This document shows positions 1 to 64,000 of a DNA stretch of 64,000 nt, one piece after another. The DNA is from Candidatus Hydrogenedentes bacterium UBA2224 (GTDB lineage: Bacteria; Hydrogenedentota; Hydrogenedentia; Hydrogenedentales; SLHB01). Within the stretch, counting starts at the first letter, position 1. Each line of letters opens with the position of its first letter. Location of the stretch: NCBI GenBank assembly GCA_002348185.1, contig DDYW01000181.1, forward strand, positions 77,531 through 141,530, in the 5' to 3' direction. The position numbers and the translations under genes are program-made. The notes beneath the pieces were generated by a model. It was not told where the DNA came from and ran no database searches. It saw only the letters and a list, made by a program, of their open reading frames with translations.

Positions 1-436
1 CCCCGGAAAATGAAATGGCGAGCTGGGTGCGATCTCCCGTGGCCAGAGGCTTCGGAAGAGCCACACGCACAAGGCCCCCCTGCCGGGAAACGGGGAGCAT
101 CTGACCGGCAGACAGTGCCGAAAACGAGCTCAAACCGGGGTTGAGGATGAAGGAAACCGCCTCCAAGCCAGCGCCCCCGCATTCGACGTCGAGGACGCCG
201 TGCCCCTGCAGGCGCCCCGTGTCGGGATGAATCTCGATCTCCAGAGTCTGCGTGACAATGCGCTGCGACGCAATCGCCCGGGCCATTCGGGCATCCAGAA
301 CACGCCGGGCCCAGGGAGGCCCGTCCGGGTACTGATTCAGCCGTTCCTGCGCAATGCGAAACGCGAGAAACGCCCCGGCCAGCAGGGCGACGCCCCCCAC
401 AAGCAGAACCGACTTCGTCGTTCGCCGCCTCTTCAT
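1..436 (-). CDS. hypothetical membrane-anchored protein, N-terminal part only (gene continues beyond window start)
   Basis: Hand translation of the reverse strand from the ATG at 436 gives MKRRRTTKSVLLVGGVALLAGAFLAFRIAQERLNQYPDGPPW..., with a basic N-terminus followed by one hydrophobic helix. The frame stays open to position 1. It is absent from the ORF track because it is truncated. It lies in tandem with the downstream minus-strand gene. Confidence 0.4.
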   Translation of the reverse strand, partial: MKRRRTTKSVLLVGGVALLAGAFLAFRIAQERLNQYPDGPPWARRVLDARMARAIASQRIVTQTLEIEIHPDTGRLQGHGVLDVECGGAGLEAVSFILNPGLSSFSALSAGQMLPVSRQGGLVRVALPKPLATGDRTQLAISFSG

Positions 437-469
437 CGAGTCGCGACCGCTCAATGCGCTCCGTTGGCT

Positions 470-1738
470 TCAGCCTCTCGGCTCAATGCGGGGAAACCCG
501 TCATAGACGATCTTGACGAACTCCCCCTCACTGAGAATGGACATTCGAGCGGCTTCGGTGACCAATTCGTTGATGCTGCTGTTCGCGGGGGTGGCAATGA
601 GCCGTTTTTCGTCAATTTCGGTGATTATTCCCCGGCGTTTCGCGAGGGCATCGGCCTCCGGCAGGCCGGCCGTTTCCGCGCGCATACGGCCAATACTCCC
701 CAGGTTTGCCGCCACGGAATCGTACCCGTAGCCCATGGGCTTGTTGCCCGGCCCTTCCCAGGGCCCCAGTTGGAAGAAATCCGGGTTAACGAAGTTGAAG
801 ACCGTCCCGCCCGGACCCAGGCCCTCCATGTAGGAATGGCTCACACCGCGGAACTGATCATTGTGCTGGATCAGTCCCGTCTTCCCCGGGCCTTCACAAT
901 AAAGCACCAGGCCCTGTTCGTTCGGGCCCGCGCCTTCGTCGGGATAGCCCAGGCCATTGATGACCGACAACACGGCGTCATTCTCAAACACCACACGCCC
1001 CTGAGACCAGAGGTAGCCCACGTTGCCATTCGGGAACGTCCCCTTGACTCCGTGGACGGACACTCCCACCGGTTTCAGACCCGTGATGAAATAGGTCAGA
1101 TCGACGTAGTGGCATCCGATGTACACGAAGGGGTCGGTGTTTTCGCAGGTGAACCAGTTCTGAAAGTTGGAATGACGGTACAGATACGGTTCAATCAGCT
1201 TGGCCTCCCCCATGACGAAGTCGCCAAAATGGCCCTGCTCGTAGTGTCCGCGGGCAATCAGGGCGCGCCGGTCGAAGCGCTTGTGGTACTCGACCCCGAC
1301 AAAGAGGCCCTTTTCCCGGGCCAGTTCCTCGACCTCGACGGCCTGGACGTACTTGAGCACCAGCGGCTTTACGCACAGCACGTGCTGGTTGTTGTTCAGA
1401 GCCTCCATCACCACGGGATAATGCAACTGGTCTGGCATGGCCACCACCACCGCGTTGTACGGCGGCATCTTGGCCAGGACCTCCTTATAGAGCTCCGGGA
1501 AGTCTTGCTCCCCCGCCTTGTTCAGGGCGGGGTGCGCCGCGAAATCCTGTCCCGGAAAGGCCTTCGCAAACTGCGGGTTCTCTTTGAGGGCGCGCAGGGG
1601 ACGGTTGTTCAGCGCGCAGATGCTGATCTCGCCCACGACGCCAAGCCGCTGCAAATGATAGATCGACGGAAGCAGCAAGTCATTGGTAATCATGCCCCCG
1701 CCAACAATGGTCACATCAAATGCGTTCGCATTGGCCAT
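470..1738 (-). CDS. Gfo/Idh/MocA family NAD(P)-dependent oxidoreductase
   Basis: The N-terminus has the Rossmann motif VTIVGGGMI. Its length of 422 aa and the EKPL/KPL-type region are typical of Gfo/Idh/MocA dehydrogenases. The overlapping + strand ORF 200..1828 is a shadow ORF. Confidence 0.8.
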   Translation of the reverse strand: MANANAFDVTIVGGGMITNDLLLPSIYHLQRLGVVGEISICALNNRPLRALKENPQFAKAFPGQDFAAHPALNKAGEQDFPELYKEVLAKMPPYNAVVVAMPDQLHYPVVMEALNNNQHVLCVKPLVLKYVQAVEVEELAREKGLFVGVEYHKRFDRRALIARGHYEQGHFGDFVMGEAKLIEPYLYRHSNFQNWFTCENTDPFVYIGCHYVDLTYFITGLKPVGVSVHGVKGTFPNGNVGYLWSQGRVVFENDAVLSVINGLGYPDEGAGPNEQGLVLYCEGPGKTGLIQHNDQFRGVSHSYMEGLGPGGTVFNFVNPDFFQLGPWEGPGNKPMGYGYDSVAANLGSIGRMRAETAGLPEADALAKRRGIITEIDEKRLIATPANSSINELVTEAARMSILSEGEFVKIVYDGFPRIEPRG

Positions 1739-1822
1739 ACCTATCCCCTTCCGTGGTTTCCCGGAAATCCCCTGCGCGCAAACCGGCGTATTCCGTGCGC
1801 GCTCACCTGTGGCCCAACGAGC

Positions 1823-2977
1823 TCATGACGGCTCGTCGGGCAGCTCGGGTTCCTCGGCCTTCCCGCTCTCTTCCCCGGGAGCCGCGGCCGGCGCATCCGG
1901 CAACGCGGGCGTCTCTTCCTTCTTGGGAAGCAGGATCTCGATCTTCACGTCGGCGATAGCCTTTTCAAGAAACTCGCCGAACTCGCGGTTCTTCGCTCTC
2001 GCCTCCACGGCATTGCGGATTTCGTCCTGCACTTCCTCAAATTCCACGGGACGGGCCGGGTCACGTTCGCTGACTTTCATGATGTGCCAGCCGTAGCGCG
2101 TCTGGAACGGCTCGCTCACCTCCCCAATGGGAAGCTCAAACATCAGCTTGTCGAATTCCGGAACCATTCTGTCATGGGGCACATCCTCAAATACGCCGCC
2201 GCGGGGCGCGGACGATTCGTCCTCGGAAACTTCTTTCGCGACCTCGCCAAAATCTTCCTTCCCGTTCACAACCCGGTCGCGCGCCGCGTCGATTCGCGTC
2301 TTCGCTTCCGCGATAACTTCTTCCGCGCCCTCCTGGGGCGCCAGAATCAGAATGTGAGCCACATCGGCGGTCTCTGGCTTTTCCATGCGGCCCGCTTGCT
2401 TCAGTTCCTCATACGCCTGCTTCACCTCGTCATCCGTCACCGTGATATCTTTGGTCTTTTCGTCGAAGAACTTCTGGCAGATCAACTGCTCCCGCATCTT
2501 CGCCTTCAGTTCCTCCTCGGTAATGCCCCGGGCCGCCATAATCTGTTCAAGCTGACCCTCCGGCATGCCTCCTTTGACTTTGGCGAATTCCTCGTTCACC
2601 GCCTCCTCCGGGATGGTGGTCTCGGCCCGTTTCGCGAGGACGTAGATGGCCTTGCCCCGGATGAGGGACTGCAGCACGCGTTCCGCATCCTCCCGATTCA
2701 GAGGTTCAGGCGGCTGACTGGGATCGCGGTTGGGATCCGAGGCGGCGCGCTCGGCCTTCATGCGCATCGCGGCAGCCATCGCCTGCTGCAGTTCCTCGCC
2801 TGTGATCTCCTCGCCTTCGACTTTTGCCACGATTTCGGGAATCTGCGGGGGCTGGCTCTCGAGCGCCGGAGCTTCCGCTTCACCCGCGAAGGCCCCGGAC
2901 ACCGACAGCACGGCGAGCAGCATCGCTCCCAGAACCGGCACAATGGCCCACATCTTCGCTACAGACCGAGTACGCAT
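1823..2977 (-). CDS. SurA/PrsA-like peptidyl-prolyl cis-trans isomerase (parvulin/PpiC domain), secreted
   Basis: There is a signal peptide MRTRSVAKMWAIVPVLGAMLLAVLSVSGAFAG. The central region resembles a SurA chaperone region. The PpiC/parvulin domain carries HILI...FGEVAKEVSEDESSAPRGGVFEDV...GWHIMKV. The C-terminus is an acidic tail. I chose the signal-peptide Met as the start; the ORF extends to 2998. Confidence 0.75.
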   Translation of the reverse strand: MRTRSVAKMWAIVPVLGAMLLAVLSVSGAFAGEAEAPALESQPPQIPEIVAKVEGEEITGEELQQAMAAAMRMKAERAASDPNRDPSQPPEPLNREDAERVLQSLIRGKAIYVLAKRAETTIPEEAVNEEFAKVKGGMPEGQLEQIMAARGITEEELKAKMREQLICQKFFDEKTKDITVTDDEVKQAYEELKQAGRMEKPETADVAHILILAPQEGAEEVIAEAKTRIDAARDRVVNGKEDFGEVAKEVSEDESSAPRGGVFEDVPHDRMVPEFDKLMFELPIGEVSEPFQTRYGWHIMKVSERDPARPVEFEEVQDEIRNAVEARAKNREFGEFLEKAIADVKIEILLPKKEETPALPDAPAAAPGEESGKAEEPELPDEPS

Positions 2978-3087
2978 TGCTTTATCTCCTGGTCCCAACG
3001 GGACCCTTACGATACCGGAAGCGGTTTAACGGGCGGCCGATTGCCGATATCTGGTCGTTCTCTGGTAATGAATGGAGCGGCTCTCCG

Positions 3088-4140
3088 TTACAGGGTGACG
3101 GGCCGGCCCGTACGCGCCGATTCGTAGATGGCTTCGATCAGGGCCACGGAACGCCGGCCTTCCTTGCCATCGATTTTCGGCGCACGATTATGCCTGATGG
3201 CATCCGTAAAATCCTCAATCTGCCGGCGGTGGCCTTCGCAGGTCACGTTGGCCATCGGGTCCGACGCCCCCGCGCCAGGCGCAGTCACGGGCATCCCGGC
3301 GCGGATGGTCTCATCATCGGGGCGTTCCTCTTTGAATTTCCAGAAGCGCAGGATTCCGTCTTCCAGCACGGCTCCGCCCTGGTCGCCGTGCACTTCCAGG
3401 CGCGCCGGATGTCCCGGCCACACCGCGGTACTGCCCTCGATGACGCCCATGGAACCGTTCTCAAACTCGACGATGGCGCACGCCAGGTCTTCCACTTCAA
3501 GCCCCTCGTGCCCCACGAGGTTCGTGCGCGCGAACACGCTTTTCACCGGGCCAAAGAACCACAGCAACAAATCGATCTGATGGATGCCCTGGTTCATCAG
3601 GCACCCGCCGCCATCCAGACGCCGCGTGCCCCGCCACGAACCGCTCTTGTAGTAGTCGTCCGACCGGTACCACTTGATGTACGCATCGCCCAGCACAAGC
3701 TTGCCAAACCGCCCTTCGTCGAGCGCCTCTTTGACCAGACGCGCCCCGTCCGCAAACCGGTTCTGAAAAATGCACGCGAGCTTTACGCCCGCTTCATCGA
3801 CGGCCCGGAGCAGCGCATCAATCCGTTCCGTATTCACCTCAAGGGGCTTTTCGGAGATGATGTGTTTCCCGGCCCGGGCGCAGGCGGCGCCGACCTCGGC
3901 CCGCATACCGCTGGGAATGCAGAGGTTTACGACATGGACATCATCCCGTTTCAGGAGCTCCTGATAGTCGCTGTACGGGGCAGCCCCGAAACGCTCGGCC
4001 AGTTTCCGCGCGTTTTGTTCAACCACATCCGACACCGCGACCAGCCGTGCCCCTTCAACCTTCTGAATCGCCTCTGCGTGCATGGGGGCAATGTTCCCGC
4101 AACCGATGATGCCGTACCCTACTTCCGCCATTGATTTCAT
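3088..4140 (-). CDS. Gfo/Idh/MocA family oxidoreductase
   Basis: The N-terminus GYGIIGCGNIAPMHAEA is a Rossmann fold. An EKPL motif and a C-terminal alpha/beta domain are present. Length is 350 aa. Confidence 0.85.
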   Translation of the reverse strand: MKSMAEVGYGIIGCGNIAPMHAEAIQKVEGARLVAVSDVVEQNARKLAERFGAAPYSDYQELLKRDDVHVVNLCIPSGMRAEVGAACARAGKHIISEKPLEVNTERIDALLRAVDEAGVKLACIFQNRFADGARLVKEALDEGRFGKLVLGDAYIKWYRSDDYYKSGSWRGTRRLDGGGCLMNQGIHQIDLLLWFFGPVKSVFARTNLVGHEGLEVEDLACAIVEFENGSMGVIEGSTAVWPGHPARLEVHGDQGGAVLEDGILRFWKFKEERPDDETIRAGMPVTAPGAGASDPMANVTCEGHRRQIEDFTDAIRHNRAPKIDGKEGRRSVALIEAIYESARTGRPVTL

Positions 4141-4417
4141 CCCTGCCTCGTTGTTGGTTTTCGCCTGGTCTCACAACCGGAATCCGTATTGCGGCCTCTT
4201 CCGTGTCTGACTCGCGCGCAGCACGGGTTCCGCATCGCGGGGCAGGCCGCGCGGAAACCGCCGGAACCCGGAACCCACGATGGCGTATCATAGCAGATGG
4301 GGCGTTCCCGATGCGACCATTCCCAAACGGCGCTGCCAGAGATAACTCGTTGAGGACGAACCCTTTTGCCTTGACTTCGCAATGGGCCGGGGGTCTTCGC
4401 TGGCTGCACGCCTCACC

Positions 4418-5470
4418 TTATGCTTCAGAGGTTCGCGCGTCTCCCCAGCGCCGCACGGCGTCCACGAGATGGCACACGTGCTCAAACGGCGTCTGGCCCA
4501 GGAGTCCGTGGTTCAGGTTAAAGATGTGCCCCCGGCATTCCCCGGATTCAATGACCGCATGCGCGGCGCTCGTGATGGCGTCCAGAGAGCCCTCAGCGAG
4601 GAGTCCGTTATCGAGATTGCCCTGCACCACCCGTTCGGCGCCTACCCGCCTCCGTGCCTCCGCAATCGTCAGATGGGCCGGCAGACTCAGGATGTCCGCC
4701 CCGGACGCATCGAGCAGACGCACGTCTTCAATATCCCGCGCAAACGCGATGGTGGGCGCCGTCCCGCGCATCGCTTCGAACACCTGCTGCTGATACGGCA
4801 ATGCGAATTCGCGGTAGGCAGCGGCATCGAGAACCGGCGCGGCGGATTCAAACAACTGCACGGCGTCCGCGCCCGCTTCGATCTGGAGATTCAGGTAATC
4901 AATCGTGACCTGCGTCAACTTCTCGAGCAGGGCATGGGCGGACTGGGACCGCTCCGCCAGAAAACGCCTGGCCCTGGGCGCCTCTTTCCCAAAGCTCCCT
5001 CCTTCGACCAGAAACACCAGCAGCGTGAACGGCGCTCCCGCAAAGCCGAGCACCGGCATTTCGCCGTCCAGCTCCCGCCGGATGATCCGAAAGATCGCAG
5101 GAATGAATGGGAGCGCGCGCGCCGCATCGTAGGCGTGCAGCCTTTCGAGGTCGCGCGTTTCCCGGAACGGCGTTTCCAGCACGGGGCCCGGGCGAAAGAT
5201 GAACGGCGCGCCCATGGGGGCGAGCGGCGTCAGAATGTCCTGAAAGTAGATAATCGCGTCCACGCCGATGCGTTTGGGGAGCAGGGAAATCCGCGCGGCG
5301 AATTCCGGATTCCGAAACAACGCTTCAAGCGGAAGCCCCGCCTCGTCCCGGAGCGCATTGTATTCGGGATCCGTCCGGCCGGCCTGCCGCATCAACCAGA
5401 CCGGCGGGCGGCTCGTCCGTTCTCCGCGAGCGGCGCGCAGAAAAAGCTCGTTCCGGTATGGACGCATCAC
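4418..5470 (-). CDS. hemE: uroporphyrinogen decarboxylase
   Basis: The hallmark N-terminal motif PVWLMRQAGR is present. At 350 aa it is collinear with HemE/URO-D. Confidence 0.9.
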   Translation of the reverse strand: MMRPYRNELFLRAARGERTSRPPVWLMRQAGRTDPEYNALRDEAGLPLEALFRNPEFAARISLLPKRIGVDAIIYFQDILTPLAPMGAPFIFRPGPVLETPFRETRDLERLHAYDAARALPFIPAIFRIIRRELDGEMPVLGFAGAPFTLLVFLVEGGSFGKEAPRARRFLAERSQSAHALLEKLTQVTIDYLNLQIEAGADAVQLFESAAPVLDAAAYREFALPYQQQVFEAMRGTAPTIAFARDIEDVRLLDASGADILSLPAHLTIAEARRRVGAERVVQGNLDNGLLAEGSLDAITSAAHAVIESGECRGHIFNLNHGLLGQTPFEHVCHLVDAVRRWGDARTSEA

Positions 5471-5480
5471 GTACTCTCGC

Positions 5481-8400
5481 TCACCAGAGGATTTCGCACG
5501 TGACCTCGACTCCCTTCGTGGAATGCTTCAGTATCACGCCCTGGAGTTCCGCGTCATACAGCCAGGCGCTTTCCGCGGCGAGCATTTCCTCGGAACTGGA
5601 CACGCGCGCCCCAGCCCCCCGGACCGATTGCGGCTCGGCCACCGGCGCAAGGTACGTGTGCGTGGCGGGCGCGTACATGTCGCGTAACGTGAATTCAAGG
5701 CGTCCTTCCTGCAGCCCGGCGTCGCTCCGGACAATCTCCGCGGGCGAATTCAGAAACATCGGCTGACCGCCCGGGCCCTCGTACCGGATACAGCGGATTT
5801 CAGGCGATTGCCCCCGCAACCGGAACCCGTTCACCAGGATGTTCTCAGGGTTGATGTCCGTGGGATTGGGGCTGTTCCGGACCATGTTCCACGAGTCCGG
5901 GTAGCAGCCTTTGCTGGGGCCGTTTGTGTATTGCTGGCGCATGGCCGACATCAGAATCCCCTCCGCGACCGTTTTCCACGGGAACGAGTCGTCGAACTCG
6001 GCGAGATCCTGCAGGCTGTAGGCGTAGACCAGCCCGCACCACACCACCGGCAGGCCGAGCCACGAATGGGTGTAGAACGTCGAGCCAAACACGGCAATGA
6101 CGTTGTGGGACATGGTGGGGATGCCCTCGATCTCCCACATGTAGATGAACGGGAGACCGGTCCACGCCCAATACCGGGCCTGCGCCAGATGCGCGGGATC
6201 CCCCGTCAACCGGTACGCCTCACAATAGGCGCGAACCGCCTGCCCGGCGGCCAGGACATCGGGCTGGTAGAGCGGGCACTCCCAGACTTGAGCGCCCCGG
6301 GGGATTTCGTAGCGTTCCATCTGCTTCATGGCGTCAAGCGCCTGCGCGGCAAGCTGCGGATCGCCCGTCAAGCGCGCGGCGCGCAGCGCATGAAGCGCGG
6401 GCCCGGCAGCCTGGCCGAGCGTGTGATCCCCCGGCGTCCCCAGAGTCCGGTGCTGGTCCCCCGCGGGTTCCCAGACCCAGAGGCCGTCTTTCCGGGCCGC
6501 CAGATGGGCGTGGGCGCTGTCTCTGAAACCCTTGAGCGACTCCGCCAGATACCCATAGAGAAACGGGAATTCGCCGCACAGGATGTGGCATCCGGACGAC
6601 GTCCAGAGCTGCCGCGGCCCCAGTTCCCCGAGGGTGCGCCGGGCAACCGAGTCGATACGCCGTTCAATCTCAGGTGCAACACTGGGGGCGACTCCAGCCG
6701 CCAGGTCCAGCATCAGGGGTACTGCATGCCCGATGGACGGTCCACTGGGCCACCCCTGGCAATGGCTCCAGCCCGCGGGGTCCTCGTGCCACACCGATGA
6801 GAAATAGGCCTCCCGGCACAGCGCCTTCTCTTCCTCCCAATCCCGCGGCGGCGTGCCCGGACCCGGCAGGCCAAACAGCTCAAACCACTGCTGCATGGCC
6901 TGCAGCACCAGTCCGCCGGAATGCGGGCCGTGAACAATGCTCTCCGCCCCGTAGCGCGCCCGGTGATCGAGCACGAGCCAGGCCTCGAGATGCAGCCGCT
7001 GGCCTTTCTTGATCGGAAACGGGTTTTCCGCCGCTTCGAAGTGGTTTTCGGGCACATAGTCGCCCACGGATGGCGCAAACAGCGACAGGTGCGTGTATTC
7101 CATGCCCGCGTCATAGGCCGGCGCCTGGAAGCGCGCCGCGGGACGCCGCACACCAGGGGCCCATTCCTGCTGCGCGTCCCACAGGAGCGCCACCAGCGCG
7201 TCCTCCCCCTGCACGGCCATGAGCGGCGTCGTGATCTTGTGTGCGGCCGACACCCGCCGGTCGTGCAGAGGAGGCGCAAGATCACGCGTCGACGATGAGG
7301 GTTCGCCCCCCTCGAGGTACTCCAGTCCCGGGAACAGCGCAAAATCCTTCCGGGCGCCAAACGCGCGGTCTCCCGCCAGCACATCCGGCAGCGAGAACGC
7401 GGCAATCCCGGCGTCTTCCGGCGCGATGGTCTCCACTTCCAGATGGATGCGCGCGCTGTCAGCCTCCGCATAGGCCATCAGAAGGATCGGCCAGGACAAA
7501 CCGGTCTCGCTTTCGGCAATCCCGTAAATGCACAGCCAGGTCGAACGCAGCGGATGGATGTTGCTGATCTGAAGCCGCAACTCCTCGAGCGAACCATCCG
7601 CATGGCGCAACATCAGACGGCATAGCGGATACAACGACGCCACACGACGCCACGCAGCCCCGTCCCAAGTGTCGGCCATGGCATACGCGGCGCCGTTTTC
7701 ATCCACGACGAGCGCGAGCCGTGACCAGGCGTTGGCCACGACGGCGCGAATGTCGCCGTTCCGCTCAACAATGACGACGGGCTCCTCCGTGCGTGGATGC
7801 AGGGGCACCCGTTCCTCCGGAAAGACATGTACGCGCAGCTTCGCACCGGCATCAAACTGCCACTCCCCCGTTGATTGCGCCACGAGTCCGCGCCAGGCCA
7901 GGGTGCTCTCTTCGCCGGGCAGAAGCCGGTCGACCGGGATCGCCTCGGCGGCGCCAGGGCCGAGTTCGGCAAGGTCCCGGCCATCGTCTGTGCGCAACGT
8001 CCACAAGAGCCGGCGGGTGTGCGTGCCCCGGCCCGTATTGCGCACGCGCCCAATGATGCTGAACGGCTTTCCCGCCGTCACCAGGGGAGAGCTGAGCTCG
8101 GCAGCCACGACTTCCAGCTCAGGAAGGTATACCCCCGCGTAAACATTCGCGATAGACGCGGCCCCGGTTTCAACATCCATCGCCGGCGCCTGAAACGCAT
8201 CGAACGCCAGCGGCAGGAGATGCGTTCCCGGTTCCAGCATGGCGCTTACGGGGCGGCTCCCATTCCGGAGCACGACCCGGGCCGATTCCTGGCACACGAC
8301 CTCGACCAGCGCCAGGCCTTTAGCCTCCGCGGGCACCGCAGCGGGATCCACGGCGGGCCAGAAATCCAGCAACAGGGGTTCGCCCCAGAGCGCCCAGTCG

Positions 8401-8924
8401 TAATTCGAGTTGCCCGCTATGGCGTTCGTATGAAATTCGATGCCAATCGACCGGCCCCCCCAGGACGACACGTCAACGCACCGGGGTTTCCAGCCAAACT
8501 CCGCCACTTCTTCTTCAAAGACATTCTCGCCTTCGACAAACACCGAAAAGCGAACGCCATTCGGCGTATTCGGTGTCGCGTCCCAATCGAACCCCGGGCG
8601 AAGTCCCACATGGAAATACAGGAGGCACCGGCGCCCTTCAGAGACATCGGGCACAGCGATCTCAGGAAAGCTCAGGACGGCATCGTCCGCGCCGGCGGGA
8701 TGCAGAAAGATGGCCGGCATACGGTCCCCGTCCGCCCCTTCAAGCTGCCCCGCCGAAGCGGCCAGGGCGTTCGTGACCGTCCCGTCCGCATACCGCGTCA
8801 CCCATTCGTCCAGAACCTGGATCGACCCCGGCTCGCGCGTCTCCGCGACTGCATGGAGACAACAGACGCCCGCTATGACAAAGACACACACAATGGACCG
8901 GTTGGGAAACAGAACCTTACGCAT
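5481..8924 (-). CDS. large secreted protein of unknown function (about 1150 aa)
   Basis: It is a continuous ORF. The signal peptide MRKVLFPNRSIVCVFVIAGVCCLHAVA was chosen as the start. It is Trp-rich with no motif I can name. The C-terminal half may be an alpha/alpha-toroid glycosidase-like fold, which is speculative. Confidence 0.55.
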   Translation of the reverse strand: MRKVLFPNRSIVCVFVIAGVCCLHAVAETREPGSIQVLDEWVTRYADGTVTNALAASAGQLEGADGDRMPAIFLHPAGADDAVLSFPEIAVPDVSEGRRCLLYFHVGLRPGFDWDATPNTPNGVRFSVFVEGENVFEEEVAEFGWKPRCVDVSSWGGRSIGIEFHTNAIAGNSNYDWALWGEPLLLDFWPAVDPAAVPAEAKGLALVEVVCQESARVVLRNGSRPVSAMLEPGTHLLPLAFDAFQAPAMDVETGAASIANVYAGVYLPELEVVAAELSSPLVTAGKPFSIIGRVRNTGRGTHTRRLLWTLRTDDGRDLAELGPGAAEAIPVDRLLPGEESTLAWRGLVAQSTGEWQFDAGAKLRVHVFPEERVPLHPRTEEPVVIVERNGDIRAVVANAWSRLALVVDENGAAYAMADTWDGAAWRRVASLYPLCRLMLRHADGSLEELRLQISNIHPLRSTWLCIYGIAESETGLSWPILLMAYAEADSARIHLEVETIAPEDAGIAAFSLPDVLAGDRAFGARKDFALFPGLEYLEGGEPSSSTRDLAPPLHDRRVSAAHKITTPLMAVQGEDALVALLWDAQQEWAPGVRRPAARFQAPAYDAGMEYTHLSLFAPSVGDYVPENHFEAAENPFPIKKGQRLHLEAWLVLDHRARYGAESIVHGPHSGGLVLQAMQQWFELFGLPGPGTPPRDWEEEKALCREAYFSSVWHEDPAGWSHCQGWPSGPSIGHAVPLMLDLAAGVAPSVAPEIERRIDSVARRTLGELGPRQLWTSSGCHILCGEFPFLYGYLAESLKGFRDSAHAHLAARKDGLWVWEPAGDQHRTLGTPGDHTLGQAAGPALHALRAARLTGDPQLAAQALDAMKQMERYEIPRGAQVWECPLYQPDVLAAGQAVRAYCEAYRLTGDPAHLAQARYWAWTGLPFIYMWEIEGIPTMSHNVIAVFGSTFYTHSWLGLPVVWCGLVYAYSLQDLAEFDDSFPWKTVAEGILMSAMRQQYTNGPSKGCYPDSWNMVRNSPNPTDINPENILVNGFRLRGQSPEIRCIRYEGPGGQPMFLNSPAEIVRSDAGLQEGRLEFTLRDMYAPATHTYLAPVAEPQSVRGAGARVSSSEEMLAAESAWLYDAELQGVILKHSTKGVEVTCEILW

Positions 8925-9278
8925 GCTCTCTCTCTGAACCTTCGCGGGATGAACCGCCGAAGGCGGATACACGACTCAATCGGCAAAACGCCGGGATAGT
9001 AAATTTGGCAGAAAGTATAGATTGACCGGATCGGCATATCAATTCCTCCACCCAGCGCGGCGTCCGAAGACCCAATCGCGGGGCAGGCACGGGCAGGCGG
9101 AGGATGATGCCCTGGACCGCAAGTGCCCCAACGATTCACGGTGCGCTCAGCCCTCGAATCCGGCTCCAGCGTCAAGCCCATTGGAATGCCCCAACCCCTG
9201 CCGATACAATAACCCCAGCAGAAACCCCAGCAGAGACCCGCGCATGTGGGGCGGAGTCTCCCGTGCTGTGTCCTCTGG

Positions 9279-11789
9279 ATGAACGAATCGAGAGCGCGTG
9301 TGGACGCCGATAAGCGCATACAGGAACTGGAAAACCAGGTTTTGCGGCTCACCCGCGAGGTGCAGCGGCTTCGTGGGACGCGCCCGCCGCAGATGACGGG
9401 CCCTGGCGTGCCCGCGTCCGCCCCGTCCCGCTCCGTAGTGCCCCGCACGCCCCCTTCCGTCCCGCCGGCCGAAACCCGAGCCTGGACGTTGTGGGCGAGC
9501 CGCCTGGCGGTGGTCTTCGTGACCGTGGCCATCATCCTGGCGGCGGGCAAAAGCACCAGCACATCGGCATTCGATCCCCGGAGCAAGGCGCTGGTCGCCT
9601 ATAGCCTGGCCGCCCTCCTGCTCCTGCTGGGAGCGGCCTTCCCAGACCGGCGCAGTTTTCTGGCCAGCATCGCCCTCGGCGCCGGCCTCGCAACGGGCTA
9701 TTTCACCACCTACGCGGTATTCTTCGTCCCGAATTTCCAATTGTTTACAGACCCCTGGAACGCCCTGCCGATTCTGTTCACGGCCATTCTGGCGATGACC
9801 GTCATCGTGGCCTGGCGGCGCAGCCTTGTCGCGGCCGTCATGGCCTGGTCAATCGTGTATTACACGTTGGGCCTGGCGGCCAACGATGTGCCCGCGATGT
9901 CCCGGTTTGCCTACGTTCTGGGCGGCCTCGCTCTGGCATCGGCGACCGCCGTCCTGCTGCACGCGCGATTCCACTGGCGCTTTCTCGTGTGGATCGTCCT
10001 GCTCGGCGCCTACGCCACGTTTCTCCCCTTCCTGTATTTCCAGCCTCAGGGCATCGCCGTCGCGCCCGAGACGTATTTCTGGCTGTCGCGCGGCACGCTC
10101 ACGCTCGTATTCGTAGCGCTTGGGCTCGCCACCGTTCTCGACGTGCGGCGGGAAGACATCCGGTCCCGGGGCATGCTGCTGGTATCCCTGCTGAATTCCG
10201 CGCTGTTTTTCCCAACCGTGTGGTCCGGGATTCAGACATTCCACGCGCCTCACGCGTGGATATTCCGCCTCGCCTTTACCGTGGCGCTCGCCACACTGGC
10301 CCTTCTGGCCGAAACGCGCGGCTCCAGGCGGAATTACCTCTTCCAGGCGTATATCGCCCAGGCGTTCGTGATGGCCGTTCTGGCGATGATCTCGCTGTAT
10401 CCGGGAGTCACCCTGTGGCCGGCCCTCGCCTTAACCTGTTTTGCGCTCGCCGTATTCTATCAGCAAACCGGGGCCGTCATCCTCAAGGCGGGCGCCATAC
10501 TCCTGGTGTTCGTGGTTGCGGGAGGAGCGTTCCTCAGCGTTCAGGCGCCCGGATATGCGGTGTTGGGATCGCACGCCATTCCCGCACGGTGGCTGGGCTG
10601 TGCCGCTCCTGCCCTCGTGTTCTTCCTGATTGCCATCTACTACGAGCGGGCCACGCGCCGCCGCCCCCCCCGAAAACGCCACCACAGCGGCCAATGGTTC
10701 CTCGCCGATTCCATCCTTGACCCGCCCAGCGCCACCGTAGCCATGCTCTATGCCGCCATAGGCGCCTTGATTCTGATGACGCTGACGATCGCCGACCGGG
10801 GCCAGCAGCCCGACCTTCCGTATCTCCTGGGGGCCCTCAGCCTGGCCCTGGCGATTGCGGGCGTGCTCGCGTCGGCGCCGCAACTGGAAGTCGCCGCCGT
10901 GCTCCTGCTCGTGGCCGCGCATGTCAGCTTCCATTTCTTCCTGCTGGTCGACAAATCCGGGTTTGAGCAGAGCGGGGGCTACGCCTATGGGACTATCCTG
11001 CTCGCGCTCTACACGTATCTCGCCGGGATGCTGTGGGAACGCTACCTGAAACGCGTTGGGGATGACCGTGCCTGGGAACACAACCTCGTCGCCCCCCTCC
11101 CGCACCTGGGCGCCACCTACATGATCGCCACGCTGGTGGCGTACAAGTACGGCGCCGTATACATCCCCGCAACCTACAACGCCATCGGTACCGTCCTTCT
11201 GGTGATCCCGCTTGTGCTGCCGTTCCCCGGGCTCAAGATCGCGGGCATCGCGCTGTTCGGGATCGGCGCCGCCTACTTCTCCAATCTGCTGTACGACCCA
11301 GCGGCGGCCCTGCCTGACGGACCCGCCTTTCTCTTCTACCTGGTGCCATTTCTGGTGGCGTACGCCGTTTCCGAACGCCTGCTCTATTTTGCCCACAAGC
11401 GCCCCGCCGTTACCCACCGGATGGACGACACCCTCCGCACGCTGCTCGTCGCGGCGGGCGGTGGGCTCGGCCTCCTCGCGTTCAACAAATGGGCCCCGGA
11501 GGAGACCCTGGCCCTGTACTGGCTCGCGCACGGTCTGGCCGGCGTTGCCCTGAGTTTTCTTTTCTTCGAGGCCCGTTACCGCTGGGCGGCATCGCTCGTT
11601 CTGACGCTGGCCATCCTGCAGGCAGTCTTCTCCTCCCCGGGAGACCGGGTATGGCTGTACCAGTTCGCCGCGTTTGCCGGCCTGGGCGTCGCCGGCCTGG
11701 TCGCCTTGACGGTTCGCGAGCACCGCCGCCGGCGACCCGCCGCTCCACCGCCCGCAGCCGAACCCCCCGGGCCCTCGCCTGATGAATAG
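9279..11789 (+). CDS. DUF2339-like polytopic membrane protein (N-terminal coiled coil plus more than 20 predicted TM helices)
   Basis: The N-terminal coiled coil DKRIQELENQVLRLTREVQRLR is followed by a Pro-rich linker and then roughly 750 aa of repeated hydrophobic helices. This is the DUF2339 architecture. The start is uncertain (9246, 9279 or GTG 9300). The 3' end overlaps cca by 8 nt. Confidence 0.55.
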   Translation: MNESRARVDADKRIQELENQVLRLTREVQRLRGTRPPQMTGPGVPASAPSRSVVPRTPPSVPPAETRAWTLWASRLAVVFVTVAIILAAGKSTSTSAFDPRSKALVAYSLAALLLLLGAAFPDRRSFLASIALGAGLATGYFTTYAVFFVPNFQLFTDPWNALPILFTAILAMTVIVAWRRSLVAAVMAWSIVYYTLGLAANDVPAMSRFAYVLGGLALASATAVLLHARFHWRFLVWIVLLGAYATFLPFLYFQPQGIAVAPETYFWLSRGTLTLVFVALGLATVLDVRREDIRSRGMLLVSLLNSALFFPTVWSGIQTFHAPHAWIFRLAFTVALATLALLAETRGSRRNYLFQAYIAQAFVMAVLAMISLYPGVTLWPALALTCFALAVFYQQTGAVILKAGAILLVFVVAGGAFLSVQAPGYAVLGSHAIPARWLGCAAPALVFFLIAIYYERATRRRPPRKRHHSGQWFLADSILDPPSATVAMLYAAIGALILMTLTIADRGQQPDLPYLLGALSLALAIAGVLASAPQLEVAAVLLLVAAHVSFHFFLLVDKSGFEQSGGYAYGTILLALYTYLAGMLWERYLKRVGDDRAWEHNLVAPLPHLGATYMIATLVAYKYGAVYIPATYNAIGTVLLVIPLVLPFPGLKIAGIALFGIGAAYFSNLLYDPAAALPDGPAFLFYLVPFLVAYAVSERLLYFAHKRPAVTHRMDDTLRTLLVAAGGGLGLLAFNKWAPEETLALYWLAHGLAGVALSFLFFEARYRWAASLVLTLAILQAVFSSPGDRVWLYQFAAFAGLGVAGLVALTVREHRRRRPAAPPPAAEPPGPSPDE

Positions 11790-13116
11790 GCGTCAGGCTG
11801 CGGCCGAAACCATCTGCGCCACATTGCGACAGCGCGGTTTCCGCGCCCTCCTTGCCGGAGGCTGCGTGCGCGACATGCTCCTCAAGACCCCCCCGAAAGA
11901 CTTCGACATTGCCACCAATGCCCGGCCCTTTGAGGTCGCGGAACTCTTCGATCGCACCATCGACGTCGGCGCGGCTTTCGGCGTCCAGGTGGTCCTGCTG
12001 CCGGAGGGCCCCTTCGAGGTCACGACGTTCCGAAAGGACGGACCGTATCACGATGGCCGCCATCCGTGCAGCGTCGCCTTTACCGATGAAGAAGAGGACG
12101 CCCAACGCCGCGATTTCACGATCAACGCCCTCTTCTACGATCCGGTCGAGCGCACCGTGCTGGACTACGTCGGTGGCCTCGACGATTTGCGGGCGGGACT
12201 GGTCCGCGCGGTCGGTGTCCCCCGGGAACGGTTTCAGGAGGACCACCTCCGCCTTCTGCGGGCCATCCGGTTTGCGGCGCGCCTCGGATACGCTGTCGAA
12301 AAACAGACCTATCGGGCCATACTGGAGGCCGCCCCCCTCATTACATCGACCAGTGCCGAACGGATTCGCGATGAATTGCTTAAAATGCTCACGGAAGGCG
12401 GCACACGCCGCGCCTTCGAACTCCTTGACGACACCGGCCTGCTTCAAGAGATCCTTCCCGAAATCGCGGCCCTGAAGGGCGTTGAGCAGCCGCCCGAATT
12501 CCATCCCGAAGGCGATGTGTTCACGCATACCCTGCTCATGTTCGACCTTCTAGAGAACCCCAGCCGCACGCTGGCGCTGGGGGTCCTGCTCCACGATGCC
12601 GGCAAAGCATCCACCCAGACCCGGACCGATCGCATCCGGTTCAACGACCACGACAAGGCGGGCGCCCGGATCGCCCGCGAGGTTTGCGAGCGCCTTCGCC
12701 TGTCCCGCCGCGAAACGGAGCGCGTGGTATGGCTCGTCGCGCAGCACATGCGGTTTCAGCACATCCCCGACATGCGGGAAAGCAAGCGCAAACGAACAAT
12801 ACGCGCGGAAGGGTTCGATGAACTCAAGGAACTGTGCCGTGTGGATTGCCTGGCCAGCCATGGCAACCTGGACACCGTCGCGTGGGTGGAAAACTATCAG
12901 GCCCAACTGCCGCCGGATGCCCTTCGCCCCGAGCCCCTGATAGACGGGAAAGGCCTGATGGCCCTCGGCTACCCCCCCGGACCCCTGTTCTCGAAAATCC
13001 TCCAGCGGGTCGAAGACCTCCAGTTGGACGGCACGTTAACCACGCGGGAAGAGGCCCGTGGGTTTGTGTTGACCCAGTGGCCCCGTGAGCGCCAGCCGCG
13101 CGGCGAAGGAGGCTGA
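11782..13116 (+). CDS. cca: CCA-adding tRNA nucleotidyltransferase with HD domain
   Basis: It has the PolyA_pol head motifs GGCVRD and DFDIAT. The HD domain carries LLHDAGK. Length is 444 aa. Confidence 0.85.
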   Translation: MNRRQAAAETICATLRQRGFRALLAGGCVRDMLLKTPPKDFDIATNARPFEVAELFDRTIDVGAAFGVQVVLLPEGPFEVTTFRKDGPYHDGRHPCSVAFTDEEEDAQRRDFTINALFYDPVERTVLDYVGGLDDLRAGLVRAVGVPRERFQEDHLRLLRAIRFAARLGYAVEKQTYRAILEAAPLITSTSAERIRDELLKMLTEGGTRRAFELLDDTGLLQEILPEIAALKGVEQPPEFHPEGDVFTHTLLMFDLLENPSRTLALGVLLHDAGKASTQTRTDRIRFNDHDKAGARIAREVCERLRLSRRETERVVWLVAQHMRFQHIPDMRESKRKRTIRAEGFDELKELCRVDCLASHGNLDTVAWVENYQAQLPPDALRPEPLIDGKGLMALGYPPGPLFSKILQRVEDLQLDGTLTTREEARGFVLTQWPRERQPRGEGG

Positions 13117-13119
13117 ACC

Positions 13120-13950
13120 ATGCCACACGCGGATTCATTCACTACGCCCGACGGTCTGCGGCTCTATACGCGCGTCTGGAGCCCTCCGGGGTCACCAGAC
13201 GCCCATGTCGTGCTCCTTCATGGATACGGCGATCATTGCGGCCGCTACGGGGAACTCGCAAAGGACCTGAACCTGGCGGGCCTGACGGTCCACAGCTACG
13301 ATCAGCGCGGGTTCGGCCGCTCCGACGGCCGGCGCGCCTACGTGGCCGATTACACCGTGTTACTGGACGACCTCGACCGGTTCCTGAACCACATCCACCC
13401 GGACACCCAGGGGATGCCCCTCTTCCTCCTGGGACAGAGTTTTGGAGGGCTCATTGCCGTGCGTTACGCGCAAACGCGCCAGCCTCGCTTCTCCGGGCTG
13501 GTGTTGTGCAGTCCCTTCCTGGGGTTCTCCGAGAGCATTCCCAAACCCCTGCTGGTGCTGGGACGCTATATCGCGAAGGTGGCCCCCTGGCTTCCCGTGA
13601 GCCAGGTTGCGCCTGACGGCCTGTCCCGCCGCCCGGACGTCGTCGAGGAGGCCACGAACGACCCCTTGGGTTACCATGGCCGCGTCCTCGCGCGCACGGG
13701 AAGCCAGATGCAAGAGGCTATCGCCGACGCATTGGGCGATGCCGGCCGCCTTTCCCTCCCTCTCTATATCGTGCACGGCAGCGAGGACCGTATCGTACCC
13801 CTCTCCGGAAGCCAGCATTTCTTCGACGCGTATGCCGGGCCGGACAAGACCCTCGAGGTCTGCGAAGGCGGGTATCACGAGTTGTGGCACGACCTCGACG
13901 CCGACGCCGTGCTCCAGGGGATTTGTGATTGGATACGCCGCCTGTTGTGA
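13120..13950 (+). CDS. alpha/beta hydrolase (lysophospholipase/monoacylglycerol lipase-like)
   Basis: HGYGDH follows strand 3. The nucleophile elbow is GQSFGG. Near the C-terminus there is an HGSED acid region and His (GYHELWHD). Length is 276 aa. Confidence 0.85.
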   Translation: MPHADSFTTPDGLRLYTRVWSPPGSPDAHVVLLHGYGDHCGRYGELAKDLNLAGLTVHSYDQRGFGRSDGRRAYVADYTVLLDDLDRFLNHIHPDTQGMPLFLLGQSFGGLIAVRYAQTRQPRFSGLVLCSPFLGFSESIPKPLLVLGRYIAKVAPWLPVSQVAPDGLSRRPDVVEEATNDPLGYHGRVLARTGSQMQEAIADALGDAGRLSLPLYIVHGSEDRIVPLSGSQHFFDAYAGPDKTLEVCEGGYHELWHDLDADAVLQGICDWIRRLL

Positions 13951-14027
13951 CCTGCCCGCCTCCCCTGTCATAATAGCGCCGCACGATTTGCTGCACTTGA
14001 ACGCCGGGTATACGAGACGCCAGCCTT

Positions 14028-15104
14028 ATGAAACAAGACCATACAAAACGGATCTTCGAGCACATTCACGACGCGCACGTGGCGGAACTGCTGCCGCTGA
14101 TCTCTCCGAAGGAGATCAAACGGTCCGTTCCCATGCCCGAGCGCGTACAGGAAACGGTCATGACAGGCCGCAGAGACGTCGTGCGTATTCTTGCCGGTGA
14201 AGATGAGCGCATGCTCGTAGTCGTGGGACCCTGCTCGATTCATGACACCGACACGGCAATCGACTACGCCACCCGCCTCCATCAGGCCCACGAACAATAC
14301 AAGGATCGCCTGTTCATCGTCATGCGCACCTATTTCGAGAAACCGCGCACCACCACCGGATGGAAAGGGCTCATCAACGACCCGAACCTCGATGGCAGCT
14401 GCAATCTCGAAAAAGGCCTGCACATCGCCCGCCGCCTGCTCCTCGAGATCGCGGGCATGGGCCTCCCGACGGCCACGGAAGTCCTCGACCCCATCGTGCC
14501 GCAGTACATCGCCGACCTGATCACCTGGGCCTCCATCGGCGCGCGTACGACGGAGTCTCAGACCCATCGCGAAATGGCCAGCGGCCTTTCCATGCCGATA
14601 GGATTCAAGAACAGCACCGATGGCAACCTCCAGGTGGCGATTAACGCGCTCCTTTCCGCCCGCCAGTCCCATCATTTCCTCGGCATCGACCAGGACGGCC
14701 AGACCTGCGTGGTCCGCACCCTCGGGAATCCCTGGGGCCATATCATCCTTCGCGGAGGCGGAGGCCGGCCAAACTGCGACCGCGTGAGCGTGGCCCTTGC
14801 GGAAGAACAGATGCGCGCCGCCGGGCTCGAACCCCGCATCATGATCGATTGCAGCCACGACAACAGCACCCGCCGGTATGAACTCCAGGAAAAGGTCCTC
14901 CGCGACCTCATTCTTCAACGAGCCGAGGGGACGCGCTCCCTGATGGGCATGATGCTCGAAAGCAACCTCAACCCCGGCAATCAGCCCATCCCCGCGGACA
15001 AAAGCCAGTTGAAATACGGCGTCAGCATCACCGACCCCTGCATGGGCTGGAGCATGACGGAAGCGTGTCTGCAATACGCCTACGACCAGCTCGCCCGCCT
15101 CTGA
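14028..15104 (+). CDS. aroG: 3-deoxy-7-phosphoheptulonate (DAHP) synthase, class I
   Basis: It is collinear with AroG/AroF/AroH: LLPLISP, RILAGEDERMLVVVGPCSIHD, KPRTTTGWKG, IMIDCSHDNS. Length is 358 aa. Confidence 0.9.
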   Translation: MKQDHTKRIFEHIHDAHVAELLPLISPKEIKRSVPMPERVQETVMTGRRDVVRILAGEDERMLVVVGPCSIHDTDTAIDYATRLHQAHEQYKDRLFIVMRTYFEKPRTTTGWKGLINDPNLDGSCNLEKGLHIARRLLLEIAGMGLPTATEVLDPIVPQYIADLITWASIGARTTESQTHREMASGLSMPIGFKNSTDGNLQVAINALLSARQSHHFLGIDQDGQTCVVRTLGNPWGHIILRGGGGRPNCDRVSVALAEEQMRAAGLEPRIMIDCSHDNSTRRYELQEKVLRDLILQRAEGTRSLMGMMLESNLNPGNQPIPADKSQLKYGVSITDPCMGWSMTEACLQYAYDQLARL

Positions 15105-15229
15105 CGCACCGGCCGGCCGGCGGTCCGCTGGCTTCCTGGCGCGTCGCGCTCGCCCCCCCAGCGAAAAGAGCCCGGGAATCATGCTATGCTCGGGACCGCA
15201 GAACCATCATCCTTACCGGGAGAACACGA

Positions 15230-16156
15230 ATGCTGTCACGCTGTCTGATTTTGCTCGTGGTCACGTGCATGTCCGCGGGCGCCGGGCCTGACGCGTTTCC
15301 CTCGCCGGGCGACGACCGGGCCAACGTCCCCTTGACCGTGCGGGGAAAAGACTGGTATGCGCACATTCCGCCAGACCATGAGGGAGAGGTCGAATTGCGT
15401 TTCGTGCTGCCCCCGGACCGCCTCTCGGTGCTTCCGTCCGGGGAAGCCGTCCCGTTTGTGTCCGGTGAAAACGGCGCGATTCGGTTCCGTGTCGCCCCGG
15501 AGAAACGCACTTCGCCCGAGACCGTCGTGATAGCGCATTGGGAGCTGGCAAAATGGGAAGACGACATCCAGACCATGGAAAAGAACTTCCCCAATGTCCC
15601 CGCGCATCCCATTCTCTTTGTCGGAAGCTCCTCGATCCGCGGATGGAAGGTGACCGGGGATTTCCCCGGGCTGCCCGTGGTCAATCACGGATTCGGCGGC
15701 TCCGAGTACTTCGATGCCCTGTCGTATGCGGACCGGATCATTCATCCCCTGCGGCCGCGCGCCGTAGTCCTGTACGACGGTGACAACGACATTGCGCGGG
15801 GAAAATCACCCGAATGGGTCGCCGCGGACATGAAGGCCCTGGTGCGCGTAATCCATCACGCGAATCCCCAGACCCCGGTCGTCGTGTTGTCGACCAAGAC
15901 CAGCATGGCCCGATGGGAGTTCCACGAGCAGATGGAACAGAGCAACCGTTTATTGGCTGAATTCGCGGCGACCGACCCGCGGGTGACCTTCCTCGACGTC
16001 AACACGCCCCTGCTCGACGCCGAGGGCAAACCCGACGAACGCTACTTTCTCCCGGACCGCCTCCACCTCAACCACGAGGGATATGTGGTCTGGACCAACC
16101 TTCTCCGGCCCATCCTGGACCGTATTCTTGCCAATCCCGTTCCGGCGGCGGAATGA
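15230..16156 (+). CDS. SGNH/GDSL-family hydrolase, secreted
   Basis: The signal peptide MLSRCLILLVVTCMSAGAG is preceded by GGGAGA 7 nt upstream. Block I is FVGSSSIRGW, block III is YDGDNDI, and block V is NHEGY (DxxH-type). The track ORF starts earlier at 15065 and overlaps aroG. Confidence 0.75.
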   Translation: MLSRCLILLVVTCMSAGAGPDAFPSPGDDRANVPLTVRGKDWYAHIPPDHEGEVELRFVLPPDRLSVLPSGEAVPFVSGENGAIRFRVAPEKRTSPETVVIAHWELAKWEDDIQTMEKNFPNVPAHPILFVGSSSIRGWKVTGDFPGLPVVNHGFGGSEYFDALSYADRIIHPLRPRAVVLYDGDNDIARGKSPEWVAADMKALVRVIHHANPQTPVVVLSTKTSMARWEFHEQMEQSNRLLAEFAATDPRVTFLDVNTPLLDAEGKPDERYFLPDRLHLNHEGYVVWTNLLRPILDRILANPVPAAE

Positions 16157-16169
16157 CGCGGACGGCCGC

Positions 16170-17438
16170 TCATCCCCTGCCGAGCTTTCGCCGGATGCGC
16201 TCAAGCCGCATTCGGAAATCCTCCAGACCCAAGGGAAGCTCGTCCGTGCCGAGGGCGCTCCGCGTTTCGAGAAACTGAACGGTCTCCGCACACAGGCGCT
16301 CGGCCTCCAGGAGATTGCGCGCGCGGTGCTCGAAATGCTTGGCCAGTTCGAGCCGCGCCACCAGGTCGCTCGGCCGTTCCGTAAGCAGCAGGGTCCACGC
16401 CTCCTCCATGTCATACCACTGCTGGAGACGTTTGCAGGCCATCCCCATCAAATACAGACACTCGCAGCGGATGCCCGGTTCCGCCTCTTCGTCGAGCAGG
16501 CGTCGCCCGTGCTCCGTCACTTCACGGTAGTGTTTCTGCAGGAAATGCAGCCGCACCAGTGAAAGCCGGTCCTCCAGGTGCGCGAACCCCGTGCCCTGCG
16601 GCAAACTGAGGCTCTGGGACATGCGGCCCGCCAGCGCCGCCAGCGAGAGGATGTCCATTTTGTGATGGTAGAAGACCGCCTCGAGCGCCCGGGCGTCCCG
16701 GGTGCGCAGGTAGTTCAGCCAGATCTCCGGGATTTCCGCGCTGGAGACGTCCCCGTGCCGCCGCACGGCCAATATCTCCCGTTCAATGTTCGTCAGCCCG
16801 CAATCCCCAAGCCGGCGCTTCCAGAAACGCCGGGCCGCATGCAGAAGGTCATACTGGAGCGCCGCATCCAGGCAAAATGGCATCCGGTGTTGGATGAACC
16901 GGGTCCGCAGCAACGGGATGTCAAAACTCTTCCCGTTGTAGGTCACCACGGTGTCGCGCCCCTGGAACAGGCGGTCGAGATAACGCAGCATGGGCTCTTC
17001 GTCGTCAAAATCCCGCATGAACGCCTGTTCCAGCCGGAACACGGCGCCGTCAAAATAGCCGGCGCCGACTAGAAACGCCACGGTTCCCGAGCCGCCCGCC
17101 AGCCCGGTCGTTTCGGTGTCCAGGAAGATCGCCGTCTCCGCGGTGAAGTCCCGCAGGTCGGCGTCGTTTGCCGACAGGGCGACGTGCTCGGGCAGCGCGA
17201 GCAAAGCCTCGCCCAGCGTGACGTTCCCGTGTGCGGTGTCGAGGGGGAAGTCCGTACGCACGAGAAAGAAACCGGCGTTCGCCTCCCCCACCAGCTCGCC
17301 GGAAACGACGCGGTCGATCTCGAATTCGCCCGAGGCGCGCCGCTGGGCAATTTCCTCGGTCTTCCGGCGCCATTCGGCGCCGCTCATCAGGCCCTCCCTC
17401 CCGAGTAGCGACTGCAGTTTATCGCGCAGCTCCGACAT
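16170..17438 (-). CDS. YprB/MrfB-like RNase-H-fold (DEDD-type) exonuclease with C-terminal helical/TPR-like domain
   Basis: The exonuclease motif FLDTETTGL is present, with D..YNGKSFDIPLL and a later HH region. The C-terminal 150 aa is helical. It lies 3 nt downstream of the DUF1998 helicase gene on the same strand. Confidence 0.7.
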   Translation of the reverse strand: MSELRDKLQSLLGREGLMSGAEWRRKTEEIAQRRASGEFEIDRVVSGELVGEANAGFFLVRTDFPLDTAHGNVTLGEALLALPEHVALSANDADLRDFTAETAIFLDTETTGLAGGSGTVAFLVGAGYFDGAVFRLEQAFMRDFDDEEPMLRYLDRLFQGRDTVVTYNGKSFDIPLLRTRFIQHRMPFCLDAALQYDLLHAARRFWKRRLGDCGLTNIEREILAVRRHGDVSSAEIPEIWLNYLRTRDARALEAVFYHHKMDILSLAALAGRMSQSLSLPQGTGFAHLEDRLSLVRLHFLQKHYREVTEHGRRLLDEEAEPGIRCECLYLMGMACKRLQQWYDMEEAWTLLLTERPSDLVARLELAKHFEHRARNLLEAERLCAETVQFLETRSALGTDELPLGLEDFRMRLERIRRKLGRG

Positions 17439-17441
17439 GGG

Positions 17442-19751
17442 TCATTCCGCCGCTTTGCCCGTTTCAGGCGGTTCGACGGGCAGGCCCAGGGCAATCCGGG
17501 CAAGTTTCAGGGCGCCGTTCTTTCCGTGTTCGCCGACCTCGAGCGCCGGTCCCACGCAACTCGGACAGCCCTCCGTGCACCCGCAGCCCGCAATCAGCGA
17601 CGCCGCCGCCTCAAGCAGTGCTTTGTGGTGCGTAAAGAGTTTATCGCTGAAGCCCACCCCGCCGGGATAGATCTCGTAGAGAAAGATTGTCGGACACTGG
17701 GTAAACGGCGCGCGCAGCATGGCCTCCGCCCGGATATCGTTAACGTCGCACATGACCTGAACCGGCGCGACCTGCCGCAACGTGTTGGCGAGCCCGCTCA
17801 GGGCCTGGGAGAGCTGATTCTGCTCCAATCCGAGCCGCTGGTCGACCTCCTCCGCGAATTCGAGCCAGTAGGACGACGTATGCATGGTGGATTCAGGCAG
17901 TTTGATCTCCCCCCAGCCCACGTTCTCATGCGTGCCGAACTTGATCTTCTTGTAGATGGACGGCAGCCACGTCACGCTCACCTCACCGCAGTATTTCGCC
18001 ACTTCGCCGATGGTCTCCTGACGGAAGGTGTTGATCGTCTTCAGATCGACCTTGATCTGCGCATCCGTGTAATAGTCGGTCTCCACCGGCCGCACGTATG
18101 CCTTGCGGTCCTCGAGATCCAGCATATCCACGGTGTATTGGGCGCTCTGATGGATGTAAATCGCGTTTTCATGCAGTTCCACCGGAGCGGCGAACAGGTC
18201 CACCTCGCCGATTACCCGGCCATTCTCCGACGTGTCGAGGATCACCACGTTGCCCGGCGCGGCGGTGCGCAGGCTGATGTCCTCGGCCGGATACGCATCC
18301 GCGCTCCAGTGCCATTTGTCCTTCACGCGCCGCAGCACATGCTGTTCCGCCAGGTAATCGAGCATTTCCCCGGTGGAGACCGGGTCCAGCCCGAACGCCT
18401 CCCCTTTCGCAAAGGGAATCTCGAAGGCCGCGCACTTCATGTGACTCGCCACGATAATCAGGTTGTTCGGGTCCACGGTCGCGTTTTCGGGCGGCTGCCC
18501 GAAAAAGTAGTCGGGATGATTGATGATGTACTGGTCCAGGGGCGCGCTGGAGGCGATCAACACGACGAGCGACACCGACGACCGGCGGCCGGCGCGTCCC
18601 GCCTGTTGCCAGGTGCTGGCCACGCTGCCGGAATAGCCGGTCATGATGCAGGCGTCGAGCGAGCCGATGTCGATCCCGAGTTCCAGCGCATTGGTGCTCA
18701 CCACGCTCATGATGTCGCCGTCGCGAAGGCCCCGCTCGATGTCCCGGCGTTCATTCGGCAGATAGCCGCCCCGGTATCCGCGCACCAGGTGTTCGCTTTT
18801 GCCCGCCTTACGCACGGCCTCCTTGAGATACGTGGCGATGATCTCGACGCGCAGCCGGCTCCGGGCAAAGATGATCGATTGCACATTCCGCGTCAGGAAA
18901 TGACGCGCCAGCCGCACCGCCTCCTTCACGGACGAGCGCCGGATGCCCAGTTCCGCATTCACCACGGGCGGATTATAGAAGAGGAAATGGCGCTCGCCCT
19001 GCGGCGCGCCGTTGTTGTCGATCAGCCGGACCGGTCGTTCCACGACGCGTTCCGCCATCTCCTGGGGGTTCCGGATCGTCGCGCTGCAGCAGATGAACTG
19101 GGGATTGCTGCCATAAAACGCACAAATGCGTGTCAGCCGGCGCAACACATTGGCCAGATGGCTGCCGAACACGCCCCGGTAGTGATGCAACTCGTCGATC
19201 ACCACGTACCGCAGGTTCTCAAAAAGACGGAGCCACTTGGTATGGTGCGGCAGAATCCCGGTGTGCAGCATGTCCGGATTCGTCACGACAATATGCCCTG
19301 CCTGACGCACCGCTTTCCGTGCCGACCCCGGCGTGTCGCCGTCAAAGGTGTAGGTGCCGATCTTGACCTCGAGGTCTTCAATGGTGTCCTGCAGTTCGTG
19401 CACCTGATCCTGTGAAAGCGCCTTGGTCGGAAAGATGTACAGAGCCCGGGCCTCAGGATCCTGCAACAGCGTGTTCAGGACGGGCACGTTGTAGCACAGC
19501 GTCTTGCCCGAAGCCGTTGGGGTCACTACGCAGACATTCTCCCCGGCAAGAATCGCCTCGATCGCTTCCCGTTGATGGGTGTACAGACTCTGCACGCCCC
19601 GTCTCTGAAGGCCCTGAACCAGTCTCGCATCCAATGCCTCGGGAAATCCCGCGCACCTCGCCGGCTGGGCTGGAACAGTGCGCCACGCGGTCAGATTCCG
19701 CGTAAAATCGGAGTCCGACCGAAGCCGGTCAATGGTCTGTGCAACATTCAT
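17442..19751 (-). CDS. DEAD/DEAH-box helicase with C-terminal DUF1998 (YprA/MrfA-like)
   Basis: The Q-motif YTHQ, Walker A VVTPTASGKT, motif II DELH and helicase C QQAGRAGRR are present. The C-terminal DUF1998 has the four-Cys cluster CGCTEGCPSC. Confidence 0.85.
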   Translation of the reverse strand: MNVAQTIDRLRSDSDFTRNLTAWRTVPAQPARCAGFPEALDARLVQGLQRRGVQSLYTHQREAIEAILAGENVCVVTPTASGKTLCYNVPVLNTLLQDPEARALYIFPTKALSQDQVHELQDTIEDLEVKIGTYTFDGDTPGSARKAVRQAGHIVVTNPDMLHTGILPHHTKWLRLFENLRYVVIDELHHYRGVFGSHLANVLRRLTRICAFYGSNPQFICCSATIRNPQEMAERVVERPVRLIDNNGAPQGERHFLFYNPPVVNAELGIRRSSVKEAVRLARHFLTRNVQSIIFARSRLRVEIIATYLKEAVRKAGKSEHLVRGYRGGYLPNERRDIERGLRDGDIMSVVSTNALELGIDIGSLDACIMTGYSGSVASTWQQAGRAGRRSSVSLVVLIASSAPLDQYIINHPDYFFGQPPENATVDPNNLIIVASHMKCAAFEIPFAKGEAFGLDPVSTGEMLDYLAEQHVLRRVKDKWHWSADAYPAEDISLRTAAPGNVVILDTSENGRVIGEVDLFAAPVELHENAIYIHQSAQYTVDMLDLEDRKAYVRPVETDYYTDAQIKVDLKTINTFRQETIGEVAKYCGEVSVTWLPSIYKKIKFGTHENVGWGEIKLPESTMHTSSYWLEFAEEVDQRLGLEQNQLSQALSGLANTLRQVAPVQVMCDVNDIRAEAMLRAPFTQCPTIFLYEIYPGGVGFSDKLFTHHKALLEAAASLIAGCGCTEGCPSCVGPALEVGEHGKNGALKLARIALGLPVEPPETGKAAE

Positions 19752-19867
19752 GGCAGCGGGTGCGGTCTCCCATTTTCTTCATCACAAGGCATCTGAATAT
19801 TACATCAGTATTTCGCCCATTGCAAGACACACGCGGAACGCCAAAAACGGCCACCCGAAAGCACAAG

Positions 19868-19902
19868 GCCCGGTCGGCATCAGCCCGACCGGGCCCTTTT
19901 CA
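19868..19902. terminator. GC-rich hairpin with flanking T-runs (intrinsic-terminator-like) between the small lipoprotein gene and the helicase gene
   Basis: The hairpin is GGCCCGGTCGG-CATCAG-CCGACCGGGCC, a perfect 11-bp stem, followed by CTTTT on + and preceded by A-rich sequence, which reads as a T-run on -. Confidence 0.5.
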
Positions 19903-19949
19903 GAAAAACAACCAACGTCGCCGGACCCCGCAAAATCCGGCTACGATCA

Positions 19950-20093
19950 TCAACCTTCCGCGCCAGGAGCCGGCGTGTCCGTCGGAGCATTTGCGGGCGC
20001 CGCGGGAGCATCCGCCGACTTCGAGCAACCCGCCACGAACACCGACCCGAAAACCATCGTGACCGCAAGGAGCGCCAGCAATACCCGTTTCAT
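19950..20093 (-). CDS. small lipoprotein (about 47 aa mature-length class)
   Basis: MKRVLLALLAVTMVFGSVFVAGCSKSADAPAAPANAPTDTPAPGAEG has a signal peptide and a lipobox (VAGC). It sits between a terminator and the trkH 3' end. Because it is short, its reality is uncertain. Confidence 0.4.
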   Translation of the reverse strand: MKRVLLALLAVTMVFGSVFVAGCSKSADAPAAPANAPTDTPAPGAEG

Positions 20094-20358
20094 TTTCTTC
20101 TCCTCCACTGTTTGTGTTGGCGCCAAGGCTGCGACACCCGCCGCCTCCCCCGCCAAACTGTTCCAATTCAAGACGCACGTGCTCTCGTTCGAGCACCCAA
20201 CAATTGAGAATACTACGCTTACGTTTAATAGTCAAAAGTTTCTTTTCGACATAAAACGCTGCGGAATTCCCCTCTGTCCACGCTTCCCGGGGCACCGGCG
20301 GGGAGTCGATGACCCCAGGAGCCCGTTCGGGGCCGCGCCGAATCCGCGGCACCTTCCC

Positions 20359-21867
20359 TTACGCCCGTCGCCAGAAGGAGGGAACAAAGAGCACCATGAT
20401 GCTGAACAGCTCCAGGCGGCCGAGCACCATGCAGAGCGACAAAAACAACTTGCCCGCGGTGGGCACAAGGGAAAAGTTCTCGACCGCGCCTACAGCGCCA
20501 AGCCCGGGGCCGATGTTGTTCAGCGTGGCGGCGACCGACGTCACGGCGGTCTGAAACGGCAGGCCCAGCAGCGACATGAACAGACTGCCCACCATGAACC
20601 ACATAAGATACAGCACAAAAAAACTGTACACGGTCCGCTGCACCCCGTCATCCACGACATGCCCGCTGATACGCACAACACGCACCATCTTGGGGCGGAA
20701 TGTCTGTTCGAGGCGGGCGTAGGCCATCTTGAGGAGAATCAGCACGCGCACGACCTTGAGTCCACCGCCGGTCGAGCCGGCGCATCCTCCCACAAACATC
20801 AGAACCACGAGGAGCATCCGTGAAAAGTTGGGCCAGGTATTGAAATCGACCGTGCAGAATCCCGTTGTGGTCATGACGGATACCACGTTGAACGAAGCAT
20901 GGCGCAAGGCCTCTCCCGCGGAGAGGAACAAGGTCTTTTCCTGGGCCGGGAGCGGCGAATCGCCCACGGGAAATGCGCCCTCAAAACCCATGAGATTCAC
21001 GGTAATAGCCAATGTGCAGCCCACAAGAATGGCCAGATAAACACGCCATTCAGTGTCCTTGAAAACCGCTTTCCAGTTCCCCCCCAGCAGGCTGAAATAG
21101 AGCGCGAAATTGGAACCCGCACAGATCATAAAGAGAATAATGACGATCTCGATTGCCACATTCTCATACGCACCAACGCTCGCTGCCTGCGTCGAAAACC
21201 CGCCCGTGGCCAGCGTGCCAAACGTGTGGCACAGGGCGTCAAACAGGCTCATGCCGCACAGCATTAAGGCTACGGTCTGGGCAATCGTCAAGCCGAAATA
21301 GATCTTGTAAAGAACCGAGGCCGTGTCCTTGATCCGCGGCTTCAAGCCGCGCGGATCCGGTCCGGGGGACTCCGACTTAAACAGTTGCTTTCCACCCGCC
21401 CCCAGATAAGGCAGAACGGCAATGAACAGCACGACAATCCCCATGCCGCCAAGCCAATGGGTGAACGACCGCCAGAACATGATGCACTTCGGCGTCGTCG
21501 CGAAACACTCCGCCGTCATCACACTGGAGCCAGTGGTCGTGAAGCCCGACATACACTCAAAATACGCGTCCACCGGGTTGCTGAACACCCCGCTGAACAG
21601 ATACGGCAAGCCGCCCAGAGCGGCCAGGAAAATCCACGAAAGGCCCACCAGACCCAGACCCTCACGCTGGTGAAACTCGGACGGCGCGTTCCGCCCGGCC
21701 AGCGTCAGGAGGTATCCCGTCACGCAGGAAACGGCCGCGCTCCCCAGCAGGGCCCCCAGCCCTCCCCATTCACGATACACCGCCGCCCACAGCGCCGACG
21801 GCAGCATGAGCAGACCGATGGCGAAGGAGAAATGCCCGAGGTACTTCGTTACGAGCCGGTAATTCAT
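20359..21867 (-). CDS. trkH: TrkH/KtrB-family potassium uptake permease
   Basis: At 502 aa it has repeated M1-P-M2 units with selectivity-filter-like GFTTTGSS, GFSTQ and TTTGF motifs. Confidence 0.9.
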   Translation of the reverse strand: MNYRLVTKYLGHFSFAIGLLMLPSALWAAVYREWGGLGALLGSAAVSCVTGYLLTLAGRNAPSEFHQREGLGLVGLSWIFLAALGGLPYLFSGVFSNPVDAYFECMSGFTTTGSSVMTAECFATTPKCIMFWRSFTHWLGGMGIVVLFIAVLPYLGAGGKQLFKSESPGPDPRGLKPRIKDTASVLYKIYFGLTIAQTVALMLCGMSLFDALCHTFGTLATGGFSTQAASVGAYENVAIEIVIILFMICAGSNFALYFSLLGGNWKAVFKDTEWRVYLAILVGCTLAITVNLMGFEGAFPVGDSPLPAQEKTLFLSAGEALRHASFNVVSVMTTTGFCTVDFNTWPNFSRMLLVVLMFVGGCAGSTGGGLKVVRVLILLKMAYARLEQTFRPKMVRVVRISGHVVDDGVQRTVYSFFVLYLMWFMVGSLFMSLLGLPFQTAVTSVAATLNNIGPGLGAVGAVENFSLVPTAGKLFLSLCMVLGRLELFSIMVLFVPSFWRRA

Positions 21868-23216
21868 CGTTTTCTGAAAAGTTTAAGCACGCCGTCCAGG
21901 GCATCCGGAGCGGCGATCATGATGATCGAGTCCCCCGCCTGGATCTCATCGTCACCCCGAGGCACGATGACCTCTTCTCCACGGATAATCGTCCCCACGA
22001 GTGCGCCGCGATACCCCCGACGCGACTCGAAAACCTCTTTCAGGGTCTTGCCGATGATCGGCGCCTCGCCGTCCACAACGAATTCGACGATTTCCACCTG
22101 GCCTTCTTCCAGCACAGCGATGGACTGCACCTTGTCCTGGTGAACCAGTTTCAGCACGCGGTTCGCCAGGCTGGCGCGGGGCGTCACCACGTGGTCGATG
22201 CCCAGCTTGCCGACCAGCGACGCGAAATCAGGTTCGTGCACGACGGCGATCGCCCGCGTGGCGCCGATCTCCTTCGCCAACACCCCGGCCATGATATTCA
22301 CCTCATCGTCGTCGGTCGTAGCAATAAACACGTCCGCATCTTCGATATGCTCTTCCTCGAGCTCGGTCCGGCTGGCGCCGTTCCGGCAAACCACCGTGGC
22401 ACGGTTCAGTTTCGTCGCCAGTTGATTGCATTTTTCCACATTCCAGTCCAGGAGCTTCACGGTGTATTTGCCTCGCTCCAGCATCTGAGCGAGATGAAGC
22501 CCGATGCGGTCGCCCCCCATGATCACGATGCGGTCCAGGCGCGGTTCGGTGCCGTGAAAAAGCGTTTTCACGGACTCGACCTGTTCCCGGCGGCCAATCA
22601 GCGTGATCAGGTCGCCCGCTTCCACGATGGAATCACCGTGGGGAATCAGCGTGGCGCCCTTCCGGCTGATCACGCCCAGCAGCACGCCCGGCGGCATATC
22701 GACATCGCGCAGCCGCTTCCCTCCGGTTGTGGGCGATTTTGTCACCCGGATCTGCTGGAGCTGGACCACGCCGCGCCCGAACGTTTCGGAAGCGACAATC
22801 CCCGGATTCTCCACATAGCGCCCGATCTCCAGCGCGGTAAGGGCGTCCGGGCTCAGCAGGTAGTCAATTCCCAGCACGGATTCAAAAAGGATGGTCGACT
22901 CGAGGTACTCCGGATTCTCTACCCGGGCAACCACTTTCTTGGCCATCAGGCCTTTGGCGGTCGCGGCGGCGATGAGGTTCACCTCGTCTGTACCCGTCGC
23001 GGCCACAAAAATGTCCGCGTCCTCCACCCCCGCCTCTTTCAGCATGAGGATGGAGGAAGCGTTGCCGGTTACTGTCCGCACGTCAAGGGCAAAATCCACT
23101 TGTTCGGCACGCGACGGATCTCGCTCGATCACCGTCACGTCGTGATTCTCTATGGCGAGCAGACGGGCCAGGTGAAAGCCAACGCGCCCGCCGCCTGCAA
23201 TGCATATGTTCATCAC
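21864..23216 (-). CDS. trkA: Trk system potassium uptake protein TrkA (2x RCK-N/NAD-binding + 2x TrkA-C)
   Basis: There are two GxGxxG Rossmann motifs, IAGGGRVG and IMGGDRIG. Length is 450 aa. It overlaps trkH by 4 nt (translational coupling). Confidence 0.9.
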   Translation of the reverse strand: MMNICIAGGGRVGFHLARLLAIENHDVTVIERDPSRAEQVDFALDVRTVTGNASSILMLKEAGVEDADIFVAATGTDEVNLIAAATAKGLMAKKVVARVENPEYLESTILFESVLGIDYLLSPDALTALEIGRYVENPGIVASETFGRGVVQLQQIRVTKSPTTGGKRLRDVDMPPGVLLGVISRKGATLIPHGDSIVEAGDLITLIGRREQVESVKTLFHGTEPRLDRIVIMGGDRIGLHLAQMLERGKYTVKLLDWNVEKCNQLATKLNRATVVCRNGASRTELEEEHIEDADVFIATTDDDEVNIMAGVLAKEIGATRAIAVVHEPDFASLVGKLGIDHVVTPRASLANRVLKLVHQDKVQSIAVLEEGQVEIVEFVVDGEAPIIGKTLKEVFESRRGYRGALVGTIIRGEEVIVPRGDDEIQAGDSIIMIAAPDALDGVLKLFRKR

Positions 23217-23334
23217 ACTTTCCCAATCTGTTCCGCCCCCTGCGAAACAGAAATCATCCTATAATTCTGCGACAGGAGTCAACAAGCTCCCCACCGGCAA
23301 CAGCACATTGTCCCGCCGGTGCGGGTCCGCGCGT

Positions 23335-24435
23335 TCAGATGATCTCGCACTCCAGACGGTTGCCCCCAAAACGCTTCGCACGGTACAAGGCCCGGTCGGC
23401 CGAGGCGATCAGCGAGGCCGCCTCAAGTTCGGGGCCGCCGACAACGCTTGAAACGCCCAAACTGATTGTCAGGCACGGGCCCGTGCTGGACCGTTCGTGC
23501 GGGATATGCAGGCGCTCGATCATCGAACGCAACCGTTCGGCGACTCCGGCGGCGCCGTGCGCGTCCGTGGCGGGCAAGACCGCCGCGAATTCCTCTCCTC
23601 CGTACCGCGCGGCCAGGTCTCCCGCCCGGCACACCGTGGCGCTCACCGCATCGGCCACGCGCCTCAACGCCTCGTCGCCCTGCTGGTGTCCGTACTCGTC
23701 GTTATATGCTTTAAAACAGTCGATATCGATCATCATGAGGGACAGCGCACTCCCGGTCCGCGCCGCCCGGCGCAGTTCCGTGCCCAGCACCTCGTCGAAA
23801 TGCCTGCGGTTCGCCAGATGGGTAAGCGGATCCTCCAGCGTGAGCTTATAGAGCCTTTTTTCCTCCGCGCGCCGCTCCAGGTTCTCGGTGTGCAGCCGGT
23901 GGCCTTCCAGCGTGTTCACGCAATAGATCAGCATGATCGAAATGAGTTTCTGATAGACGTCCGGAATATACCCTTCGTTCGAGATCCCCACGAAAAACCC
24001 CAGGATCCGGCGTTGGGTGCCCAGCGGATGAATGAAGGTGCGTTTTCCGCGCGCCCGTGACGGAACGCTCACGGGCTTGTTCTGCGTAATCGCCCATCCC
24101 ACAAAGTCGTGCTCGATCTGATGCTGGATTTCCTCCGCCAGCAGCGCCTTGTGGGCCTCGGGCAAATACGCGCCGATTTTCCATTCCAGGCCCGTCGGGT
24201 CGAACCAGACCATTCCCAGCGCATGGAAATCAACCAGATTGTGGATTGCAGACAGGGTCACGTCTTCGACGTGCGCCGGATAGGCATCCGCCTCATTGGT
24301 AGCCTGCAACCTCAGGGCCGCGCCAGCCACGATGTCCATCCCGTCAAGAAGCCGGCGATTGGCAAGGCGCGCCTTGTGTTCCTCCGCATTCACGGCCACG
24401 GTCGGGACCGATTCGTCTCCCGCGCCCCGCGTCAT
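23335..24435 (-). CDS. GGDEF-domain diguanylate cyclase with N-terminal GAF-like sensor region
   Basis: It carries RRHFDEVL, MIDIDCFKAYNDEYGHQQGD, the A-site GGEEF and RYGGEEFAAVL. The N-terminal 180 aa is a sensory region. Confidence 0.85.
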   Translation of the reverse strand: MTRGAGDESVPTVAVNAEEHKARLANRRLLDGMDIVAGAALRLQATNEADAYPAHVEDVTLSAIHNLVDFHALGMVWFDPTGLEWKIGAYLPEAHKALLAEEIQHQIEHDFVGWAITQNKPVSVPSRARGKRTFIHPLGTQRRILGFFVGISNEGYIPDVYQKLISIMLIYCVNTLEGHRLHTENLERRAEEKRLYKLTLEDPLTHLANRRHFDEVLGTELRRAARTGSALSLMMIDIDCFKAYNDEYGHQQGDEALRRVADAVSATVCRAGDLAARYGGEEFAAVLPATDAHGAAGVAERLRSMIERLHIPHERSSTGPCLTISLGVSSVVGGPELEAASLIASADRALYRAKRFGGNRLECEII

Positions 24436-25679
24436 GATTCATCCACGCCGAAAATGCTGGCCAGATCGCGCACGTGCGTCTCCCCCTCTTCGATAACAGT
24501 CTGCAGATCATCGGGATTGAGATTCAGATGGTCCCACGCCTCCACAAACATCGGCGGCGCCGCCCGATCGCCGCTGCGCCCGATACACACCGCGTTGGCG
24601 ATCATTTCCGCGACGTGGGCGATGCACACGTCGACGTTCAGATCCCGGCTCGACAGCGGCCCATGGTGGCGGCGCACCGCCTCGCGGTGGCTGGACGGCA
24701 GGTTCCATGATTTCAACAGCGCCTCGCCGACGTCAGCGTGCGTGAAACCGAACATTTCCTTTTCCACATCGCATACCGGCCGGCCCGACTCCGCGGCAGT
24801 GTCCAGGGTCGCGCGCGCCCTTCGGGGAGCTTCCGAAAACATGACCAGACGCCCGACGTCGTGCAACAACCCCATCACGAAACAGCGTTCGGTATTGGCC
24901 CCACCCCGGAATTTGCCGAGCATCCGCGCCACGGACCCGCAGAACAGGCTGTGCAGCCAGAACTGACTCATGTTCACTACGCCGCGCAACGAGCGGTCAA
25001 AGACACTCGTTACCGACGTCGCGAGGGCCAGTTCGCACAGTTCGTTGGTGCCCACGATCGTCGTGGCCCGCGAAACCGTCTCGACCCGGCCCGGAAACCC
25101 ATAAAACGCGCTGTTGACAATCCGCAACAGCCGCGCCGTCAACCCCACGTCCTTGCTGATCACGTTGGCGACGTCCGTGGCCGAACTCAGGGGATGATTC
25201 ACCACCTGGATCAACTCGTGGTACACCATCGGAAGCGAACCGAGCGTGCCGACCGCCTTTACCATCTCCGCGGCCGTCCGTGCCCGCGGTTCTCCCACGA
25301 CGGAAACCACCTCCACTGGAACCGGCGCTTCTTCTTTTCGCTGAGTCATCTCCTCACGAGCAAAGCGATTGGCCACGTGGGAAAGCAGCGCCTCAAAAAA
25401 CGGATGGGGCAGCTGGTCCCGGTTGAGCAAAAAAATGGCCGTCGCGCGTTCCTTCCCGCGTTCCAGCGCCTCTTTCGAGACCGGCACGGCCGGCTTCACA
25501 CTTGCATCATCCTCAGGGCCGCGGATGTGGAGTAAGGTAATGCCCCAAAGCTGGAGCGCGCTGATGTGTTTTTCGGTCAGCACCGTTCCCTCGGGAATGA
25601 GGAGCTGTCCGCGCGGGTTGGTCACATCCCGGCCAAGCACCATGCCGGCCGTGACGTCTCGTCGGCTCATGCGGGGCAT
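24432..25679 (-). CDS. HDOD-domain signalling protein with DUF3391-like N-terminal domain
   Basis: The N-terminus resembles DUF3391 (GMVLGRDV..G.LLIPEGTVLTEKHISALQLWGI..L.I). The HDOD core has LPMVYHELIQVVNHPLSSATDVANVISKDVGLTARLLRIVNSAFYGF and GLLHDVGRLV. Its stop overlaps the GGDEF start by 4 nt. Confidence 0.7.
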   Translation of the reverse strand: MPRMSRRDVTAGMVLGRDVTNPRGQLLIPEGTVLTEKHISALQLWGITLLHIRGPEDDASVKPAVPVSKEALERGKERATAIFLLNRDQLPHPFFEALLSHVANRFAREEMTQRKEEAPVPVEVVSVVGEPRARTAAEMVKAVGTLGSLPMVYHELIQVVNHPLSSATDVANVISKDVGLTARLLRIVNSAFYGFPGRVETVSRATTIVGTNELCELALATSVTSVFDRSLRGVVNMSQFWLHSLFCGSVARMLGKFRGGANTERCFVMGLLHDVGRLVMFSEAPRRARATLDTAAESGRPVCDVEKEMFGFTHADVGEALLKSWNLPSSHREAVRRHHGPLSSRDLNVDVCIAHVAEMIANAVCIGRSGDRAAPPMFVEAWDHLNLNPDDLQTVIEEGETHVRDLASIFGVDES

Positions 25680-26034
25680 ACGAATGCAATTCTCCTTGTT
25701 CGAGATCAGAACAACCGAAAGGATGCGGCCCGGGATCCCCTTCCAGACCTTCGTGCCCCGCAGACTAAGCCACGGCCCATGCCAGCCCCGTTCCCCCAGC
25801 GCCCTGCCACGTACTGACCCCTGCCCAGGCGCCTATGCTCACTGGTTTGAATCGTGAACCCAAGATCCCCATGACGTACAACCGGGGAATACACCCGATC
25901 CTGTGTTATTGTACATTCCGTGACACATTCTCTGCAATGCAACAACTTGCCGTCGATCGCCCCGCCTCCCGGCGCGGCTCGAACAGCGATTTGACATTGC
26001 CCCTCCGCGTTGAGTACTGTATGCCATCTGTTGT

Positions 26035-26112
26035 CGGGGTGTAGCGCAGCCCGGTTAGCGCGCCTCGTTCGGGACGAGGAGGTCGGAGGTTCAAATCCTC
26101 TCACCCCGACCA
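26035..26112 (+). tRNA. tRNA-Pro (anticodon CGG)
   Basis: I folded the cloverleaf by hand. The acceptor is CGGGGTG/CACCCCG. The D-stem is GCGC/GCGC. The anticodon stem is CCTCG/CGAGG with loop TTCGGGA, giving anticodon CGG. The T-arm is GGAGG-TTCAAAT-CCTCT. The discriminator is A and the CCA is encoded. Confidence 0.85.
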
Positions 26113-26125
26113 TTGGACCGATTCA

Positions 26126-26161
26126 CCGCCGTTGGTTTCCACAAGGCCATCGGCGGTTTTT
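26126..26161 (+). terminator. intrinsic terminator downstream of tRNA-Pro
   Basis: The stem CCGCCGTTGG/CCATCGGCGG has one mismatch, the loop is 11 nt, and it is followed by TTTTTG. Confidence 0.5.
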
Positions 26162-26518
26162 GATAGTGCAAGTTGTTTCGTACTAGCGCGATAGCGTTCC
26201 GGGGAAGCGGGCAGTCCTATATCCGGCGAAAGGTGCCGGGCTCGTAGTAGCACGAACGTGCAACCGTCTTCCGGCCGCGTTTTCCGCGGGGACGCCTGCT
26301 TGACAATTGAACTCCGGGAATACAGAATGCTACATGGTGCAGTCAACAGGATTGCATGGCCTGCCAAGGGGAGTCAGCTTCGGGCGCCAGAGCCATCGGT
26401 CTGAATCCTCTGGGGGAAGCGGTCTACGGACGGCGCTCTATTCCCGCTGCGGGTATGAGGCCGGATTCTGGGCCGCGCAAGGGTGGCACTGGTTTTCTCT
26501 TATTGGGTGGTTCGGGTG

Positions 26519-27118
26519 GTGAAATCAGCGGACAACACAAAGAAGCGTTCGCACGAATTCGAGCAGCTTGTTCTCGAACACATGGACATGCTGTACGCGG
26601 TAGCGTTGCGTCTGACCCGCAATCCCGCCGATGCGCAGGATCTCACCCAGAACACCGTAGTCAAGGCGCTCCGTTTCCACGATAAGTTCCAGAAGGGCAC
26701 CTACATAAAGGCCTGGCTCCTGACCATTCTGCGCAATACGTTCATTAATGAATACCGCCGCAAGGCGCGCCGCCCCACCTTCGTCGAGCTGTCCGGCGCG
26801 GAGACTTCCCAGGAGTCCGGGCCGGACCCCGACATCCATTATGAGCCGCCGGACCGCTCGGGCAGGGAGTTGCTGGAACTGCTTGACGACGAGGTGAAAC
26901 ATGCTGTCGAGACCCTTCCCCCTGATTTCCGGCAGGCCGTGATCATGGCGGACCTCGAGGACATGTCCTACAAGGAGATCGCCGAGGCGATGGATTGCCC
27001 CCTGGGCACGGTGATGTCGCGCCTGTACCGCGGACGCAAACTCCTGCGTGAAAGCCTGTATGACTACGCAAAAGACCTGCGCCTCGTCGGTAAGGAAAAG
27101 GGCAAGAAGCAATCCTGA
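26519..27118 (+). CDS. ECF-subfamily RNA polymerase sigma-70 factor
   Basis: Region 2 has DAQDLTQNTVVKALRF and AWLLTILRNTFINEYRR. Region 4 has the HTH SYKEIAEAMDCPLGTVMSRLYRGRKLL. I took GTG 26519 as the likely start; the track ORF starts at 26483. Confidence 0.85.
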   Translation: MKSADNTKKRSHEFEQLVLEHMDMLYAVALRLTRNPADAQDLTQNTVVKALRFHDKFQKGTYIKAWLLTILRNTFINEYRRKARRPTFVELSGAETSQESGPDPDIHYEPPDRSGRELLELLDDEVKHAVETLPPDFRQAVIMADLEDMSYKEIAEAMDCPLGTVMSRLYRGRKLLRESLYDYAKDLRLVGKEKGKKQS

Positions 27119-27465
27119 ACCCGGCTTCGCCAGGGTTCGTAATCTCGCCGGAACACCGCATCTTCCACGCTGTTTCGAGATATTGCCCTCTTCCCGTGTG
27201 AAACCACCGGACCTTCTTTCGCGGAGGCATTCTCTCCTGTCGCGCATGCGTCTCGCCAGCTTTTTTGTGTTCTGCGGGTGATCCGGATGCAGGCGAGACG
27301 CCTGCGCTACAAGATTCCCGGATGGGACCACGCGGGCCCGCGGGGTCATCCTCCGGTCTCTCTCGTTTTCGTCGGGCTCTCCATCGTGGCGCGATTTACT
27401 CTCCCCTCTGTTCTGCGGTACACTCTCAGACAACGGGCACAAACGTAAAACGGAAAGGGCATGCT

Positions 27466-28890
27466 ATGGACAGCCGCTTGCGAATCTGGCTCGCCGCACT
27501 ACTTGTTGTGACCGCGCTTACCGCCTGCGGAGGCCCGAAAGTCCCGGAAACACCGCAGTTGCCTCCCGCCGCTCCCGTCACGGAGGCCCCCTCCCCCGCG
27601 CCCGAAGCCCCGGGAGCAGTCCCGGAACCCCTGCCGTACCAACCCGTCATCCTGGAACCGGAGAGCGTCGAGCTGCTTGATGAAGAGGGCCCCGGGAAGC
27701 TCTACCGGGCCGGCGAACTGCTGGTCTGCGTCCTCGAAGGCACCCACCGGGAGATGGGGTATCAGCACGGCCGTCTCCTGGCCGACCGGATTCGGCACAT
27801 CACGAAGGAGGGCTACCTTCAGCGGGCCGTGTTCGACAATGGGTACAGCCTCGAATATGCCGTCGAACAGTCCACCCGCATGGCCCGTCATTTCCCGCCC
27901 GAATACCTCGATGAAATCAACGGGATCCTGGACGGCCTCGCGGCCGCGGGCGTCACCGGCGTGACGTATGACGAACTCCTGATCGCGGCGTGCGTGGCGG
28001 AGTTGCTTCACCATGCGCCCGGCGCCGCGCCCGGCTGCTCCAATTTCGCCGTGTTCGGCCAATGGACCCCCGACGGCCGCCTGCTGCACGGCCGCAACCT
28101 CGACTGGACCACCGGCAAGGGCGCCCAGGAAGACGCCGTCACCTTTATCTGGCGTCCCGAGGGAGGCGTTCCCTTCATGATGCTCGCGTACGCCGGGGTG
28201 ATCGGCGGGGTCAGCGGCATGAATGCTTCACAGATTACCCTCGGTGAGATGACCGTATCGTCGCCCGAAGAATCGTTCGACGGCATCCCGCTCCAAATCA
28301 TCATGCGCATGGCGCTCGAGAAGGCCGCCACCCTGGACGAGGCCGTGGGGATCATCCAGCGGGGCCCCCGCACCCTGGGTTGGAACTTCGTGATCGGCGA
28401 CGGCAAGATTCCCGATGCCCGAGCGCTCGAAGTGGACCGCAATACGGTCGATGTCTTCACCCCCGGTGACCCCCACGAAACCCCCGACATGGGCCACCAG
28501 ACGCTCCCCGACGCCATCCGGCGCACCAATCACCCCTGCGGCGAGATCCAGCAGCGGAAGGTGGTCAAGGCTCACGGGGCCGAAATCGGTCTCGACGGAA
28601 GCGACTGGGACGCGGCGAAGCCGGTGGTGAAGGCGTTTCTCGCACAGCAGAATACCTTCCACCGGTACCAGTGGCTTGGCGAGCAGATTCAGACCCGGCC
28701 CCGCGCCATCGACGTGCCGGCGGCCCTCGGCCTGCTCTCCAACGGTCCGGTTGCGGCGAACAACACGCTCCACTCGTTCGTATTTGATCCCGCCGGCCAG
28801 GTGGCCTATATCGCCAACGCCGCGGTGGCCCCGCCGGCCACGGCTTGGAAAACGGTGTACACCAAACTCGACCTTTCACAGTGGTTCTAG
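27466..28890 (+). CDS. C45-family (acyl-CoA:6-APA acyltransferase / Ntn-hydrolase-like) lipoprotein
   Basis: The signal peptide MDSRLRIWLAALLVVTALTACGG ends in an LTAC lipobox. It is followed by a Pro-rich linker and then the Ntn-type nucleophile context GCSNFAVFG. The track ORF starts earlier at 27265. Confidence 0.6.
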   Translation: MDSRLRIWLAALLVVTALTACGGPKVPETPQLPPAAPVTEAPSPAPEAPGAVPEPLPYQPVILEPESVELLDEEGPGKLYRAGELLVCVLEGTHREMGYQHGRLLADRIRHITKEGYLQRAVFDNGYSLEYAVEQSTRMARHFPPEYLDEINGILDGLAAAGVTGVTYDELLIAACVAELLHHAPGAAPGCSNFAVFGQWTPDGRLLHGRNLDWTTGKGAQEDAVTFIWRPEGGVPFMMLAYAGVIGGVSGMNASQITLGEMTVSSPEESFDGIPLQIIMRMALEKAATLDEAVGIIQRGPRTLGWNFVIGDGKIPDARALEVDRNTVDVFTPGDPHETPDMGHQTLPDAIRRTNHPCGEIQQRKVVKAHGAEIGLDGSDWDAAKPVVKAFLAQQNTFHRYQWLGEQIQTRPRAIDVPAALGLLSNGPVAANNTLHSFVFDPAGQVAYIANAAVAPPATAWKTVYTKLDLSQWF

Positions 28891-28895
28891 ACAAC

Positions 28896-29384
28896 ATGCC
28901 CAGTCAAGAAGAGCTTCGCCAGATTTACGAATTGACTCAGGTGCTCAGGAAACCCACCTACGGAATCGTGAGCGGCTATCATGAGCTGCCGTACGTGGTC
29001 CTGGGCGAGTCGTTCGAATCCGGCTACGACACCATGCGGGTGCGCGGGACGATCCAGGTTTCGCCCCGTTTTCTGATTCGTCCCAGCCATCTCGAGCCCA
29101 GCTATGCGGAGATCTTCGGTGAAGAGAATGTCGACGTGCAGCTCCTGGGCAGGATTTTCGGCTTCCTGGGGTTCCGGGGACGGCCCGTCGAATGCAGGTC
29201 CGATCACCTGGAGGTCAAACACCTCCGCCAGTCGATGGACAGCCTGGTCGCCCTCACCCGCGACGAGTTTGAGCGGCACGAAGACATCACCACCGGTCTG
29301 ATTATTACGCCAGACGCCCGGTACTACCCCGTGTCCATCGAACGGTTCATTTCCGCCGTGCTCGAAGATGAATTTGGGGGCTGA
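28896..29384 (+). CDS. hypothetical protein (162 aa)
   Basis: The ATG lies 5 nt after the stop of the C45 gene. There is no recognisable motif. Confidence 0.45.
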   Translation: MPSQEELRQIYELTQVLRKPTYGIVSGYHELPYVVLGESFESGYDTMRVRGTIQVSPRFLIRPSHLEPSYAEIFGEENVDVQLLGRIFGFLGFRGRPVECRSDHLEVKHLRQSMDSLVALTRDEFERHEDITTGLIITPDARYYPVSIERFISAVLEDEFGG

Positions 29385-29409
29385 GGAGGATTCAACAGTG
29401 ACCAGGAAG

Positions 29410-29682
29410 ATGAAGAGCGCCTATGAACTGGCTATGGAACGCCTGGAGAAAACCAGCGGGCCGGCCAAGAAGCTCAGCGACGAACAGCGCGCGGAGATCG
29501 CCCACATCGAAAAAGTCTACGAAGCCCGCCTCGCGGAAACCCGTCTCGATTTCGATCAGAGAATGGGGTCCGCGGCGTCGGTGGCGGACCTTGAGGAACT
29601 GCAGCAGCAACTCAGCCAGAGAGTCTCGGCGTTGGAGCTGGAGCGGGATCAGAAAAAGGAGGCCATCTGGGAAAAAGCATGA
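29410..29682 (+). CDS. hypothetical small coiled-coil protein (90 aa)
   Basis: MKSAYELAMERLEK... is Glu/Arg/Leu-rich heptad-like sequence. GGAGGA lies upstream. Confidence 0.4.
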   Translation: MKSAYELAMERLEKTSGPAKKLSDEQRAEIAHIEKVYEARLAETRLDFDQRMGSAASVADLEELQQQLSQRVSALELERDQKKEAIWEKA

Positions 29683-29763
29683 GTCGGGAATCTGTTAAAT
29701 CCCTCCTGGAACCCGCCCGCTGAAGGCGCCTGTTGCATAACAATGACCGCTGGGGGGAAGAAA

Positions 29764-31182
29764 ATGCCGCGATTCCATGGCGCTGCACGCCGATGGGGCG
29801 CCCTGGTGGGGGTGTGTTTGCTCCTGGCGCTTCTGGCCGCGGTCGACTATCACCTGAAACACGCCGGAGACGGCGCCGGGTTTCATCCTTCCGGGGCGTC
29901 GTGCGTCTTGGTGTCGTCGGACTTCCCGTCGTTCTGCGCGGAACTCGCGGATACGGACGCCGCGGCCCGCTTTCTCTCCGAGACCCCGCGCCCGTTTGAG
30001 GCCTTCGAACTCGCGGTCCGGAAAGCCACCGGCGTGCGCCCCACGCCGTTGCGCTGGGCCGTCTGGATGGGACCGCGCGTCGTGGGGGCCCGGTGGCACG
30101 GGTCCCAGGGGATCTGCGCGCATCCGGGGCTGCTTCTCCGCGCCGTGCACGCCTGGCGATTTGCGTGGGGAGCACGGCCGGACAACTTCGGGGTGTATGC
30201 CTGTGCCGGACATTTCTACGCCTGGCGCGACGGCTTTCTGCTCGTCTCATCCTCCCCGGAATACGTGAACGCCGCACTCGATTCGCCTCAGGTCGACGCG
30301 GTGCCCGAAGGCAATGACAACAGTCTGATGGTTCGATGGAACGGCGGGGACATCCGCATCCATCCCCAGCCGGGCCTCCCCGTCGACGGAACGCTGAACC
30401 TGCCCTTCCAGTCCACGGGCGAACCACTGCAGCTGGCGGACGCATGGCCCGACGACGCGCTGCTGACGTTGAGCACGTCCACGCCTGAGGACGCGCTTCT
30501 CTTCTGGAAAACCGCCGTGCGTCCCTTCGAATCTAACGCCACCTATGCCCGCTGTGCTCATCTGGTCGCGTCTCTGTGGCAGCAATGGGCGCTGGGGGCG
30601 CCCGACGAAGGCTGGACGGGCCGGATCGGCGAGTTCTCCGTCGCCGTGACCGGCGTGGACGCCCTGGCGACCGTCCCCGTACCGGCATGGGGAGTCAGAA
30701 TGCGGCCCCGAACGCAGGAAAGCGTGCAGGCCGAACATCCGTGGCTGCCCGTGCTTGCTCCGCTTGCGCCGATTGAATACGCCTGGGACGGACGCCCGGG
30801 ATGCGTCGCCACCTTGATGGGAGAACGCGCAGCGGTCTGTCTCGCGGGCGATCGCGCGACCTGGCTCGCAACGAGCCAGCCGGCCCTCATGAGCGAACTC
30901 CTGGCCATCGAAGCCCGCGAACCCCATGCCGACGCCGATGCGATGCTCACCATCCACTGGAAGACCGCCGGGAAAACGGCCGAAACGCTGCTCAAGAGGG
31001 CCGGGGAACTGGAACTCATCCCCGAGATGAATGACCAGGAAGCCGACGCCTATCTTGGCAAATACGCGCGGTCCGTAGCGCACCTCGGCCGTCTCCGGAT
31101 CATCGGCCGGGCCCGCGACGGCGTCATCGCGTTTGAGGGCACCCTGGTGGCGCCCGCAGAGGAGGGCATTGCGCAACCATGA
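29764..31182 (+). CDS. hypothetical N-terminally membrane-anchored protein
   Basis: GGGGGGAAG lies 4 nt upstream of the ATG. A single N-terminal TM helix (WGALVGVCLLLALLAAV) is followed by a roughly 440-aa Trp-rich extracytoplasmic domain. The stop overlaps the next gene start. Confidence 0.5.
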   Translation: MPRFHGAARRWGALVGVCLLLALLAAVDYHLKHAGDGAGFHPSGASCVLVSSDFPSFCAELADTDAAARFLSETPRPFEAFELAVRKATGVRPTPLRWAVWMGPRVVGARWHGSQGICAHPGLLLRAVHAWRFAWGARPDNFGVYACAGHFYAWRDGFLLVSSSPEYVNAALDSPQVDAVPEGNDNSLMVRWNGGDIRIHPQPGLPVDGTLNLPFQSTGEPLQLADAWPDDALLTLSTSTPEDALLFWKTAVRPFESNATYARCAHLVASLWQQWALGAPDEGWTGRIGEFSVAVTGVDALATVPVPAWGVRMRPRTQESVQAEHPWLPVLAPLAPIEYAWDGRPGCVATLMGERAAVCLAGDRATWLATSQPALMSELLAIEAREPHADADAMLTIHWKTAGKTAETLLKRAGELELIPEMNDQEADAYLGKYARSVAHLGRLRIIGRARDGVIAFEGTLVAPAEEGIAQP

Positions 31183-33209
31183 GACTCCTCTTCACCCTCG
31201 GCATCATCCTGGCATACACAGCGTTCCTGGCATCCGGGGACAGCGGCGCAGCGGACCTCCTGACCGAGGCCTTCGGACCGCTTGACGCCGGGGACGCTCT
31301 CGGGAACGGCGGATTGACGGTCACCTTCAGCACCACGGGCCGCATCGCCGCCGTGCATTGGCCGAGCCCGGGCTATTTCGAGCAACTCTCCTATGTGGTG
31401 CGCACCGGGGAACGGGGAAGCCTCTCCGTCCCGGAAGGGCAGGGCCTGTGCTGGGCGGCCCGCGTCGGCGAGGCGTTCACCTGGGAACTCGATGACGATT
31501 TCGAACGCTGTCTGCAGGGCCGGCCGACCGTGGAGCGCATGTCCTGTTCTCCGGCGGAACCGCAGCCGGCCTGCATCGTGGGCGGCGGGGGCAAGACGGG
31601 GACGCCCTCGTTCTTTGTGCATGGAGAACGAGATATCCTCGTCGCCCGCTTTGAGCCGGTGGGGGGCGGGTCGCCGGCCAGGGTGTACTGGTGTGCGAAT
31701 TTCACGCCCTGCACCCGTCGAATCCCGGAATGGCCAGGCGCCGACAGCCTGTTCGACTACGCCAACGATTTCGCGTTGTTTACCCCGGATAATGGCCGCA
31801 CCATCGTCCATTTTCGCCCGGAAGAGCCCCGGGGCACGGACTGGAATGATGCGCGCACGCTGGCGGAGGAAGGCGGCCAGGCGACCGGGTGGCGGGATTT
31901 CGACGAGGGCGTCTGGATTGCCCAGAGCCCGGCCGAACCGGCCACCGCTTTTCAATGCGGCGTGTCCGGTACAGCATCCTCCGCCTTTGCACAGGTGAAG
32001 GCCGGTGTTCTTGACGGACAGACCGCCGCGGTGGGCGACTGCGATTCCGCGTTCGAGTTCACGTGCGCCCCGCCGGCCACCGGCGGAGCGACCGTGCCCG
32101 TCACCGTATACATCGCCTTTGGCAACACCTATGCCGCGGCGGCCCAAAACCTCGACTACGCCCGCGAGCGGGGATACGACGCGTTGCTGCGCGAGACGGC
32201 CGAGCACTGGAACAGCCGTCTGAGTCCGTCCGGCCCGCAGACACAAGCGCAGGAGCGGCTGCTCGAGGTGCTCCAGACCTGCATGGACCGCGAGACCGGC
32301 GCGCTGGTCCGCATGCCGCTCGCCTCCCCCCCGCTGCACGTGGACGTTCCCCGCACGGGCGTCATCGGCGCGTATGCCCTGTCTATCGCGGGACGCCACG
32401 ACCTCGTCAGAAAACGCATCGACTTCTATCTCAACGCGCTGCGCACGCAGAACGCACCGGGCTGCCCGGCCGGCTCCCTGCCCGCGGGACTCTATGCCAG
32501 CGGCGACGAAGCCGTGCCCGGGTTGATTCTCGATGTCGAAGCCGTGGCCTGGCTGCTATGGCTCTGCGAACGCCACGCGGCCGCCTTGTCTCCGGAAGAG
32601 CGCGCCGCATTCATCGACGCGGCCTGGCCCCGGCTCGAGCTGGCCGCGGAATTCCTGTCAGGCTGGTTCGACCCCCGAACGGGGCTGCCGCGCACCGCGT
32701 TCAACCCTCAGACCCTTCGCGACTCGCAATCGCCCGAACTCGCCATCCGCACCCACATGGGACTGGTCAGCGCGCTGTCCCTGGCGGCATCGAAAGGAGA
32801 GGAACGCTCGGAATGGCGAAAGCGGGCCCAGGACCTCGAGGCCCTGATTCGCGCACGGTACATCGGACCGGACGGATTCTGGCAGGTGAACCGGCCCGAA
32901 CGTTTCTGGAACATCCCTCTGGTCCCTGCCAACCATCCGCAGTGGCAAACCACGCTGGATGCAGCACTCGACAGTCTCGCGACCGACACCATTTCCCCGG
33001 ATCGGGCAAGCGAGATCCTCTTCGCGGCGATGCTGATCCCACCGGCCCGGGCGGGCGTCAAAGAAAAGGCCATTCACCTGCTGCAGACAGGCCGCTTCGT
33101 CCGCGTAGGGCCCCTGCCACAGGACACCGGTTCCTGCGCGCCGGACAGCTACCGGGCTGCTCTGCACTACGTCGCCTGGACAGAGGCGTTGCGCGTGACC
33201 GGCCCCTGA
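31179..33209 (+). CDS. secreted hypothetical protein, possibly (alpha/alpha)6-toroid glycosidase-like (676 aa)
   Basis: The signal peptide is MRLLFTLGIILAYTAFLASG. It overlaps the upstream gene by 4 nt. The fold guess is weak. Confidence 0.5.
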   Translation: MRLLFTLGIILAYTAFLASGDSGAADLLTEAFGPLDAGDALGNGGLTVTFSTTGRIAAVHWPSPGYFEQLSYVVRTGERGSLSVPEGQGLCWAARVGEAFTWELDDDFERCLQGRPTVERMSCSPAEPQPACIVGGGGKTGTPSFFVHGERDILVARFEPVGGGSPARVYWCANFTPCTRRIPEWPGADSLFDYANDFALFTPDNGRTIVHFRPEEPRGTDWNDARTLAEEGGQATGWRDFDEGVWIAQSPAEPATAFQCGVSGTASSAFAQVKAGVLDGQTAAVGDCDSAFEFTCAPPATGGATVPVTVYIAFGNTYAAAAQNLDYARERGYDALLRETAEHWNSRLSPSGPQTQAQERLLEVLQTCMDRETGALVRMPLASPPLHVDVPRTGVIGAYALSIAGRHDLVRKRIDFYLNALRTQNAPGCPAGSLPAGLYASGDEAVPGLILDVEAVAWLLWLCERHAAALSPEERAAFIDAAWPRLELAAEFLSGWFDPRTGLPRTAFNPQTLRDSQSPELAIRTHMGLVSALSLAASKGEERSEWRKRAQDLEALIRARYIGPDGFWQVNRPERFWNIPLVPANHPQWQTTLDAALDSLATDTISPDRASEILFAAMLIPPARAGVKEKAIHLLQTGRFVRVGPLPQDTGSCAPDSYRAALHYVAWTEALRVTGP

Positions 33210-33218
33210 CAAACGAGG

Positions 33219-37054
<3,836 letters not shown>

Positions 37055-37392
37055 GACCCACTCCTCCACTTGCGTGCCTCGTGTGCACGCAGATCTAAAG
37101 CGTTGCCTTTGAATGGGTTAGGAAGCAAGGAAGGCGCCCCGTCCCCTAACGGGATTTCAATCTAGCACACCGGCCGCGCTTTTTCAATCCACAAGGTATC
37201 CCCCGAATCGCCGGGGGAAGCACAACGCTTTCGACCGGGAGATGACCCGTGAAGGCGCCGCTCCCGTCCCCCCTCCGGGTCCGGCCGAGACGCCTGCGCT
37301 GTGTTGATGGAAACGCGGTACCGCGCGGTTGTCATCGGCTACAGGCGAGGCGGCAGGCTCATGGCTTGCTGTGATGAGGGGACGCACAGACA

Positions 37393-37418
37393 ACAAGCGC
37401 GGCGGACCGTTGCCGGTC
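37393..37418 (-). terminator. GC hairpin downstream of DUF1559 gene 1
   Basis: GCGGCGGACCG-TTGC-CGGTCCGCCGC is a perfect 11-bp stem 30 nt after the stop at 37449. The trailing U-run on the minus strand is weak. Confidence 0.35.
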
Positions 37419-37448
37419 CGCCGCGTGGTATCGGCGGTCTTGTCTGGA

Positions 37449-38372
37449 CTACATGTTGTTTACGGCAGCCACGAAGCACGCCCACAGCCGGTGACCGGGA
37501 TATGCGTCGGCCGGGTAGCGCATGAACTCGACATGGCCGTCCATGTAAAGCACGTTGCCACCGCCGGGGACGTGGTTAAAGTTGTCGACTTCCGATGAGA
37601 AGATGTCGTAGAAGATGGGCAGTTCACTCTGGGCCTTGGCGGCTCCGGATGGGTTATTGATGTCGGTTACCATGAACCGCTCGATGCCTTCCCGAAGGCG
37701 GTACGCGGTCTTCGGGCCGACGGCGAGGTCCGCATCCATGAGCGCGGCCGCCTGCTGGACGGTCCCGCCCGTCATTGCGTTCGTGACCAGGGCGGTGATC
37801 AAGTTCACCAGACCGTTGTAGAGGTTGATGTTGAGGTAGCCGCCCGCCACCACGGTGTCCATGGTGATGCCCGCGTCGTTCACGTTGATGCCGGGGGTGG
37901 CGATCAGCTCGTCGGTGAGCGCCCAGGGGACGTAGACATACGAGAGGTCATCGAAGCGGCAGGGGGAGATGGGCAGATCCGGATCGCTCTGCTCATTCCA
38001 CCGGCCTTTGGCCATGGCGCTCTTGCCGTCTTCATCCGAGGGGCAGACGAGAATGTTGGCGTCCGTGAGGTATTCCGGGTAAATCTCACTACCCTGCATC
38101 ATGAAACCGATGCCGCCGATTTCGTTGCAAAAGATCCCGTTGGCCTCGTCTGCCGTGTTTGAGTCCGCATACTTGCCGTTGGGGAATTTCTCGCCTTTGG
38201 ATTCGTTGGCATACATCTTCAGCATGAGACCGACTTGTTTGAGGTTGTTGGCGCAGCTGGCCCTGCGGGCAGCTTCCCGTGCACGGGCAAGGGCGGGCAG
38301 GAGGATGGCTGCAAGAATGCCGATGATCGCGATTACAACCAGCAGTTCAATAAGCGTAAATCCTTTTTTCAT
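37449..38372 (-). CDS. prepilin-type N-terminal cleavage/methylation domain protein, DUF1559 (H-X9-DG) family
   Basis: The N-terminus [46 protein letters not shown] is a class III signal plus a conserved DUF1559 lead-in. The C-terminus has [17 protein letters not shown] (H-X9-DG). AAAGGGAGAAT lies 8 nt upstream of the ATG. Confidence 0.85.
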
Positions 38373-38746
38373 TGCACGGATTCTCCCTTTGTGTTGTGAA
38401 ACGACCCCGATCCTTGATACTTCCGATCCTTAATGCTGGAAAGCGGTTATTCCGCCGATACCCTTGTCGAATCAATTGTACTGTCTAAGGATCCGTTCTG
38501 CAAGTACTATTTGTCTACAATTGTGAAAGCTTCAATCCACCAAGATGCCATGCGGGCAAGATCTGCCTTGCCCTACTACAAATAGTACACGTTTAGTACA
38601 CGTTCTATCGAATTATGACAATAGGTGTATTACAGTGTTTTTCGCGAAAGATCCGTTGTCGCATGGAGAGTCGCTCCCCGGGCACGAGGAATGTAGACCG
38701 ATGGAGATGTCGGGCCGGGAACTGGAGGCGGGCGAGGGGCGGAGAA
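38373..38746 (-). promoter_or_regulatory. AT-rich, repeat-dense 374-bp upstream region of DUF1559 gene 1 (putative promoter/operator region)
   Basis: This is a local GC drop. The direct repeats are CCGATCCTT x2 (38407, 38423) and GATCCGTT x2 (38501, 38651). The inverted repeat is GTACTATTTGT (38514) / ACAAATAGTAC (38579). The tandem repeat is TAGTACACGTT x2 (38584-38605). The 10-mer ATCCTTAATG at 38426 is shared with the upstream region of DUF1559 gene 2. Confidence 0.35.
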
Positions 38747-39772
38747 TCAACTGATCTCTTTCACGTGCTCCTTGCGAACACGCTTTGTAACTCCTTGATA
38801 TTGAATATAATAGTGGTCATCGCCGGGGATGACTTTGTCGGCGGGCGAACTCGTGCCATCGGTAAAATGAACGGTATATTCCCCGTCTCCTCCGGCATCC
38901 GCCCGGGCGATTTTCTGTTTTTCGCCCGGACTGGCTTCCGGCGCGGTCTTGTCCGCGGCATCCGGAGCGGCAGCCGCATCCCCCGCCTTCTGAGACGCGG
39001 CCAGTTTCCTGGAGGAACTGTAGAGGTAGGCCGGGCGCTCGGAGGACTTGTTGTAGACCTGCCACCAGTGAAGCACGTTGCGCACGTAATTCTGCGTCTC
39101 CCGGAACGGCGGAATGCCGCCATACTTTCGCACGTTTTCGGGGCCGGCGTTGTAGCCCGCCAGAGCGAGACGGACATCGCCATTGAACACACTCACGAGT
39201 TTTGAAAGGTACTGTGTTCCGCCGGCGATATTCTGGGCCGGGTCGATAATATTTGTGACCCCCATTTCCTTGGCGGTACCGGGCATGAGTTGCATGAGCC
39301 CGCGCGCTCCGGCCCGGGAAACGGCATTGGGATCCCCGTTGCTTTCCACGCGGATCACCGCGTAGATCAGACTCTCCTGCAGGCCGTACTGGCGCGCGTA
39401 TTCCGCCACCAGGCTTTCAATGGCCGATTGATTGTATTCCGTGGGGGACGTGTAGCGCTTATATTTCTTGGCAACGACGATCGGCTCGTAATCGATCTGG
39501 ATTTCCGTATAACCCGGAGTGCCACGATACTTGCCAAGCTTGTTGGTCAGCGTCAGGACGCCGTCTGCATTGACGAAGGCCCGGAGCTGCTCGCCGGCGC
39601 GACGGCGCTGGATGGCTTCGCGCCGCGACTCCATCTCTTTGATGAGTTCGTCGCGGGTGGTCTGGTCGACGTTGCCAATGACGGGGGTATCTCCCCGGGC
39701 TACCCCGCCCGCAAACATCAGTACCGTCAGTCCGGCCAGGACGACCGCTCTAACCCCGAGAACGTGCTGCAT
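38747..39772 (-). CDS. lytic transglycosylase (SLT/GEWL domain) protein, secreted
   Basis: There is a signal peptide. The catalytic Glu region is AVIRVESNGDPNAVSRAGARGLMQLMPGTA, with AGYNAGPENV. Confidence 0.8.
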   Translation of the reverse strand: MQHVLGVRAVVLAGLTVLMFAGGVARGDTPVIGNVDQTTRDELIKEMESRREAIQRRRAGEQLRAFVNADGVLTLTNKLGKYRGTPGYTEIQIDYEPIVVAKKYKRYTSPTEYNQSAIESLVAEYARQYGLQESLIYAVIRVESNGDPNAVSRAGARGLMQLMPGTAKEMGVTNIIDPAQNIAGGTQYLSKLVSVFNGDVRLALAGYNAGPENVRKYGGIPPFRETQNYVRNVLHWWQVYNKSSERPAYLYSSSRKLAASQKAGDAAAAPDAADKTAPEASPGEKQKIARADAGGDGEYTVHFTDGTSSPADKVIPGDDHYYIQYQGVTKRVRKEHVKEIS

Positions 39773-40006
39773 CCAGTTGCCCCATAATCCCTTCCACTAT
39801 CCCTGTCCAGAGTATACTGAACGCACGGGAGATTTGGCAACCGGGCGCCTGGCCCCCGAACGCGCCCGACGGGCCCGGAAGGGGCTTGCGGACGCCGCCC
39901 TTGAGATGGTACCGTTGCTCGAAGACCCGAACGGCAAGGCATCCTGGCGCCGGTCTTGCGTTCTCGAAAAAGGTCCTGCAAGCCCTCCCAACACACGGAA
40001 ATTGAA

Positions 40007-40489
40007 ATGGTTACAGAGCATGAACCCCTTGAAGCGCGGATCGTGCGCGTCCTCACGCACGAAGGCCTCTGGCTCGCGACAGCCGAGTCGTGCACGGGGG
40101 GCCTGATCGCTCATCGCATCACCAGTGTGCCGGGCGCGTCGGAGTGCTTCCTCGGCGGGGTGGTGGCCTATTCGAATGCCCTGAAGACAGACCTTCTCGG
40201 GGTGTCGCCGGGGACCCTGGCGGCCGCGGGCGCCGTCAGTCCGGACACCGCCCGCCAGATGGCCGAAGGCGCACGCGACCGCTATCGCGCCGACCTCTCC
40301 GTTGCGGTGACAGGCATCGCCGGCCCCGGGGGAGGTTCTCCGGAAAAGCCAGTGGGCCTGGTCTTCATCGCCGTGGCCTGGACGGGAGGCTGTGATGTTG
40401 CCCGCCACGCATTCTCGGGGGCGAGGGAAGACGTGAAACAACAGACGGCCGATATGGCCCTCGCCATGGTATGGGAGCGCATCCAGTGA
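40007..40489 (+). CDS. CinA C-terminal domain / nicotinamide-nucleotide amidohydrolase PncC-like
   Basis: LATAESCTGGL, GGVVAY.N and TGIAGP are present. Length is 160 aa from the internal Met; the track ORF starts at 39956. Confidence 0.8.
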   Translation: MVTEHEPLEARIVRVLTHEGLWLATAESCTGGLIAHRITSVPGASECFLGGVVAYSNALKTDLLGVSPGTLAAAGAVSPDTARQMAEGARDRYRADLSVAVTGIAGPGGGSPEKPVGLVFIAVAWTGGCDVARHAFSGAREDVKQQTADMALAMVWERIQ

Positions 40490-43400
40490 ACGCCGGATTC
40501 TGCCACTTGCACGTCCACACCGAATACAGCGTGCTGGACGGAGCGATCAAGGTCTCGGAACTTCTCGACCGCTGCAGAGACTACGGAATGCGCGCATGCG
40601 CCATCACCGACCACGGGGCGATGTTCGGCGTGGTCGATTTCTTTCAAACGGCCAAGTCCAAGGACGTCAAGCCGGTCATCGGGTCCGAACTCTACATTGC
40701 GCCGGGCCACCGCACCGACCGCTCGGCGAAGACGCAATCGGCCGCCTACAACCATTTGCTCCTGCTCTGCAAGAACGAAACGGGCTACCGGAACCTCTGC
40801 AAACTGAGTTCCATCGGTTACCTGGAAGGGTTCCATTACAAGCCCCGCATCGACTTCGAAACCCTGTCGCGTCATGCCGACGGGCTCATCGCTTCGACCG
40901 CGTGCCTGCGCGGCGAGGTCCCCCAGTTTCTCCTGCGCGAAGAATTCGAGAAGGCGGAAGAGGCGCTCGCGCGCTACATCAGCCTTTTTGGAAAAGAGAA
41001 CTTCTTCGTCGAACTCCAGGACCACGGCCTGTCCGAGCAACACCGCGTGAACCCCCGCCTCGTGGAGATGGCGCGCAAACACGGCCTGCTGCTTGCCGCG
41101 ACCAATGACTGTCACTACCTGAACAAGGATGACGCGGACGCACACGACGCCCTCTTGTGCATTCAGACCAATAAGACCCTCGAAGAGGAAAACCGTTTCC
41201 GCTTCCAGACCCGGGAATTCCATTTCAAAAGCCCCGAGGAAATGCGGGAAGCCTTCGCCGCCTGGCCCGAGGCGATCTCGAATACCGAGAAGATCGCCGA
41301 CATGTGCGAACTCGAGATCCCCCTGCACAAACACCTCATTCCCAAATACATGCCGCCCGCGGGTAAGGCCAAGCCGCAGTTTCTCCGGGAACTGGTCATG
41401 CAGGGACTTCAGGACCGCTACGAGGGCCATCCGGACACGCTGCATGTGGAACGCGCCGAATACGAACTGCGCATCATCGAGCAGATGGGCTTCGTGGACT
41501 ACTTCCTGGTGGTCTGGGATCTCATCAAGACCGCCCGGGACAAGGGCATTCCGGTGGGCCCGGGCCGCGGCTCGGGGGCGGGCAGCCTGGTGGCCTATGC
41601 CCTGACGATTACGAACATCGACCCGATCCGCTACAACCTGCTGTTCGAGCGTTTCCTGAATCCCGACCGCGTGTCCATGCCGGATTTCGATCTCGATTTC
41701 TGCTATACGCGCCGTCCCGAATTGATCGAGTACGTCCGCGAGAAGTATGGACCCGAGAATGTCAGCCAGATCATCACCTTCGGCCGCATGCTGGCCAAGC
41801 AGGCGATCCGCAATGTCGGGCGCGTGATGGGCATGAGCTTCGGCGACGTCGACCGCATCGCGAAGCTGGTCCCAGACGAACTGAAGATCACCCTCAAAGA
41901 TTCCCTTGAAAAAGAACCTGAACTCAAGAACCTGGTCAAGACCGATCCGCAGATTGCCAAACTGTGGAATCTGGCGACCCGCCTCGAAGGCACGATAGGC
42001 ACCCTGGGAACCCACGCCGCGGGCGTCATCATCTGCGATGAGCCCCTCACCGGGCATGTTCCGCTCTTCCAGGCGTCCGGAAGCGATGTTGTCGCGACCC
42101 AGTTCGAGATGAAGACCGCGGAACAAATCGGTTTGTTGAAGATGGACTTCCTGGGCCTGCGGACCTTGACCGTGGTGCATGACGCGGTTCGGTTCATCCA
42201 GGAGAACCGCGGCGTCCATATCGACATCGACGCGCTCGAGCCGGACGACGTGTTGACCTATGAGTTGTTGCGCTCAGGGCGCACCACCGGCGTGTTCCAG
42301 CTCGAAAGCTCCGGGATGCGCGACCTTTCCCGCCGCATCGGACTGGAAAGCCTCGAGGAAATCTGCGCCCTGGTCGCCCTGTACCGTCCGGGCCCCATGC
42401 AGCTCAAGGACCAGTACATCGAGAACAAGCACCATCCGGCCAAACTCACCTACGACCACCCGCTGCTCGAGCCCATTCTCAAAGAGACCTACGGCGTCGC
42501 TCTGTATCAAGAGCAGGTGATGCAGATTGTTCAGGCGCTCGCGGGCTTCTCGCTCGGCCAGGCCGACGAACTGCGCCGCGCCATGGCGAAGAAGAAGGCC
42601 GACCTCATGGAACGCCAGGGGGAGCAGTTCCTGAAAGGCGCGAAAGAAAACGGCATCGACGCGGACACCGCCACCTCCCTGTTCCAGAAGATCGAGCAGT
42701 TCGCGGGATACGGATTCAACAAGTCCCACAGCATGGCGTATGCGTTTGTGGCGTACCAGACCGCCTTCCTCAAAGCCAACTACCCGGTGGAATTCATGGC
42801 GGCGCTGCTCACCAGCGAATCGGGCAACCTCGACAAGGTCGCGCAGTACATTGAAGAATGCCGTCGCATGGGGATCGAGATTCTCCCCCCCGACGTCAAC
42901 CACAGCAGTTACGGATTCAATGTCGAGGGCAGCGCCATCCGTTTCGGCATGGGCGCGGTCAAAAACGTCGGCCGGGACCCGGTCGAGGCCATTCAGGCCG
43001 AGCGCGAAGCGAATGGGCCTTATAAGGACATCTTCGATTTCTGCGCGCGGCTCGACTCCCGGGTGCTCAATCGCCGCGTGCTCGAAAGCCTCAACCGGGC
43101 AGGCGCCTTCGAAAGCACGGGATGGAACCGCAGGCAGGTGGAGGAGTCCCTGGAATCGGCCATGAGCGAAGGACAAATCAACCAGCGGGAACGGGCTGCG
43201 GGCCAGACGTCGCTGCTCGAACTGATGGCCGGCGCGAGCGGCGAACCCATCATCCACAAACGGCCCGACGTCGAGGAATGGCCCGAGAACCAGTTGCTCG
43301 CACTGGAAAAGGAGGTCTTGGGCCTCTACGTAAGCAGCCACCCGCTGGCGCGGCACGCGGTCCTGCTCGAGCGGTTTTCGACGGTTACCCTGGCGGACCT

Positions 43401-43947
43401 CCCCTCCCTGGCCGAGGGGCACGAGGTGCGCATCGGCGGCCTGGTCTCCAACGTGAAAATCCACATCACGCAACGCAACCGCAAGATGGCCTTTGTCACG
43501 CTGGAAACCCTCGAAAGCCCCTGCGAGGTCGTCGTGTTCCCGGAACTGTTCGAGCAGAAGGCCGAACTGCTCGTGCCCGACATGATCGTCATGTTGCGGG
43601 CCAAGGTCAGCTACCGGAATGATGAGCCCAGCCTCCTTGCCGAGGACATCGTGCCCATCGACGAGACTCAGAAACAATTCACGGAGGCGGTGCACATCCG
43701 CTTGAGCACCGTCGGGCTCGACGAAGCCCTGCTCACCCGGCTCGCGGAACTCCTGGATACCCAACCCGGCGATTGCGATGTCTACCTGCACTGCATCACC
43801 CCCGACCACGACGAGGTCACCGTGCACGCCACCTCATCCTGCATGGTGGCGCCGTCTGAACGCCTCTGGCGCGGCCTGGAAGAACTTCTCGGAGAAGCGT
43901 GCCTGTGGTACTCGGGGGCGAACGGCTACCCCCGGCACTCGCGCTGA
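40471..43947 (+). CDS. dnaE: DNA polymerase III alpha subunit
   Basis: The PHP domain has CHLHVHTEYSVLDGA. It is collinear with DnaE throughout (fingers, HhH, OB). Length is 1158 aa. The alternative start GTG 40486 forms a GTGA overlap with the cinA-C stop. Confidence 0.95.
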   Translation: MGAHPVNAGFCHLHVHTEYSVLDGAIKVSELLDRCRDYGMRACAITDHGAMFGVVDFFQTAKSKDVKPVIGSELYIAPGHRTDRSAKTQSAAYNHLLLLCKNETGYRNLCKLSSIGYLEGFHYKPRIDFETLSRHADGLIASTACLRGEVPQFLLREEFEKAEEALARYISLFGKENFFVELQDHGLSEQHRVNPRLVEMARKHGLLLAATNDCHYLNKDDADAHDALLCIQTNKTLEEENRFRFQTREFHFKSPEEMREAFAAWPEAISNTEKIADMCELEIPLHKHLIPKYMPPAGKAKPQFLRELVMQGLQDRYEGHPDTLHVERAEYELRIIEQMGFVDYFLVVWDLIKTARDKGIPVGPGRGSGAGSLVAYALTITNIDPIRYNLLFERFLNPDRVSMPDFDLDFCYTRRPELIEYVREKYGPENVSQIITFGRMLAKQAIRNVGRVMGMSFGDVDRIAKLVPDELKITLKDSLEKEPELKNLVKTDPQIAKLWNLATRLEGTIGTLGTHAAGVIICDEPLTGHVPLFQASGSDVVATQFEMKTAEQIGLLKMDFLGLRTLTVVHDAVRFIQENRGVHIDIDALEPDDVLTYELLRSGRTTGVFQLESSGMRDLSRRIGLESLEEICALVALYRPGPMQLKDQYIENKHHPAKLTYDHPLLEPILKETYGVALYQEQVMQIVQALAGFSLGQADELRRAMAKKKADLMERQGEQFLKGAKENGIDADTATSLFQKIEQFAGYGFNKSHSMAYAFVAYQTAFLKANYPVEFMAALLTSESGNLDKVAQYIEECRRMGIEILPPDVNHSSYGFNVEGSAIRFGMGAVKNVGRDPVEAIQAEREANGPYKDIFDFCARLDSRVLNRRVLESLNRAGAFESTGWNRRQVEESLESAMSEGQINQRERAAGQTSLLELMAGASGEPIIHKRPDVEEWPENQLLALEKEVLGLYVSSHPLARHAVLLERFSTVTLADLPSLAEGHEVRIGGLVSNVKIHITQRNRKMAFVTLETLESPCEVVVFPELFEQKAELLVPDMIVMLRAKVSYRNDEPSLLAEDIVPIDETQKQFTEAVHIRLSTVGLDEALLTRLAELLDTQPGDCDVYLHCITPDHDEVTVHATSSCMVAPSERLWRGLEELLGEACLWYSGANGYPRHSR

Positions 43948-44262
43948 CGGGCCCCGCGCGTCAGGCTCGCACCCAGCCGCAAACGCCCGCTCAAACACGC
44001 GCTCGGCCAGGACGTTTCATGACCCGGGAGATTCCCGCACTAAGTCCATGTGGCACGCACGTTTCGCGCAGCGCGCCCTTGCCATGCGCCCGCGATTTCG
44101 GGCATACTGGCCACGGGGCGGTCATTACGCGTATGTCAGGACCGCAAGCAGCAGGAATGCACCGGGAACGTTCTCTGAGAGGCGCCCTCAAACGCGGGGC
44201 CTGCGGTGGGAAGCCGCCGTGTTGACTCTCCAGACACGGCCACGGGAGATTGGGGTGTCGCA

Positions 44263-44736
44263 ATGCAGTTAGAGACAGTACGGTTCGGGTCCCTCGAAGT
44301 GGCTCCGGATGCGGTGATCACATTCACGCAACCCATCCTGGGCTTTCAAGAGTATCGCCGTTTTGTGGTCCTCCCGGGGCCGAGCGAATATCTGTGGTGG
44401 CTTCAGTCGACGGAGTCCGGCGATCTCGCCTTCATTCTGATGGATCCCGCGGTGGTAGTTCCAGATTACCGCGTTGAAATCCGGCCTGCCGAACTCAGCG
44501 AGCTGGCCGTCGCCTCCATCGGCGAACTTGACGTCTATACACTGGTGGTCGTGCCCGAGGACAAGAGAAAAGTGCGCACCAATCTCCGGGCGCCCATTCT
44601 GATCAACCCCAAGCTGCGGCTGGCCAAACAGGCGCTCCTGGACCGCAGCGACTACCCCATTCAATTCTTCCTCGCGCAACCCCATCAGGGCCAGGGACAG
44701 GCCCGGGAGGCATCCAATGCTGGTCTTAACCCGTAA
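44263..44736 (+). CDS. fliW: flagellar assembly factor FliW (CsrA antagonist)
   Basis: [43 protein letters not shown] and AKQ are present. Length is 157 aa from the internal Met (track ORF from 44206). GGGAGATTGGGG lies upstream. Confidence 0.8.
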
Positions 44737-44938
44737 AGAGGATGAAAGCATCATGATTGGGGACGACATCGAGGTCAAAGTCCTTGATCTGAAAGAAAGC
44801 CAGGTGAAATTGGGAATCGTCGCCCCAAAGTCCGTGGCCGTGCACCGGCGGGAGGTCTATCTGGCCATCCAGAGCGAAAACACGCAGGCGGCCTCCGCGG
44901 CGCAGATCGACTCCATCACGGATCTGATTCAGCGATAA
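44717..44938 (+). CDS. csrA: carbon storage regulator CsrA
   Basis: [25 protein letters not shown]...[19 protein letters not shown] is present. Length is 73 aa with the longer C-terminal tail typical of FliW-regulated CsrAs. It overlaps fliW by 20 nt. Confidence 0.9.
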
Positions 44939-44960
44939 CCGGCATGAGGGGACATCGCTA

Positions 44961-45587
44961 ATGGAACTCATCGTAGACGGAAGCGCCAGAGGCCTCGGAG
45001 AAGAGCCCCAGGGCAGTATCTTCGACCTGGTGGTCGCGCTCGGCAGGCAGCTTCAGGAGGACGGCCGTTCCATCATGACCGTCCGAATCGACGGAAGCGA
45101 GATCAGCGCCGGAAACCTGGTGGAATCCATGCGAGACAAGCCGGTGACAAGCGTCCGGCAGATCGTGATCACTTCGGAAGACACCCGGACGCTGGTGAAC
45201 GAGTCCCTGTCGGACATGCAGGCCTCGCTGCCCGAGCTTCCGGTGGCGTGCCAGGAACTGGCCCGAGTGTTTCAGAGCGAGACGCCGGACGCCGGCTACG
45301 AGCCGTTCCAGCAGCTTGCGGCGATATGGGGCGCCATCAAGGAGCGGGAACTGATGGTCGCGAACGCCCTCGAGATCTCGCTGGAAGAACTCCTGATCGG
45401 CGAACTCACGGTCAAACAGTTTCATGATGATCTCAATGCCTATTTGCGGGAAGCCACCGAAGCCCTCAAAAAGAGGGATTCGGTGTTGTTGGGGGACCTG
45501 CTTGAATACGAACTGGCGCCACGGGCCGAAAAAGAGAGCGCGATCGTCGCGATTCTGATGAAAGAGGCCGAACAATTTGCGGGGTAG
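44961..45587 (+). CDS. hypothetical acidic protein (208 aa), no recognisable domain
   Basis: It lies between csrA and the glycosyltransferase genes. The next gene starts 2 nt after its stop. Confidence 0.5.
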   Translation: MELIVDGSARGLGEEPQGSIFDLVVALGRQLQEDGRSIMTVRIDGSEISAGNLVESMRDKPVTSVRQIVITSEDTRTLVNESLSDMQASLPELPVACQELARVFQSETPDAGYEPFQQLAAIWGAIKERELMVANALEISLEELLIGELTVKQFHDDLNAYLREATEALKKRDSVLLGDLLEYELAPRAEKESAIVAILMKEAEQFAG

Positions 45588-45589
45588 GA

Positions 45590-48500
45590 ATGGCCGCGCC
45601 GCGCATCCTGACATTCAATTTTCATGAGCCTTACCTGTGCCTGATGGCGCGGACCGGCCTGCCCTTTGCCATCGGTGAATATGACAGCCCCCCCTTCGCG
45701 CGGAAATGGCACGAGCGCTACCGCCCCATCCCTCCGAACTTCACGTTTCTCAACGAAAACACCTGGCGACGCGACCTTGCGCAGGGCCGCTTCGACGTCG
45801 TCATCGCGCAAAACGAGATGAATGCGGCCGGCCTCTCCAAAGAGGCGCTGCTCAGCGACACCCCCCTCCTTCTGGTCTGCCACAACCGGCGCAGCTTCCT
45901 CGAAGCAACCATGAAGAATGGCCCCGACAGCCGCTACGATACGTTTCAGCGCCTCCTGGAAACGCTCCGGAGAATTGCCCGGTTTGTGTTCATCTCTGAG
46001 ACCAAACGTGATGATTACGCCATCCCGGGCATCGTCATCTGCCCCGGCATCGACGTCGAGGAATACGGCGGCTATACGGGAGAAAACCCGGGGGTGCTGC
46101 GCGTCGGCAACGCCTTGGGCCAGCGGGACGTCATGTTCGACGTCGGCTTTCAGGAACGGGTATGTGCCGGTTTTGCCAACCGCCTCGCGGGCGACAATCC
46201 GGACATCCCGGAGTCCCAGCCGGCCGCGTCCTTCGATGACCTGCGCCGGCTCTATCGCTCCTTCCGGTGCTATCTGCACGTCACCCGGGAAGCCTACGAG
46301 GACGGCTACAACCTCGCCCTGCTCGAAGCCATGGCCACAGGCATGCCGGTGGTCTCTCTCGCGAACCCGACATCTCCCCTCACGGACGGGAAAGACGGTT
46401 TTCTGTCGTACGACGCCGATGTCCTCCGGGGCCACATCGCTATGCTGCTCGATGATCTGTCCTGCGCCCGGGAGATCGGCGCTCGCGCCCGTGAAACCGT
46501 CGCGCAGGCGTTTCCCATGGCCCCCTTCGTCGAGGCCTGGCGCGAAACCATTCTGTCGGCCGCCGAACTCAGCCCCCGGCAAAGCACAAGGACCCGGACA
46601 CGCATCACGCCGCCTCCCCTGCCAACTACCGCCGTGCCCGCGACGGAGATCCTCCTTCACTACATGGCGTCGCCGGTCACCACGGGAAGATATTTTGAGT
46701 GGGCCCTGCGCAAACGCCATCACGTCGTCACCGCGGGGTTCCGGTGCCCGGAAGCGATTCTAAGCCGGTGGGGATTTCCGGGCGAACCGCCCGCGTACGG
46801 TCCCCACGACGTGGAACTCAGGCTCGAGACGCCCTACCGGGAACTCATGGGCATGCTGCCAGACGGATTTGCGCCCCGTCTGTACCTCTGGGTGGATTCC
46901 GGCCCGAAACAGGTGGCGCCCGACATCGACTGCCTGCGCATCCCGAAAGCCTGTTACCTCATCGACACGCACCTGGCCCCCGAATTGCGCATCGACATCG
47001 CCCGGCATTTCAATTTCGTGTTTCTGGCGCAGAAAGCCCAAGTGCCGCTCTTCCAGGACGCCGGCCTCGCAAACGTCTGCTGGTTGCCGCTCGCGTGTTC
47101 ACCCGAGCTGCACGACGTGGGACAACCCGAACGCATCTACGACGTGGCCTGTATCGGCCGGATTCAGGATGACCCCCACGACCGCCGCGCCAGGATTCTC
47201 GACCGCGTACGCAGCGCGTTTCCCCGGCACCGCATCGGCCAGCAATGGCCCCCGGACATGGCGCGAACGTATGCCCAGTCGAAGATCGTCGTGAACGCGG
47301 CCGTCAACAACGACCTCAACATGCGCGTATTCGAGGCGATGGCGTCGGGCGCGCTCCTCATTACTGACCGCGCGGAAGGCCTGTTGGACCTCTTCGAGGA
47401 AGGCGAACATTTCGTGCTCTACCGCGATGAGGATGAGCTGTGCCCGCTCATCGAGCGCTACCTCGCTGACCGCGAGGCGCGGGAACGCATCGCGCAGCAG
47501 GGGCGAGACCTCGTGCTTGCGCAACATACGTACGACCTGCGCATGGAGCAATTACTCGGATGCGTATTCGAAGCCGCGGGCGTGTTCGGCGGCTACCGCG
47601 GGGAATCCCGGTACCACTACGGCGGCTACTACTGCTCCCCGCGCGCGGAACTGGCGGTCCATGTCCCCCCGGGGGCGAAGCGCGTCCTCGACGTCGGGTG
47701 CGGGGGCGGCGCGTTCGGACGATCGCTGAAAGAGCGCGGCGTACAGGAGGTCGTCGGGATCGAGATTGACGAGCGCGCGTGCGCCCTCGCCAGGGAAGTG
47801 CTTGATGACGCCCTCGCCGGCAACATCGAACAGATGGAACTGCCTTTCGAACCCGGGCACTTCGATTGCGTCACGTTCGGGGATGTGCTTGAACATCTGG
47901 TTGACCCGGCGGCAACGCTGCGCAGGATTGCGCCGTTCCTCGCCCCGGAAGGCCTTGCGGTCGCCAGCATCCCCAACGCGCGTTTCTGCCAGGTGGTGCA
48001 GATGCTTGCCGAAGGCCGGTGGAAATACGAAGATGCCGGCATCCTCGACCGGACGCATCTGCGGTTCTTCACCGCGACGGAAATGCAGATGCTTTTCCAG
48101 GGGGCGGGCTACGAGATCCTGAAGATGCTGCCCCTCTCGATGCTTCAGGCGGAGCTCCTTCCTCGCAACGCTGACGGAGGTTTCACGCTCGGCAAACTGA
48201 CCGTCGGCCCCTTAAATGACGCGGAGTATCAGGATTTTCTCGTGTACCAGTACCTCGTCGTCGCACGGAGCGCCGCCGGGACGCCGCTGGAACGCGCACG
48301 GGCCGCGTTGTCCGAAGGCCGTTTCGAGGAGGCCTGCACCCTGGCCGCCTCGGCCGCGAACGCGGACCCCACCGAGCGCAAGTTCATCATCGGGCAGGCG
48401 CTGGGCCGGCTTGGAAAACTCGAGGCCGCCGAATCGGCCTTGCGCGAAGCCTGCGCGTCCAGCCCCGCCCGCGCGGACATCGTCGGGCAACTGGGGGTGC

Positions 48501-48928
48501 TGCTGGTCGCCATGAACCGAAGCGCCGAGGCCATCCCCTGTCTGGAGCAGGCCGTTGCCGCCAACCCGGGGGACCACCGCGCCCTCGGCGCCTGGGGTCT
48601 GGCCCTGCTCGCCAGCGGCAACCCCGAAGAGGCCTTCACGAAGCTCAGGGCGTCTCTGGAGATTCACTTCGATAACGCGCCGCTCATGGACTCCTTTGCC
48701 GCCCTCGGCGAAACGCTGGAACGATGGTCGGATATGGAGCCGGTGCTTCGCCGGTTTGTGGAGTTTTACCCCGCAAACACCGCCATGTCGCTGCGCCTTG
48801 CCCGCATTCTGGCCCGGCTGGGAAAAACCGGCGAGGCGCGCGAGCGCTTGGAAACCGTGCTCTTGTTCGACACCGGTAACGCAGACGCGCGTCAGTTGCT
48901 TGAAGAAATTTCGTCCGGGGGCGCATAA
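45590..48928 (+). CDS. multidomain enzyme: GT4 glycosyltransferase + CgeB-like glycosyltransferase (Glyco_trans_1_2) + class I SAM methyltransferase + C-terminal TPR repeats
   Basis: GT4 has EDGYNLALLEAMATGMPVV. The CgeB-like domain has NMRVFEAMASGALLITD...LYRDEDEL...AQHTYDLRMEQLL. The SAM-binding motif is VLDVGCGGGAFG with post-I FDCVTFGDVLEHLVDP. The tail is TPR-like Ala/Leu repeats. It is one 1112-aa ORF. Confidence 0.8.
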   Translation: MAAPRILTFNFHEPYLCLMARTGLPFAIGEYDSPPFARKWHERYRPIPPNFTFLNENTWRRDLAQGRFDVVIAQNEMNAAGLSKEALLSDTPLLLVCHNRRSFLEATMKNGPDSRYDTFQRLLETLRRIARFVFISETKRDDYAIPGIVICPGIDVEEYGGYTGENPGVLRVGNALGQRDVMFDVGFQERVCAGFANRLAGDNPDIPESQPAASFDDLRRLYRSFRCYLHVTREAYEDGYNLALLEAMATGMPVVSLANPTSPLTDGKDGFLSYDADVLRGHIAMLLDDLSCAREIGARARETVAQAFPMAPFVEAWRETILSAAELSPRQSTRTRTRITPPPLPTTAVPATEILLHYMASPVTTGRYFEWALRKRHHVVTAGFRCPEAILSRWGFPGEPPAYGPHDVELRLETPYRELMGMLPDGFAPRLYLWVDSGPKQVAPDIDCLRIPKACYLIDTHLAPELRIDIARHFNFVFLAQKAQVPLFQDAGLANVCWLPLACSPELHDVGQPERIYDVACIGRIQDDPHDRRARILDRVRSAFPRHRIGQQWPPDMARTYAQSKIVVNAAVNNDLNMRVFEAMASGALLITDRAEGLLDLFEEGEHFVLYRDEDELCPLIERYLADREARERIAQQGRDLVLAQHTYDLRMEQLLGCVFEAAGVFGGYRGESRYHYGGYYCSPRAELAVHVPPGAKRVLDVGCGGGAFGRSLKERGVQEVVGIEIDERACALAREVLDDALAGNIEQMELPFEPGHFDCVTFGDVLEHLVDPAATLRRIAPFLAPEGLAVASIPNARFCQVVQMLAEGRWKYEDAGILDRTHLRFFTATEMQMLFQGAGYEILKMLPLSMLQAELLPRNADGGFTLGKLTVGPLNDAEYQDFLVYQYLVVARSAAGTPLERARAALSEGRFEEACTLAASAANADPTERKFIIGQALGRLGKLEAAESALREACASSPARADIVGQLGVLLVAMNRSAEAIPCLEQAVAANPGDHRALGAWGLALLASGNPEEAFTKLRASLEIHFDNAPLMDSFAALGETLERWSDMEPVLRRFVEFYPANTAMSLRLARILARLGKTGEARERLETVLLFDTGNADARQLLEEISSGGA

Positions 48929-48977
48929 CAAGAAAGGGTTGTAGGGGAGGACGCGTGAAACCACGGGTACCACAGAG

Positions 48978-50762
48978 ATGATGAAGCCCGCACGAGAATG
49001 GATGGCGGAACTCGCGGAGGTCGTGCCGCCCCCGGATGTGTGCCTGGAGGAGGGGCGCGAAGGCGAACCGACCCTGCGTATTGGCACTGCCTATCTCCAC
49101 AGCCGCTACAAACCCCGCGAAGAAGCCAAACGCCTGCTCGACTCCGCGGAGCTGGACCCCGACCGTCCGGTGCTTGTCGTCGGCGTGGGTCTGGGTTATC
49201 ACATCCTGGAGCTTCTCGACCGCGGATACCGCGTTGCCGTGGCCGAACCCGACCGCGCCATTGCCGCCCTGGCGGTGGGGGGACTTCTGCGTGATCGCGA
49301 GGTTCTGCTGGGCATAGGCGAGCCGGACGCGATCGCCGCCTCTCCCTTCTTCCAGCGCTTCGTCCGCGATACCCCGCAGGTATTCGTGCATCCTCCGTCC
49401 GCCCGCATCCAACCGGCATTCGCGGAAGCGATGACGGCCCGGGTATCGCGTGCCGCGCTGCTCGGACAGCGCCTGAGAATCGCCGTCGTGGGCCCGATGT
49501 TCGGCGGGTCCCTGCCCATTGCCGGACATCTGGTCCGCGCGTTCCAGAAGCTGGGCCATCAGACCGTCTATGCCGACAACAGCCTGGCCTGGAACCTCTA
49601 CGAGACCATGAGTGCTTCGGTGAAATCGCGCAAGGCCGCCCATCAACTGGGCGAACTCCTCGTCCATTTTCTGGGGGAATGGTCGTATGCCCGGGTCATG
49701 GAATTCGCGCCCGACATCTGCGTGGTCATGGCGCAGGCCCCGGTCTCGCCCCAGTTCCCGCTTCGACTGGCCCCCGAGGGCATCGTCACGGCGTTCTGGT
49801 ATGTCGAGAACTGGCGGCACCTGCCGTATTGGAAAGAGCTTGCGCCACACTACGACTTCTTCTTCCACATCCAGCCCGGCGCCTTCGAGACCCAGCTCCG
49901 CGAGGCGGGATGCCAATATCAGGCCTGTGTACTGACGGGCTGCGACCCGGAGGTGCACCGCCCCGTAACCCTGGAAGACGCGGAACGCGACGAGTTCGCC
50001 TGCGACGTTTCCTTCGCGGGAGCGGGTTACATGAACCGGAACCAGGTGCTGGCCGGCCTCACGGACTATGCCCTGAAAATCTGGGGCGTGAACTGGGCCC
50101 ATCCCTCCCTCCGGCCCGTCCTTCAACGCCCAAACGAGCGATTCACGCCTGAATTGTTCGCGAAAATCGTCGCAGGCTCGAAGGTCAACCTGAACCTGCA
50201 TTCGAGCACGAGTTTCCCGGGCGTGGATCCCCATTGCGACGCGATTAACCCCCGCGTGTTCGAGATCGCCGCCTGCGGAGGGTTCCAGCTCTGCGACCCG
50301 TGCACAGGGCTTGACGCCTGCTTTGATTTCGCCACCGAGTTGCCCGTCTACACGTCGCTGAAGGAGTTACGGGACAAAATCGACTATTATCTCGCCCATT
50401 CCGCCGAACGCGCACAGATCGCCGCGGCTGCCCGCGCTCGCGCACTCCGCGACCACACCTACGAAAAACGCGCCGCGCAGATGCTCGAGCGGATACTCGA
50501 TGCGTTCGGCGCGCGCATTCTTCGGAAAGGCATCCGGGTGCAGCGCACGGTCGCCGAGATCAAAGACCGCTGCGCAGAGGATGCCGCCCTGGCGGCCTTC
50601 CTCGATACCCTGCCGTCCGATGCGCTGTTCGACCACGAAACCGTAAATGCGCACCTGCCCACGGCCATGATGGCCCACAACCGGGCCGAAGGGCTGTTCG
50701 CTTACTTGAGGGAGTTGCGCAACTCAGCCGAAGCGCTTCTCCAACTGCGGGACACGGAGTGA
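48978..50762 (+). CDS. Maf-like (DUF115 / MptE-like) protein fused to CgeB-like glycosyltransferase domain
   Basis: The N-terminus has YLHSRYKPREEAKRLL...VLVVGVGLGYHILELLD, which I recognise as the motility-accessory-factor/DUF115 pattern. The C-terminus has NPRVFEIAACGGFQLCD...DHTYEKRAAQMLE, the Glyco_trans_1_2 pattern. The domain calls are from memory, not from a search. Confidence 0.6.
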   Translation: MMKPAREWMAELAEVVPPPDVCLEEGREGEPTLRIGTAYLHSRYKPREEAKRLLDSAELDPDRPVLVVGVGLGYHILELLDRGYRVAVAEPDRAIAALAVGGLLRDREVLLGIGEPDAIAASPFFQRFVRDTPQVFVHPPSARIQPAFAEAMTARVSRAALLGQRLRIAVVGPMFGGSLPIAGHLVRAFQKLGHQTVYADNSLAWNLYETMSASVKSRKAAHQLGELLVHFLGEWSYARVMEFAPDICVVMAQAPVSPQFPLRLAPEGIVTAFWYVENWRHLPYWKELAPHYDFFFHIQPGAFETQLREAGCQYQACVLTGCDPEVHRPVTLEDAERDEFACDVSFAGAGYMNRNQVLAGLTDYALKIWGVNWAHPSLRPVLQRPNERFTPELFAKIVAGSKVNLNLHSSTSFPGVDPHCDAINPRVFEIAACGGFQLCDPCTGLDACFDFATELPVYTSLKELRDKIDYYLAHSAERAQIAAAARARALRDHTYEKRAAQMLERILDAFGARILRKGIRVQRTVAEIKDRCAEDAALAAFLDTLPSDALFDHETVNAHLPTAMMAHNRAEGLFAYLRELRNSAEALLQLRDTE

Positions 50763-50766
50763 CGGC

Positions 50767-52461
50767 ATGCGTATCCTGGTAGCCCAGATGACCCGCATGG
50801 GAGACATGCTGCAGAATTCCACCCTGACCCGCGCGTTGCGCCAGCGCTACCCTGACGCCCACATCACCGCGATGGTGCGGCCCCTGGCGCGCGGTATCGC
50901 TGAACGCAATCCCGACATCGACGACATCATCCTGTACGAGGAAGACGCGATGTTCTGCGATTTGCGCAGCCGCGATTCGGACCGCTTGCTCCGCGCCTAC
51001 CGGAGCGCCGCCGCGCTGGTCGACGACCTGAACGCGCGCCGGTTCGACGTCGTCTACAACTGCACGCTCAGTATCGCTTCGGCCATGTTGCTGAAACTGG
51101 TCCGCGTCCCGCGGACCATCGGGGCGCATCTCAGTGACGACTGGCGTTTCGTGCTTCGTGGACGCTGGACCAACTACTTCTTCACCAGCGTGTATCAGCG
51201 CGCGTACAGCGACATCAACATCAGCGATGTCTTCCGCAATCTCATGGAGGACGCGCCGCCCGTCTCCGGGCTCAGTCTGGCCATCACGGACGATGACCGC
51301 CGCGAGGCGCGGGAGATTCTCGCCAGGCATGGCGTCCGCGAGCGGGATTTCGTGGTCTGCATGCAACTCGGGGCCAGCGACACGTCCAAGCGCTGGCCCG
51401 TTGCCCAGTTCGCGGAACTGGCGCGCCGCCTGGCCGCTGAGAAGAACGCGAGAATCTGCCTGCTGGGCGTGGAATCCGAAGCCCCGCTGGGAGACGCCTT
51501 CGAGACCCAGGCGCCGGGGCTCGGCATTCACCTTTTTGGCAAGACCACCATTCCGCAACTGGCCGCCCTCCTCGAGTCCGCGCGCGTGCTGGTCACCAAC
51601 GATACGGGCACCATGCATGTTGCCGCGGCCGTGCGCTGTCCGATTCTCCTGCTGTCGGTGGGATACGTTCATTTTCGCGAGACCGGCCCCTACGGCGAAG
51701 GCCATCTGGCGCTCGAACGCCGGAAAGACTACCTCGCCCCCATGAACAAAGACGAGACGTCCGCCGACGAGCGCGGCGCCATCCCCCCCGGACCCGTGAC
51801 GGACCTGCTCGAACTGCTGCTCGCTCCCTCCCCGGAGGGGTGCATCCCTTCCCTGCCCGACTCGCCCGAGTGGGCCAGCCTCGACGTCTATCAGTCCCGG
51901 TTTGCCCCGGACGGCTTTCTCGAGTGGTATCCGGTGATTCGCCGTCCCATGACCGAGACCGATTTCCTGCGTGTCGCGTACCGCAACACCTGGATCGCCC
52001 ATCTCTGCCCCTCCGTTTCCCGCGAGACGCTTCTCGACGGGATTCGGCGGGTCGCGGCCTGTTTTGCGCCGGACGGCACGGCCGCGCTCGAGGGTTGGCA
52101 TCAACACTGGAGCGCGGTCTTCCGCCAACTGGAACAGCTCGCACGGCAGGGAAGCCAGAAGACGGAACAACTCAGGGCCTGCCTCCGCCACGGCAGGAAC
52201 ATCGCCACCGCCCGGGAGATTGTGGGCGAGCTCATGCGGCTGGATGAAGACACGCGCCTCTTCGCGGAGTTGAACGGGGGATGCCGCCCGCTGATCAGCA
52301 TCGCGCGTTTCCAGCGCGACAATCTCGAGGGGGCCGACCCGATGCCGCTTGCGGAAATGACGCAGGAGATCTACCGGGAACTTTCCGAGCGCGCCGCGCT
52401 GATGCGGGCGCACTTCGACGCCATCCGCGTCGCCATGCATGCCGTGGACACGGAGACCTAG
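50767..52461 (+). CDS. GT9-like glycosyltransferase (heptosyltransferase family) with about 230-aa C-terminal extension
   Basis: The N-terminus is MRILVAQMTRMGDMLQNSTLTRALRQRYPDAHI. The later GKRWP and VTNDTGTMHVAAA motifs are typical of GT9. The start is 4 nt after the Maf-like stop. Confidence 0.7.
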   Translation: MRILVAQMTRMGDMLQNSTLTRALRQRYPDAHITAMVRPLARGIAERNPDIDDIILYEEDAMFCDLRSRDSDRLLRAYRSAAALVDDLNARRFDVVYNCTLSIASAMLLKLVRVPRTIGAHLSDDWRFVLRGRWTNYFFTSVYQRAYSDINISDVFRNLMEDAPPVSGLSLAITDDDRREAREILARHGVRERDFVVCMQLGASDTSKRWPVAQFAELARRLAAEKNARICLLGVESEAPLGDAFETQAPGLGIHLFGKTTIPQLAALLESARVLVTNDTGTMHVAAAVRCPILLLSVGYVHFRETGPYGEGHLALERRKDYLAPMNKDETSADERGAIPPGPVTDLLELLLAPSPEGCIPSLPDSPEWASLDVYQSRFAPDGFLEWYPVIRRPMTETDFLRVAYRNTWIAHLCPSVSRETLLDGIRRVAACFAPDGTAALEGWHQHWSAVFRQLEQLARQGSQKTEQLRACLRHGRNIATAREIVGELMRLDEDTRLFAELNGGCRPLISIARFQRDNLEGADPMPLAEMTQEIYRELSERAALMRAHFDAIRVAMHAVDTET

Positions 52462-52464
52462 CCC

Positions 52465-54132
52465 CTATTTCGCCTCAGGCGAGAGCAGGCTCCGCGCGTG
52501 TTCGAGGCTGACCGCAGAGACCGAACCGTCGAGCAGACGCGCCAGCTCGCGCACCCGGTCCTCGTCGGCGATACGCGCTACCGAAGTGACGGTCCGCTTC
52601 TTCTGCGTTGCTTTGGCCACGTGGAAATGCGTTTCGGCGGCGGCCGCGATCTGCGGCAGATGCGAGATGCAGATCGTCTGGTGCGAGGCCGCGAGTTCGC
52701 TGAGTTTTGCCGCCACTTTTGTCGCCACGGCCCCGCCCACCCCCGCGTCAATCTCGTCGAAGATCAGTGTGGGAATGGTGTCGGCGTTCGCAAACACACT
52801 CTTGAGCGCCAGCATGACCCGCGAGATCTCGCCGCCCGACGCCACGTGACGCAACGCCTTCAACGGTTCGCCGGGATTAGCGGCCAGCAGAAACTCTACC
52901 CGGTCGGTCCCGGTCGAACAGAGTTCTCCGCGCTCGAACCGGGTCTCAAACTGGCCTCCCTTCATCCCGAGTTCCGCGAGGGCGGCAGCGATCTGTTTGT
53001 CGAGCGTGCGGGCAGCCTTCTTGCGCTGTTCGGACAAGATCCCGGCAAGACACCGGGCCTCTTCCAGCAGGACGCCGTGCCGGCGCCTCAATTGCGCAAG
53101 GCACTCATCGCGATGTTCAAACGCCGCGACTTCGGCGCTGGCGCGTTCACAATACGCCAACACCGCGTCAATCGATTCGCCGTACTTCCGTTTCAACGCG
53201 CTGATCAGCGTCAGCCGCGCGTTAATACCCTCAAGCTCCTGCGGATCAAACTCGATTTCCGTGGTAAATTCACGCAGTTCCGCGGCAACATCCTCAATCT
53301 TGTCGCGCGCCTCCGACAGACGCTCTACAAGGGGCACGAAACGGCTGTTGATTCGGGCCAGTTCCTCCACGTCGCCCACCGCGGCGGCCAGGGCATCCAC
53401 CACCGCCCCTTCATCGCGCTCGTGAAGCGTGGCATACGCATGCGAACTCAGTTCGAATATCCGCTCGGCATGCGTGAGCAGGTCGCGCCGCTCCCGGCTC
53501 TCCTCCTCCTCGCCAGGTTGCAGACCCGCCGTCAGGATCTCCCGGACCTCGTGCTGCAGAAATTCAACGCGCCGGGCGCGTTCCCGGTCGTCCACCTCCA
53601 GGGCGGCCAGGTCGCGTTCCACATCACGCAGGGCCGACACCGCTTCCGCAACGGCGCCGGCGGCCCTCTCCGCGCCGGCAAACCCGTCCAGCAGATCCAG
53701 TTGACGGGCGGGTTTGAGGAGGGACTGGTGTTCGTGCTGCCCGTGCAGATCGACCAGCTCGTCGCCAATGGCAGCAAGCACTGCCAGAGGCACCGGCGCG
53801 CCGCCGGCATAGGCCCGGCTCCGGCCGTCCGGGGTGACCACGCGCGACAGGATCAACACCCCGTCGTCGAGCGCAATATCCGACTCCTGAAGCGCCGCCG
53901 CCAAATCGCGGGCCGGTGTGCCGATGCGGAACACGGCATCCACGCGGGCCCGGTCCGCGCCGTCGCGCACCCCTTCCGCGGACGCGCGCGCTCCGAGCAC
54001 CAGGTTCAGCGCCCCGACAATGATGGATTTGCCGGCGCCCGTTTCCCCCGTCAGGACATTGAATCCGGGGCCGAACTCGAGCTCGATGTCGTCGATTAAC
54101 GCGTAGTTCTGTATGTGCAGGCTTTCAAGCAT
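52465..54132 (-). CDS. recN: DNA repair protein RecN
   Basis: The N-terminus is MLESLHIQNYALIDD...FNVLTGETGAGKSII. There is a long coiled-coil middle. The C-terminus has LIFDEIDAGVGG. Length is 555 aa. Confidence 0.9.
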   Translation of the reverse strand: MLESLHIQNYALIDDIELEFGPGFNVLTGETGAGKSIIVGALNLVLGARASAEGVRDGADRARVDAVFRIGTPARDLAAALQESDIALDDGVLILSRVVTPDGRSRAYAGGAPVPLAVLAAIGDELVDLHGQHEHQSLLKPARQLDLLDGFAGAERAAGAVAEAVSALRDVERDLAALEVDDRERARRVEFLQHEVREILTAGLQPGEEEESRERRDLLTHAERIFELSSHAYATLHERDEGAVVDALAAAVGDVEELARINSRFVPLVERLSEARDKIEDVAAELREFTTEIEFDPQELEGINARLTLISALKRKYGESIDAVLAYCERASAEVAAFEHRDECLAQLRRRHGVLLEEARCLAGILSEQRKKAARTLDKQIAAALAELGMKGGQFETRFERGELCSTGTDRVEFLLAANPGEPLKALRHVASGGEISRVMLALKSVFANADTIPTLIFDEIDAGVGGAVATKVAAKLSELAASHQTICISHLPQIAAAAETHFHVAKATQKKRTVTSVARIADEDRVRELARLLDGSVSAVSLEHARSLLSPEAK

Positions 54133-54165
54133 GGCAGTACTGGTTCGTCTAATGTGGCCGGGCGC

Positions 54166-54906
54166 CTATTCTACCGCCGGAAGCCTCAAATGCGCCAGAA
54201 ATTCCTGATTGCCCTTGGGCCCCTTCAGCGGGGAGGGCGCTACTCCCAGCGATTCGAACCCCAGGAGCTCGGCGCCCTCGATGACTTCCTCCACGACCCG
54301 GGCGCGCACCGCCTCATCGCGAACAACGCCGCCCTTGCCGACCAGCGCCTTCCCTGCCTCAAACTGCGGCTTGACCAGCACCACCCCCTCGGCGGGTCTC
54401 TTGAGCAAGGTCTTGAGCACGGGAAGCACCAGCCGCAGCGAGATGAATGAGCAGTCGGCCGTGAACACTTCGGGGGGCATGGGCAACGCCTCCGGGGTTA
54501 CGTTTCGGATATTCGTGCGCTCCATCACACGCACCCGGGGATCCTGGCGAAGCCGCCAGGCCAGTTGGCCATACCCGACATCTACGGCATACACGTACGC
54601 GGCTTCGTGCTGCAGAAGACAATCGGTGAATCCGCCCGTCGATGCCCCAACGTCAATCGCGACCCGGCCCGCGACGTCAAATGCGAATGCCGTAAATGCC
54701 GCTTCCAGTTTGTCCCCGCCCCGGCTGACGAAACGGGGCTCGTCGCGGATCTCCAGCGGCGTGGACACATCCAGCCGCATGCCCGGTTTGTCGAGCTTCC
54801 GTCCGTCAGGGCCGTACACCTGCCCGGTGTGTATCAGTCCCCGGGCCTTTGAGCGCGACACGCCGGCCTGGCGTTGCACGAGTATGTCCAGCCGCTCCTT
54901 CTCCAT
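54166..54906 (-). CDS. tlyA: TlyA-family rRNA (cytidine-2'-O)-methyltransferase (S4 domain + FtsJ-like)
   Basis: MEKERLDILVQRQ is an S4-type start. YVSRGGDKLEAAF, IDVGASTGGFTDCLLQ, VYAVDVG and VKPQFE are present. An internal Met was used; the track ORF extends to 54984. Confidence 0.8.
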   Translation of the reverse strand: MEKERLDILVQRQAGVSRSKARGLIHTGQVYGPDGRKLDKPGMRLDVSTPLEIRDEPRFVSRGGDKLEAAFTAFAFDVAGRVAIDVGASTGGFTDCLLQHEAAYVYAVDVGYGQLAWRLRQDPRVRVMERTNIRNVTPEALPMPPEVFTADCSFISLRLVLPVLKTLLKRPAEGVVLVKPQFEAGKALVGKGGVVRDEAVRARVVEEVIEGAELLGFESLGVAPSPLKGPKGNQEFLAHLRLPAVE

Positions 54907-55005
54907 AGGCACCGGTTCACGTAGAATGGCATTTTTCACTGCGATGCCAGCATGCGGCAGCCGGACCCGCAGTGTCACGTTCAATAAGTAACCTCTTCAC
55001 TGCGG

Positions 55006-56784
55006 TCACGCTTGCGGAACGGCTTTTCCTCGCATGCTGCTCCAGGCCATCAGCCCCCCGATCGCCACCAGGATCATCCCAAGAATAATGTCCAGCTTGC
55101 GCGGCACCGGTTCGCTGATCCACGGAACCAAGGCCAGCATCATCACGCCGATGACCGCGACACACACGCCCACGATCCGGAACGGCGACATGATGGCCGC
55201 GCCGGCGGTCTCGTGCTCTTTGTCCTCGGGCAATTCCCCAATGGGGGTGTCCAGGCGCTTCAAAAACGTTTCAGCCCGCGCAAGCTCATCGCTGCGGGCG
55301 GGGACCAGCAGGCTGGTCAGTTCCATCACCAGGTACGTGACAATGGCCGTGCTCAAGAACATGGCGATCTCTAGCTTCACCTCAAATCTGCCGAAAAAGA
55401 ACGCCTCGCTGTCCGGAACCCAGGATATGCCCGCAAATGTCAGCGGGGACTTGTGGAACGACAGCGCGAACAGCAGCAGACCCACCACGGTGCCGCACAG
55501 AAAACCGATGACCGCGCTTCGAGCGGTGTGTCGGCGCGACAACAGGCCCAGCAGCATCGGCACCGCCACCGGCGCGGTCGCCACGCCAAACAGAGTCACC
55601 ATGATGCGGAACATGTTCTCCGCCCGTCCCCGCGCGAGAAGCAGCGCGGTCCCCAGAGCAACGACCCCGACAAGCAGCGTCATCAGACGGCCCACCGCCA
55701 CGAGTTCCTTCTGAGACGCGGAGGGACGGATCAGACGCCGGTATACGTCGTTGGTGAGCACTCCGGCACAGACGTTGTAATCACCGCTCAGGGTGGACAT
55801 GGTCGCCGCGAACATCGCCGCGATGGCCAGGCCCAGCATGCCCGCCGGGAGGAGCTGCGCGCACAGAATCGGGTAGACGTCGCCCGCATCCTGGAGCGCG
55901 GGCACGAACTGCCGCGCCGCGATTGCGGGAAAGAACATCAACGGCGGGCCGATGATGTAGAGCGCTATGACCATCCATCCCACCTTGAGCGCGTCGCGCT
56001 CTTTGGGCACGCAGTAATACCGCTGGATGAGCGCCCAGTTGATGCTGCTCCACGCCAGGCTGTACAGCATGACCAGCGGGATCACATAGGCCCAGCTGAA
56101 TTCAGGGGAGGTCATATTGAAGAAGCCCTCGGGCGAATTGGCGAGAATCTGGCCCAGGCCGCCCGCACGCTGAATGGACAACGGCAGAATCACAAGCAAA
56201 CCCACGGTCAGCACCACGAACTGCACAAAATCGGTCACCATCACGGCCCACAGACCGCCCATGAACGTGTAAACCAGCATAATCCCGCCCGCGCCGAGGA
56301 TGCTGTACTTGATGTCGACGCCCGTGCAGATCGAGATGAACTTGCCCGTGGCAAACAGCTTGATCCCGTCGTCTATCATGCGCACCGGAATTCCCTGCCA
56401 GGCAAAGATTTGCCGCAGCAGGGGGTTGTAGCGTGTCTCCAGATACTCCACGGGACTGTCGATGCGCGCGCGCCGCCACCGTTTCGCAAACAGCAGCACG
56501 CTGAACAGCGTGGCCGGCACCGCCACCCAGAGCAGGGTCACCCCCACCCATCCGTACCGGTAACAGATCGACGGGTAGAACACAAACGCCGCCACGCTGA
56601 AACTCGTCATGTAGAACGAAACGCCGCTCAGCCACCACGGGATGCTGTTGCCCCCCCGGAAATAGTCCTTCATGCGCTTCATGTACCGGTAGAAATAGAC
56701 GCCGATAGCGAGCATCAGAATGAAATACCCGGCTATCATGAAATTGTCCGGAAGTTGCAGACTCCCCTGCGCCGCGTCATCCAT
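55006..56784 (-). CDS. sodium:solute symporter family (SSS) transporter
   Basis: It has about 13 TM helices. The N-terminus has FMIAGYFILMLAIGVYFYRYMK, with GG....W.... SSS-type regions. AGGAGA lies 9 nt upstream of the ATG at 56784. Confidence 0.8.
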   Translation of the reverse strand: MDDAAQGSLQLPDNFMIAGYFILMLAIGVYFYRYMKRMKDYFRGGNSIPWWLSGVSFYMTSFSVAAFVFYPSICYRYGWVGVTLLWVAVPATLFSVLLFAKRWRRARIDSPVEYLETRYNPLLRQIFAWQGIPVRMIDDGIKLFATGKFISICTGVDIKYSILGAGGIMLVYTFMGGLWAVMVTDFVQFVVLTVGLLVILPLSIQRAGGLGQILANSPEGFFNMTSPEFSWAYVIPLVMLYSLAWSSINWALIQRYYCVPKERDALKVGWMVIALYIIGPPLMFFPAIAARQFVPALQDAGDVYPILCAQLLPAGMLGLAIAAMFAATMSTLSGDYNVCAGVLTNDVYRRLIRPSASQKELVAVGRLMTLLVGVVALGTALLLARGRAENMFRIMVTLFGVATAPVAVPMLLGLLSRRHTARSAVIGFLCGTVVGLLLFALSFHKSPLTFAGISWVPDSEAFFFGRFEVKLEIAMFLSTAIVTYLVMELTSLLVPARSDELARAETFLKRLDTPIGELPEDKEHETAGAAIMSPFRIVGVCVAVIGVMMLALVPWISEPVPRKLDIILGMILVAIGGLMAWSSMRGKAVPQA

Positions 56785-56883
56785 CGAGGTCGTTCTCCTG
56801 GGTGCTTGCTGAAACGCGGCGGCCCTCACCCCCGGGCCGCCGCGTCTGATTCTCCCAAACGGGCAAAACGGGCCGGACGCCGC

Positions 56884-57762
56884 TTACTCGAAGCGCCCGA
56901 GCGACCGGATATACGCGATCGACTCGGCGACCGCGAGCTTCGTCTCGAGTTCGCTCAGCTCGACGCCCTTGACGCCCTCAAACTCCAGCGTGATCGGGCC
57001 CGTGTACCCGTGTTCCCGCAGCAGCGCGAGGATCGCGGGCACGTCCACGACGCCCTGGCCCACGGCCGGGAAATTCCAGGTCTCGAATTCCCCTGAATGG
57101 TCCTTGATCTCCACCGTGGCCACGTAATCGATGATCTTCCTCAATTCCGCGACCGCATCCGTATTCTTGTTGTAATACGTGATGTTTGCGGTGTCGAAAT
57201 TGACGCGAATGTTCGGGTGGTTGATGGCTTTCATGGTCTCGAGATGCACGTCGCCGTTCGTGCCGAGGTCCGGGTGCGTTTCGAGGGCAATCGTCACGCC
57301 ATGCTTCGCGGCGAGGTCGCCGGCGCGGCGAAGCCGGTCAAAGACCACCTCCCTGGCCGCATCGTTGCGTTTCGCCGAGAGAAACATGTATTTCACGCCC
57401 ATCTTCTCGCAGATGGCGGCCTGCTGGCCGAGCTCTTCCACACTCGAATCTTTCGAGAGGTCGGTGCTGGCGCGCATCACCAGGGGTTTCAGGCCATGTT
57501 CGCCCAGTCGAGCCATCTCCTGCTCCACCGCCGCGGCCTCCGGCACATTCATGAATACGTACCGGACCCTGAGGTTCTGCAAGTGCGGCAGGGCAGCTTC
57601 CGGATACTTGCCGTAATTGGCCAGACGGCAGGCCAGGCGGTTCGCGCCTGTGGCGCACGCTGGTCCCGTGTCGCCAGCACACGGATGCGTGCGCGCGCAC
57701 GCGAGCGTCATCCCCGCCAGCCCCAGCGCCACAAACAGACAGGCCATTCCCCTTGTACGCAT
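56884..57762 (-). CDS. sugar phosphate isomerase/epimerase (xylose-isomerase-like TIM barrel), secreted
   Basis: The signal peptide is MRTRGMACLFVALGLAGMTLACA, with GGAGGAG upstream. ALETHPD and FDTANI are present. The track ORF starts at 57975 with an implausible Arg-rich leader. Confidence 0.8.
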   Translation of the reverse strand: MRTRGMACLFVALGLAGMTLACARTHPCAGDTGPACATGANRLACRLANYGKYPEAALPHLQNLRVRYVFMNVPEAAAVEQEMARLGEHGLKPLVMRASTDLSKDSSVEELGQQAAICEKMGVKYMFLSAKRNDAAREVVFDRLRRAGDLAAKHGVTIALETHPDLGTNGDVHLETMKAINHPNIRVNFDTANITYYNKNTDAVAELRKIIDYVATVEIKDHSGEFETWNFPAVGQGVVDVPAILALLREHGYTGPITLEFEGVKGVELSELETKLAVAESIAYIRSLGRFE

Positions 57763-57793
57763 CGCCAGTCTCCTCCCGCTCGTTTGATCCGAA

Positions 57794-59146
57794 TTATGCT
57801 TTACCGATTTCGCTGCGGTGCGCCCAGACCTTCTCGAACGCCTTGATATACTGATCGACGAGTTCCGGAACCTCCTTCGTGAAATACGGCAACGCGATGC
57901 TCGTCGCATTGGCCTGGTCGGAACCCGGCAGCTCCGGAATGACCGGCTTGTGGTGCCACCACTCATCTTCGGCATACAGCGGCAGCTTGTGTTGAAGCGT
58001 ATAGCTCAACGCGCTGGCGCTCACGCCTTCGGCCTTCAACGCGTTTACCGCGGCGTCGCGCGACATCCCTGCTTCCGCCTCGTCGATGAACAGCATGTTC
58101 CACGAATAGTAAAGGCGCTGCACATCGCTGCGGCCGCTCGACTGCTCGTAGAGGCCCGGAAGCTGCGTCAACACATCGTTGAGCCGTCGCGTCTGACGTG
58201 CGCCGGCCGCGTTGCGCTCTTCGAGACCCCGCAACTGGCAGCGCCCGAGCTCGGCCGCGAAGGGGTGCATCCGGAACTTCATGCCGAACCCCGAACCCTT
58301 GTACTTGAAAACCGGGCTGTCGGAAGAAATCCCGGGCATTTCGTAATTGCCGAACGCGGTCGCCCGTTCAAAATCCTCTTTGTTCTGGTACATGCCCATG
58401 CCGCCTTCGATCGCCGGCAGCGGCTTGCTCATCTGGAAGCTGTAGATGGACATGCGGCCCCAGGTCCCCACGTACTTGTCCTTCAGCTTCGCGCAGTGCG
58501 CGTGCGCGGAGTCTTCAAGCACGATCAAACCCTTCTCCTCGGCCCATTCGCAGATCAGGTCCATGTCGCTCGGGAGTCCGATCCAGTGGACCGGCAACAC
58601 CGCTTTCGTGTTCGGGGTAAGGCGCTTCTTGGCATCCTCCAGGTCAAAATTGAGCGTGCGCGGATTGATGTCCACGAATACCGGCACCAGCCCGAAGAAG
58701 CGCATCGGCGTGATCGTCGCAAAAAACGTGTAGCTGGGCACGAGGATTTCGCTGCCCGGCGGCAGGTTCAGCGCGAAGAACATCGAGGCTAGCGCGCTCG
58801 TGCCGTTGAAATGCGCCTTGGCGTGCGGCATTCCGAACTGCGCACACCATTCTTCTTCAAACTTCGTGACGGGGTCGTAACTGGGGTGGCGGATCAGTTC
58901 AAGAATCGCCTGCTCTTCCGTTTCGCCATACAGAGGCCACTTTGCCGCATCGCCGAATTCGGTCGTGACTGCTTTCGGACCGCCGTTCATGGCAAGGGTT
59001 TCGACCGCCCCGCTGGCGCGCCGTTGACCGGCCATCGCGATTCCCGCGGCTGCGGCAGCGCCCGTGGTCTTCAGAAACGCACGCCGGGACGGCTGCGCAT
59101 TCGTCTGGTTCGCTCTCTGGTCCATCGCCAATTCCTCCGTTTTCAT
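57794..59146 (-). CDS. DegT/DnrJ/EryC1/StrS-family PLP aminotransferase with twin-arginine (TAT) signal
   Basis: The TAT motif is SRRAFLKTTGAAAAAGIAMA. The fold is DegT-like (SGTSAL-type region FNGTSALASMF, SFQMSKPL with the Lys). Length is 450 aa. Confidence 0.85.
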   Translation of the reverse strand: MKTEELAMDQRANQTNAQPSRRAFLKTTGAAAAAGIAMAGQRRASGAVETLAMNGGPKAVTTEFGDAAKWPLYGETEEQAILELIRHPSYDPVTKFEEEWCAQFGMPHAKAHFNGTSALASMFFALNLPPGSEILVPSYTFFATITPMRFFGLVPVFVDINPRTLNFDLEDAKKRLTPNTKAVLPVHWIGLPSDMDLICEWAEEKGLIVLEDSAHAHCAKLKDKYVGTWGRMSIYSFQMSKPLPAIEGGMGMYQNKEDFERATAFGNYEMPGISSDSPVFKYKGSGFGMKFRMHPFAAELGRCQLRGLEERNAAGARQTRRLNDVLTQLPGLYEQSSGRSDVQRLYYSWNMLFIDEAEAGMSRDAAVNALKAEGVSASALSYTLQHKLPLYAEDEWWHHKPVIPELPGSDQANATSIALPYFTKEVPELVDQYIKAFEKVWAHRSEIGKA

Positions 59147-59408
59147 CTACCGATTCCGTGATGCCCTGCATACGAGCCCGTTTACTCTATGATATGCCCA
59201 ATCGCAAAACAAGTCCACACGGCCGCGTCAAATTCACGGCGGGGCGCCCGTGCTCCGCAAGGACCGCGTGGTATTCTGGGGATGGGAAGATTGGGAAGTG
59301 TGGGATAATGACCGCCGAGGGCGCCGGTCCCACACCAAATCCGGATGCAGCCTCATGCTGAACCCGCGCTTGGCGATCCCGGGACGCGAAGGACAAAACC
59401 AAACCGTC

Positions 59409-59451
59409 CCGAACACGCCGGACGCGCCTGCGCGGCGGTGTTCGGGACGGC
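59409..59451 (-). terminator. intrinsic terminator downstream of ankyrin-lipoprotein gene
   Basis: GTCCCGAACAC...GTGTTCGGGAC is a perfect 11-bp inverted repeat, followed on the minus strand by GGTTTGGTTTTGTCC. Confidence 0.45.
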
Positions 59452-59456
59452 GGATC

Positions 59457-59828
59457 TTACATCTCTCCCGACAGGTACCGTGCCGCGTCATTCGCCCCCA
59501 TTTTCCGCGCGAGGTCCAACGGCGTGTTGCCCTCCGCGTCTTTCACCTGGGGGTCGGCCCCGAAATCTTCGAGCAGCATCTCCACGATCTGCACCTGATT
59601 GCCCGCGGCGGCATAGTGCAACAATGCCATTCCATAGTCGTCCGGCGCGTTCACATCGCCGCCCCGGCGCAGGTAGGCCCCGACCTTCTCCATATTTCCC
59701 TGCGCCGCGGCGTCGTAGACCGAAACGCCGTCGGCCTCGACGGCTTCCGGTGACCCGCCGCCGCAGCCAGCACAGAAGAGCACCACGCATGCGGCGAGAC
59801 CGCACGCATTCCATCGCAGTCCTTTCAT
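59457..59828 (-). CDS. ankyrin-repeat lipoprotein
   Basis: The signal peptide has lipobox FCAGCGG. Two to three ankyrin repeats are present (D.YGMALLHYAAAGNQVQIVEMLL, D.EGNTPLDLARKMGANDAARYL). Confidence 0.65.
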   Translation of the reverse strand: MKGLRWNACGLAACVVLFCAGCGGGSPEAVEADGVSVYDAAAQGNMEKVGAYLRRGGDVNAPDDYGMALLHYAAAGNQVQIVEMLLEDFGADPQVKDAEGNTPLDLARKMGANDAARYLSGEM

Positions 59829-59911
59829 ATGCTTCCTCTCTGTACGCTGGGCCAGTTATTTATGTCAGGCGTGGGGCCGCGCGAAGCGGCCCCACGCAAC
59901 CGTCGCGTTCA

Positions 59912-60934
59912 TCACGGCGAATACTGGTACCCGTCGCTGAGAATCTCTTGCGTGCAGCAATACAGCCAGGAACCGGTCGGCTGCGGATACCGCGCCCATT
60001 CGACGTGGCCATCCATGCACAGCACATTGGCGCCGCCCGGAACATGGCAGAAGTCCTTGCCGCCTTCCGAGATGCCGCCGGCGGGACCCGATGTGCGGAT
60101 CGTGTCCCACATGGCGATGATCTGGGATTGCGCGCGGCTGCTGCTCGCCGGGTTGTTGATGTCGGTGATGAAGAACCGTTCAATGCCTTCACGCAGATGG
60201 TACAGCGTGACGGTCCGGCCATCGGAAGGCAGCGTAATGCTGCCGTCCTGGTAGGCCATCATCCAGCAGCCCATGCCGGACGCACTGGGCGTGCCGCTGT
60301 TGTATCCGTTGTGCAGGTACGTGAAGACGGCAGCACAATCTACCTGCGTCTCCAGCGCATCCGGTGGAATGGCCACCGCCCAGTAGGCATACGACCAGTC
60401 GGGCAGGTACGGATAGCAGGTCGTCGGCGTGCAATCGGTCCCCACAACCGGGTACGGCAGATTGGACACAGGATTGGGCTGCATCACCCGCAAATCCCAG
60501 TTGTCGCCGACCTGCCGCCACACCCCGTTGGTGGGTTGCCCGGCCGGCTTGTCGTAGGGCCATTCGCTCGATTCGGGCCAATACTTCCCCGGTCCGGAAT
60601 CCACATCCGAGGGACAGAACCAGATGGCGAGATCCGTCGCATATTCAGGATACAGTTCCGGCACGTTCAACCCGTGCCACACCCGGACATTGTCGCCATT
60701 GATCGCTTCGGTAGGTGTGTTATCGTAGCGCACCGTCCGGCATACCCACTGGTCGCGGTGTTCGGCGGCAAACATCTTGTGAATCAGCCCGAACTGCTTC
60801 AGATTGTTCTGGCAACTCGCCCGCCGCGCCGCCTCTCTCGCGCGGGAAAGCGCCGGCAAGAGAATGGCCGCGAGTATGCCGATGATGGCAATGACCACCA
60901 GCAGTTCAATTAACGTAAACCCATGCCGTTTCAT
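59912..60934 (-). CDS. prepilin-type N-terminal cleavage/methylation domain protein, DUF1559 family (paralog 2)
   Basis: [47 protein letters not shown] is present. The C-terminus has [17 protein letters not shown]. Confidence 0.85.
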
Positions 60935-61387
60935 TCATTACCTCCTGCCCTGGTGAGGGCTTCCGGTTACTGCTCCGGAACTGTGCAACACTGACAGCCT
61001 GAGCGCAGCTTCACACCAGAGGAGTACACCATGAAAGACAGTTCCCCGCCTCCAGACAAGGCAATTCACGAAAGCACGGGAACCCGCGCCTCACCCCCTT
61101 TCGTCCGCACCGTTCGAAAACCAGACACTTCACTAAACCACAACTGCGAAAAAAACGCAAGAGTTGATATTCCGAAATTCAGAGTTTTCCGATAAATATC
61201 CTTAATGTTATCATGTATCGACCAAAGGTCAGCCACAGGAACGGGCCGCTTTTATTGCGCGCCGGGTCATGATACCCTCGTAGGGGCGCGCCGGGCGTCG
61301 GCCAGGCGCCCGGGCGGCCCGGAATGGGCTTGTGACGCGCAGCGTTGGCTTACGTGAGAGGCTTGTCAACAGGAAGGACGTATCGCT

Positions 61388-62791
61388 ATGTTTTCCAGAC
61401 GGATATCCGCGGTGTTTTCCTATCTGGCGGCGGTTCTGTGCATTGGCATGTGGGGCTGGGGGGCGTTTGCATCGGAATCCCAGGCCGAGACCGGATGGCG
61501 TGCAGGCGTTGGCCGGGCGGACATCACGCCTCAGGAACCGATCTGGCTTGCGGGCTATGCGTCACGCGACCACGCCGCCGAAGGCACACTCCATCCCCTG
61601 TGGGTCAAGGCCCTGGCGCTCGAGGATGCCTCAGGCCAGCGCGCGGTCCTGGTCACGACCGACCTGGTCGGCCTTCCTCGCGACATCACCGGGACGGTGC
61701 TCGCCCGCATTGAAGCCGCGCACGGTCTGGCGGGCAGCCACGTCATCCTCTGCAGTTCCCACACCCACACCGGCCCGGTCACGGACAACATGCTCTACGA
61801 GATGTATCCGCTCGAGGCCGGGGACAAGGCCCGCATCGAAGAATACTCCACGGGCCTTGTCGACCGGATCCTCAGCGCCGTGGATGGGGCCCTTGCTGAA
61901 CTGGTTCCCGTTACCCTGGAGTCGGGCAACGGCGTCACGCGCTTTGCGGTAAACCGGCGCAACAATGTCGAGGCCCAGATCACGGCAACGCACAATTTCA
62001 ACGGCCCGGTGGACCATTCGGTGCCGGTGCTTCGGGTGTCGAGACCCGACGGCGCGGTGCTGGCCGTCGTGTTCGGATACGCCTGCCATGCCACGACCCT
62101 GGACCTCTACCAGTGGTCGGGAGACTACCCCGGTTTTGCCCAGATCGAGCTCGAAAAGGCGCATCCGGGCGCCACCGCCATGTTCTTCGCAGGATGCGGC
62201 GCGGATCAGAATCCCCTGCCCCGCCGCACCGTCGAACGGGCAGTCCAGTACGGGCGTGAACTCGCGGTAGCGGTGGACCGTGTGCTCGCCGAGCCCATGA
62301 AGCCGCTGGCCCCCGCGTTCAGCGCCCAGTACACCGAGGTGGAACTTGCGCTGGCGCCCGCCCCCAGCCGCGACGAACTGGCCGCGCAGACCGTGAACGC
62401 CCCCGGATACCGGGCGCGGTGCCTGAACCGGCTCATTGAAACACTCGACGCGGGCCAGCCTCTCCCCTCCTCCTATTCGTATCCGATTCAGCTCTGGCGG
62501 CTGGGCGATCAGGCCCTGGTGGCGCTGGCGGGCGAAGTGGTGGTCGACTATTCGATCTTCCTGAAACGCATGCTGGGGAACGACACGTTCGTCATGGCCT
62601 ATGCCCACCACATCCCCAGTTACATCCCGTCGGAGCGGGTGCTTGCGGAAGGGGGTTACGAAGGCGCCGACTCACAGCTCTACTATGGCTTTGCGGGGCC
62701 GTGGGCGAGCGGCCTGGAGGAACGCATCCTGAACGGCGCCACGCAAGCCGCCACCGCGCTGGGCTTCACGGTGGCGCCCTGGAAAGAGTAG
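61388..62791 (+). CDS. neutral/alkaline non-lysosomal ceramidase-like hydrolase, secreted
   Basis: There is a signal peptide. The Zn-site-like motif is LCSSHTHTGP, with GYA..D and GYACHAT regions. Length is 467 aa. Confidence 0.6.
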   Translation: MFSRRISAVFSYLAAVLCIGMWGWGAFASESQAETGWRAGVGRADITPQEPIWLAGYASRDHAAEGTLHPLWVKALALEDASGQRAVLVTTDLVGLPRDITGTVLARIEAAHGLAGSHVILCSSHTHTGPVTDNMLYEMYPLEAGDKARIEEYSTGLVDRILSAVDGALAELVPVTLESGNGVTRFAVNRRNNVEAQITATHNFNGPVDHSVPVLRVSRPDGAVLAVVFGYACHATTLDLYQWSGDYPGFAQIELEKAHPGATAMFFAGCGADQNPLPRRTVERAVQYGRELAVAVDRVLAEPMKPLAPAFSAQYTEVELALAPAPSRDELAAQTVNAPGYRARCLNRLIETLDAGQPLPSSYSYPIQLWRLGDQALVALAGEVVVDYSIFLKRMLGNDTFVMAYAHHIPSYIPSERVLAEGGYEGADSQLYYGFAGPWASGLEERILNGATQAATALGFTVAPWKE

Positions 62792-62831
62792 ACCCTATTC
62801 TCCCGGCGGCCGCCGTGCTTCCCGCGATGCG

Positions 62832-64000
62832 TTACGCGAGCAGTTGCCGGATGGCTTCGCGGAACGCGCCCTCCGAGTCCGGCCGGAGGAGGGATGCCGT
62901 GGGCTCGTAGCCCCCCTCGTCGTACGCGGAAGCCGTGCAGATGTACCCGGGCGCACAGTCGCCATAGCCCGAGACCGCCACAAATTCGGTGGCGCGCTGT
63001 TCTTTGGCGAAAAGCTGATATTCGACCATCGGTTCACCCGGCAGGTGGGCAATGTGCACGTTGCCCATGTGCAGCGCGCTCACCTCGATCGGCCGCGCGC
63101 TGCGGACGCGGTAGGCCAGACTCATCGCGCCGCCCGTGCGCACGCTGTCCGGCTTCTTGACGTCGGCCATCTGCGCCCGGCTGTCCGCTTCCGTATACCC
63201 GGGGTCCTCGCGCACGCTCAACGGAAATGCCGCCGTGGTCCAGGTGATGCCCGACACCGGCGCGAGAACGGGGGCGGCGCACGAGGCCTTCATCGCGGCA
63301 TAAATGCGCTCATAGAGTCCCTGCCGCGCCTCGGGCGTCCCGTCGTTGTATTTCCCCGCGGCGACGTTGCCCGCACACCCGGTGAAGTAGACCTGGAACG
63401 CGCCTTCTTCCTGTTCGAGACGCTCACGGGCCATCCCGACGAAATCGTAACTGGCACGGGGATCGCCATAAAAACTCTGGGGGTGCGTCGCATAGTAATG
63501 CAGCCTCGTCACGGGATGGCCATCCCTCACAAATGTGATGGTCTGCAGCATCGGATCGATCAGGCCCTCGGGCATCGCCCGAACCTTCTCGTCGCGGCAC
63601 GAACTCCCCCGGAAACCCACCTTGCCTTCGCCCACGGGGACTCGGCGGTTCGAAGCGACCTGCTCGACCTTGGCCTGGCTTGTGCCAATCGCGTCGACCG
63701 GCACAAAGTTCCCCATGGCGCCCCGGACCGCCTCGCCGAGGGTCGCCGCGGCCGCCTCAAACACTTCGTTGGACGGATACGCCGGCGGCGGATTGACGCT
63801 ATCGATAAACGGGCGCGCATCCGCGTCGCCCATGGGCGCGGTGTGTTGATGGACGGTCTGCACGGCCACGTGCGAAACGCTGGTATCCGCGCTTTGCGCC
63901 ACGGCCTGCCGGAAGGCGTCATAGGTCGAATTGCGCAGTTCGCACCAGTCCACGGCGCACAACACATACCGGTCGTCGCCCTCCTCGATAACCACGCCTT
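62832..64000 (-). CDS. neutral ceramidase-like paralog (C-terminal about 390 aa; N-terminus beyond window end)
   Basis: VQTVHQHTAPMG and YFTGCAGN have the same arrangement as the upstream paralog. The ORF is open to the window edge. Confidence 0.5.
   Translation of the reverse strand, partial: GVVIEEGDDRYVLCAVDWCELRNSTYDAFRQAVAQSADTSVSHVAVQTVHQHTAPMGDADARPFIDSVNPPPAYPSNEVFEAAAATLGEAVRGAMGNFVPVDAIGTSQAKVEQVASNRRVPVGEGKVGFRGSSCRDEKVRAMPEGLIDPMLQTITFVRDGHPVTRLHYYATHPQSFYGDPRASYDFVGMARERLEQEEGAFQVYFTGCAGNVAAGKYNDGTPEARQGLYERIYAAMKASCAAPVLAPVSGITWTTAAFPLSVREDPGYTEADSRAQMADVKKPDSVRTGGAMSLAYRVRSARPIEVSALHMGNVHIAHLPGEPMVEYQLFAKEQRATEFVAVSGYGDCAPGYICTASAYDEGGYEPTASLLRPDSEGAFREAIRQLLA

Follow-up and report, generated by a model that had tools for sequence, protein, structure and literature searches.

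Gene content of the fliW-csrA locus

The window, by which we mean the whole 64-kb stretch of DNA analysed here, comes from a Hydrogenedentota metagenome genome and carries six closely packed genes between dnaE and recN. The genes, their domains and the predicted upstream signals are as follows.

40471-43947: dnaE, 5' neighbour of the operon, 315-nt gap to fliW
44079..44108, + strand: predicted sigma70-like promoter from a promoter scan (-35 TTGCCA, 18-nt spacer, -10 CATACT after G)
44115..44262, + strand: predicted fliW 5' leader, ~148 nt, its start inferred from the -10 box
44263-44736, + strand: fliW, 157 aa (PF02623, E=7.8e-33; also an independent gene call)
44717-44938, + strand: csrA, 73 aa (PF02599, E=1e-25), 20-nt overlap with fliW
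44961-45587, + strand: ORF3, 208 aa, pI 4.38, DUF8042, 22 nt after csrA
45590-48928, + strand: ORF4, multidomain transferase, 1112 aa, 2-nt gap after ORF3
45698..46456, + strand: ORF4 domain 1, aa 37-289, GT4/GT1-type GT-B (PF13439, PF13692)
46994..47557, + strand: ORF4 domain 2, aa 469-656, DUF3880 (weak match) and Glyco_trans_1_2, a CgeB-like GT-B (PF13524, E=2.5e-41)
47630..48121, + strand: ORF4 domain 3, aa 681-844, class I SAM-dependent methyltransferase (PF13489, E=1e-24; PF08241, E=3.4e-17)
48281..48859, + strand: ORF4 domain 4, aa ~898-1090, TPR repeats (TPR_19, TPR_2, TPR_16)
48978-50762, + strand: ORF5, 594 aa, 49-nt gap after ORF4
49083-49448, + strand: ORF5 N-terminal domain, aa ~36-157, Rossmann, methyltransferase-like fold; Maf N-terminal signature partial
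49794-50489, + strand: ORF5 C-terminal part, aa 273-504, DUF3880 (weak) and CgeB-like GT-B (PF13524, E=1.2e-33)
50767-52461, + strand: ORF6, GT9-like, 564 aa, 4-nt gap after ORF5
51013-51699, + strand: ORF6 GT9 heptosyltransferase-like domain, aa 83-311 (PF01075, E=6.8e-24)
52465-54132: recN, convergent with ORF6, 3 bp apart

Gene order, overlaps, gaps and flanks agreed with a preliminary description of this DNA; an independent gene call placed the ORF5 start at 49002, which gives an ORF4/ORF5 gap of 73 nt. Pfam matches likewise bore out its naming of FliW, CsrA, the four-domain ORF4 and the GT9-like ORF6, and its acidic 208-aa protein, ORF3, now falls in DUF8042. The absence of flagellin that it had remarked on near the operon extends to the whole 64-kb window, in which a screen of ~45 genes (Pfam or precomputed Pfam) returned no flagellar family other than FliW. 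No nonulosonic-acid pathway genes adjoin the operon. Two DUF1559 genes lie in the window, and DUF1559/N_methyl genes were seen a few kb from the operon here and at loci L004 and L006.

FliW matched the solved structures 2AJ7 (4.5e-21) and 5DMB_A (1.3e-14), and CsrA scored above the cut-off of the NCBIfam CsrA model. The top PDB match of CsrA (6e-19) was 5DMB_D, which is CsrA in the Geobacillus FliW-CsrA complex, and the pair is of the FliW-partnered type. The csrA Shine-Dalgarno sequence, GGAGG, sits within fliW, with a GGA at -11 of csrA in 52 of 58 loci. ORF4, on the other side of ORF3, has no Shine-Dalgarno sequence at its start and begins 2 nt after the ORF3 stop, so that its translation is probably coupled to that of ORF3. 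The ORF4 TPR repeats are a candidate acceptor-protein binding domain, by analogy with the flagellin-binding domains published for Maf-1 (its TPR domain) and FlmG (its N-terminal domain).

ORF5 had been described as a Maf(DUF115)-CgeB-like fusion; the CgeB-like half stood, and the Maf half did not, with PF01973 giving no match in Pfam or NCBIfam. The Maf N-terminal family PF20157 aligned with the window protein over 19 residues only (E=0.32), but it was found, over part of the model, in 14 of 48 ORF5 orthologues at E<=0.01 (best 2.3e-7) and exceeded the Pfam threshold in 2 of 10 orthologues scanned individually. When the orthologue profile was compared with the PDB, positions 56-154 matched KsgA-type methyltransferases (2e-5). 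A strict Maf/DUF115 assignment was rejected on the absence of PF01973 and the partial PF20157 signature. Both ORF5 and ORF4 domain 2 gave strong family matches to CgeB-like/DUF3880 glycosyltransferases (PF13524, PF12996); the family is named after a Bacillus spore-maturation protein, whereas in the window the domains occur in a motility context, with TPR, methyltransferase or Maf-N-like domains as fusion partners. The C-terminal 253 aa of ORF6 had no Pfam match.

Promoter and conservation across Hydrogenedentota

Across Hydrogenedentota, 58 loci have the pattern TTGC-N18-(T)GCATACT upstream of fliW. TTGC-N-CATACT occurred once in the 64-kb window, and when 1.03 Mb of related DNA was searched for NGCATACT, 58 of the 127 sites were those upstream of fliW. 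We regard the predicted sigma70-like promoter, which is conserved, as likely to be the operon's own. Read against what we take to be the sigma28 consensus, it appears housekeeping-like rather than sigma28-like, and so shows no sign of a place in the flagellar transcription hierarchy. As a separate observation, L044 and L052 have the operon's -10 box 5' of sequence judged by eye to be tRNA-like; in the window, a similar TACT box lies 5' of tRNA-Pro.

The fliW leader is ~148 nt in the window's clade and ~25-50 nt in most other species, and its fold was no more stable than that of shuffled sequences (z=+0.8). Within it the Shine-Dalgarno block ACGGGAGATTGGGG alone was conserved; mid-leader GGA motifs were not kept even among the nearest relatives. 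A search for CsrA binding sites upstream of ORF3, ORF4 and any flagellin gene had been recommended; neither the fliW leader nor the stretches before ORF3 and ORF4 showed a conserved structured site of this kind, with GGA in a hairpin.

The order fliW-csrA-ORF3-ORF4, mostly continued by ORF5-ORF6, was found in 67 distinct Hydrogenedentota loci at ORF3 identities of 35-92%. The 20-nt fliW/csrA overlap was retained in 52 of 62 loci and the 2-nt ORF3/ORF4 gap in 31 of 62. Because gene order and junctions recur in this way, the arrangement is not a product of chance, and the six genes behave as the tightly coupled unit that had been proposed; a lack of conserved linkage in orthologous loci, which had been named as the finding that would speak against it, was not what we saw. 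The flanks vary: dnaE lies upstream in ~11 loci and is directly adjacent in only five, the window included, a DegT aminotransferase is directly upstream in ~11, and recN is downstream in 7.

None of ~60 Hydrogenedentota loci showed flagellin or another flagellar structural gene at 10 kb or less from the operon, and flagellins filed under 'Hydrogenedentes' in the literature may be of Abyssobacteria origin. One operon-bearing genome, MAG_17963_hgd_111 (locus L013), has been reported with a magnetosome gene cluster (PMC7449369). Magnetotaxis normally requires flagella, and this genome, predicted to be magnetotactic, gives an indirect sign of motility.

Related modules in other phyla and the ORF3 family

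Homologous modules flank flagellin in other phyla, in agreement with the earlier view that linked transferases of this type to flagellin. In Calditrichaeota (L080) the order is FlgL-GT9-[GT1_2+TPR]-[DUF3880+GT1_2]-GT9-[DUF3880+GT1_2]-ORF3 homologue-flagellin-FliD, and L081 and L076 have a similar layout, so that in Calditrichaeota and in L081 the module lies between flgL and flagellin. A Zixibacteria contig has it upstream of flagellin, and in Bdellovibrionia (L084/L086) it follows flagellin-fliD-fliS (flagellin-FliD-FliS...GT9-GT9-ORF3 homologue). ORF3 homologues outside Hydrogenedentota adjoin flagellin, fliD or che genes, as in Spirochaetia (L082, flaB-flaB-fliD-ORF3-like) and at L087, where the neighbour is cheR-cheB-cheA. 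At L091 (flagellin-FlgN-FlgK-FlgL-FliW-CsrA-FliS-Maf-GT2/TPR-DUF8042-Maf-FlgM-flagellin) and L083, fliW-csrA and glycosylation genes or an ORF3 homologue share a late-flagellar cluster, not one operon. Some DUF8042+GT modules in other lineages (L090, L093, L073/74/79, L085) lie away from flagellar genes, so the association with flagellin is not universal.

DUF8042 is a large uncharacterised family (2194 representatives at 50% identity), to which ORF3 was assigned by a precomputed PF26154 match, alongside a faint match to PF27299 TP0873_N. The AlphaFold model of ORF3 (pLDDT 89.8) has an N-terminal alpha/beta domain followed by a C-terminal four-helix bundle with the conserved motif LLGDLLEYELAPRAE; its PDB matches were generic four-helix bundles only. 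Full-length homologues sharing the C-terminal motif lie directly upstream of, and co-directional with, true Maf genes (PF01973) at L091 (27% identity, 31-nt gap) and L093 (24% identity, 4-nt gap). This context recalls GlfM (Shewanella oneidensis SO_3260, 89 aa), a cis-encoded four-helix-bundle protein shown experimentally to be a Maf-2 specificity factor, with a functionally important acidic last helix (bioRxiv 10.1101/2023.12.03.569772). ORF3 is also small, soluble and cis-encoded, and its invariant D179 and E182 have the same spacing as the conserved D77 and E80 of GlfM; the likeness is one of fold, residue spacing and gene context. ORF3 differs in its length of 208 aa, its additional N-terminal alpha/beta domain and its non-Maf transferase partner in the window. 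Taken together, these results make ORF3 a probable GlfM-like partner of the transferase, or its specificity factor, with a putative adaptor role.

Interpretation of the arrangement

We consider it probable that the locus represents a Hydrogenedentota-wide operon in which FliW-CsrA is joined to a flagellin-type glycosylation/methylation module detached from the flagellin locus, a reading that starts from the observed gene and domain content, junctions and promoter and from homology to flagellin-linked modules elsewhere. The module most likely descends from a late-flagellar cluster (flgK-flgL / fliW-csrA / glycosylation island / fliC-fliD), of which fliW-csrA and the island would have been kept together in Hydrogenedentota and the physical linkage to the flagellin gene lost. 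Two options had been offered previously, and the comparative data favour relocation away from the flagellin locus; no evidence came to favour the other, in which the CsrA-FliW switch controls, or is titrated by, a different glycosylated substrate. The novelty lies in how known parts are arranged, and the system itself is not of a new type; as had been supposed, our search of the literature turned up no account of an operon that joins fliW-csrA to glycosylation genes and lacks flagellin.

Transcription from the operon's own conserved sigma70-like promoter would co-produce the flagellin-sensing FliW/CsrA pair and a cytoplasmic flagellin-type O-glycosylation/methylation machine, comprising ORF3 as a partner or specificity factor coupled to ORF4, together with ORF4, ORF5 and ORF6. 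FliW would hold new flagellin, which we infer to be the substrate, in the cytoplasm, ORF3 and/or the ORF4 TPR domain would recruit it, and the transferase domains would glycosylate and methylate it ahead of export; free FliW would sequester CsrA, and free CsrA would repress flagellin translation. Co-transcription and coupled translation would fix the ratio of sensor, repressor and modification enzymes, a putative regulatory link between CsrA/FliW and glycosylation. In a published model, FliW retains flagellin until glycosylation is complete (PMC5466977).

The window shares an adjacent FliW-partnered fliW/csrA pair with the FliW-CsrA-flagellin switch of Bacillus subtilis, Geobacillus and Campylobacter jejuni, and its predicted promoter appears to resemble the housekeeping-type promoter of B. 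subtilis fliW-csrA. Unlike that switch, in which flagellin, as mRNA and protein, is the third partner, it has no nearby flagellin, flgK/L, fliS or fliD, and it has four large modification genes translationally packed behind csrA. With Maf-/FlmG-type flagellin glycosylation islands it shares cytoplasmic multidomain transferases with TPR fused to catalytic domains, a methyltransferase and, in ORF5 orthologues, a Maf N-terminal signature, whereas its catalysis is GT-B (GT4-like, CgeB-like) and GT9 rather than MAF_flag10/DUF115, pseudaminic or legionaminic acid genes are not adjacent, and the island is away from flagellin and joined to fliW-csrA.

A role of the transferases in making a cell-envelope glycan (LPS core, EPS or capsule), with their place next to fliW-csrA a coincidence, is highly improbable. 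ORF6 is indeed a heptosyltransferase-like GT9, with every NCBIfam heptosyltransferase score below cut-off, ORF4 weakly matched EPS/PEP-CTERM GT4 models of NCBIfam, with every score far below cut-off, and flagellin is a candidate acceptor only; but the junctions are tightly conserved in ~60 species, the GT domains form part of fusions with TPR and methyltransferase domains, other phyla have GT9 and CgeB-like homologues between flgL and flagellin, ORF3 homologues pair with Maf transferases, and the Pfam matches of all six products include no membrane or lipid-carrier families. We also find it unlikely that the substrate is a non-flagellin protein, such as an abundant secreted or surface protein of the N-methyl/DUF1559 pseudopilin-like kind, which a co-opted FliW-CsrA would sense or regulate, as could apply if the phylum or the window's lineage had lost flagella. 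The lack of flagellin within 10 kb of the Hydrogenedentota loci and in the window, the housekeeping-type promoter, the DUF8042+GT modules away from flagellar genes and the nearby DUF1559/N_methyl genes would suit such a substrate. However, DUF1559 genes are frequent enough in the window that their proximity may be chance, ORF3 homologues occur with true Maf and inside late-flagellar clusters, ORF5 orthologues carry the Maf N-terminal signature, and magnetotaxis is predicted for at least one MAG with the operon. To our knowledge, moreover, the only binding partners of FliW in studied systems are flagellin and CsrA.

A slightly less unlikely alternative shares substrate and chemistry with the detached flagellin-type module and differs only on regulatory coupling: the linkage would be inherited late-flagellar gene order, with flagellin modified and no cross-talk between CsrA/FliW and glycosylation. 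This would agree with the shared clusters without a single operon at L091 and L083, and with the lack of a conserved CsrA site before ORF3 or ORF4. Against it, the four-gene core order and near-identical junctions have been kept in ~60 species, at ORF3 identities down to 35% and with both flanks reshuffled, which argues for selection on co-expression.

The operon and its gene products

The ORF map of the region concurs with a separate gene prediction made on a metagenome contig of identical sequence, which bears out the gene layout of the preliminary description. Contigs of ENA sample ERZ27315072 and of JGI 3300001580 match the window sequence, and the matched contig stops roughly 0.6 kb beyond the window.

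Genes of the operon and its flanks, with the source of each assignment
40471-43947: dnaE, followed by a 315-nt gap to fliW (ORF map)
44263-44736 (+): fliW (ORF map; Pfam PF02623, E=7.8e-33)
44717-44938 (+): csrA, overlapping fliW by 20 nt (Pfam PF02599, E=1e-25)
44961-45587 (+): ORF3, a DUF8042 protein (precomputed PF26154)
45590-48928 (+): ORF4, GT4/GT1-type, CgeB-like, SAM methyltransferase and TPR (Pfam)
48978 (or 49002)-50762 (+): ORF5, CgeB-like (Pfam)
50767-52461 (+): ORF6, GT9 (Pfam)
52465-54132, convergent to the operon: recN (ORF map)

FliW reached 113 bits against a PF02623 cut-off of 25 in Pfam and matched solved FliW structures in the PDB; we consider it divergent because it scores below the NCBIfam equivalog cut-offs. 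CsrA scored 98.6 bits with the NCBIfam model (cut-off 73), and its best PDB match was the CsrA subunit of the FliW-CsrA complex from Geobacillus. Pfam analysis of ORF4 identified a GT4/GT1-type module, a CgeB-like Glyco_trans_1_2 domain (E=2.5e-41) and a class I SAM methyltransferase (E=1e-24), with a domain of TPR repeats fused at the C-terminus of these catalytic domains. ORF5 carries Glyco_trans_1_2 (E=1.2e-33) together with a weak DUF3880 match, and ORF6 is a GT9 protein (E=6.8e-24). An Rfam scan of the operon region returned no RNA families.

ORF5 had been described as a fusion of a CgeB-like domain with Maf (DUF115, PF01973), the flagellin glycosyltransferase family, and it is the Maf part of this assignment that did not hold. 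PF01973 was absent from ORF5 in Pfam and NCBIfam, and from its N-terminal 290 aa at E<=10; it matched none of ORF3-ORF6 at E<=0.01, nor any of 48 ORF5 orthologues scanned singly against Pfam. The sole Maf-related signal in the window's ORF5 was a 19-residue match to the Maf N-terminal family PF20157 (E=0.32). All 48 orthologues contain Glyco_trans_1_2 and 47 contain DUF3880, with PF20157 present at E<=0.01 in 14 (best E=2.3e-7) and above its 23.5-bit cut-off in two of ten individually scanned (33.4 bits in locus L081 and 24.7 bits in locus L063); these matches span only model positions ~80-165 of 228. Additionally, a profile of the ORF5 orthologues matched KsgA-type class I methyltransferases in the PDB (E=2e-5, positions 56-154), in a region with a GxGxG motif and with HPP at the position of methyltransferase motif IV. 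Taken together, the missing PF01973, the Glyco_trans_1_2 and DUF3880 domains, the partial PF20157 similarity and the KsgA match argue that ORF5 is a CgeB-like GT-B enzyme and not a Maf enzyme, and a Maf/DUF115 identity was rejected.

Conserved order, junctions and promoter

A scan with the ORF3 alignment, restricted to one genome per species, gave 80 loci, all ORFs of which were then searched with the window proteins; removal of duplicates left 67 Hydrogenedentota-type loci with ORF3 identities of 35-92%. The detectable ORF3 homologues numbered 318, and among the best 120 the organism label was 'Candidatus Hydrogenedentes/-ota/-ales' in eight of the ten that carried one. The order fliW-csrA-ORF3-ORF4 is kept in the 67 loci wherever the contig allows, with ORF5 present in 53 and ORF6 in 43; contig ends explain most of the absences. 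Both genes are genuinely missing from loci L006, L016 and L028, and the unit stops after ORF3 in L061 and L092.

The junctions recur as well. Among 62 loci, 52 have a fliW/csrA overlap of exactly 20 nt and 31 an ORF3-ORF4 gap of 2 nt; the csrA-ORF3 gap measures 12-20 nt in most, and csrA is preceded by the Shine-Dalgarno sequence GGAGG at -11 in 52 of 58. ORF4 is without a Shine-Dalgarno sequence in most species, which implies that its translation is coupled to that of ORF3 by termination-reinitiation. The flanks of the operon vary: dnaE lies upstream in ~11 loci, in five of which, the window among them, it immediately adjoins the operon; in ~11 the gene directly upstream of fliW encodes a DegT aminotransferase, at times accompanied by an epimerase gene; and recN lies downstream in 7, with other neighbours in the remainder. 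The coupling of fliW-csrA to glycosyltransferase genes first noticed in this single contig is thus conserved in orthologous loci, in order and in junctions. Conserved order and junctions, reshuffled flanks and the exceptions together argue for a linkage that is selected and not accidental, and this genomic evidence suggests that co-expression of fliW-csrA with the glycosylation genes is under selection.

Two loci carry insertions. L037 is the only locus in which the csrA-ORF3 junction is broken: ~1 kb separates the two genes, with a HicA/HicB-like toxin-antitoxin pair (9020-9815) encoded there on the other strand. In L049 (14018-15942) two genes lie between ORF4 and ORF5, one for a P-loop ATPase of 428 aa and one for a 213-aa product, which together resemble a small mobile or defence-type cassette. 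In addition, L011, L016, L025, L028-L031, L042, L047, L053, L060, L064, L071 and L075 are titled 'uncultured Nitrospiraceae/Nitrospirales bacterium'; they show the Hydrogenedentota-type order and junctions with ORF3 identities of 35-70%, and the titles on these operon-bearing MAGs are probably taxonomic mislabels.

A promoter motif, TTGC-N18-(T)GCATACT, precedes fliW in 58 loci, 24-160 nt ahead of its start. The corresponding site in the window, the sole one within its 64 kb, was found independently by a promoter scan:
44079-44108: fliW promoter, TTGCCA-N18-CATACT

Fifty-eight of the 127 NGCATACT sites in 1.03 Mb of related DNA are the fliW-upstream ones, and two others precede putative tRNA genes, as judged by eye. 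No sigma28 promoter was visible by eye 5' of fliW, where the conserved sigma70-like TTGC-N18-GCATACT stands instead; in our reading the fliW promoter is of a strong housekeeping type and not sigma28. The window's own tRNA promoter helps to define the local housekeeping consensus, and the fliW promoter is similar to it:
25991-26020: tRNA-Pro promoter, TTGACA-N17 with a TACT-type -10 box
26035-26112 (+): tRNA-Pro (CGG)

We also looked for CsrA-binding sites, as GGA motifs in hairpins, ahead of fliW, ORF3 and ORF4. The fliW leader is ~148 nt long and GGA-rich in the window's clade, and in most species it is ~30 nt with the Shine-Dalgarno GGA and sometimes one further; a second GGA lies no more than 30 nt from the fliW start in only 24 of 58 loci. 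The leader folds no more stably than its shuffles (z=+0.8), and its mid-leader GGA motifs are already gone in the nearest relatives, L009 and L010. The GGA near the ORF3 start is the Shine-Dalgarno sequence and the ORF4 start has none. The fold score, the loss of GGA motifs and the short leaders thus leave a structured, conserved CsrA site unsupported in the fliW leader, and a structured CsrA-binding leader was rejected; no such site was seen ahead of ORF3 or ORF4 either; CsrA action by plain Shine-Dalgarno occlusion at fliW is possible.

DUF8042, flagellar modules and the substrate question

ORF3 (pI 4.38) is a member of DUF8042: PF26154 is annotated on the identical protein and on 120 of the 120 homologues listed, an assignment taken from precomputed annotation since the Pfam release that we scanned directly is without this model and hence gave no ORF3 match. 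The same annotation holds a faint PF27299 (TP0873_N) match. A DUF8042 profile search of 1.84 billion representatives returned 2194 members, of which 500 reach E<=1e-10, and nearly all of those listed are ~205 aa long. The AlphaFold model of ORF3 (pLDDT 89.8) predicts a small alpha/beta domain (residues 1-75) and a four-helix bundle (~75-207), for which PDB searches found generic helical bundles only.

ORF3 and the transferases are linked to flagella by gene neighbourhoods, seen in the 14 most distant scan loci and in four contexts around intermediate members of the family. In L080 (Calditrichaeota) the order is FlgL-GT9-[GT1_2+TPR]-[DUF3880+GT1_2]-GT9-[DUF3880+GT1_2]-ORF3 homologue-small ORF-flagellin-FliD, where the first [DUF3880+GT1_2] protein matches ORF5 (4e-92) and the following GT9 matches ORF6 (3e-52); L081 and L076 (Zixibacteria) are arranged similarly. 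L084 and L086 (Bdellovibrionia) read flagellin-FliD-FliS...GT9-GT9-ORF3 homologue. In L082 (Spirochaetia) an ORF3-like protein follows flaB-flaB-fliD, and on the Treponema pallidum map TP0873 likewise adjoins fliD. An ORF3-like gene precedes cheR-cheB-cheA in L087 (Brevinematales), and in L083 (Geobacteraceae) one lies 2.8 kb beyond FlgN-FlgK-FlgL-CsrA-FliW-flagellin-FliD.

In locus L091, flagellin-FlgN-FlgK-FlgL-FliW-CsrA-FliS is followed by two divergent transferases (Maf and GT2+TPR), and at 9258-11799 a DUF8042 gene ends 31 nt before a Maf gene (PF20157+PF01973), beyond which come FlgM and a second flagellin. In L093 (10001-12305) an isolated pair is found, in which a Maf gene follows DUF8042 after 4 nt, and in L090 DUF8042 lies within a GT/TPR/GT9 island; flagellar genes are absent in range of both. 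The DUF8042 proteins of L091 and L093 align along their whole length with ORF3 (27% and 24% identity) and have in common with it the C-terminal motif L-x-D-L-L/M-E-Y-E-x-A/S-P. DUF8042 directly upstream of a true Maf/MptE-like gene in these two loci suggests that its partnership with transferases is general.

Such a partnership has a described counterpart. Maf-2 of Shewanella requires GlfM, a cis-encoded 89-aa four-helix-bundle protein which attaches to Maf-2 and connects the enzyme with flagellin, and in which an aspartate of the last helix is essential; in Maf-1 flagellin is bound by a C-terminal TPR domain instead (bioRxiv 10.1101/2023.12.03.569772). FlmG binds flagellin via its N-terminal domain. 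ORF3 resembles GlfM in genomic position, in fold class and in a D-x-x-E that is invariant in its last helix, although it has an extra N-terminal domain. The TPR domain of ORF4, a putative acceptor binder, completes the parallel. Given these features, a GlfM-like role for ORF3 may hold, as a lead and not as demonstrated homology.

Transferase genes adjoin flagellin in the homologous modules L076, L080, L081, L084, L086 and L091, an adjacency absent from the window and from every Hydrogenedentota locus examined. The preliminary description had stated that no flagellin lies nearby, and the rest of the 64-kb window indeed contains no flagellar or chemotaxis gene. A screen of ~1 Mb of Hydrogenedentota flanks, with approximate E. 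coli and B. subtilis flagellin sequences and all ORFs of other-phyla flagellar loci as queries, detected no flagellin <=10 kb from the operon in ~60 species; apparent flagellar matches in L030 were rejected as response-regulator and kinase domains. The Pfam families listed for the window, L004 and L006 include no NeuB/PseI-type family for nonulosonic-acid (Pse/Leg) biosynthesis. The literature is silent or ambiguous on flagellin in Hydrogenedentota, and published 'Hydrogenedentes flagellins' possibly belong to Abyssobacteria, because NCBI files these under the phylum.

We consider it likely that the module is a flagellin-type cytoplasmic glycosylation and methylation unit descended from a late-flagellar gene cluster, which in Hydrogenedentota stayed joined to fliW-csrA and lost contact with flagellin. 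Such a mechanism is consistent with the suggestion, from a speculative model, that FliW retains flagellin in the cytoplasm until glycosylation is finished (PMC5466977). The absence of flagellin from the ~60-species flanks and the silent or ambiguous literature leave room for a substrate other than flagellin; the L013 locus (DUZM01000030.1, operon 9308-10627) points, indirectly, the other way. It belongs to MAG_17963_hgd_111, reported with a magnetosome gene cluster in Hydrogenedentes (PMC7449369), so at least one operon-bearing species is predicted to be magnetotactic, and magnetotactic bacteria are flagellated, with proposed exceptions. This is an indirect pointer to flagella in operon-bearing genomes. 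We hold a non-flagellin substrate to be improbable.

The linkage of fliW-csrA to the transferases might alternatively be inherited order without regulatory cross-talk, an explanation that we regard as unlikely. Conversely, the FliW-CsrA switch could be functionally wired to protein glycosylation in Hydrogenedentota, with DUF8042 as a general partner. FliW and CsrA would then gauge the pool of unmodified substrate, perhaps not flagellin in a lineage without flagella, or DUF8042 would bridge FliW-bound flagellin to the transferase, with glycosylation state feeding back on translation. In either version we think this wiring quite unlikely; if it held, DUF8042, with ~2200 representatives, would generally act as a hitherto unnoticed partner to flagellin glycosyltransferases with unrelated catalytic folds.

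The FliW-CsrA switch, flagellin glycosylation islands, TPR-bearing flagellin transferases and GlfM-like helpers are of already known kinds. Four features are new: the joining of fliW-csrA and a glycosylation module in one operon, away from flagellin and fixed throughout a phylum; a transferase set made up of GT-B and GT9 domains, in which a CgeB-like enzyme bears a Maf-N-like domain; the recognition of DUF8042 as a companion of flagellin transferases of unrelated folds; and the sharply conserved operon promoter. Full-text literature on FliW, CsrA and flagellin glycosylation holds no description of the arrangement as a unit, in agreement with the first impression. Flagellin glycosylation and FliW-CsrA homeostasis have so far been studied separately, and a phylum-wide operon joins both independently of the flagellin gene. 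DUF8042 is a large uncharacterised family that recurs together with flagellin transferases of more than one catalytic type, and a possible GlfM-like adaptor role is testable in tractable organisms with DUF8042-Maf pairs, Hydrogenedentota themselves being uncultured. The CgeB-like and GT9 enzymes, and the Maf-N-like domain fused to GT-B, are candidate flagellin transferases that are neither Maf nor FlmG.

Other genes of the window

The remaining window genes comprise housekeeping and sugar metabolism genes, an ECF-type sigma factor and one tRNA-Pro. Two pseudopilin-like genes lie less than ~7 kb to each side of the operon:
37449-38372 (-): N-methyl/DUF1559 (SBP_bac_10) pseudopilin-like gene
59912-60934 (-): N-methyl/DUF1559 (SBP_bac_10) pseudopilin-like gene

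Similar genes are also found near the operon in L004, L006 and L090, and their proximity may reflect genomic abundance. Three adjacent genes lie beyond recN:
55006-56829 (-): sodium:solute symporter
56884-57975 (-): xylose-isomerase-like TIM-barrel protein
57794-59146 (-): DegT/DnrJ-type aminotransferase with a twin-arginine-like N-terminus (RRAFLKTTGAAAAAG)

We rejected this aminotransferase as a displaced operon partner on account of its N-terminus and its identity of only 28-30% to the fliW-adjacent DegT proteins of other species.

Four large ORFs have no Pfam match and show a strong coding-type GC3 bias:
5481-8972 (-): 1163 aa
9246-11789 (+): 847 aa
29743-31182 (+): 479 aa
33219-34661 (-): 480 aa

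At 23335-25679 (-), an HDOD/HD-domain gene and a GGDEF diguanylate cyclase gene share a 4-nt overlap and may form a c-di-GMP signalling pair. Finally, two adjacent convergent genes encode proteins like neutral/alkaline ceramidases (PF04734), a family unusual in bacteria:
61388-62791 (+): ceramidase-like gene
62832-63995 (-): ceramidase-like gene

Follow-up and report, generated by a model that had tools for sequence, protein, structure and literature searches.

A locus of Candidatus Hydrogenedentes bacterium UBA2224 raises the question of whether one bacterial polypeptide really combines two glycosyltransferases (GTs), a SAM-dependent methyltransferase and a TPR array and, if so, on which substrate such a protein would act. 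The window, i.e., the whole stretch of DNA analysed, comprises 64,000 nucleotides, and the fusion gene and its modules are located in it as follows:

45590..48928, + strand: fusion gene, GT-B / GT-B / SAM-methyltransferase / TPR, 1112 aa
45590..46564, + strand: module 1, GT4-like GT-B glycosyltransferase, aa 1–325 (Pfam, AF2, Foldseek, homologs)
46637..47575, + strand: module 2, CgeB/YkvP-like GT-B (Glyco_trans_1_2), aa 350–662 (Pfam, AF2, homologs)
47615..48274, + strand: module 3, class I SAM-dependent methyltransferase, aa ~676–895 (Pfam, profile, Foldseek, homologs)
48278..48919, + strand: module 4, TPR array, aa ~897–1110 (Pfam, AF2, profile)

Integrity and architecture of the fusion protein

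The open reading frame begins with ATG and encodes 1112 residues followed by a stop codon, and its codon-position GC (0.69/0.46/0.80) is usual for coding sequence within the window, in agreement with the consistent coding composition described by the initial annotation. A frameshift artefact, which that annotation had held to be unlikely, is excluded, since an identical protein is encoded on three contigs, each assembled independently. More than 120 full-length homologs (48–90% identity, ~1100 aa) keep all four modules, Pfam families score above cut-off in each of these modules, and the AlphaFold2 model (mean pLDDT 87) contains four folded modules with disordered linkers at residues 331–347 and 666–673. 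Moreover, stand-alone proteins match aa 5–322 (module 1, in homologs of ~320 aa) and aa 353–659 (module 2), which fixes the domain boundaries of the fusion. The single uninterrupted polypeptide with GT4, CgeB-like, methyltransferase and TPR modules that had been proposed earlier is therefore confirmed as a real protein of 1112 residues, and the motifs quoted for it all lie in this ORF, namely EAMATGMPVV at aa 246–255, NMRVFEAMASGALLITD at 577–593, AQHTYDLR at 644–651, VLDVGCGGGAFG at 699–710, and DVLEHLVDP at 765–773. The catalytic-type motifs of the three enzymatic modules are conserved across homologs, and enzymatic activity is predicted for them.

In module 1, a Glyco_trans_1_4 match of 60.4 bits (cut-off 27, aa 216–289) is accompanied by a sub-threshold Glyco_transf_4 match (24 bits versus 28.5, aa 40–157) in Pfam. 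The model of this module consists of two Rossmann beta/alpha halves (aa 6–134 and 166–325, pLDDT mostly above 85), and its Foldseek matches are the GT4 enzymes MshA, BshA, PglA, and GlgM. Among 26 homologs, H98-N99, R171-x-G-N174, E237-D-G-Y-N-L, and L245-E-A247 are invariant, as is the whole acidic motif E237-D238-G-Y-N-L-x-x-L-E246. The canonical form of this motif is EX7E, whereas the spacing here is EX8E, or DX7E from D238, and there is no second acidic residue at +8 after E246.

Module 2 gives a Glyco_trans_1_2 (PF13524) match of 141.4 bits (cut-off 25), which covers aa 533–656 and spans positions 2–143 of the 144 in the family model, and its AlphaFold2 fold is consistent with GT-B. In the same set of 26 homologs, N577-M-R-V-F-E582 varies hardly at all, and no variation is seen at G587-A588, H646, or Y648. 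Both module 2 and a neighbouring 594-aa protein are clear PF13524 members of the CgeB/YkvP family (Glyco_trans_1_2, DUF3880). Whereas CgeB/YkvP proteins are associated with spore maturation, the context of the fusion is flagellar rather than spore-coat, and its hosts are not spore formers.

Module 3 is matched in Pfam by Methyltransf_23 (88 bits, aa 681–844) and Methyltransf_11 (63 bits), while the NCBIfam matches DVU_1556, UbiG, and BioC are all far below cut-off. D701-x-G-C-G705, E725, D765-V-L-E-H769, and T822-H-L-R-F826 are invariant in the 26 homologs; VLDVGCGGGAFG represents motif I (GxGxG), with D701, G703, C704, and G707 invariant, and E725 is the acidic residue after beta-2. The closest solved relative is BCE_1332 from Bacillus cereus (PDB 3cc8), with an A1 profile E of 1.7e-60 over aa 671–891 and a Foldseek TMt of 0.84 at 35% identity. 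Unlike the fused module 3, 3cc8 is a stand-alone protein, a structural-genomics structure deposited only as a putative methyltransferase and, thus, it does not help to identify the methyl acceptor.

Module 4 is modelled as 13 helices between residues 899 and 1109, equivalent to ~6 repeats and a cap. TPR_19, TPR_2, TPR_16, and TPR_8 are above the Pfam cut-off at ~940–1030, with weaker matches to 1090, and A1 profile matches include the TPR domain of O-GlcNAc transferase (OGT) and designed consensus TPR proteins. Orthologs from N. gracilis, Desulfofervidus, Latescibacteria, and a Desulfobacterales MAG (L070) have no TPR tail, and the tail is best described as an optional module with a putative docking role.

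Operon context and conservation of the neighbourhood

The fusion gene is part of an operon, a context absent from the initial annotation, with the order fliW–csrA–DUF8042–fusion–CgeB-like GT–GT9-like GT and gene spacings of −20, 22, 2, 49, and 4 nt. The further elements of this cassette are the following:

44079..44108, + strand: promoter-like element TTGCCA-18-CATACT, upstream of fliW (consensus scan)
44263..44736, + strand: fliW, flagellin-binding antagonist of CsrA (Pfam FliW, 113 bits)
44717..44938, + strand: csrA, 73 aa (Pfam CsrA, 90 bits; 20-nt overlap with fliW)
44961..45587, + strand: DUF8042 protein, 208 aa (precomputed Pfam PF26154; faint TP0873_N matches)
48978..50762, + strand: second CgeB-like GT, 594 aa (Glyco_trans_1_2, 117 bits; DUF3880, 22 bits, sub-threshold)
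50767..52461, + strand: GT9-like (heptosyltransferase-family) GT, 564 aa (Glyco_transf_9, 85 bits; C-terminal helical extension)

The promoter-like element includes the window's version of a conserved motif, TGCATACT, which is located upstream of fliW in 37/48 Hydrogenedentota-type loci, although the upstream gene varies. The longest ORF of fliW starts at GTG 44206; the ATG at 44263 is favoured by homologs, and fliW is called as a 157-aa gene on contigs with identical sequence. No TM-like segment was found in any protein of the cassette, which fits cytoplasmic action.

The DUF8042 protein is modelled with a pLDDT of 90 as a small N-terminal alpha/beta domain followed by a C-terminal helical bundle (helices 75–207), resembles only generic four-helix bundles in the PDB, and may function as an adaptor or chaperone. 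Its pairwise match to the Desulfofervidus counterpart is weak (27% identity, E 5e-5). The partner GTs are related over their whole length to proteins of other lineages, the 594-aa GT aligning end to end with its Dissulfurispiraceae ortholog (33% over 580 aa), and the 564-aa GT9-like GT with that of Desulfofervidus (E 5e-49). The Dissulfurispiraceae (L087) ortholog of the 594-aa GT carries a strong precomputed PF20157 Maf_flag10_N match, which is faint in the orthologs L086 and L089, and local Pfam searches gave no such match in the window's own protein.

This organization is widely conserved. Upstream of the fusion gene, fliW, csrA, and DUF8042 are present in 47/47 assessable Hydrogenedentota-type loci, and the CgeB-like and GT9-like genes follow downstream in 38/40 of these loci and in 21/21 from Nitrospinota, while the outer flanks of Hydrogenedentota-type loci vary from locus to locus. 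In Nitrospinota, the trio of fusion, CgeB-like GT, and GT9-like GT has housekeeping flanks, and adjacent flagellar genes or fliW–csrA are absent in 19/19 assessable loci. Flagellar clusters adjoin the orthologs in five other lineages (L070, L086, L087, L088, and L090). The ortholog of the Desulfobacterales MAG L070 adjoins flgF-G-A-H-I-J-M-N-K-L-csrA-fliW, that of Ca. Desulfofervidus auxilii adjoins flagellin-fliD-fliS-fliT and DUF8042 (beside fliT/fliS), that of Dissulfurispiraceae adjoins DUF8042 and motAB, that of Latescibacteria lies immediately 3' of flgK-flgL, and that of Nitrospirota is flanked by flagellin-flaG-fliD-fliS and pilZ-motAB, with a DUF8042 gene also flanking the module. The fusion does not act alone but belongs to a conserved module together with the CgeB-like GT (with a Maf-N-type N-terminal domain in orthologs), the GT9-like GT, and usually the DUF8042 protein, and it appears to be the signature component of a predicted glycosylation module linked to flagellar loci by gene adjacency.

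Flagellin as the candidate acceptor

The initial annotation had envisaged an assembly line in which the TPR domain recruits a protein, and a sugar is attached to it and methylated. This idea is plausible, and flagellin is now the candidate substrate because fliW and csrA are co-operonic and orthologs lie in the flagellar clusters of the five lineages above. Recruitment through the TPR array as the only recognition route does not hold, since several orthologs lack the tail. We consider, with a probability of about 0.6, that the fusion works in the cytoplasm, both building and O-methylating a glycan of flagellin, and that its TPR tail is a docking module with which the family can dispense. New flagellin would be held in the cytoplasm prior to export, where its pool in this phylum would be controlled by FliW–CsrA. 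The glycosyltransferases of the module would assemble a short O-linked glycan on it, each of the two GT-B domains of the fusion adding one sugar from a nucleotide-sugar donor, and the fused methyltransferase would next O-methylate a sugar of the growing glycan, while the C-terminal TPR array would dock the fusion onto flagellin or partner proteins. We infer from gene context and domain content the identity of flagellin as acceptor and of a sugar as methyl acceptor, the order of steps, and the roles of the TPR array and of DUF8042 as adaptor. Since the Hydrogenedentota module forms one operon with the FliW–CsrA partner switch, control of flagellin synthesis and glycosylation would be co-expressed.

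Two other readings are each unlikely. In the first of them, the fusion would have nothing to do with flagellin and would make, as a multienzyme, a glycan of the cell envelope (EPS, LPS, or capsule-like polymer). Its GTs would elongate an oligosaccharide, either free or lipid-linked, the methyltransferase would cap or decorate this chain, and the TPR array would act like the scaffold of capsule polymerases. The best NCBIfam matches are indeed EPS and PEP-CTERM GT4 families and polysaccharide-export TPR proteins, all of them far below cut-off, and Foldseek matches include polysaccharide GTs (7qsg) and a TPR-containing capsule multienzyme (8qoy, A. pleuropneumoniae Cps3D). The latter was rejected as a model for the fusion, its match being poor (822 columns, TM ~0.2, rmsd 23 Å) and unaccompanied by any TagF-like Pfam match. 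The Nitrospinota trio without flagellar neighbours and the occurrence of single-module relatives in non-flagellar settings, e.g., a related GT-MT on a Planctomyces plasmid, would also suit an envelope function. However, a priming transferase, flippase, polymerase, or exporter is missing from the conserved cassette, and the invariable tie to fliW–csrA in Hydrogenedentota-type loci, the flagellar clusters elsewhere, and the Maf-type N-terminal domain in orthologs of the partner GT argue against it.

In the second, given the same low weight, the fusion glycosylates a protein other than flagellin, such as FlgK/FlgL, FliD, a sheath or rod component, or a secreted filament or surface protein of another kind. 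GT9-fold enzymes of the BAHT family glycosylate autotransporters, a precedent for such acceptors, and the nearest flagellar genes are flgK/flgL and not flagellin in Latescibacteria and L070, and motAB in Dissulfurispiraceae. Moreover, the Hydrogenedentota loci have no flagellin gene in their vicinity. On the other hand, the only partners of FliW known to us are flagellin and CsrA, the module lies beside flagellin-fliD-fliS in Desulfofervidus and Nitrospirota, and the characterised flagellar-locus systems found in the literature (FlmG, Maf, C. difficile type A/B, and Pseudomonas Fgt/VioT) all target flagellin. A mainly regulatory or scaffolding role like that of Listeria GmaR, in which at least one enzyme domain would be inactive and the protein would modulate flagellar assembly or the circuit of FliW and CsrA, is highly improbable. 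It would agree with the co-operonic fliW–csrA pair, with the degenerate second GT domain of at least one homolog (P0110), and with the variant GT4 motif (E/D-x7-8-E). However, the catalytic-type motifs of all three enzymatic modules show little or no variation among 26 homologs sharing ~50% identity, and the trio is also kept without adjacent fliW–csrA in Nitrospinota.

Several observations speak against flagellin as the preferred acceptor. Neither flagellin nor flagellar structural genes were found in the window's 64 kb, nor in the ±10 kb around each Hydrogenedentota and Nitrospinota locus. The flagellar loci of Desulfofervidus and Dissulfurispiraceae contain many further sugar genes, so that the neighbourhood alone cannot assign the acceptor. 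The loss of the TPR tail in several orthologs, the housekeeping flanks in Nitrospinota, and the non-flagellar settings of some module relatives point the same way. The core genome of Nitrospinota encodes flagella, although these have never been seen in cultured Nitrospina (PMC5029188), and flagellin in the genomes with the cassette is suggested by the conserved fliW and by the listing of Ca. Hydrogenedentes among the phyla in a figure legend of a flagellin-sequence survey (PMC7018530). In lineages without observed flagella, the substrate of the FliW–CsrA–glycosylation cassette may instead be a non-flagellar one.

Relation to known flagellin glycosylation systems

Flagellin glycosylation influences filament assembly, motility, surface chemistry, and immune and phage recognition. 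To our knowledge, the understood flagellin-glycosylating classes are few, namely Maf, FlmG, and the GT2-type enzymes of Clostridioides, Listeria, and Pseudomonas. FlmG of Caulobacter crescentus and Brevundimonas (PMC7591256) resembles the fusion in joining a TPR array to GT-B catalysis in a soluble cytoplasmic protein encoded with flagellar genes. However, FlmG has an N-terminal TPR array and a single GT-B domain, whereas the optional array of the fusion is C-terminal, behind two GT-B domains and a methyltransferase, and this domain order led to the rejection of the FlmG class. Furthermore, the sugar transferred by FlmG is pseudaminic or legionaminic acid, FlmG is found only in Caulobacterales, and no Pse/Leg (nonulosonic-acid) synthesis genes are present in the cassette of the fusion.

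A C-terminal TPR domain is shared with Maf-1 of Shewanella and other bacteria, in which it is flagellin-binding; flagellin glycosylation by FlmG and Maf-1 depends on their TPR domains, to which flagellin binds (bioRxiv 10.1101/2023.12.03.569772). Maf-2 requires GlfM, a small four-helix-bundle partner encoded alongside, much as the fusion is co-encoded with the helical-bundle DUF8042 protein. This likeness is one of shape only, since homology to GlfM is not detectable and the DUF8042 protein, of 208 aa, carries an additional domain at its N-terminus. The Maf class was rejected for the fusion itself, which lacks the GT-A-like MAF_flag10/DUF115 catalytic domain and gives no Pfam match to it even at E up to 1.

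A parallel in add-then-methylate logic on one polypeptide is the C. difficile type B GT2 (CDR20291_0242), encoded beside fliC, in which a GT is likewise joined to a methyltransferase (PF08241). This enzyme adds both rhamnoses of the flagellin glycan, and its authors propose that it carries out methylation too (PMC5207246). Nevertheless, it is a GT-A enzyme (PF00535) of unrelated lineage with no TPR reported, whereas the GTs of the fusion are GT-B, and the sequence relationship is limited to the generic methyltransferase fold. It is tentatively proposed, at somewhat less than even odds, that the GT4–CgeB–methyltransferase(–TPR) fusion, the Maf-N/CgeB-like GT, the GT9-like GT, and the DUF8042 adaptor form an undescribed flagellin glycosylation class, widespread across phyla and distinct from Maf, FlmG, and GT2-type systems.

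If true, this would add a new enzyme class that combines GT-B, CgeB-like, and GT9-like enzymes with a methyltransferase fused in line, ranging over Hydrogenedentota, Nitrospinota, Nitrospirota, Desulfobacterota-related lineages, and Latescibacteria. It would also offer an initial lead to the function of hundreds of proteins labelled just "glycosyltransferase", "CgeB", or "UbiG-like methyltransferase". The operon link to fliW–csrA offers a testable tie between the translational control of flagellin and its modification, and the module bears on whether poorly cultured groups of environmental importance, among them marine nitrite oxidisers and community members in anaerobic digesters, are motile.

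The fusion protein and its modules

The fusion gene at 45590..48928 (+) runs over 1112 codons from an ATG start without interruption, and its codon-position GC content (0.69/0.46/0.80) is like that of the other genes in the window. The same 1112-aa protein is found on three contigs assembled independently from different samples, and it is matched over the full length, with 48–90% identity, by over 120 proteins, each about 1100 aa long. The initial annotation considered a frameshift artefact unlikely, and this ORF in three assemblies, together with the full-length homologs, rules out a frameshift or assembly artefact; the product is a single polypeptide. Moreover, each peptide motif quoted in that annotation occurs in the protein at its expected position.

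The proposed architecture of two glycosyltransferases (GTs), a methyltransferase, and a TPR array is borne out by Pfam matches and by an AlphaFold2 model built from 26 homologs (mean pLDDT 87), which contains four folded modules. The low pTM of this model (0.41) means that it does not define their relative arrangement. Alignment of the 26 homologs reveals invariant catalytic-type positions in each of the three enzymatic modules.

Modules of the fusion protein
Module 1, GT4-like: complete GT-B fold, aa 1-325 (AlphaFold2); Glyco_trans_1_4, aa 216-289 (Pfam, 60 bits); Glyco_transf_4, aa 40-157 (Pfam, sub-threshold); invariant H98-N99, R171-x-G-N174, E237-D-G-Y-N-L, L245-E-A247
Module 2, CgeB-like: complete GT-B fold, aa 350-662 (AlphaFold2); Glyco_trans_1_2, aa 533-656 (Pfam, 141 bits); invariant G587-A588, H646, Y648; nearly invariant N577-M-R-V-F-E582
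Module 3, Rossmann methyltransferase: aa ~676-895 (AlphaFold2); Methyltransf_23, aa 681-844 (Pfam, 88 bits), and four other class I methyltransferase models; invariant D701-x-G-C-G705, E725, D765-V-L-E-H769, T822-H-L-R-F826
Module 4, TPR: 13 TPR-type helices, aa 899-1109 (AlphaFold2); TPR families, aa ~940-1030, weaker to 1090 (Pfam)
Disordered linkers: aa 331-347 and 666-673 (AlphaFold2)

Foldseek and PDB sequence-profile searches are consistent with this picture. The GT modules resemble the GT4 enzymes MshA, BshA, PglA, and GlgM, module 3 resembles 3cc8, a putative methyltransferase of B. cereus (35% identity, profile E 1.7e-60), and the tail is similar to the O-GlcNAc transferase TPR domain. 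The protein belongs at the domain level to the GT-B/GT4-like, CgeB-like, class I methyltransferase, and TPR superfamilies. Members of the family are named 'glycosyltransferase', 'CgeB', or 'UbiG-like methylase' in databases, and a literature search found no paper describing it. In one full-length Hydrogenedentes homolog (P0110), the second GT domain (alignment columns ~400-640) has diverged strongly, in that the NMRVFEA motif is gone and a deletion lies near aa 385-400, the remaining three modules being intact; this second GT may be inactive.

Split homologs, initially suggested as a guide to domain boundaries, do occur, with stand-alone versions of both GT domains. When aa 1-665 were compared with a set of 1.8 billion representative proteins, 496 clusters matched at E ≤ 1e-30. 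Of the best matches, about 40 cover both GT domains in one stretch, many stand-alone proteins of 310–340 aa match aa 5-322, and many of 300–360 aa match aa 353-659. These matches establish where the domains begin and end and reveal a modular fusion.

The fliW–csrA cassette and its surroundings

The fusion gene is the fourth of six co-directional, tightly packed genes (spacings of -20, 22, 2, 49, and 4 nt), flanked by dnaE upstream and by a convergent recN-like gene downstream:

44263..44736 (+), fliW
44717..44938 (+), csrA
44961..45587 (+), DUF8042 protein, 208 aa
45590..48928 (+), fusion protein
48978..50762 (+), CgeB-like GT, 594 aa
50767..52461 (+), GT9-like GT, 564 aa

None of the six proteins contains a membrane-span-like segment. 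In a scan with one genome per species, 206 relatives were detected, and 80 of their loci were retrieved. The upstream genes fliW, csrA, and DUF8042 are present in all 47 assessable Hydrogenedentota-type loci, and the downstream CgeB-like and GT9-like GTs in 38 of 40. Beyond these genes, the neighbours change from locus to locus (dnaE, ileS, a TPP enzyme, and others). On gene order, the cassette is a phylum-wide operon of Candidatus Hydrogenedentota, and its presence places the source organism of the window in this phylum. Several 'uncultured Nitrospiraceae/Nitrospirales' records (L009, L013, L014, L016, L024, L028, L030, L035, L044-L046, L048, L052, L056, L057) have a fliW-csrA-DUF8042 cassette of the Hydrogenedentota type, with a fusion protein 41–72% identical to that of the window; these bins are probably mislabelled taxonomically.

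Of 48 Hydrogenedentota-type loci (L003-L084), 37 have the 8-mer TGCATACT upstream of fliW, despite differing upstream genes; this 8-mer probably represents the -10 region of a promoter belonging to the operon itself. Its version in the window, GGCATACT, is contained in a promoter-like element upstream of fliW at 44079-44108, with CATACT at 44103. Neither a sigma-28 nor a sigma-54 consensus was found upstream of fliW.

The AlphaFold2 model of the DUF8042 protein consists of a small alpha/beta domain and a helical bundle, whose last helix bears an invariant acidic patch, and the modelled protein may act as an adaptor. Homology to FliS, FliT, or GlfM was rejected, as no PDB fold matched significantly and the resemblance is to generic four-helix bundles only. 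When the N-terminus of the 594-aa GT was compared as a possible Maf relative by PDB sequence profile, it matched 5mu5 only at E 0.38, along with weak matches to methyltransferase Rossmann folds.

According to Pfam, most other genes in the window have housekeeping functions only. Six sizeable ORFs with coding-type GC3 have no Pfam match at E ≤ 1e-5:

5481..8972 (-), 1163 aa
9246..11789 (+), 847 aa
29743..31182 (+), 479 aa
31179..33209 (+), 676 aa
33219..34661 (-), 480 aa
62832..63995 (-), 387 aa

A DEAD/Helicase_C/MZB (MrfA-type) helicase beside an RNase_H_2-superfamily protein (16170..17438 (-) and 17442..19751 (-)) looks like an MrfAB DNA-repair pair. Two pseudopilin-like genes (37449..38372 (-) and 59912..60934 (-)) encode an N_methyl prepilin motif and DUF1559. 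About 20 kb from the cassette, overlapping GGDEF diguanylate cyclase and HDOD/HD-domain genes (23335..24435 (-) and 24432..25679 (-)) form a possible c-di-GMP signalling pair.

Homologs in other phyla and flagellar loci

Full-length relatives (35–40% identity) are found across Nitrospinota, for instance in N. gracilis 3/211 and in a Nitrospina isolate. The trio of fusion protein, CgeB-like GT, and GT9-like GT is kept together in 21 of 21 Nitrospinota loci, with housekeeping genes on its flanks and without fliW, csrA, or DUF8042 next to it. A core flagellar gene set has been reported in this phylum, yet no flagella have ever been observed on cultured cells (PMC5029188). A wider search seeded with a Desulfobacterales homolog extended the family to Nitrospirota, Thermodesulfobacteriota, Dissulfurispiraceae, Ca. 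Desulfofervidus auxilii, Latescibacteria, and Firmicutes. Homolog length tracks the TPR tail (about 1100–1180 aa with it and about 900–1000 aa without it), which is dispensable in several lineages.

Loci with flagellar genes
L070, Desulfobacterales MAG: trio adjoins divergent flgF-G-A-H-I-J-M-N-K-L-csrA-fliW
L086, Ca. Desulfofervidus complete genome: flagellin-fliD-fliS-fliT, then DUF8042, GT9-like, CgeB-like, fusion homolog
L087, Dissulfurispiraceae: fusion homolog, Maf_flag10_N/CgeB-like GT, GT9-like, DUF8042, motA-motB-pilZ-motA-motB
L088, Latescibacteria: fusion homolog immediately after flgK-flgL
L090, Nitrospirota MAG, single strand: flagellin-flaG-fliD-fliS … CgeB-like, fusion homolog (1166 aa, TPR present), CgeB-like, GT9-like, DUF8042 … pilZ-motA-motB

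The 594-aa GT of the window aligns end to end with its orthologs in flagellar loci (33% over 580 aa), as does the GT9-like protein with its ortholog (E 5e-49); the DUF8042 match is weak. In L070 (10001-13694), the fusion homolog has 960 aa and no TPR tail, an additional 276-aa gene (Methyltransf_23, 23 bits, sub-threshold) precedes the CgeB-like GT, and a sigma-54-dependent response regulator follows the trio. The flagellar islands of L086 (CP013015.1, 12712-22727), L087 (2309-8223), and L090 (3802-8313) also encode large radical-SAM/SPASM proteins with TPRs, fusions of the GT2-TPR and methyltransferase-GT2 kinds, a sulfotransferase fused to a radical SAM protein, and a UDP-glucose dehydrogenase, a content that suggests elaborate, lineage-specific glycan decoration.

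In tblastn searches that covered the window and each of the 90 retrieved loci, with flagellar protein queries from E. coli, B. subtilis, Nitrospirota, Desulfofervidus, and Latescibacteria, no flagellin or other flagellar genes were found except in L070 and L086-L090, nor was flagellin found within ±10 kb of the Hydrogenedentota loci. The sole literature mention of Ca. Hydrogenedentes with flagella that we found is a phylum list in a figure legend of a flagellin-sequence survey (PMC7018530).

Proposed function and alternatives

The best-supported reading is that the fusion protein would be the defining enzyme of a module for flagellar glycosylation. To our knowledge, all characterised glycosylation systems in such gene positions act on flagellin while it is still in the cytoplasm, ahead of its export. 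Each of the two GT-B modules would add one sugar, the fused methyltransferase would O-methylate the glycan, and the TPR tail would dock the protein on flagellin or partner proteins. We infer these steps by analogy with FlmG, Maf-1/Maf-2, and the C. difficile type B GT2; direct support is limited to folds, motifs, and gene linkage.

FlmG combines TPR and GT-B, its TPR binding flagellin, and Maf-1 binds flagellin through a C-terminal TPR, whereas Maf-2 requires GlfM, a small four-helix-bundle factor (bioRxiv 10.1101/2023.12.03.569772). The fusion protein differs from FlmG in domain order and composition and lacks the MAF_flag10 domain of Maf proteins, so that membership of either family was rejected. 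The C. difficile type B GT2, a GT fused to a PF08241 methyltransferase, adds both rhamnoses of the flagellin glycan, their methylation being the authors' proposal (PMC5207246). Assignment to this type was likewise discarded, as the GTs studied here are GT-B and not GT-A. The flagellin GTs FgtA, VioT, and Fgt1 of Pseudomonas have roughly 1170 aa, and none of the NCBIfam models tied to them is matched.

An envelope-polysaccharide multienzyme is an unlikely alternative, since export or priming genes are absent and the TPR capsule polymerase 8qoy matches poorly, a TM of 0.2 ruling it out as an architectural relative. A protein GT with an acceptor other than flagellin is improbable to a similar degree. 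Single-module relatives also occur in non-flagellar settings, e.g., Planctomyces sp. SH-PL62 plasmid pPL62-2 (L091, 7647-13921), where a 1336-aa 'glycosyltransferase', whose CgeB-like and methyltransferase part is 42% identical to aa 431-893, is encoded between a GT4 gene and another GT gene, with RHS and transposase genes adjoining; a plasmid-collection search gave partial, domain-level matches only. No literature link between CgeB-like or GT9-like enzymes and flagellin was found. A mainly regulatory, GmaR-like role is the least credible, with only a very slim chance.

Multi-domain GT fusions are common in bacteria and, therefore, the architecture by itself would not surprise specialists. The worth of the flagellar glycosylation enzyme proposed here, as a candidate that is not extraordinary, lies in a flagellar linkage kept across phyla and in its joining to a fliW–csrA operon.

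Follow-up and report, generated by a model that had tools for sequence, protein, structure and literature searches.

A Maf-type N-terminal domain on a CgeB-like GT-B glycosyltransferase in a fliW-csrA operon of Hydrogenedentota: a probable variant of flagellar protein glycosylation

The flagellin glycosyltransferases described so far are of two kinds only, Maf and FlmG (10.1101/2022.03.25.485807; PMC11339370; PMC9290775), and both act in the cytoplasm (10.1101/2022.03.25.485807). In FlmG, flagellin binding is mediated by TPR domains (PMC7591256), and the GT-B domain is able to accept CMP-pseudaminic or CMP-legionaminic acid as donor (10.1101/2022.03.25.485807). A degenerate Rossmann-like fold has been described for the Maf domain (PMC11339370), and the resemblance of Maf to methyltransferases has already been remarked upon (PMC9290775, PMC11339370). 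Which part of Maf recognizes flagellin, and what role its methyltransferase-like N-terminal domain plays, are regarded as open questions (10.1101/2022.03.25.485807; PMC11339370; PMC9290775).

Here we analyze a gene of Hydrogenedentota that joins the N-terminal domain of Maf to a different glycosyltransferase. It lies in a stretch of 64,000 nucleotides, hereafter called the window, as an open reading frame for 594 aa running from ATG to stop at exactly 48978-50762 on the forward strand, and its GC content at the three codon positions (0.70/0.45/0.78) follows the same pattern as that of the other genes of the window. The initial annotation, made from the sequence alone, regarded the product as a Maf (DUF115/MptE-like) domain fused to a CgeB-like glycosyltransferase, and the motifs on which it relied, YLHSRYKPREEAKRLL, VLVVGVGLGYHILELLD, NPRVFEIAACGGFQLCD and DHTYEKR, are all present in the translation. 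Residues 1-165 (48978-49472, +) form a Maf_N-like domain according to the AF2 model, Foldseek, profile searches and hhalign; residues 166-504 (49473-50489, +) form a complete GT-B glycosyltransferase according to Pfam, AF2 and Foldseek; and residues 505-594 with the stop codon (50490-50762, +) form a helical tail, where DSSP assigns helices at residues 495-593 of the model. The Pfam scan of residues 505-594 gave no match, NCBIfam yielded no model for the protein, and its Pfam scan showed no TPR repeats. Elsewhere in the window, the only cytidylyltransferase is an orthologue of KdsB, 44% identical to E. coli KdsB and adjoining pyrG.

The catalytic part agrees with the CgeB-type assignment of the initial annotation. 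PF13524 (Glyco_trans_1_2) matches residues 359-504 with E 1.2e-33 (116.6 bits versus a cut-off of 25) and corresponds to the C-lobe of a GT4-like GT-B fold that spans residues ~166-510, while DUF3880 (PF12996) matches the N-lobe at residues 273-351 weakly (E 2.4e-4, 21.7 bits versus a cut-off of 25.2). Both families recur throughout the 55 members of the protein family, with PF13524 in 55/55 and DUF3880 likewise in 55/55 at E<=1 (best 5.3e-9). The AF2 model of this part has two lobes and a pLDDT of 92.4, and Foldseek relates it to retaining NDP-sugar transferases of the GT4/GT5 type (6kih, 6tvp, 3mbo, 3c4q and others, E ~1e-9); no sialyl- or Kdo-transferase was found among its top 50 neighbors. 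The C-lobe carries an invariant NPRVFEIAACGGFQxCD motif, in which N424-P425-R426-V427 are invariant across the 55 homologues and F428-E429 nearly so (E429 in >=90%); the conserved acidic residue of the C-lobe helix is E429 of this FE motif. Homologues are labeled 'spore maturation protein CgeB' in the source databases, and CgeB is here the label of a family, not a function.

For the N-terminal domain the result was divided. PF01973, the DUF115/MptE-like family named in the initial annotation, was matched neither by the whole protein at E<=0.01 nor by its N-terminal 181 or 274 residues at E<=10, nor by any of the family members at E<=1 (0/55), whereas true Maf proteins scored 1e-37 to 1e-44 under the same scan. 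A missing PF01973 match was the outcome that the initial annotation itself had named as a refutation. PF20157 (Maf_flag10_N) reached only E 0.18 with the protein alone, its profile positions 114-132 aligning with VLVVGVGLGYH and the residues that follow, but it was matched by 24 of the 55 members (best 1.3e-5). When the profile of the domain was compared with bona fide Maf N-termini by hhalign, the probability was 99.93 and E was 3.4e-36, and the best fold match in the PDB was Maf 5MU5 (Foldseek, E 1.1e-5, TMq 0.64). The model of this domain (pLDDT 95.3) consists of an N-terminal beta-hairpin and a four-stranded parallel Rossmann-like sheet (residues 65-68, 86-90, 110-113 and 134-137); the motifs are LHSRYxPxEEA, GxGLGYH, EP and HPPS, with G69 and G73 invariant and G71 and E90 nearly invariant. 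These results indicate that residues 1-165 are genuinely homologous to the N-terminal, non-catalytic part of Maf, and that the motifs correspond to PF20157 and not to the catalytic domain PF01973. The fusion of a Maf-derived module with a CgeB-like glycosyltransferase is thus confirmed, with the Maf part being Maf_N. Our literature search found no papers on DUF8042 (a neighboring family described below), PF20157 or TP0873.

Since the fold of Maf_N resembles class I methyltransferases, we considered whether the domain is an active SAM-dependent methyltransferase within a bifunctional enzyme, methylating, for example, flagellin lysines or the transferred sugar. The family profile matches KsgA/Dim1 and other class I methyltransferases with E 2e-5 to 1e-4, many methyltransferases follow Maf in the Foldseek results, and VLVVGLGLGYH and VAVVEPD of the family align with VLEVGPGLGF and VYTIEID of KsgA/Dim1. 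In addition, motif I (GxGxG) and E90, the acidic residue that closes strand 2, hardly vary among members of this family, Maf proteins and stand-alone Maf_N, and Maf-glycosylated flagellins of Aeromonas and Shewanella are also methylated at lysine (PMC9290775, PMC11339370). Nevertheless, the fold has only four parallel strands, so that strands 5-7 of the seven-stranded class I sheet are missing; the Maf domain is described as degenerate Rossmann-like (PMC11339370); the Asn of the KsgA motif IV NxPY is not conserved in the alignment, and a complete methyltransferase domain is already supplied by the neighboring gene. An active methyltransferase at the N-terminus is therefore quite unlikely.

The gene is the fifth in an operon whose order is fliW, csrA, DUF8042 gene, GT/methyltransferase/TPR gene, Maf_N-GT-B gene and GT9 gene, all on one strand with gaps of <=49 nt. 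The first gene, fliW (44206-44736, +; PF02623, E 7.8e-33), encodes the flagellar assembly factor that binds flagellin and antagonizes CsrA; its true start may be further downstream, as the orthologues have ~156-158 residues. It overlaps by 20 nt at its end with csrA (44717-44938, +), identified from its 73-aa translation and from orthologues with PF02599, whose product ends in a long C-terminal tail, as is typical of CsrA under FliW control; tblastn located csrA in 56 loci. The third gene (44961-45587, +) encodes a 208-aa protein whose orthologues are annotated as DUF8042 (PF26154) and which ends in the invariant C-terminal motif LLGDLLEYELAPRAE. For this family, PDB sequences were searched with a single sequence and with a profile, and 20 members were scanned against Pfam; the results were noise only.

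The fourth gene (45590-48928, +) encodes a multidomain enzyme of 1112 residues, in which Pfam identifies a GT4-like domain at residues ~1-330 (45590-46579, +; Glyco_trans_1_4, 2.9e-16), a second, CgeB-like glycosyltransferase at ~340-670 (46610-47599, +; PF13524, 2.5e-41), a class I SAM methyltransferase at ~675-860 (47615-48169, +; Methyltransf_23, 1e-24) and TPR repeats at ~880-1112 (48230-48925, +; TPR_19, 3.7e-14). Some lineages have it without the full glycosyltransferase parts, as a 773-aa version or as a 452-aa version of methyltransferase and TPR only, indicating that these parts are dispensable there. Directly 3' of the Maf_N-GT-B gene lies a long glycosyltransferase of the GT9 family (564 aa; 50767-52461, +; PF01075, 6.8e-24), composed of a heptosyltransferase-like GT-B at residues 1-322, with PDB matches to 3tov (9.8e-20) and WaaF (1psw, 2.3e-14), and a helical extension of ~240 aa without any match. 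Hydrophobic or membrane segments were looked for in four proteins of the cluster and none was found, and the Maf_N-GT-B protein is probably a soluble, cytoplasmic enzyme.

The arrangement is widely conserved. Among Hydrogenedentota, the operon is conserved, with fliW and csrA ahead of the cluster, in 44 of the 46 species-level loci with sufficient upstream sequence, and the GT9 gene follows directly in all loci with enough sequence (60/60) and in every distant module; in a few species (L028/L082, L030) the pair occurs alone, without fliW nearby. The DUF8042 gene accompanies the pair in several distant lineages, and hhalign relates the DUF8042 protein of the window to those of L087 and L088 with a probability of 98, although a homologue search from the L088 copy found just 24 close, unnamed relatives. 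One distant module begins its contig with fliS (PF02561, 6e-19), upstream and on the same strand, and two further lineages carry, after the DUF8042 gene, a gene for FliT (30.7 bits, above the cut-off) or an FlgN-like gene. Some of the distant modules come from MAGs labeled Latescibacterota or Acidobacteriota. An apparent FliA match in L029 proved to be a sigma factor of the ECF type, with an anti-sigma/vWA protein encoded after it. Within 10 kb of the cluster, none of the 72 Hydrogenedentota species showed a gene for flagellin, fliD or fliS, and the literature on Hydrogenedentes/Hydrogenedentota that we searched contained no statement on whether these bacteria have flagella.

A planctomycetal lineage was rejected, as those homologues of the protein that bear an organism name are mostly labeled Hydrogenedentes and most of the 72 loci are labeled Hydrogenedentota/Hydrogenedentes. 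About 20 of the 72 genome loci bear other lineage labels, which we took as mis-assignments.

The initial annotation predicted that the protein acts as a Maf-type factor, passing pseudaminic or legionaminic acid from a CMP donor to flagellin or, speculatively, to the pilin-like DUF1559 proteins. This prediction is unsupported because it rested on PF01973, the domain held to give Maf its nonulosonate donor specificity, which is absent here. The homology of the N-terminal domain to that of Maf, the flagellin-related gene context, the transfer of Pse or Leg by the GT-B of FlmG (10.1101/2022.03.25.485807) and a DegT-family aminotransferase gene directly 5' of fliW in ~5 species would all accord with it. 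The catalytic part, however, resembles NDP-sugar GT4/GT5 enzymes, as described above, and when E. coli NeuB, NeuA and NeuC served as tblastn queries against the window and 85 related loci (1.35 Mb), the only match was the KdsB of the window, the sole cytidylyltransferase there. Thus no NeuB/PseI-type synthase, no NeuC and no extra CMP-NulO synthetase was seen in this material, and a Pfam sweep of the window found no NeuB/SAF domains. As for the acceptor, flagellin is plausible from the fliW/csrA operon and the fliS, fliT and flgN-like neighbors, although this neighborhood was not among the grounds on which it had been proposed. DUF1559 proteins were dropped as targets, as they have no linkage to the cluster. 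Said to be abundant, they are encoded in the window by two genes only (37449-38372 and 59912-60934, both on the reverse strand), and the conserved cluster contains no DUF1559 gene in the annotated contexts, the sole one near it being that of L005, which is on the other strand and ~1.7 kb upstream of fliW; the enzymes, moreover, are cytoplasmic. On the evidence of the window and these loci, transfer of a nonulosonic acid by this protein is very unlikely. The motifs LHSxYxPxxEA and GxGLGYH mark Maf_N and not the nonulosonate-transferring domain, which corrects a trap for annotation: they are for this reason unfit to predict sialic-acid-like glycosylation.

GT9 is classically a family of LPS enzymes, so the membership of the partner in the LPS heptosyltransferase family raises another explanation, in which the module makes a cell-envelope glycoconjugate, such as LPS core, a lipid A decoration or another glycolipid or polysaccharide, and the link to fliW-csrA is one of regulation only. 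A Lip_A_acyltrans gene follows the Acidobacteriota-type module (L080/L081), a PagL gene lies upstream in L004, and enzymes of the CgeB-like/GT4 type commonly make polysaccharides. When plasmids were searched by tblastn, the matches lay on plasmids of Bacillus and in two polysaccharide loci of alphaproteobacteria, and they covered CgeB-like catalytic domains only, with no Maf_N and no flagellar context. On the other hand, the GT9 partner has its extra domain of ~240 aa and falls far below all equivalog cut-offs of the LPS heptosyltransferase models (for example, 93 bits versus 134.6; TIGR02195 is among the sub-cut-off matches), and in the annotated contexts the conserved cluster includes no gene for a flippase, a polymerase or export. 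The TPR modules and Maf_N indicate a protein acceptor, and the fliS, fliT and flgN-like neighbors occur in three independent distant modules. We consider an envelope product rather unlikely.

The explanation that we favor, and hold to be moderately likely, is that these genes encode a cytoplasmic protein glycosyltransferase module acting on a flagellar filament protein, with a Maf_N-GT-B enzyme of undescribed architecture and an NDP-sugar donor. The flagellar role is proposed because the operon with the flagellin-control genes is conserved. The module would comprise the Maf_N-GT-B enzyme, in which a GT4-like/CgeB-like GT-B follows Maf_N (PF20157) at the place where Maf carries the sialyltransferase-like MAF_flag10, together with the obligate long GT9-type transferase, the methyltransferase-TPR protein and the DUF8042 protein. 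Its substrate, glycosylated in the cytoplasm ahead of export, would be a protein of the filament and most likely flagellin, and in Hydrogenedentota the module would be co-transcribed with fliW-csrA, which acts as the switch for flagellin synthesis. The donor would most likely be an NDP-sugar held by the C-lobe of the GT-B, and not a CMP-nonulosonate; further sugars may be added by the GT9 partner and, where present, by the extra glycosyltransferase domains, and the methyltransferase may act on the glycan or on the protein. Maf_N itself may be the part that targets the acceptor or a regulatory part that binds a small ligand. The domain identities, the folds, the homology to Maf_N and the conserved gene neighborhood are results of the analysis, while the acceptor, the donor used and the way the members of the module share the work are inferred from association. 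Taken as a whole, the system probably represents a variant of flagellar protein glycosylation that has not been described before and is not of the sialic-acid type.

Maf_N is found well beyond this family. The profile search with the domain found 3405 proteins, and among 66 sampled long matches from outside the family, PF20157 was present in 57 and PF01973 in 45, and three were fusions of Maf_N to GT9, an arrangement also found in P0137; in addition, Maf_N occurs as a stand-alone protein of ~210 aa. The family studied here has thus retained the N-terminal domain of Maf and exchanged the catalytic engine, with relatives on GT9, GT4 or GT2 or alone. A broader proposal, which we advance tentatively and give somewhat less than an even chance, is that Maf_N is a portable domain with a conserved pocket, carried on at least five glycosyltransferase folds (MAF_flag10, CgeB-like GT-B, GT9, GT4 and GT2), and that Maf_N-GT-B, GT9 and DUF8042 constitute a third class of flagellin glycosylation. 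The pocket would be formed by the invariant residues of HS..P..EA, GxGxGYH, EP and HPxS and would serve flagellin recognition or bind a nucleotide-like ligand; the class would occur in several uncultured phyla and would form part, in Hydrogenedentota, of the FliW-CsrA flagellin checkpoint operon. Because the same domain occurs on different engines or alone, its role is directly testable: if Maf_N targets flagellin, flagellin binding is expected whatever engine is attached, and in the case of a small ligand, binding should be evident in the invariant pocket. For DUF8042 and the long GT9 proteins, both so far without annotation, the flagellar context also supplies a functional setting in the handling of the filament.

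Compared with the known systems, the protein stands closest to Maf in its N-terminal part. The degenerate Rossmann-like domain of Maf (Magnetospirillum magneticum Maf 5MU5, Aeromonas caviae Maf1 and Campylobacter jejuni Maf) is homologous to that of the present protein, and both are soluble cytoplasmic proteins in a genomic context of flagellin-handling genes. Maf, however, has at its center the family-defining, GT-A-like MAF_flag10/PF01973 domain, which is thought to bind CMP-nonulosonates, whereas here there is a GT-B, accompanied by an obligate GT9 partner and by no nonulosonate biosynthesis genes in the window and 85 loci. FlmG (Caulobacter crescentus, Brevundimonas subvibrioides) shares the order of a non-catalytic N-terminal module followed by a C-terminal GT-B, which the papers describe for FlmG as 'GT-B superfamily'; our literature search found no paper linking FlmG and CgeB. 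Both systems have TPR repeats, in FlmG as the N-terminal module of the enzyme itself and here in the 1112-aa product of the preceding gene, with Maf_N in the N-terminal position of the enzyme. For Pse or Leg, the sugars transferred by FlmG, no pathway was found around our gene in the same loci. CgeB/YkvP of Bacillus subtilis spore-crust maturation (PF13524 and DUF3880) has the same Pfam families and GT-B fold as the catalytic region, from which the present protein differs by the additional 165-aa Maf_N, the helical tail and the fliW-csrA context; Hydrogenedentota are not known to sporulate. Finally, the obligate partner has the GT-B core in common with the GT9 heptosyltransferases WaaC/WaaF, but is ~560 aa long with its unmatched extension and scores below their equivalog cut-offs, and heptosyltransferases of the TibC/AAH type glycosylate autotransporter proteins.

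The ORF at 48978-50762 (+) was borne out at its exact coordinates, with an ATG start and a product of 594 aa. Its GC content by codon position (0.70/0.45/0.78) was like that of other window genes, and minus-strand ORFs overlapping it were not coding-like by the same measure. Pfam placed PF13524 (Glyco_trans_1_2) at aa 359-504 (E 1.2e-33) and a sub-threshold DUF3880 match at aa 273-351, and an NCBIfam search returned no model. The initial annotation had assigned the N-terminus to the DUF115 domain of Maf, and all the motif strings it quoted are present in the translation. PF01973, the Maf catalytic domain (MAF_flag10/MptE-like/DUF115), matched neither the whole protein, nor the isolated N-terminus (E ≤ 10), nor 55 homologues. 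The only Pfam signal in the N-terminus was PF20157, "Glycosyltransferase Maf N-terminal domain" (Maf_N), with E 0.18 for the target alone; profile positions 114-132 align with VLVVGVGLGYH, and 24 of the 55 family members matched (best E 1.3e-5). The motifs are indeed those of Maf proteins but mark the non-catalytic Maf_N, not DUF115; the finding was real, and its key functional inference was mis-assigned. A GT-B engine occupies the place of Maf's sialyltransferase-like engine. The target-family profile also matched KsgA/Dim1-type class I methyltransferases in the PDB (aa 50-151, E 2e-5).

The spread of Maf_N was followed by searching the N-domain profile against 1.84 billion representative sequences, which gave 3405 proteins at E ≤ 1e-3, of which 520 reached E ≤ 1e-10. 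Long out-of-family matches (n = 66) carried PF20157 in 57 and PF01973 in 45 cases, which are therefore true Maf proteins; PF13524 was found in 17, GT9 in 3, and GT4 and GT2 in 1 each. Short matches (about 210 aa, n = 54) had PF20157 in 22 cases and essentially no other domain. In seven Maf proteins checked individually (P0134, P0138, P0146, P0153, P0161, P0177 and P0142), PF01973 lay at about 200-380 with the profile-matched region before it, and hhalign of the target-family N-domain with their first 200 aa gave Prob 99.93 and E 3.4e-36 over 147 columns. H41, S42, P46, E49, G69, G71, G73, Y74, H75, E90, H138, P139 and S/T141 were invariant or near-invariant in all three groups (target family, Maf proteins and stand-alone Maf_N proteins). 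Among unusual arrangements, P0127 (792 aa) has two Maf_N-like copies ahead of an MptE-like domain, P0137 (757 aa) has Maf_N fused to GT9, and a stand-alone 240-aa Maf_N protein lies within the module of locus L084 (2327-3049). A literature search found no paper on PF20157, DUF8042 (a family discussed below) or the Maf_N-GT-B architecture.

The AlphaFold2 model of the target, built with 55 homologues, was confident (pLDDT 92.4, pTM 0.87) and has a complete two-lobe GT-B fold at residues ~166-510. The best PDB neighbours of this region were retaining NDP-sugar transferases of GT4/GT5 type (sucrose-phosphate synthase, GlgM, BshA, MshA, TreT, PimB' and glycogen synthase, all E about 1e-9), and no sialyl- or Kdo-transferase was among the top 50 structural matches. 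Modelled alone (aa 1-165, pLDDT 95.3), the N-domain best matched the Maf glycosyltransferase of Magnetospirillum magneticum (5MU5, E 1.1e-5, TM 0.64 on query), followed by class I methyltransferases. The published account of the Maf N-terminal domain gives it a degenerate Rossmann-like fold of four parallel strands, weak methyltransferase-like motifs and no known function (PMC11339370), and our modelled N-domain agrees with that account.

Six closely packed genes on one strand, never more than 49 nt apart, form a cluster in which the target is the fifth: fliW (44206-44736 (+), PF02623, 7.8e-33), csrA (44717-44938 (+)), a DUF8042 protein gene (44961-45587 (+)), a gene for a 1112-aa protein that combines GT4-like and CgeB-like parts with a SAM-methyltransferase part and a TPR part (45590-48928 (+)), the target, and a 564-aa GT9-family protein gene (50767-52461 (+)), after which comes a convergent recN. 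None of four cluster proteins has a hydrophobic segment, and the target is predicted to be soluble. The gene order is repeated where the flanking genes are unrelated. Among 46 species-level loci that extend at least 5.9 kb upstream, 44 contain fliW, DUF8042 and the methyltransferase, and all 60 loci that extend at least 1.8 kb downstream contain GT9. In a few species the target-GT9 pair occurs alone, elsewhere in the genome. Gene 4 varies in make-up among Hydrogenedentota lineages, its two N-terminal GT parts being dispensable; besides the 1112-aa window version there are a 773-aa version with CgeB-like, methyltransferase and TPR parts (L004, 7683-10004) and a 452-aa version with methyltransferase and TPR only (L006, 7088-8446, also L023), so that methyltransferase-TPR is the constant core. 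Near the cluster, chemotaxis-type genes were represented only by a CheW-receiver (CheV-like) gene at 15893-16804 of the Hydrogenedentota contig L004, 2.4 kb downstream of GT9, the last cluster gene.

The best 120 target homologues were all full-length (about 590 aa, 55-92% identical), and the organisms named were mostly labelled Candidatus Hydrogenedentes. Scanning one genome per GTDB species gave 72 loci, mostly in Hydrogenedentota MAGs, among them Ca. Hydrogenedens terephthalaticus and two complete chromosomes. Other contigs bore the labels Nitrospirales/Nitrospiraceae (about 20), Bathyarchaeia and FCB group (single cases) or "uncultured bacterium" (few). The Hydrogenedentota-specific cluster lies on contigs deposited as uncultured Nitrospiraceae/Nitrospirales, Bathyarchaeia archaeon and FCB group (L009, L012, L015, L016, L019, L029 and others), and these labels are probably wrong, through taxonomic mislabelling or errors of binning in public records.

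Below 50% identity, the same architecture was found in metagenome contigs and in MAGs that bear the names Latescibacterota and Acidobacteriota. The pair of Maf_N-GT-B and long GT9 is kept outside Hydrogenedentota and the accompanying genes vary: DUF8042, target-like, GT9 and a lipid A acyltransferase in L080/L081 (Acidobacteriota-type); GT9, a TPR protein and target-like in L083 (Latescibacterota); and a fliS fragment (PF02561, E 6e-19), a 128-aa ORF, an MT/TPR protein, the stand-alone Maf_N, GT9, target-like and GT9 in L084. L087 (6675-13572) and L088 (8317-15322) have two tandem target-like/GT9 pairs, then a DUF8042/DUF8043/TP0873_N-family gene (hhalign Prob 98 with the DUF8042 alignment), then FliT in L087 (30.7 bits, above cut-off) or a FlgN-like chaperone gene in L088 (28.2 bits). 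The module therefore accompanies, across lineages, four different flagellar-filament-handling proteins: FliW, FliS, FliT and FlgN-like.

The predicted nonulosonate donor found no counterpart in the window or its related loci. A Pfam sweep of the whole window detected no NeuB/PseI, PseB or NeuC, and when E. coli K1 NeuB, NeuA and NeuC were used as tblastn queries, the window and 85 related loci (1.35 Mb) yielded nothing beyond the window's single cytidylyltransferase. This gene (36275-37069 (-), PF02348) is kdsB-like, 44% identical to E. coli KdsB, and adjoins what we take, from its N-terminal sequence, to be pyrG (CTP synthase, 34651-36282 (-)); the two, at 34651-37069 (-), belong to the usual activation of Kdo for LPS and not to a nonulosonate pathway. 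In about five species a DegT aminotransferase gene immediately precedes fliW, which would fit a donor of amino-sugar type but is not specific. In the window, a DegT/DnrJ/EryC1-family aminotransferase gene at 57794-59146 (-) has an N-terminal extension with SRRAFL resembling a twin-arginine export signal, which is unusual for this cytoplasmic family. The DUF1559 proteins, suggested as abundant acceptors, amounted to two prepilin-type genes (N_methyl + SBP_bac_10; 37449-38372 (-) and 59912-60934 (-)), neither linked to the glycosyltransferase cluster.

Elsewhere in the window, four large coding-like ORFs at 5481-8972 (-), 9246-11789 (+), 29743-31182 (+) and 33219-34661 (-), of 1163, 847, 479 and 480 aa, had no Pfam match at E ≤ 1e-4. 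At 23335-25679 (-), an HDOD/HD-domain gene and a neighbouring GGDEF diguanylate cyclase gene share 4 nt and may form a c-di-GMP signalling pair; trkA-trkH follow immediately downstream on that strand. Convergent genes at 61388-62791 (+) and 62832-63995 (-) both have the N-terminal domain of neutral/alkaline ceramidase (PF04734), a family uncommon in bacteria.

The GT-B catalytic core is intact, with invariant or near-invariant C-lobe residues, and the target is genetically coupled to GT9, the methyltransferase-TPR protein and DUF8042, and in its own phylum also to fliW-csrA. We propose that, like Maf and FlmG, it works in the cytoplasm and adds sugar to a flagellar filament protein, most probably flagellin, that is exported afterwards. 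Alternatively, the module makes an envelope glycan, as the GT9 family of the partner and lipid A genes near two modules would suggest; this reading keeps some weight because none of the loci showed a flagellin gene within 10 kb of the cluster and the literature found on flagella in Hydrogenedentota is silent or indirect. For flagellar glycosylation, the donor would be an NDP-sugar, GT9 and the optional GT domains would lengthen or vary the glycan, which the methyltransferase would modify. The acceptor may be recognized by the TPR part, a role that the TPR domain has in FlmG (PMC7591256), and perhaps also by Maf_N. For Maf_N itself, a ligand pocket (methyltransferase motif I and the acidic end of strand 2) is suggested as another role, because the conservation of its residues holds strictly in enzymes that differ in donor and fold.

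Among known systems, Maf is excluded by the absence of its defining PF01973 and FlmG by the lack of a TPR on the target polypeptide, and the target is a CgeB only by Pfam label. It would work most like a bipartite flagellin glycosyltransferase, in which a targeting or regulatory N-module is joined to an exchangeable catalytic module.
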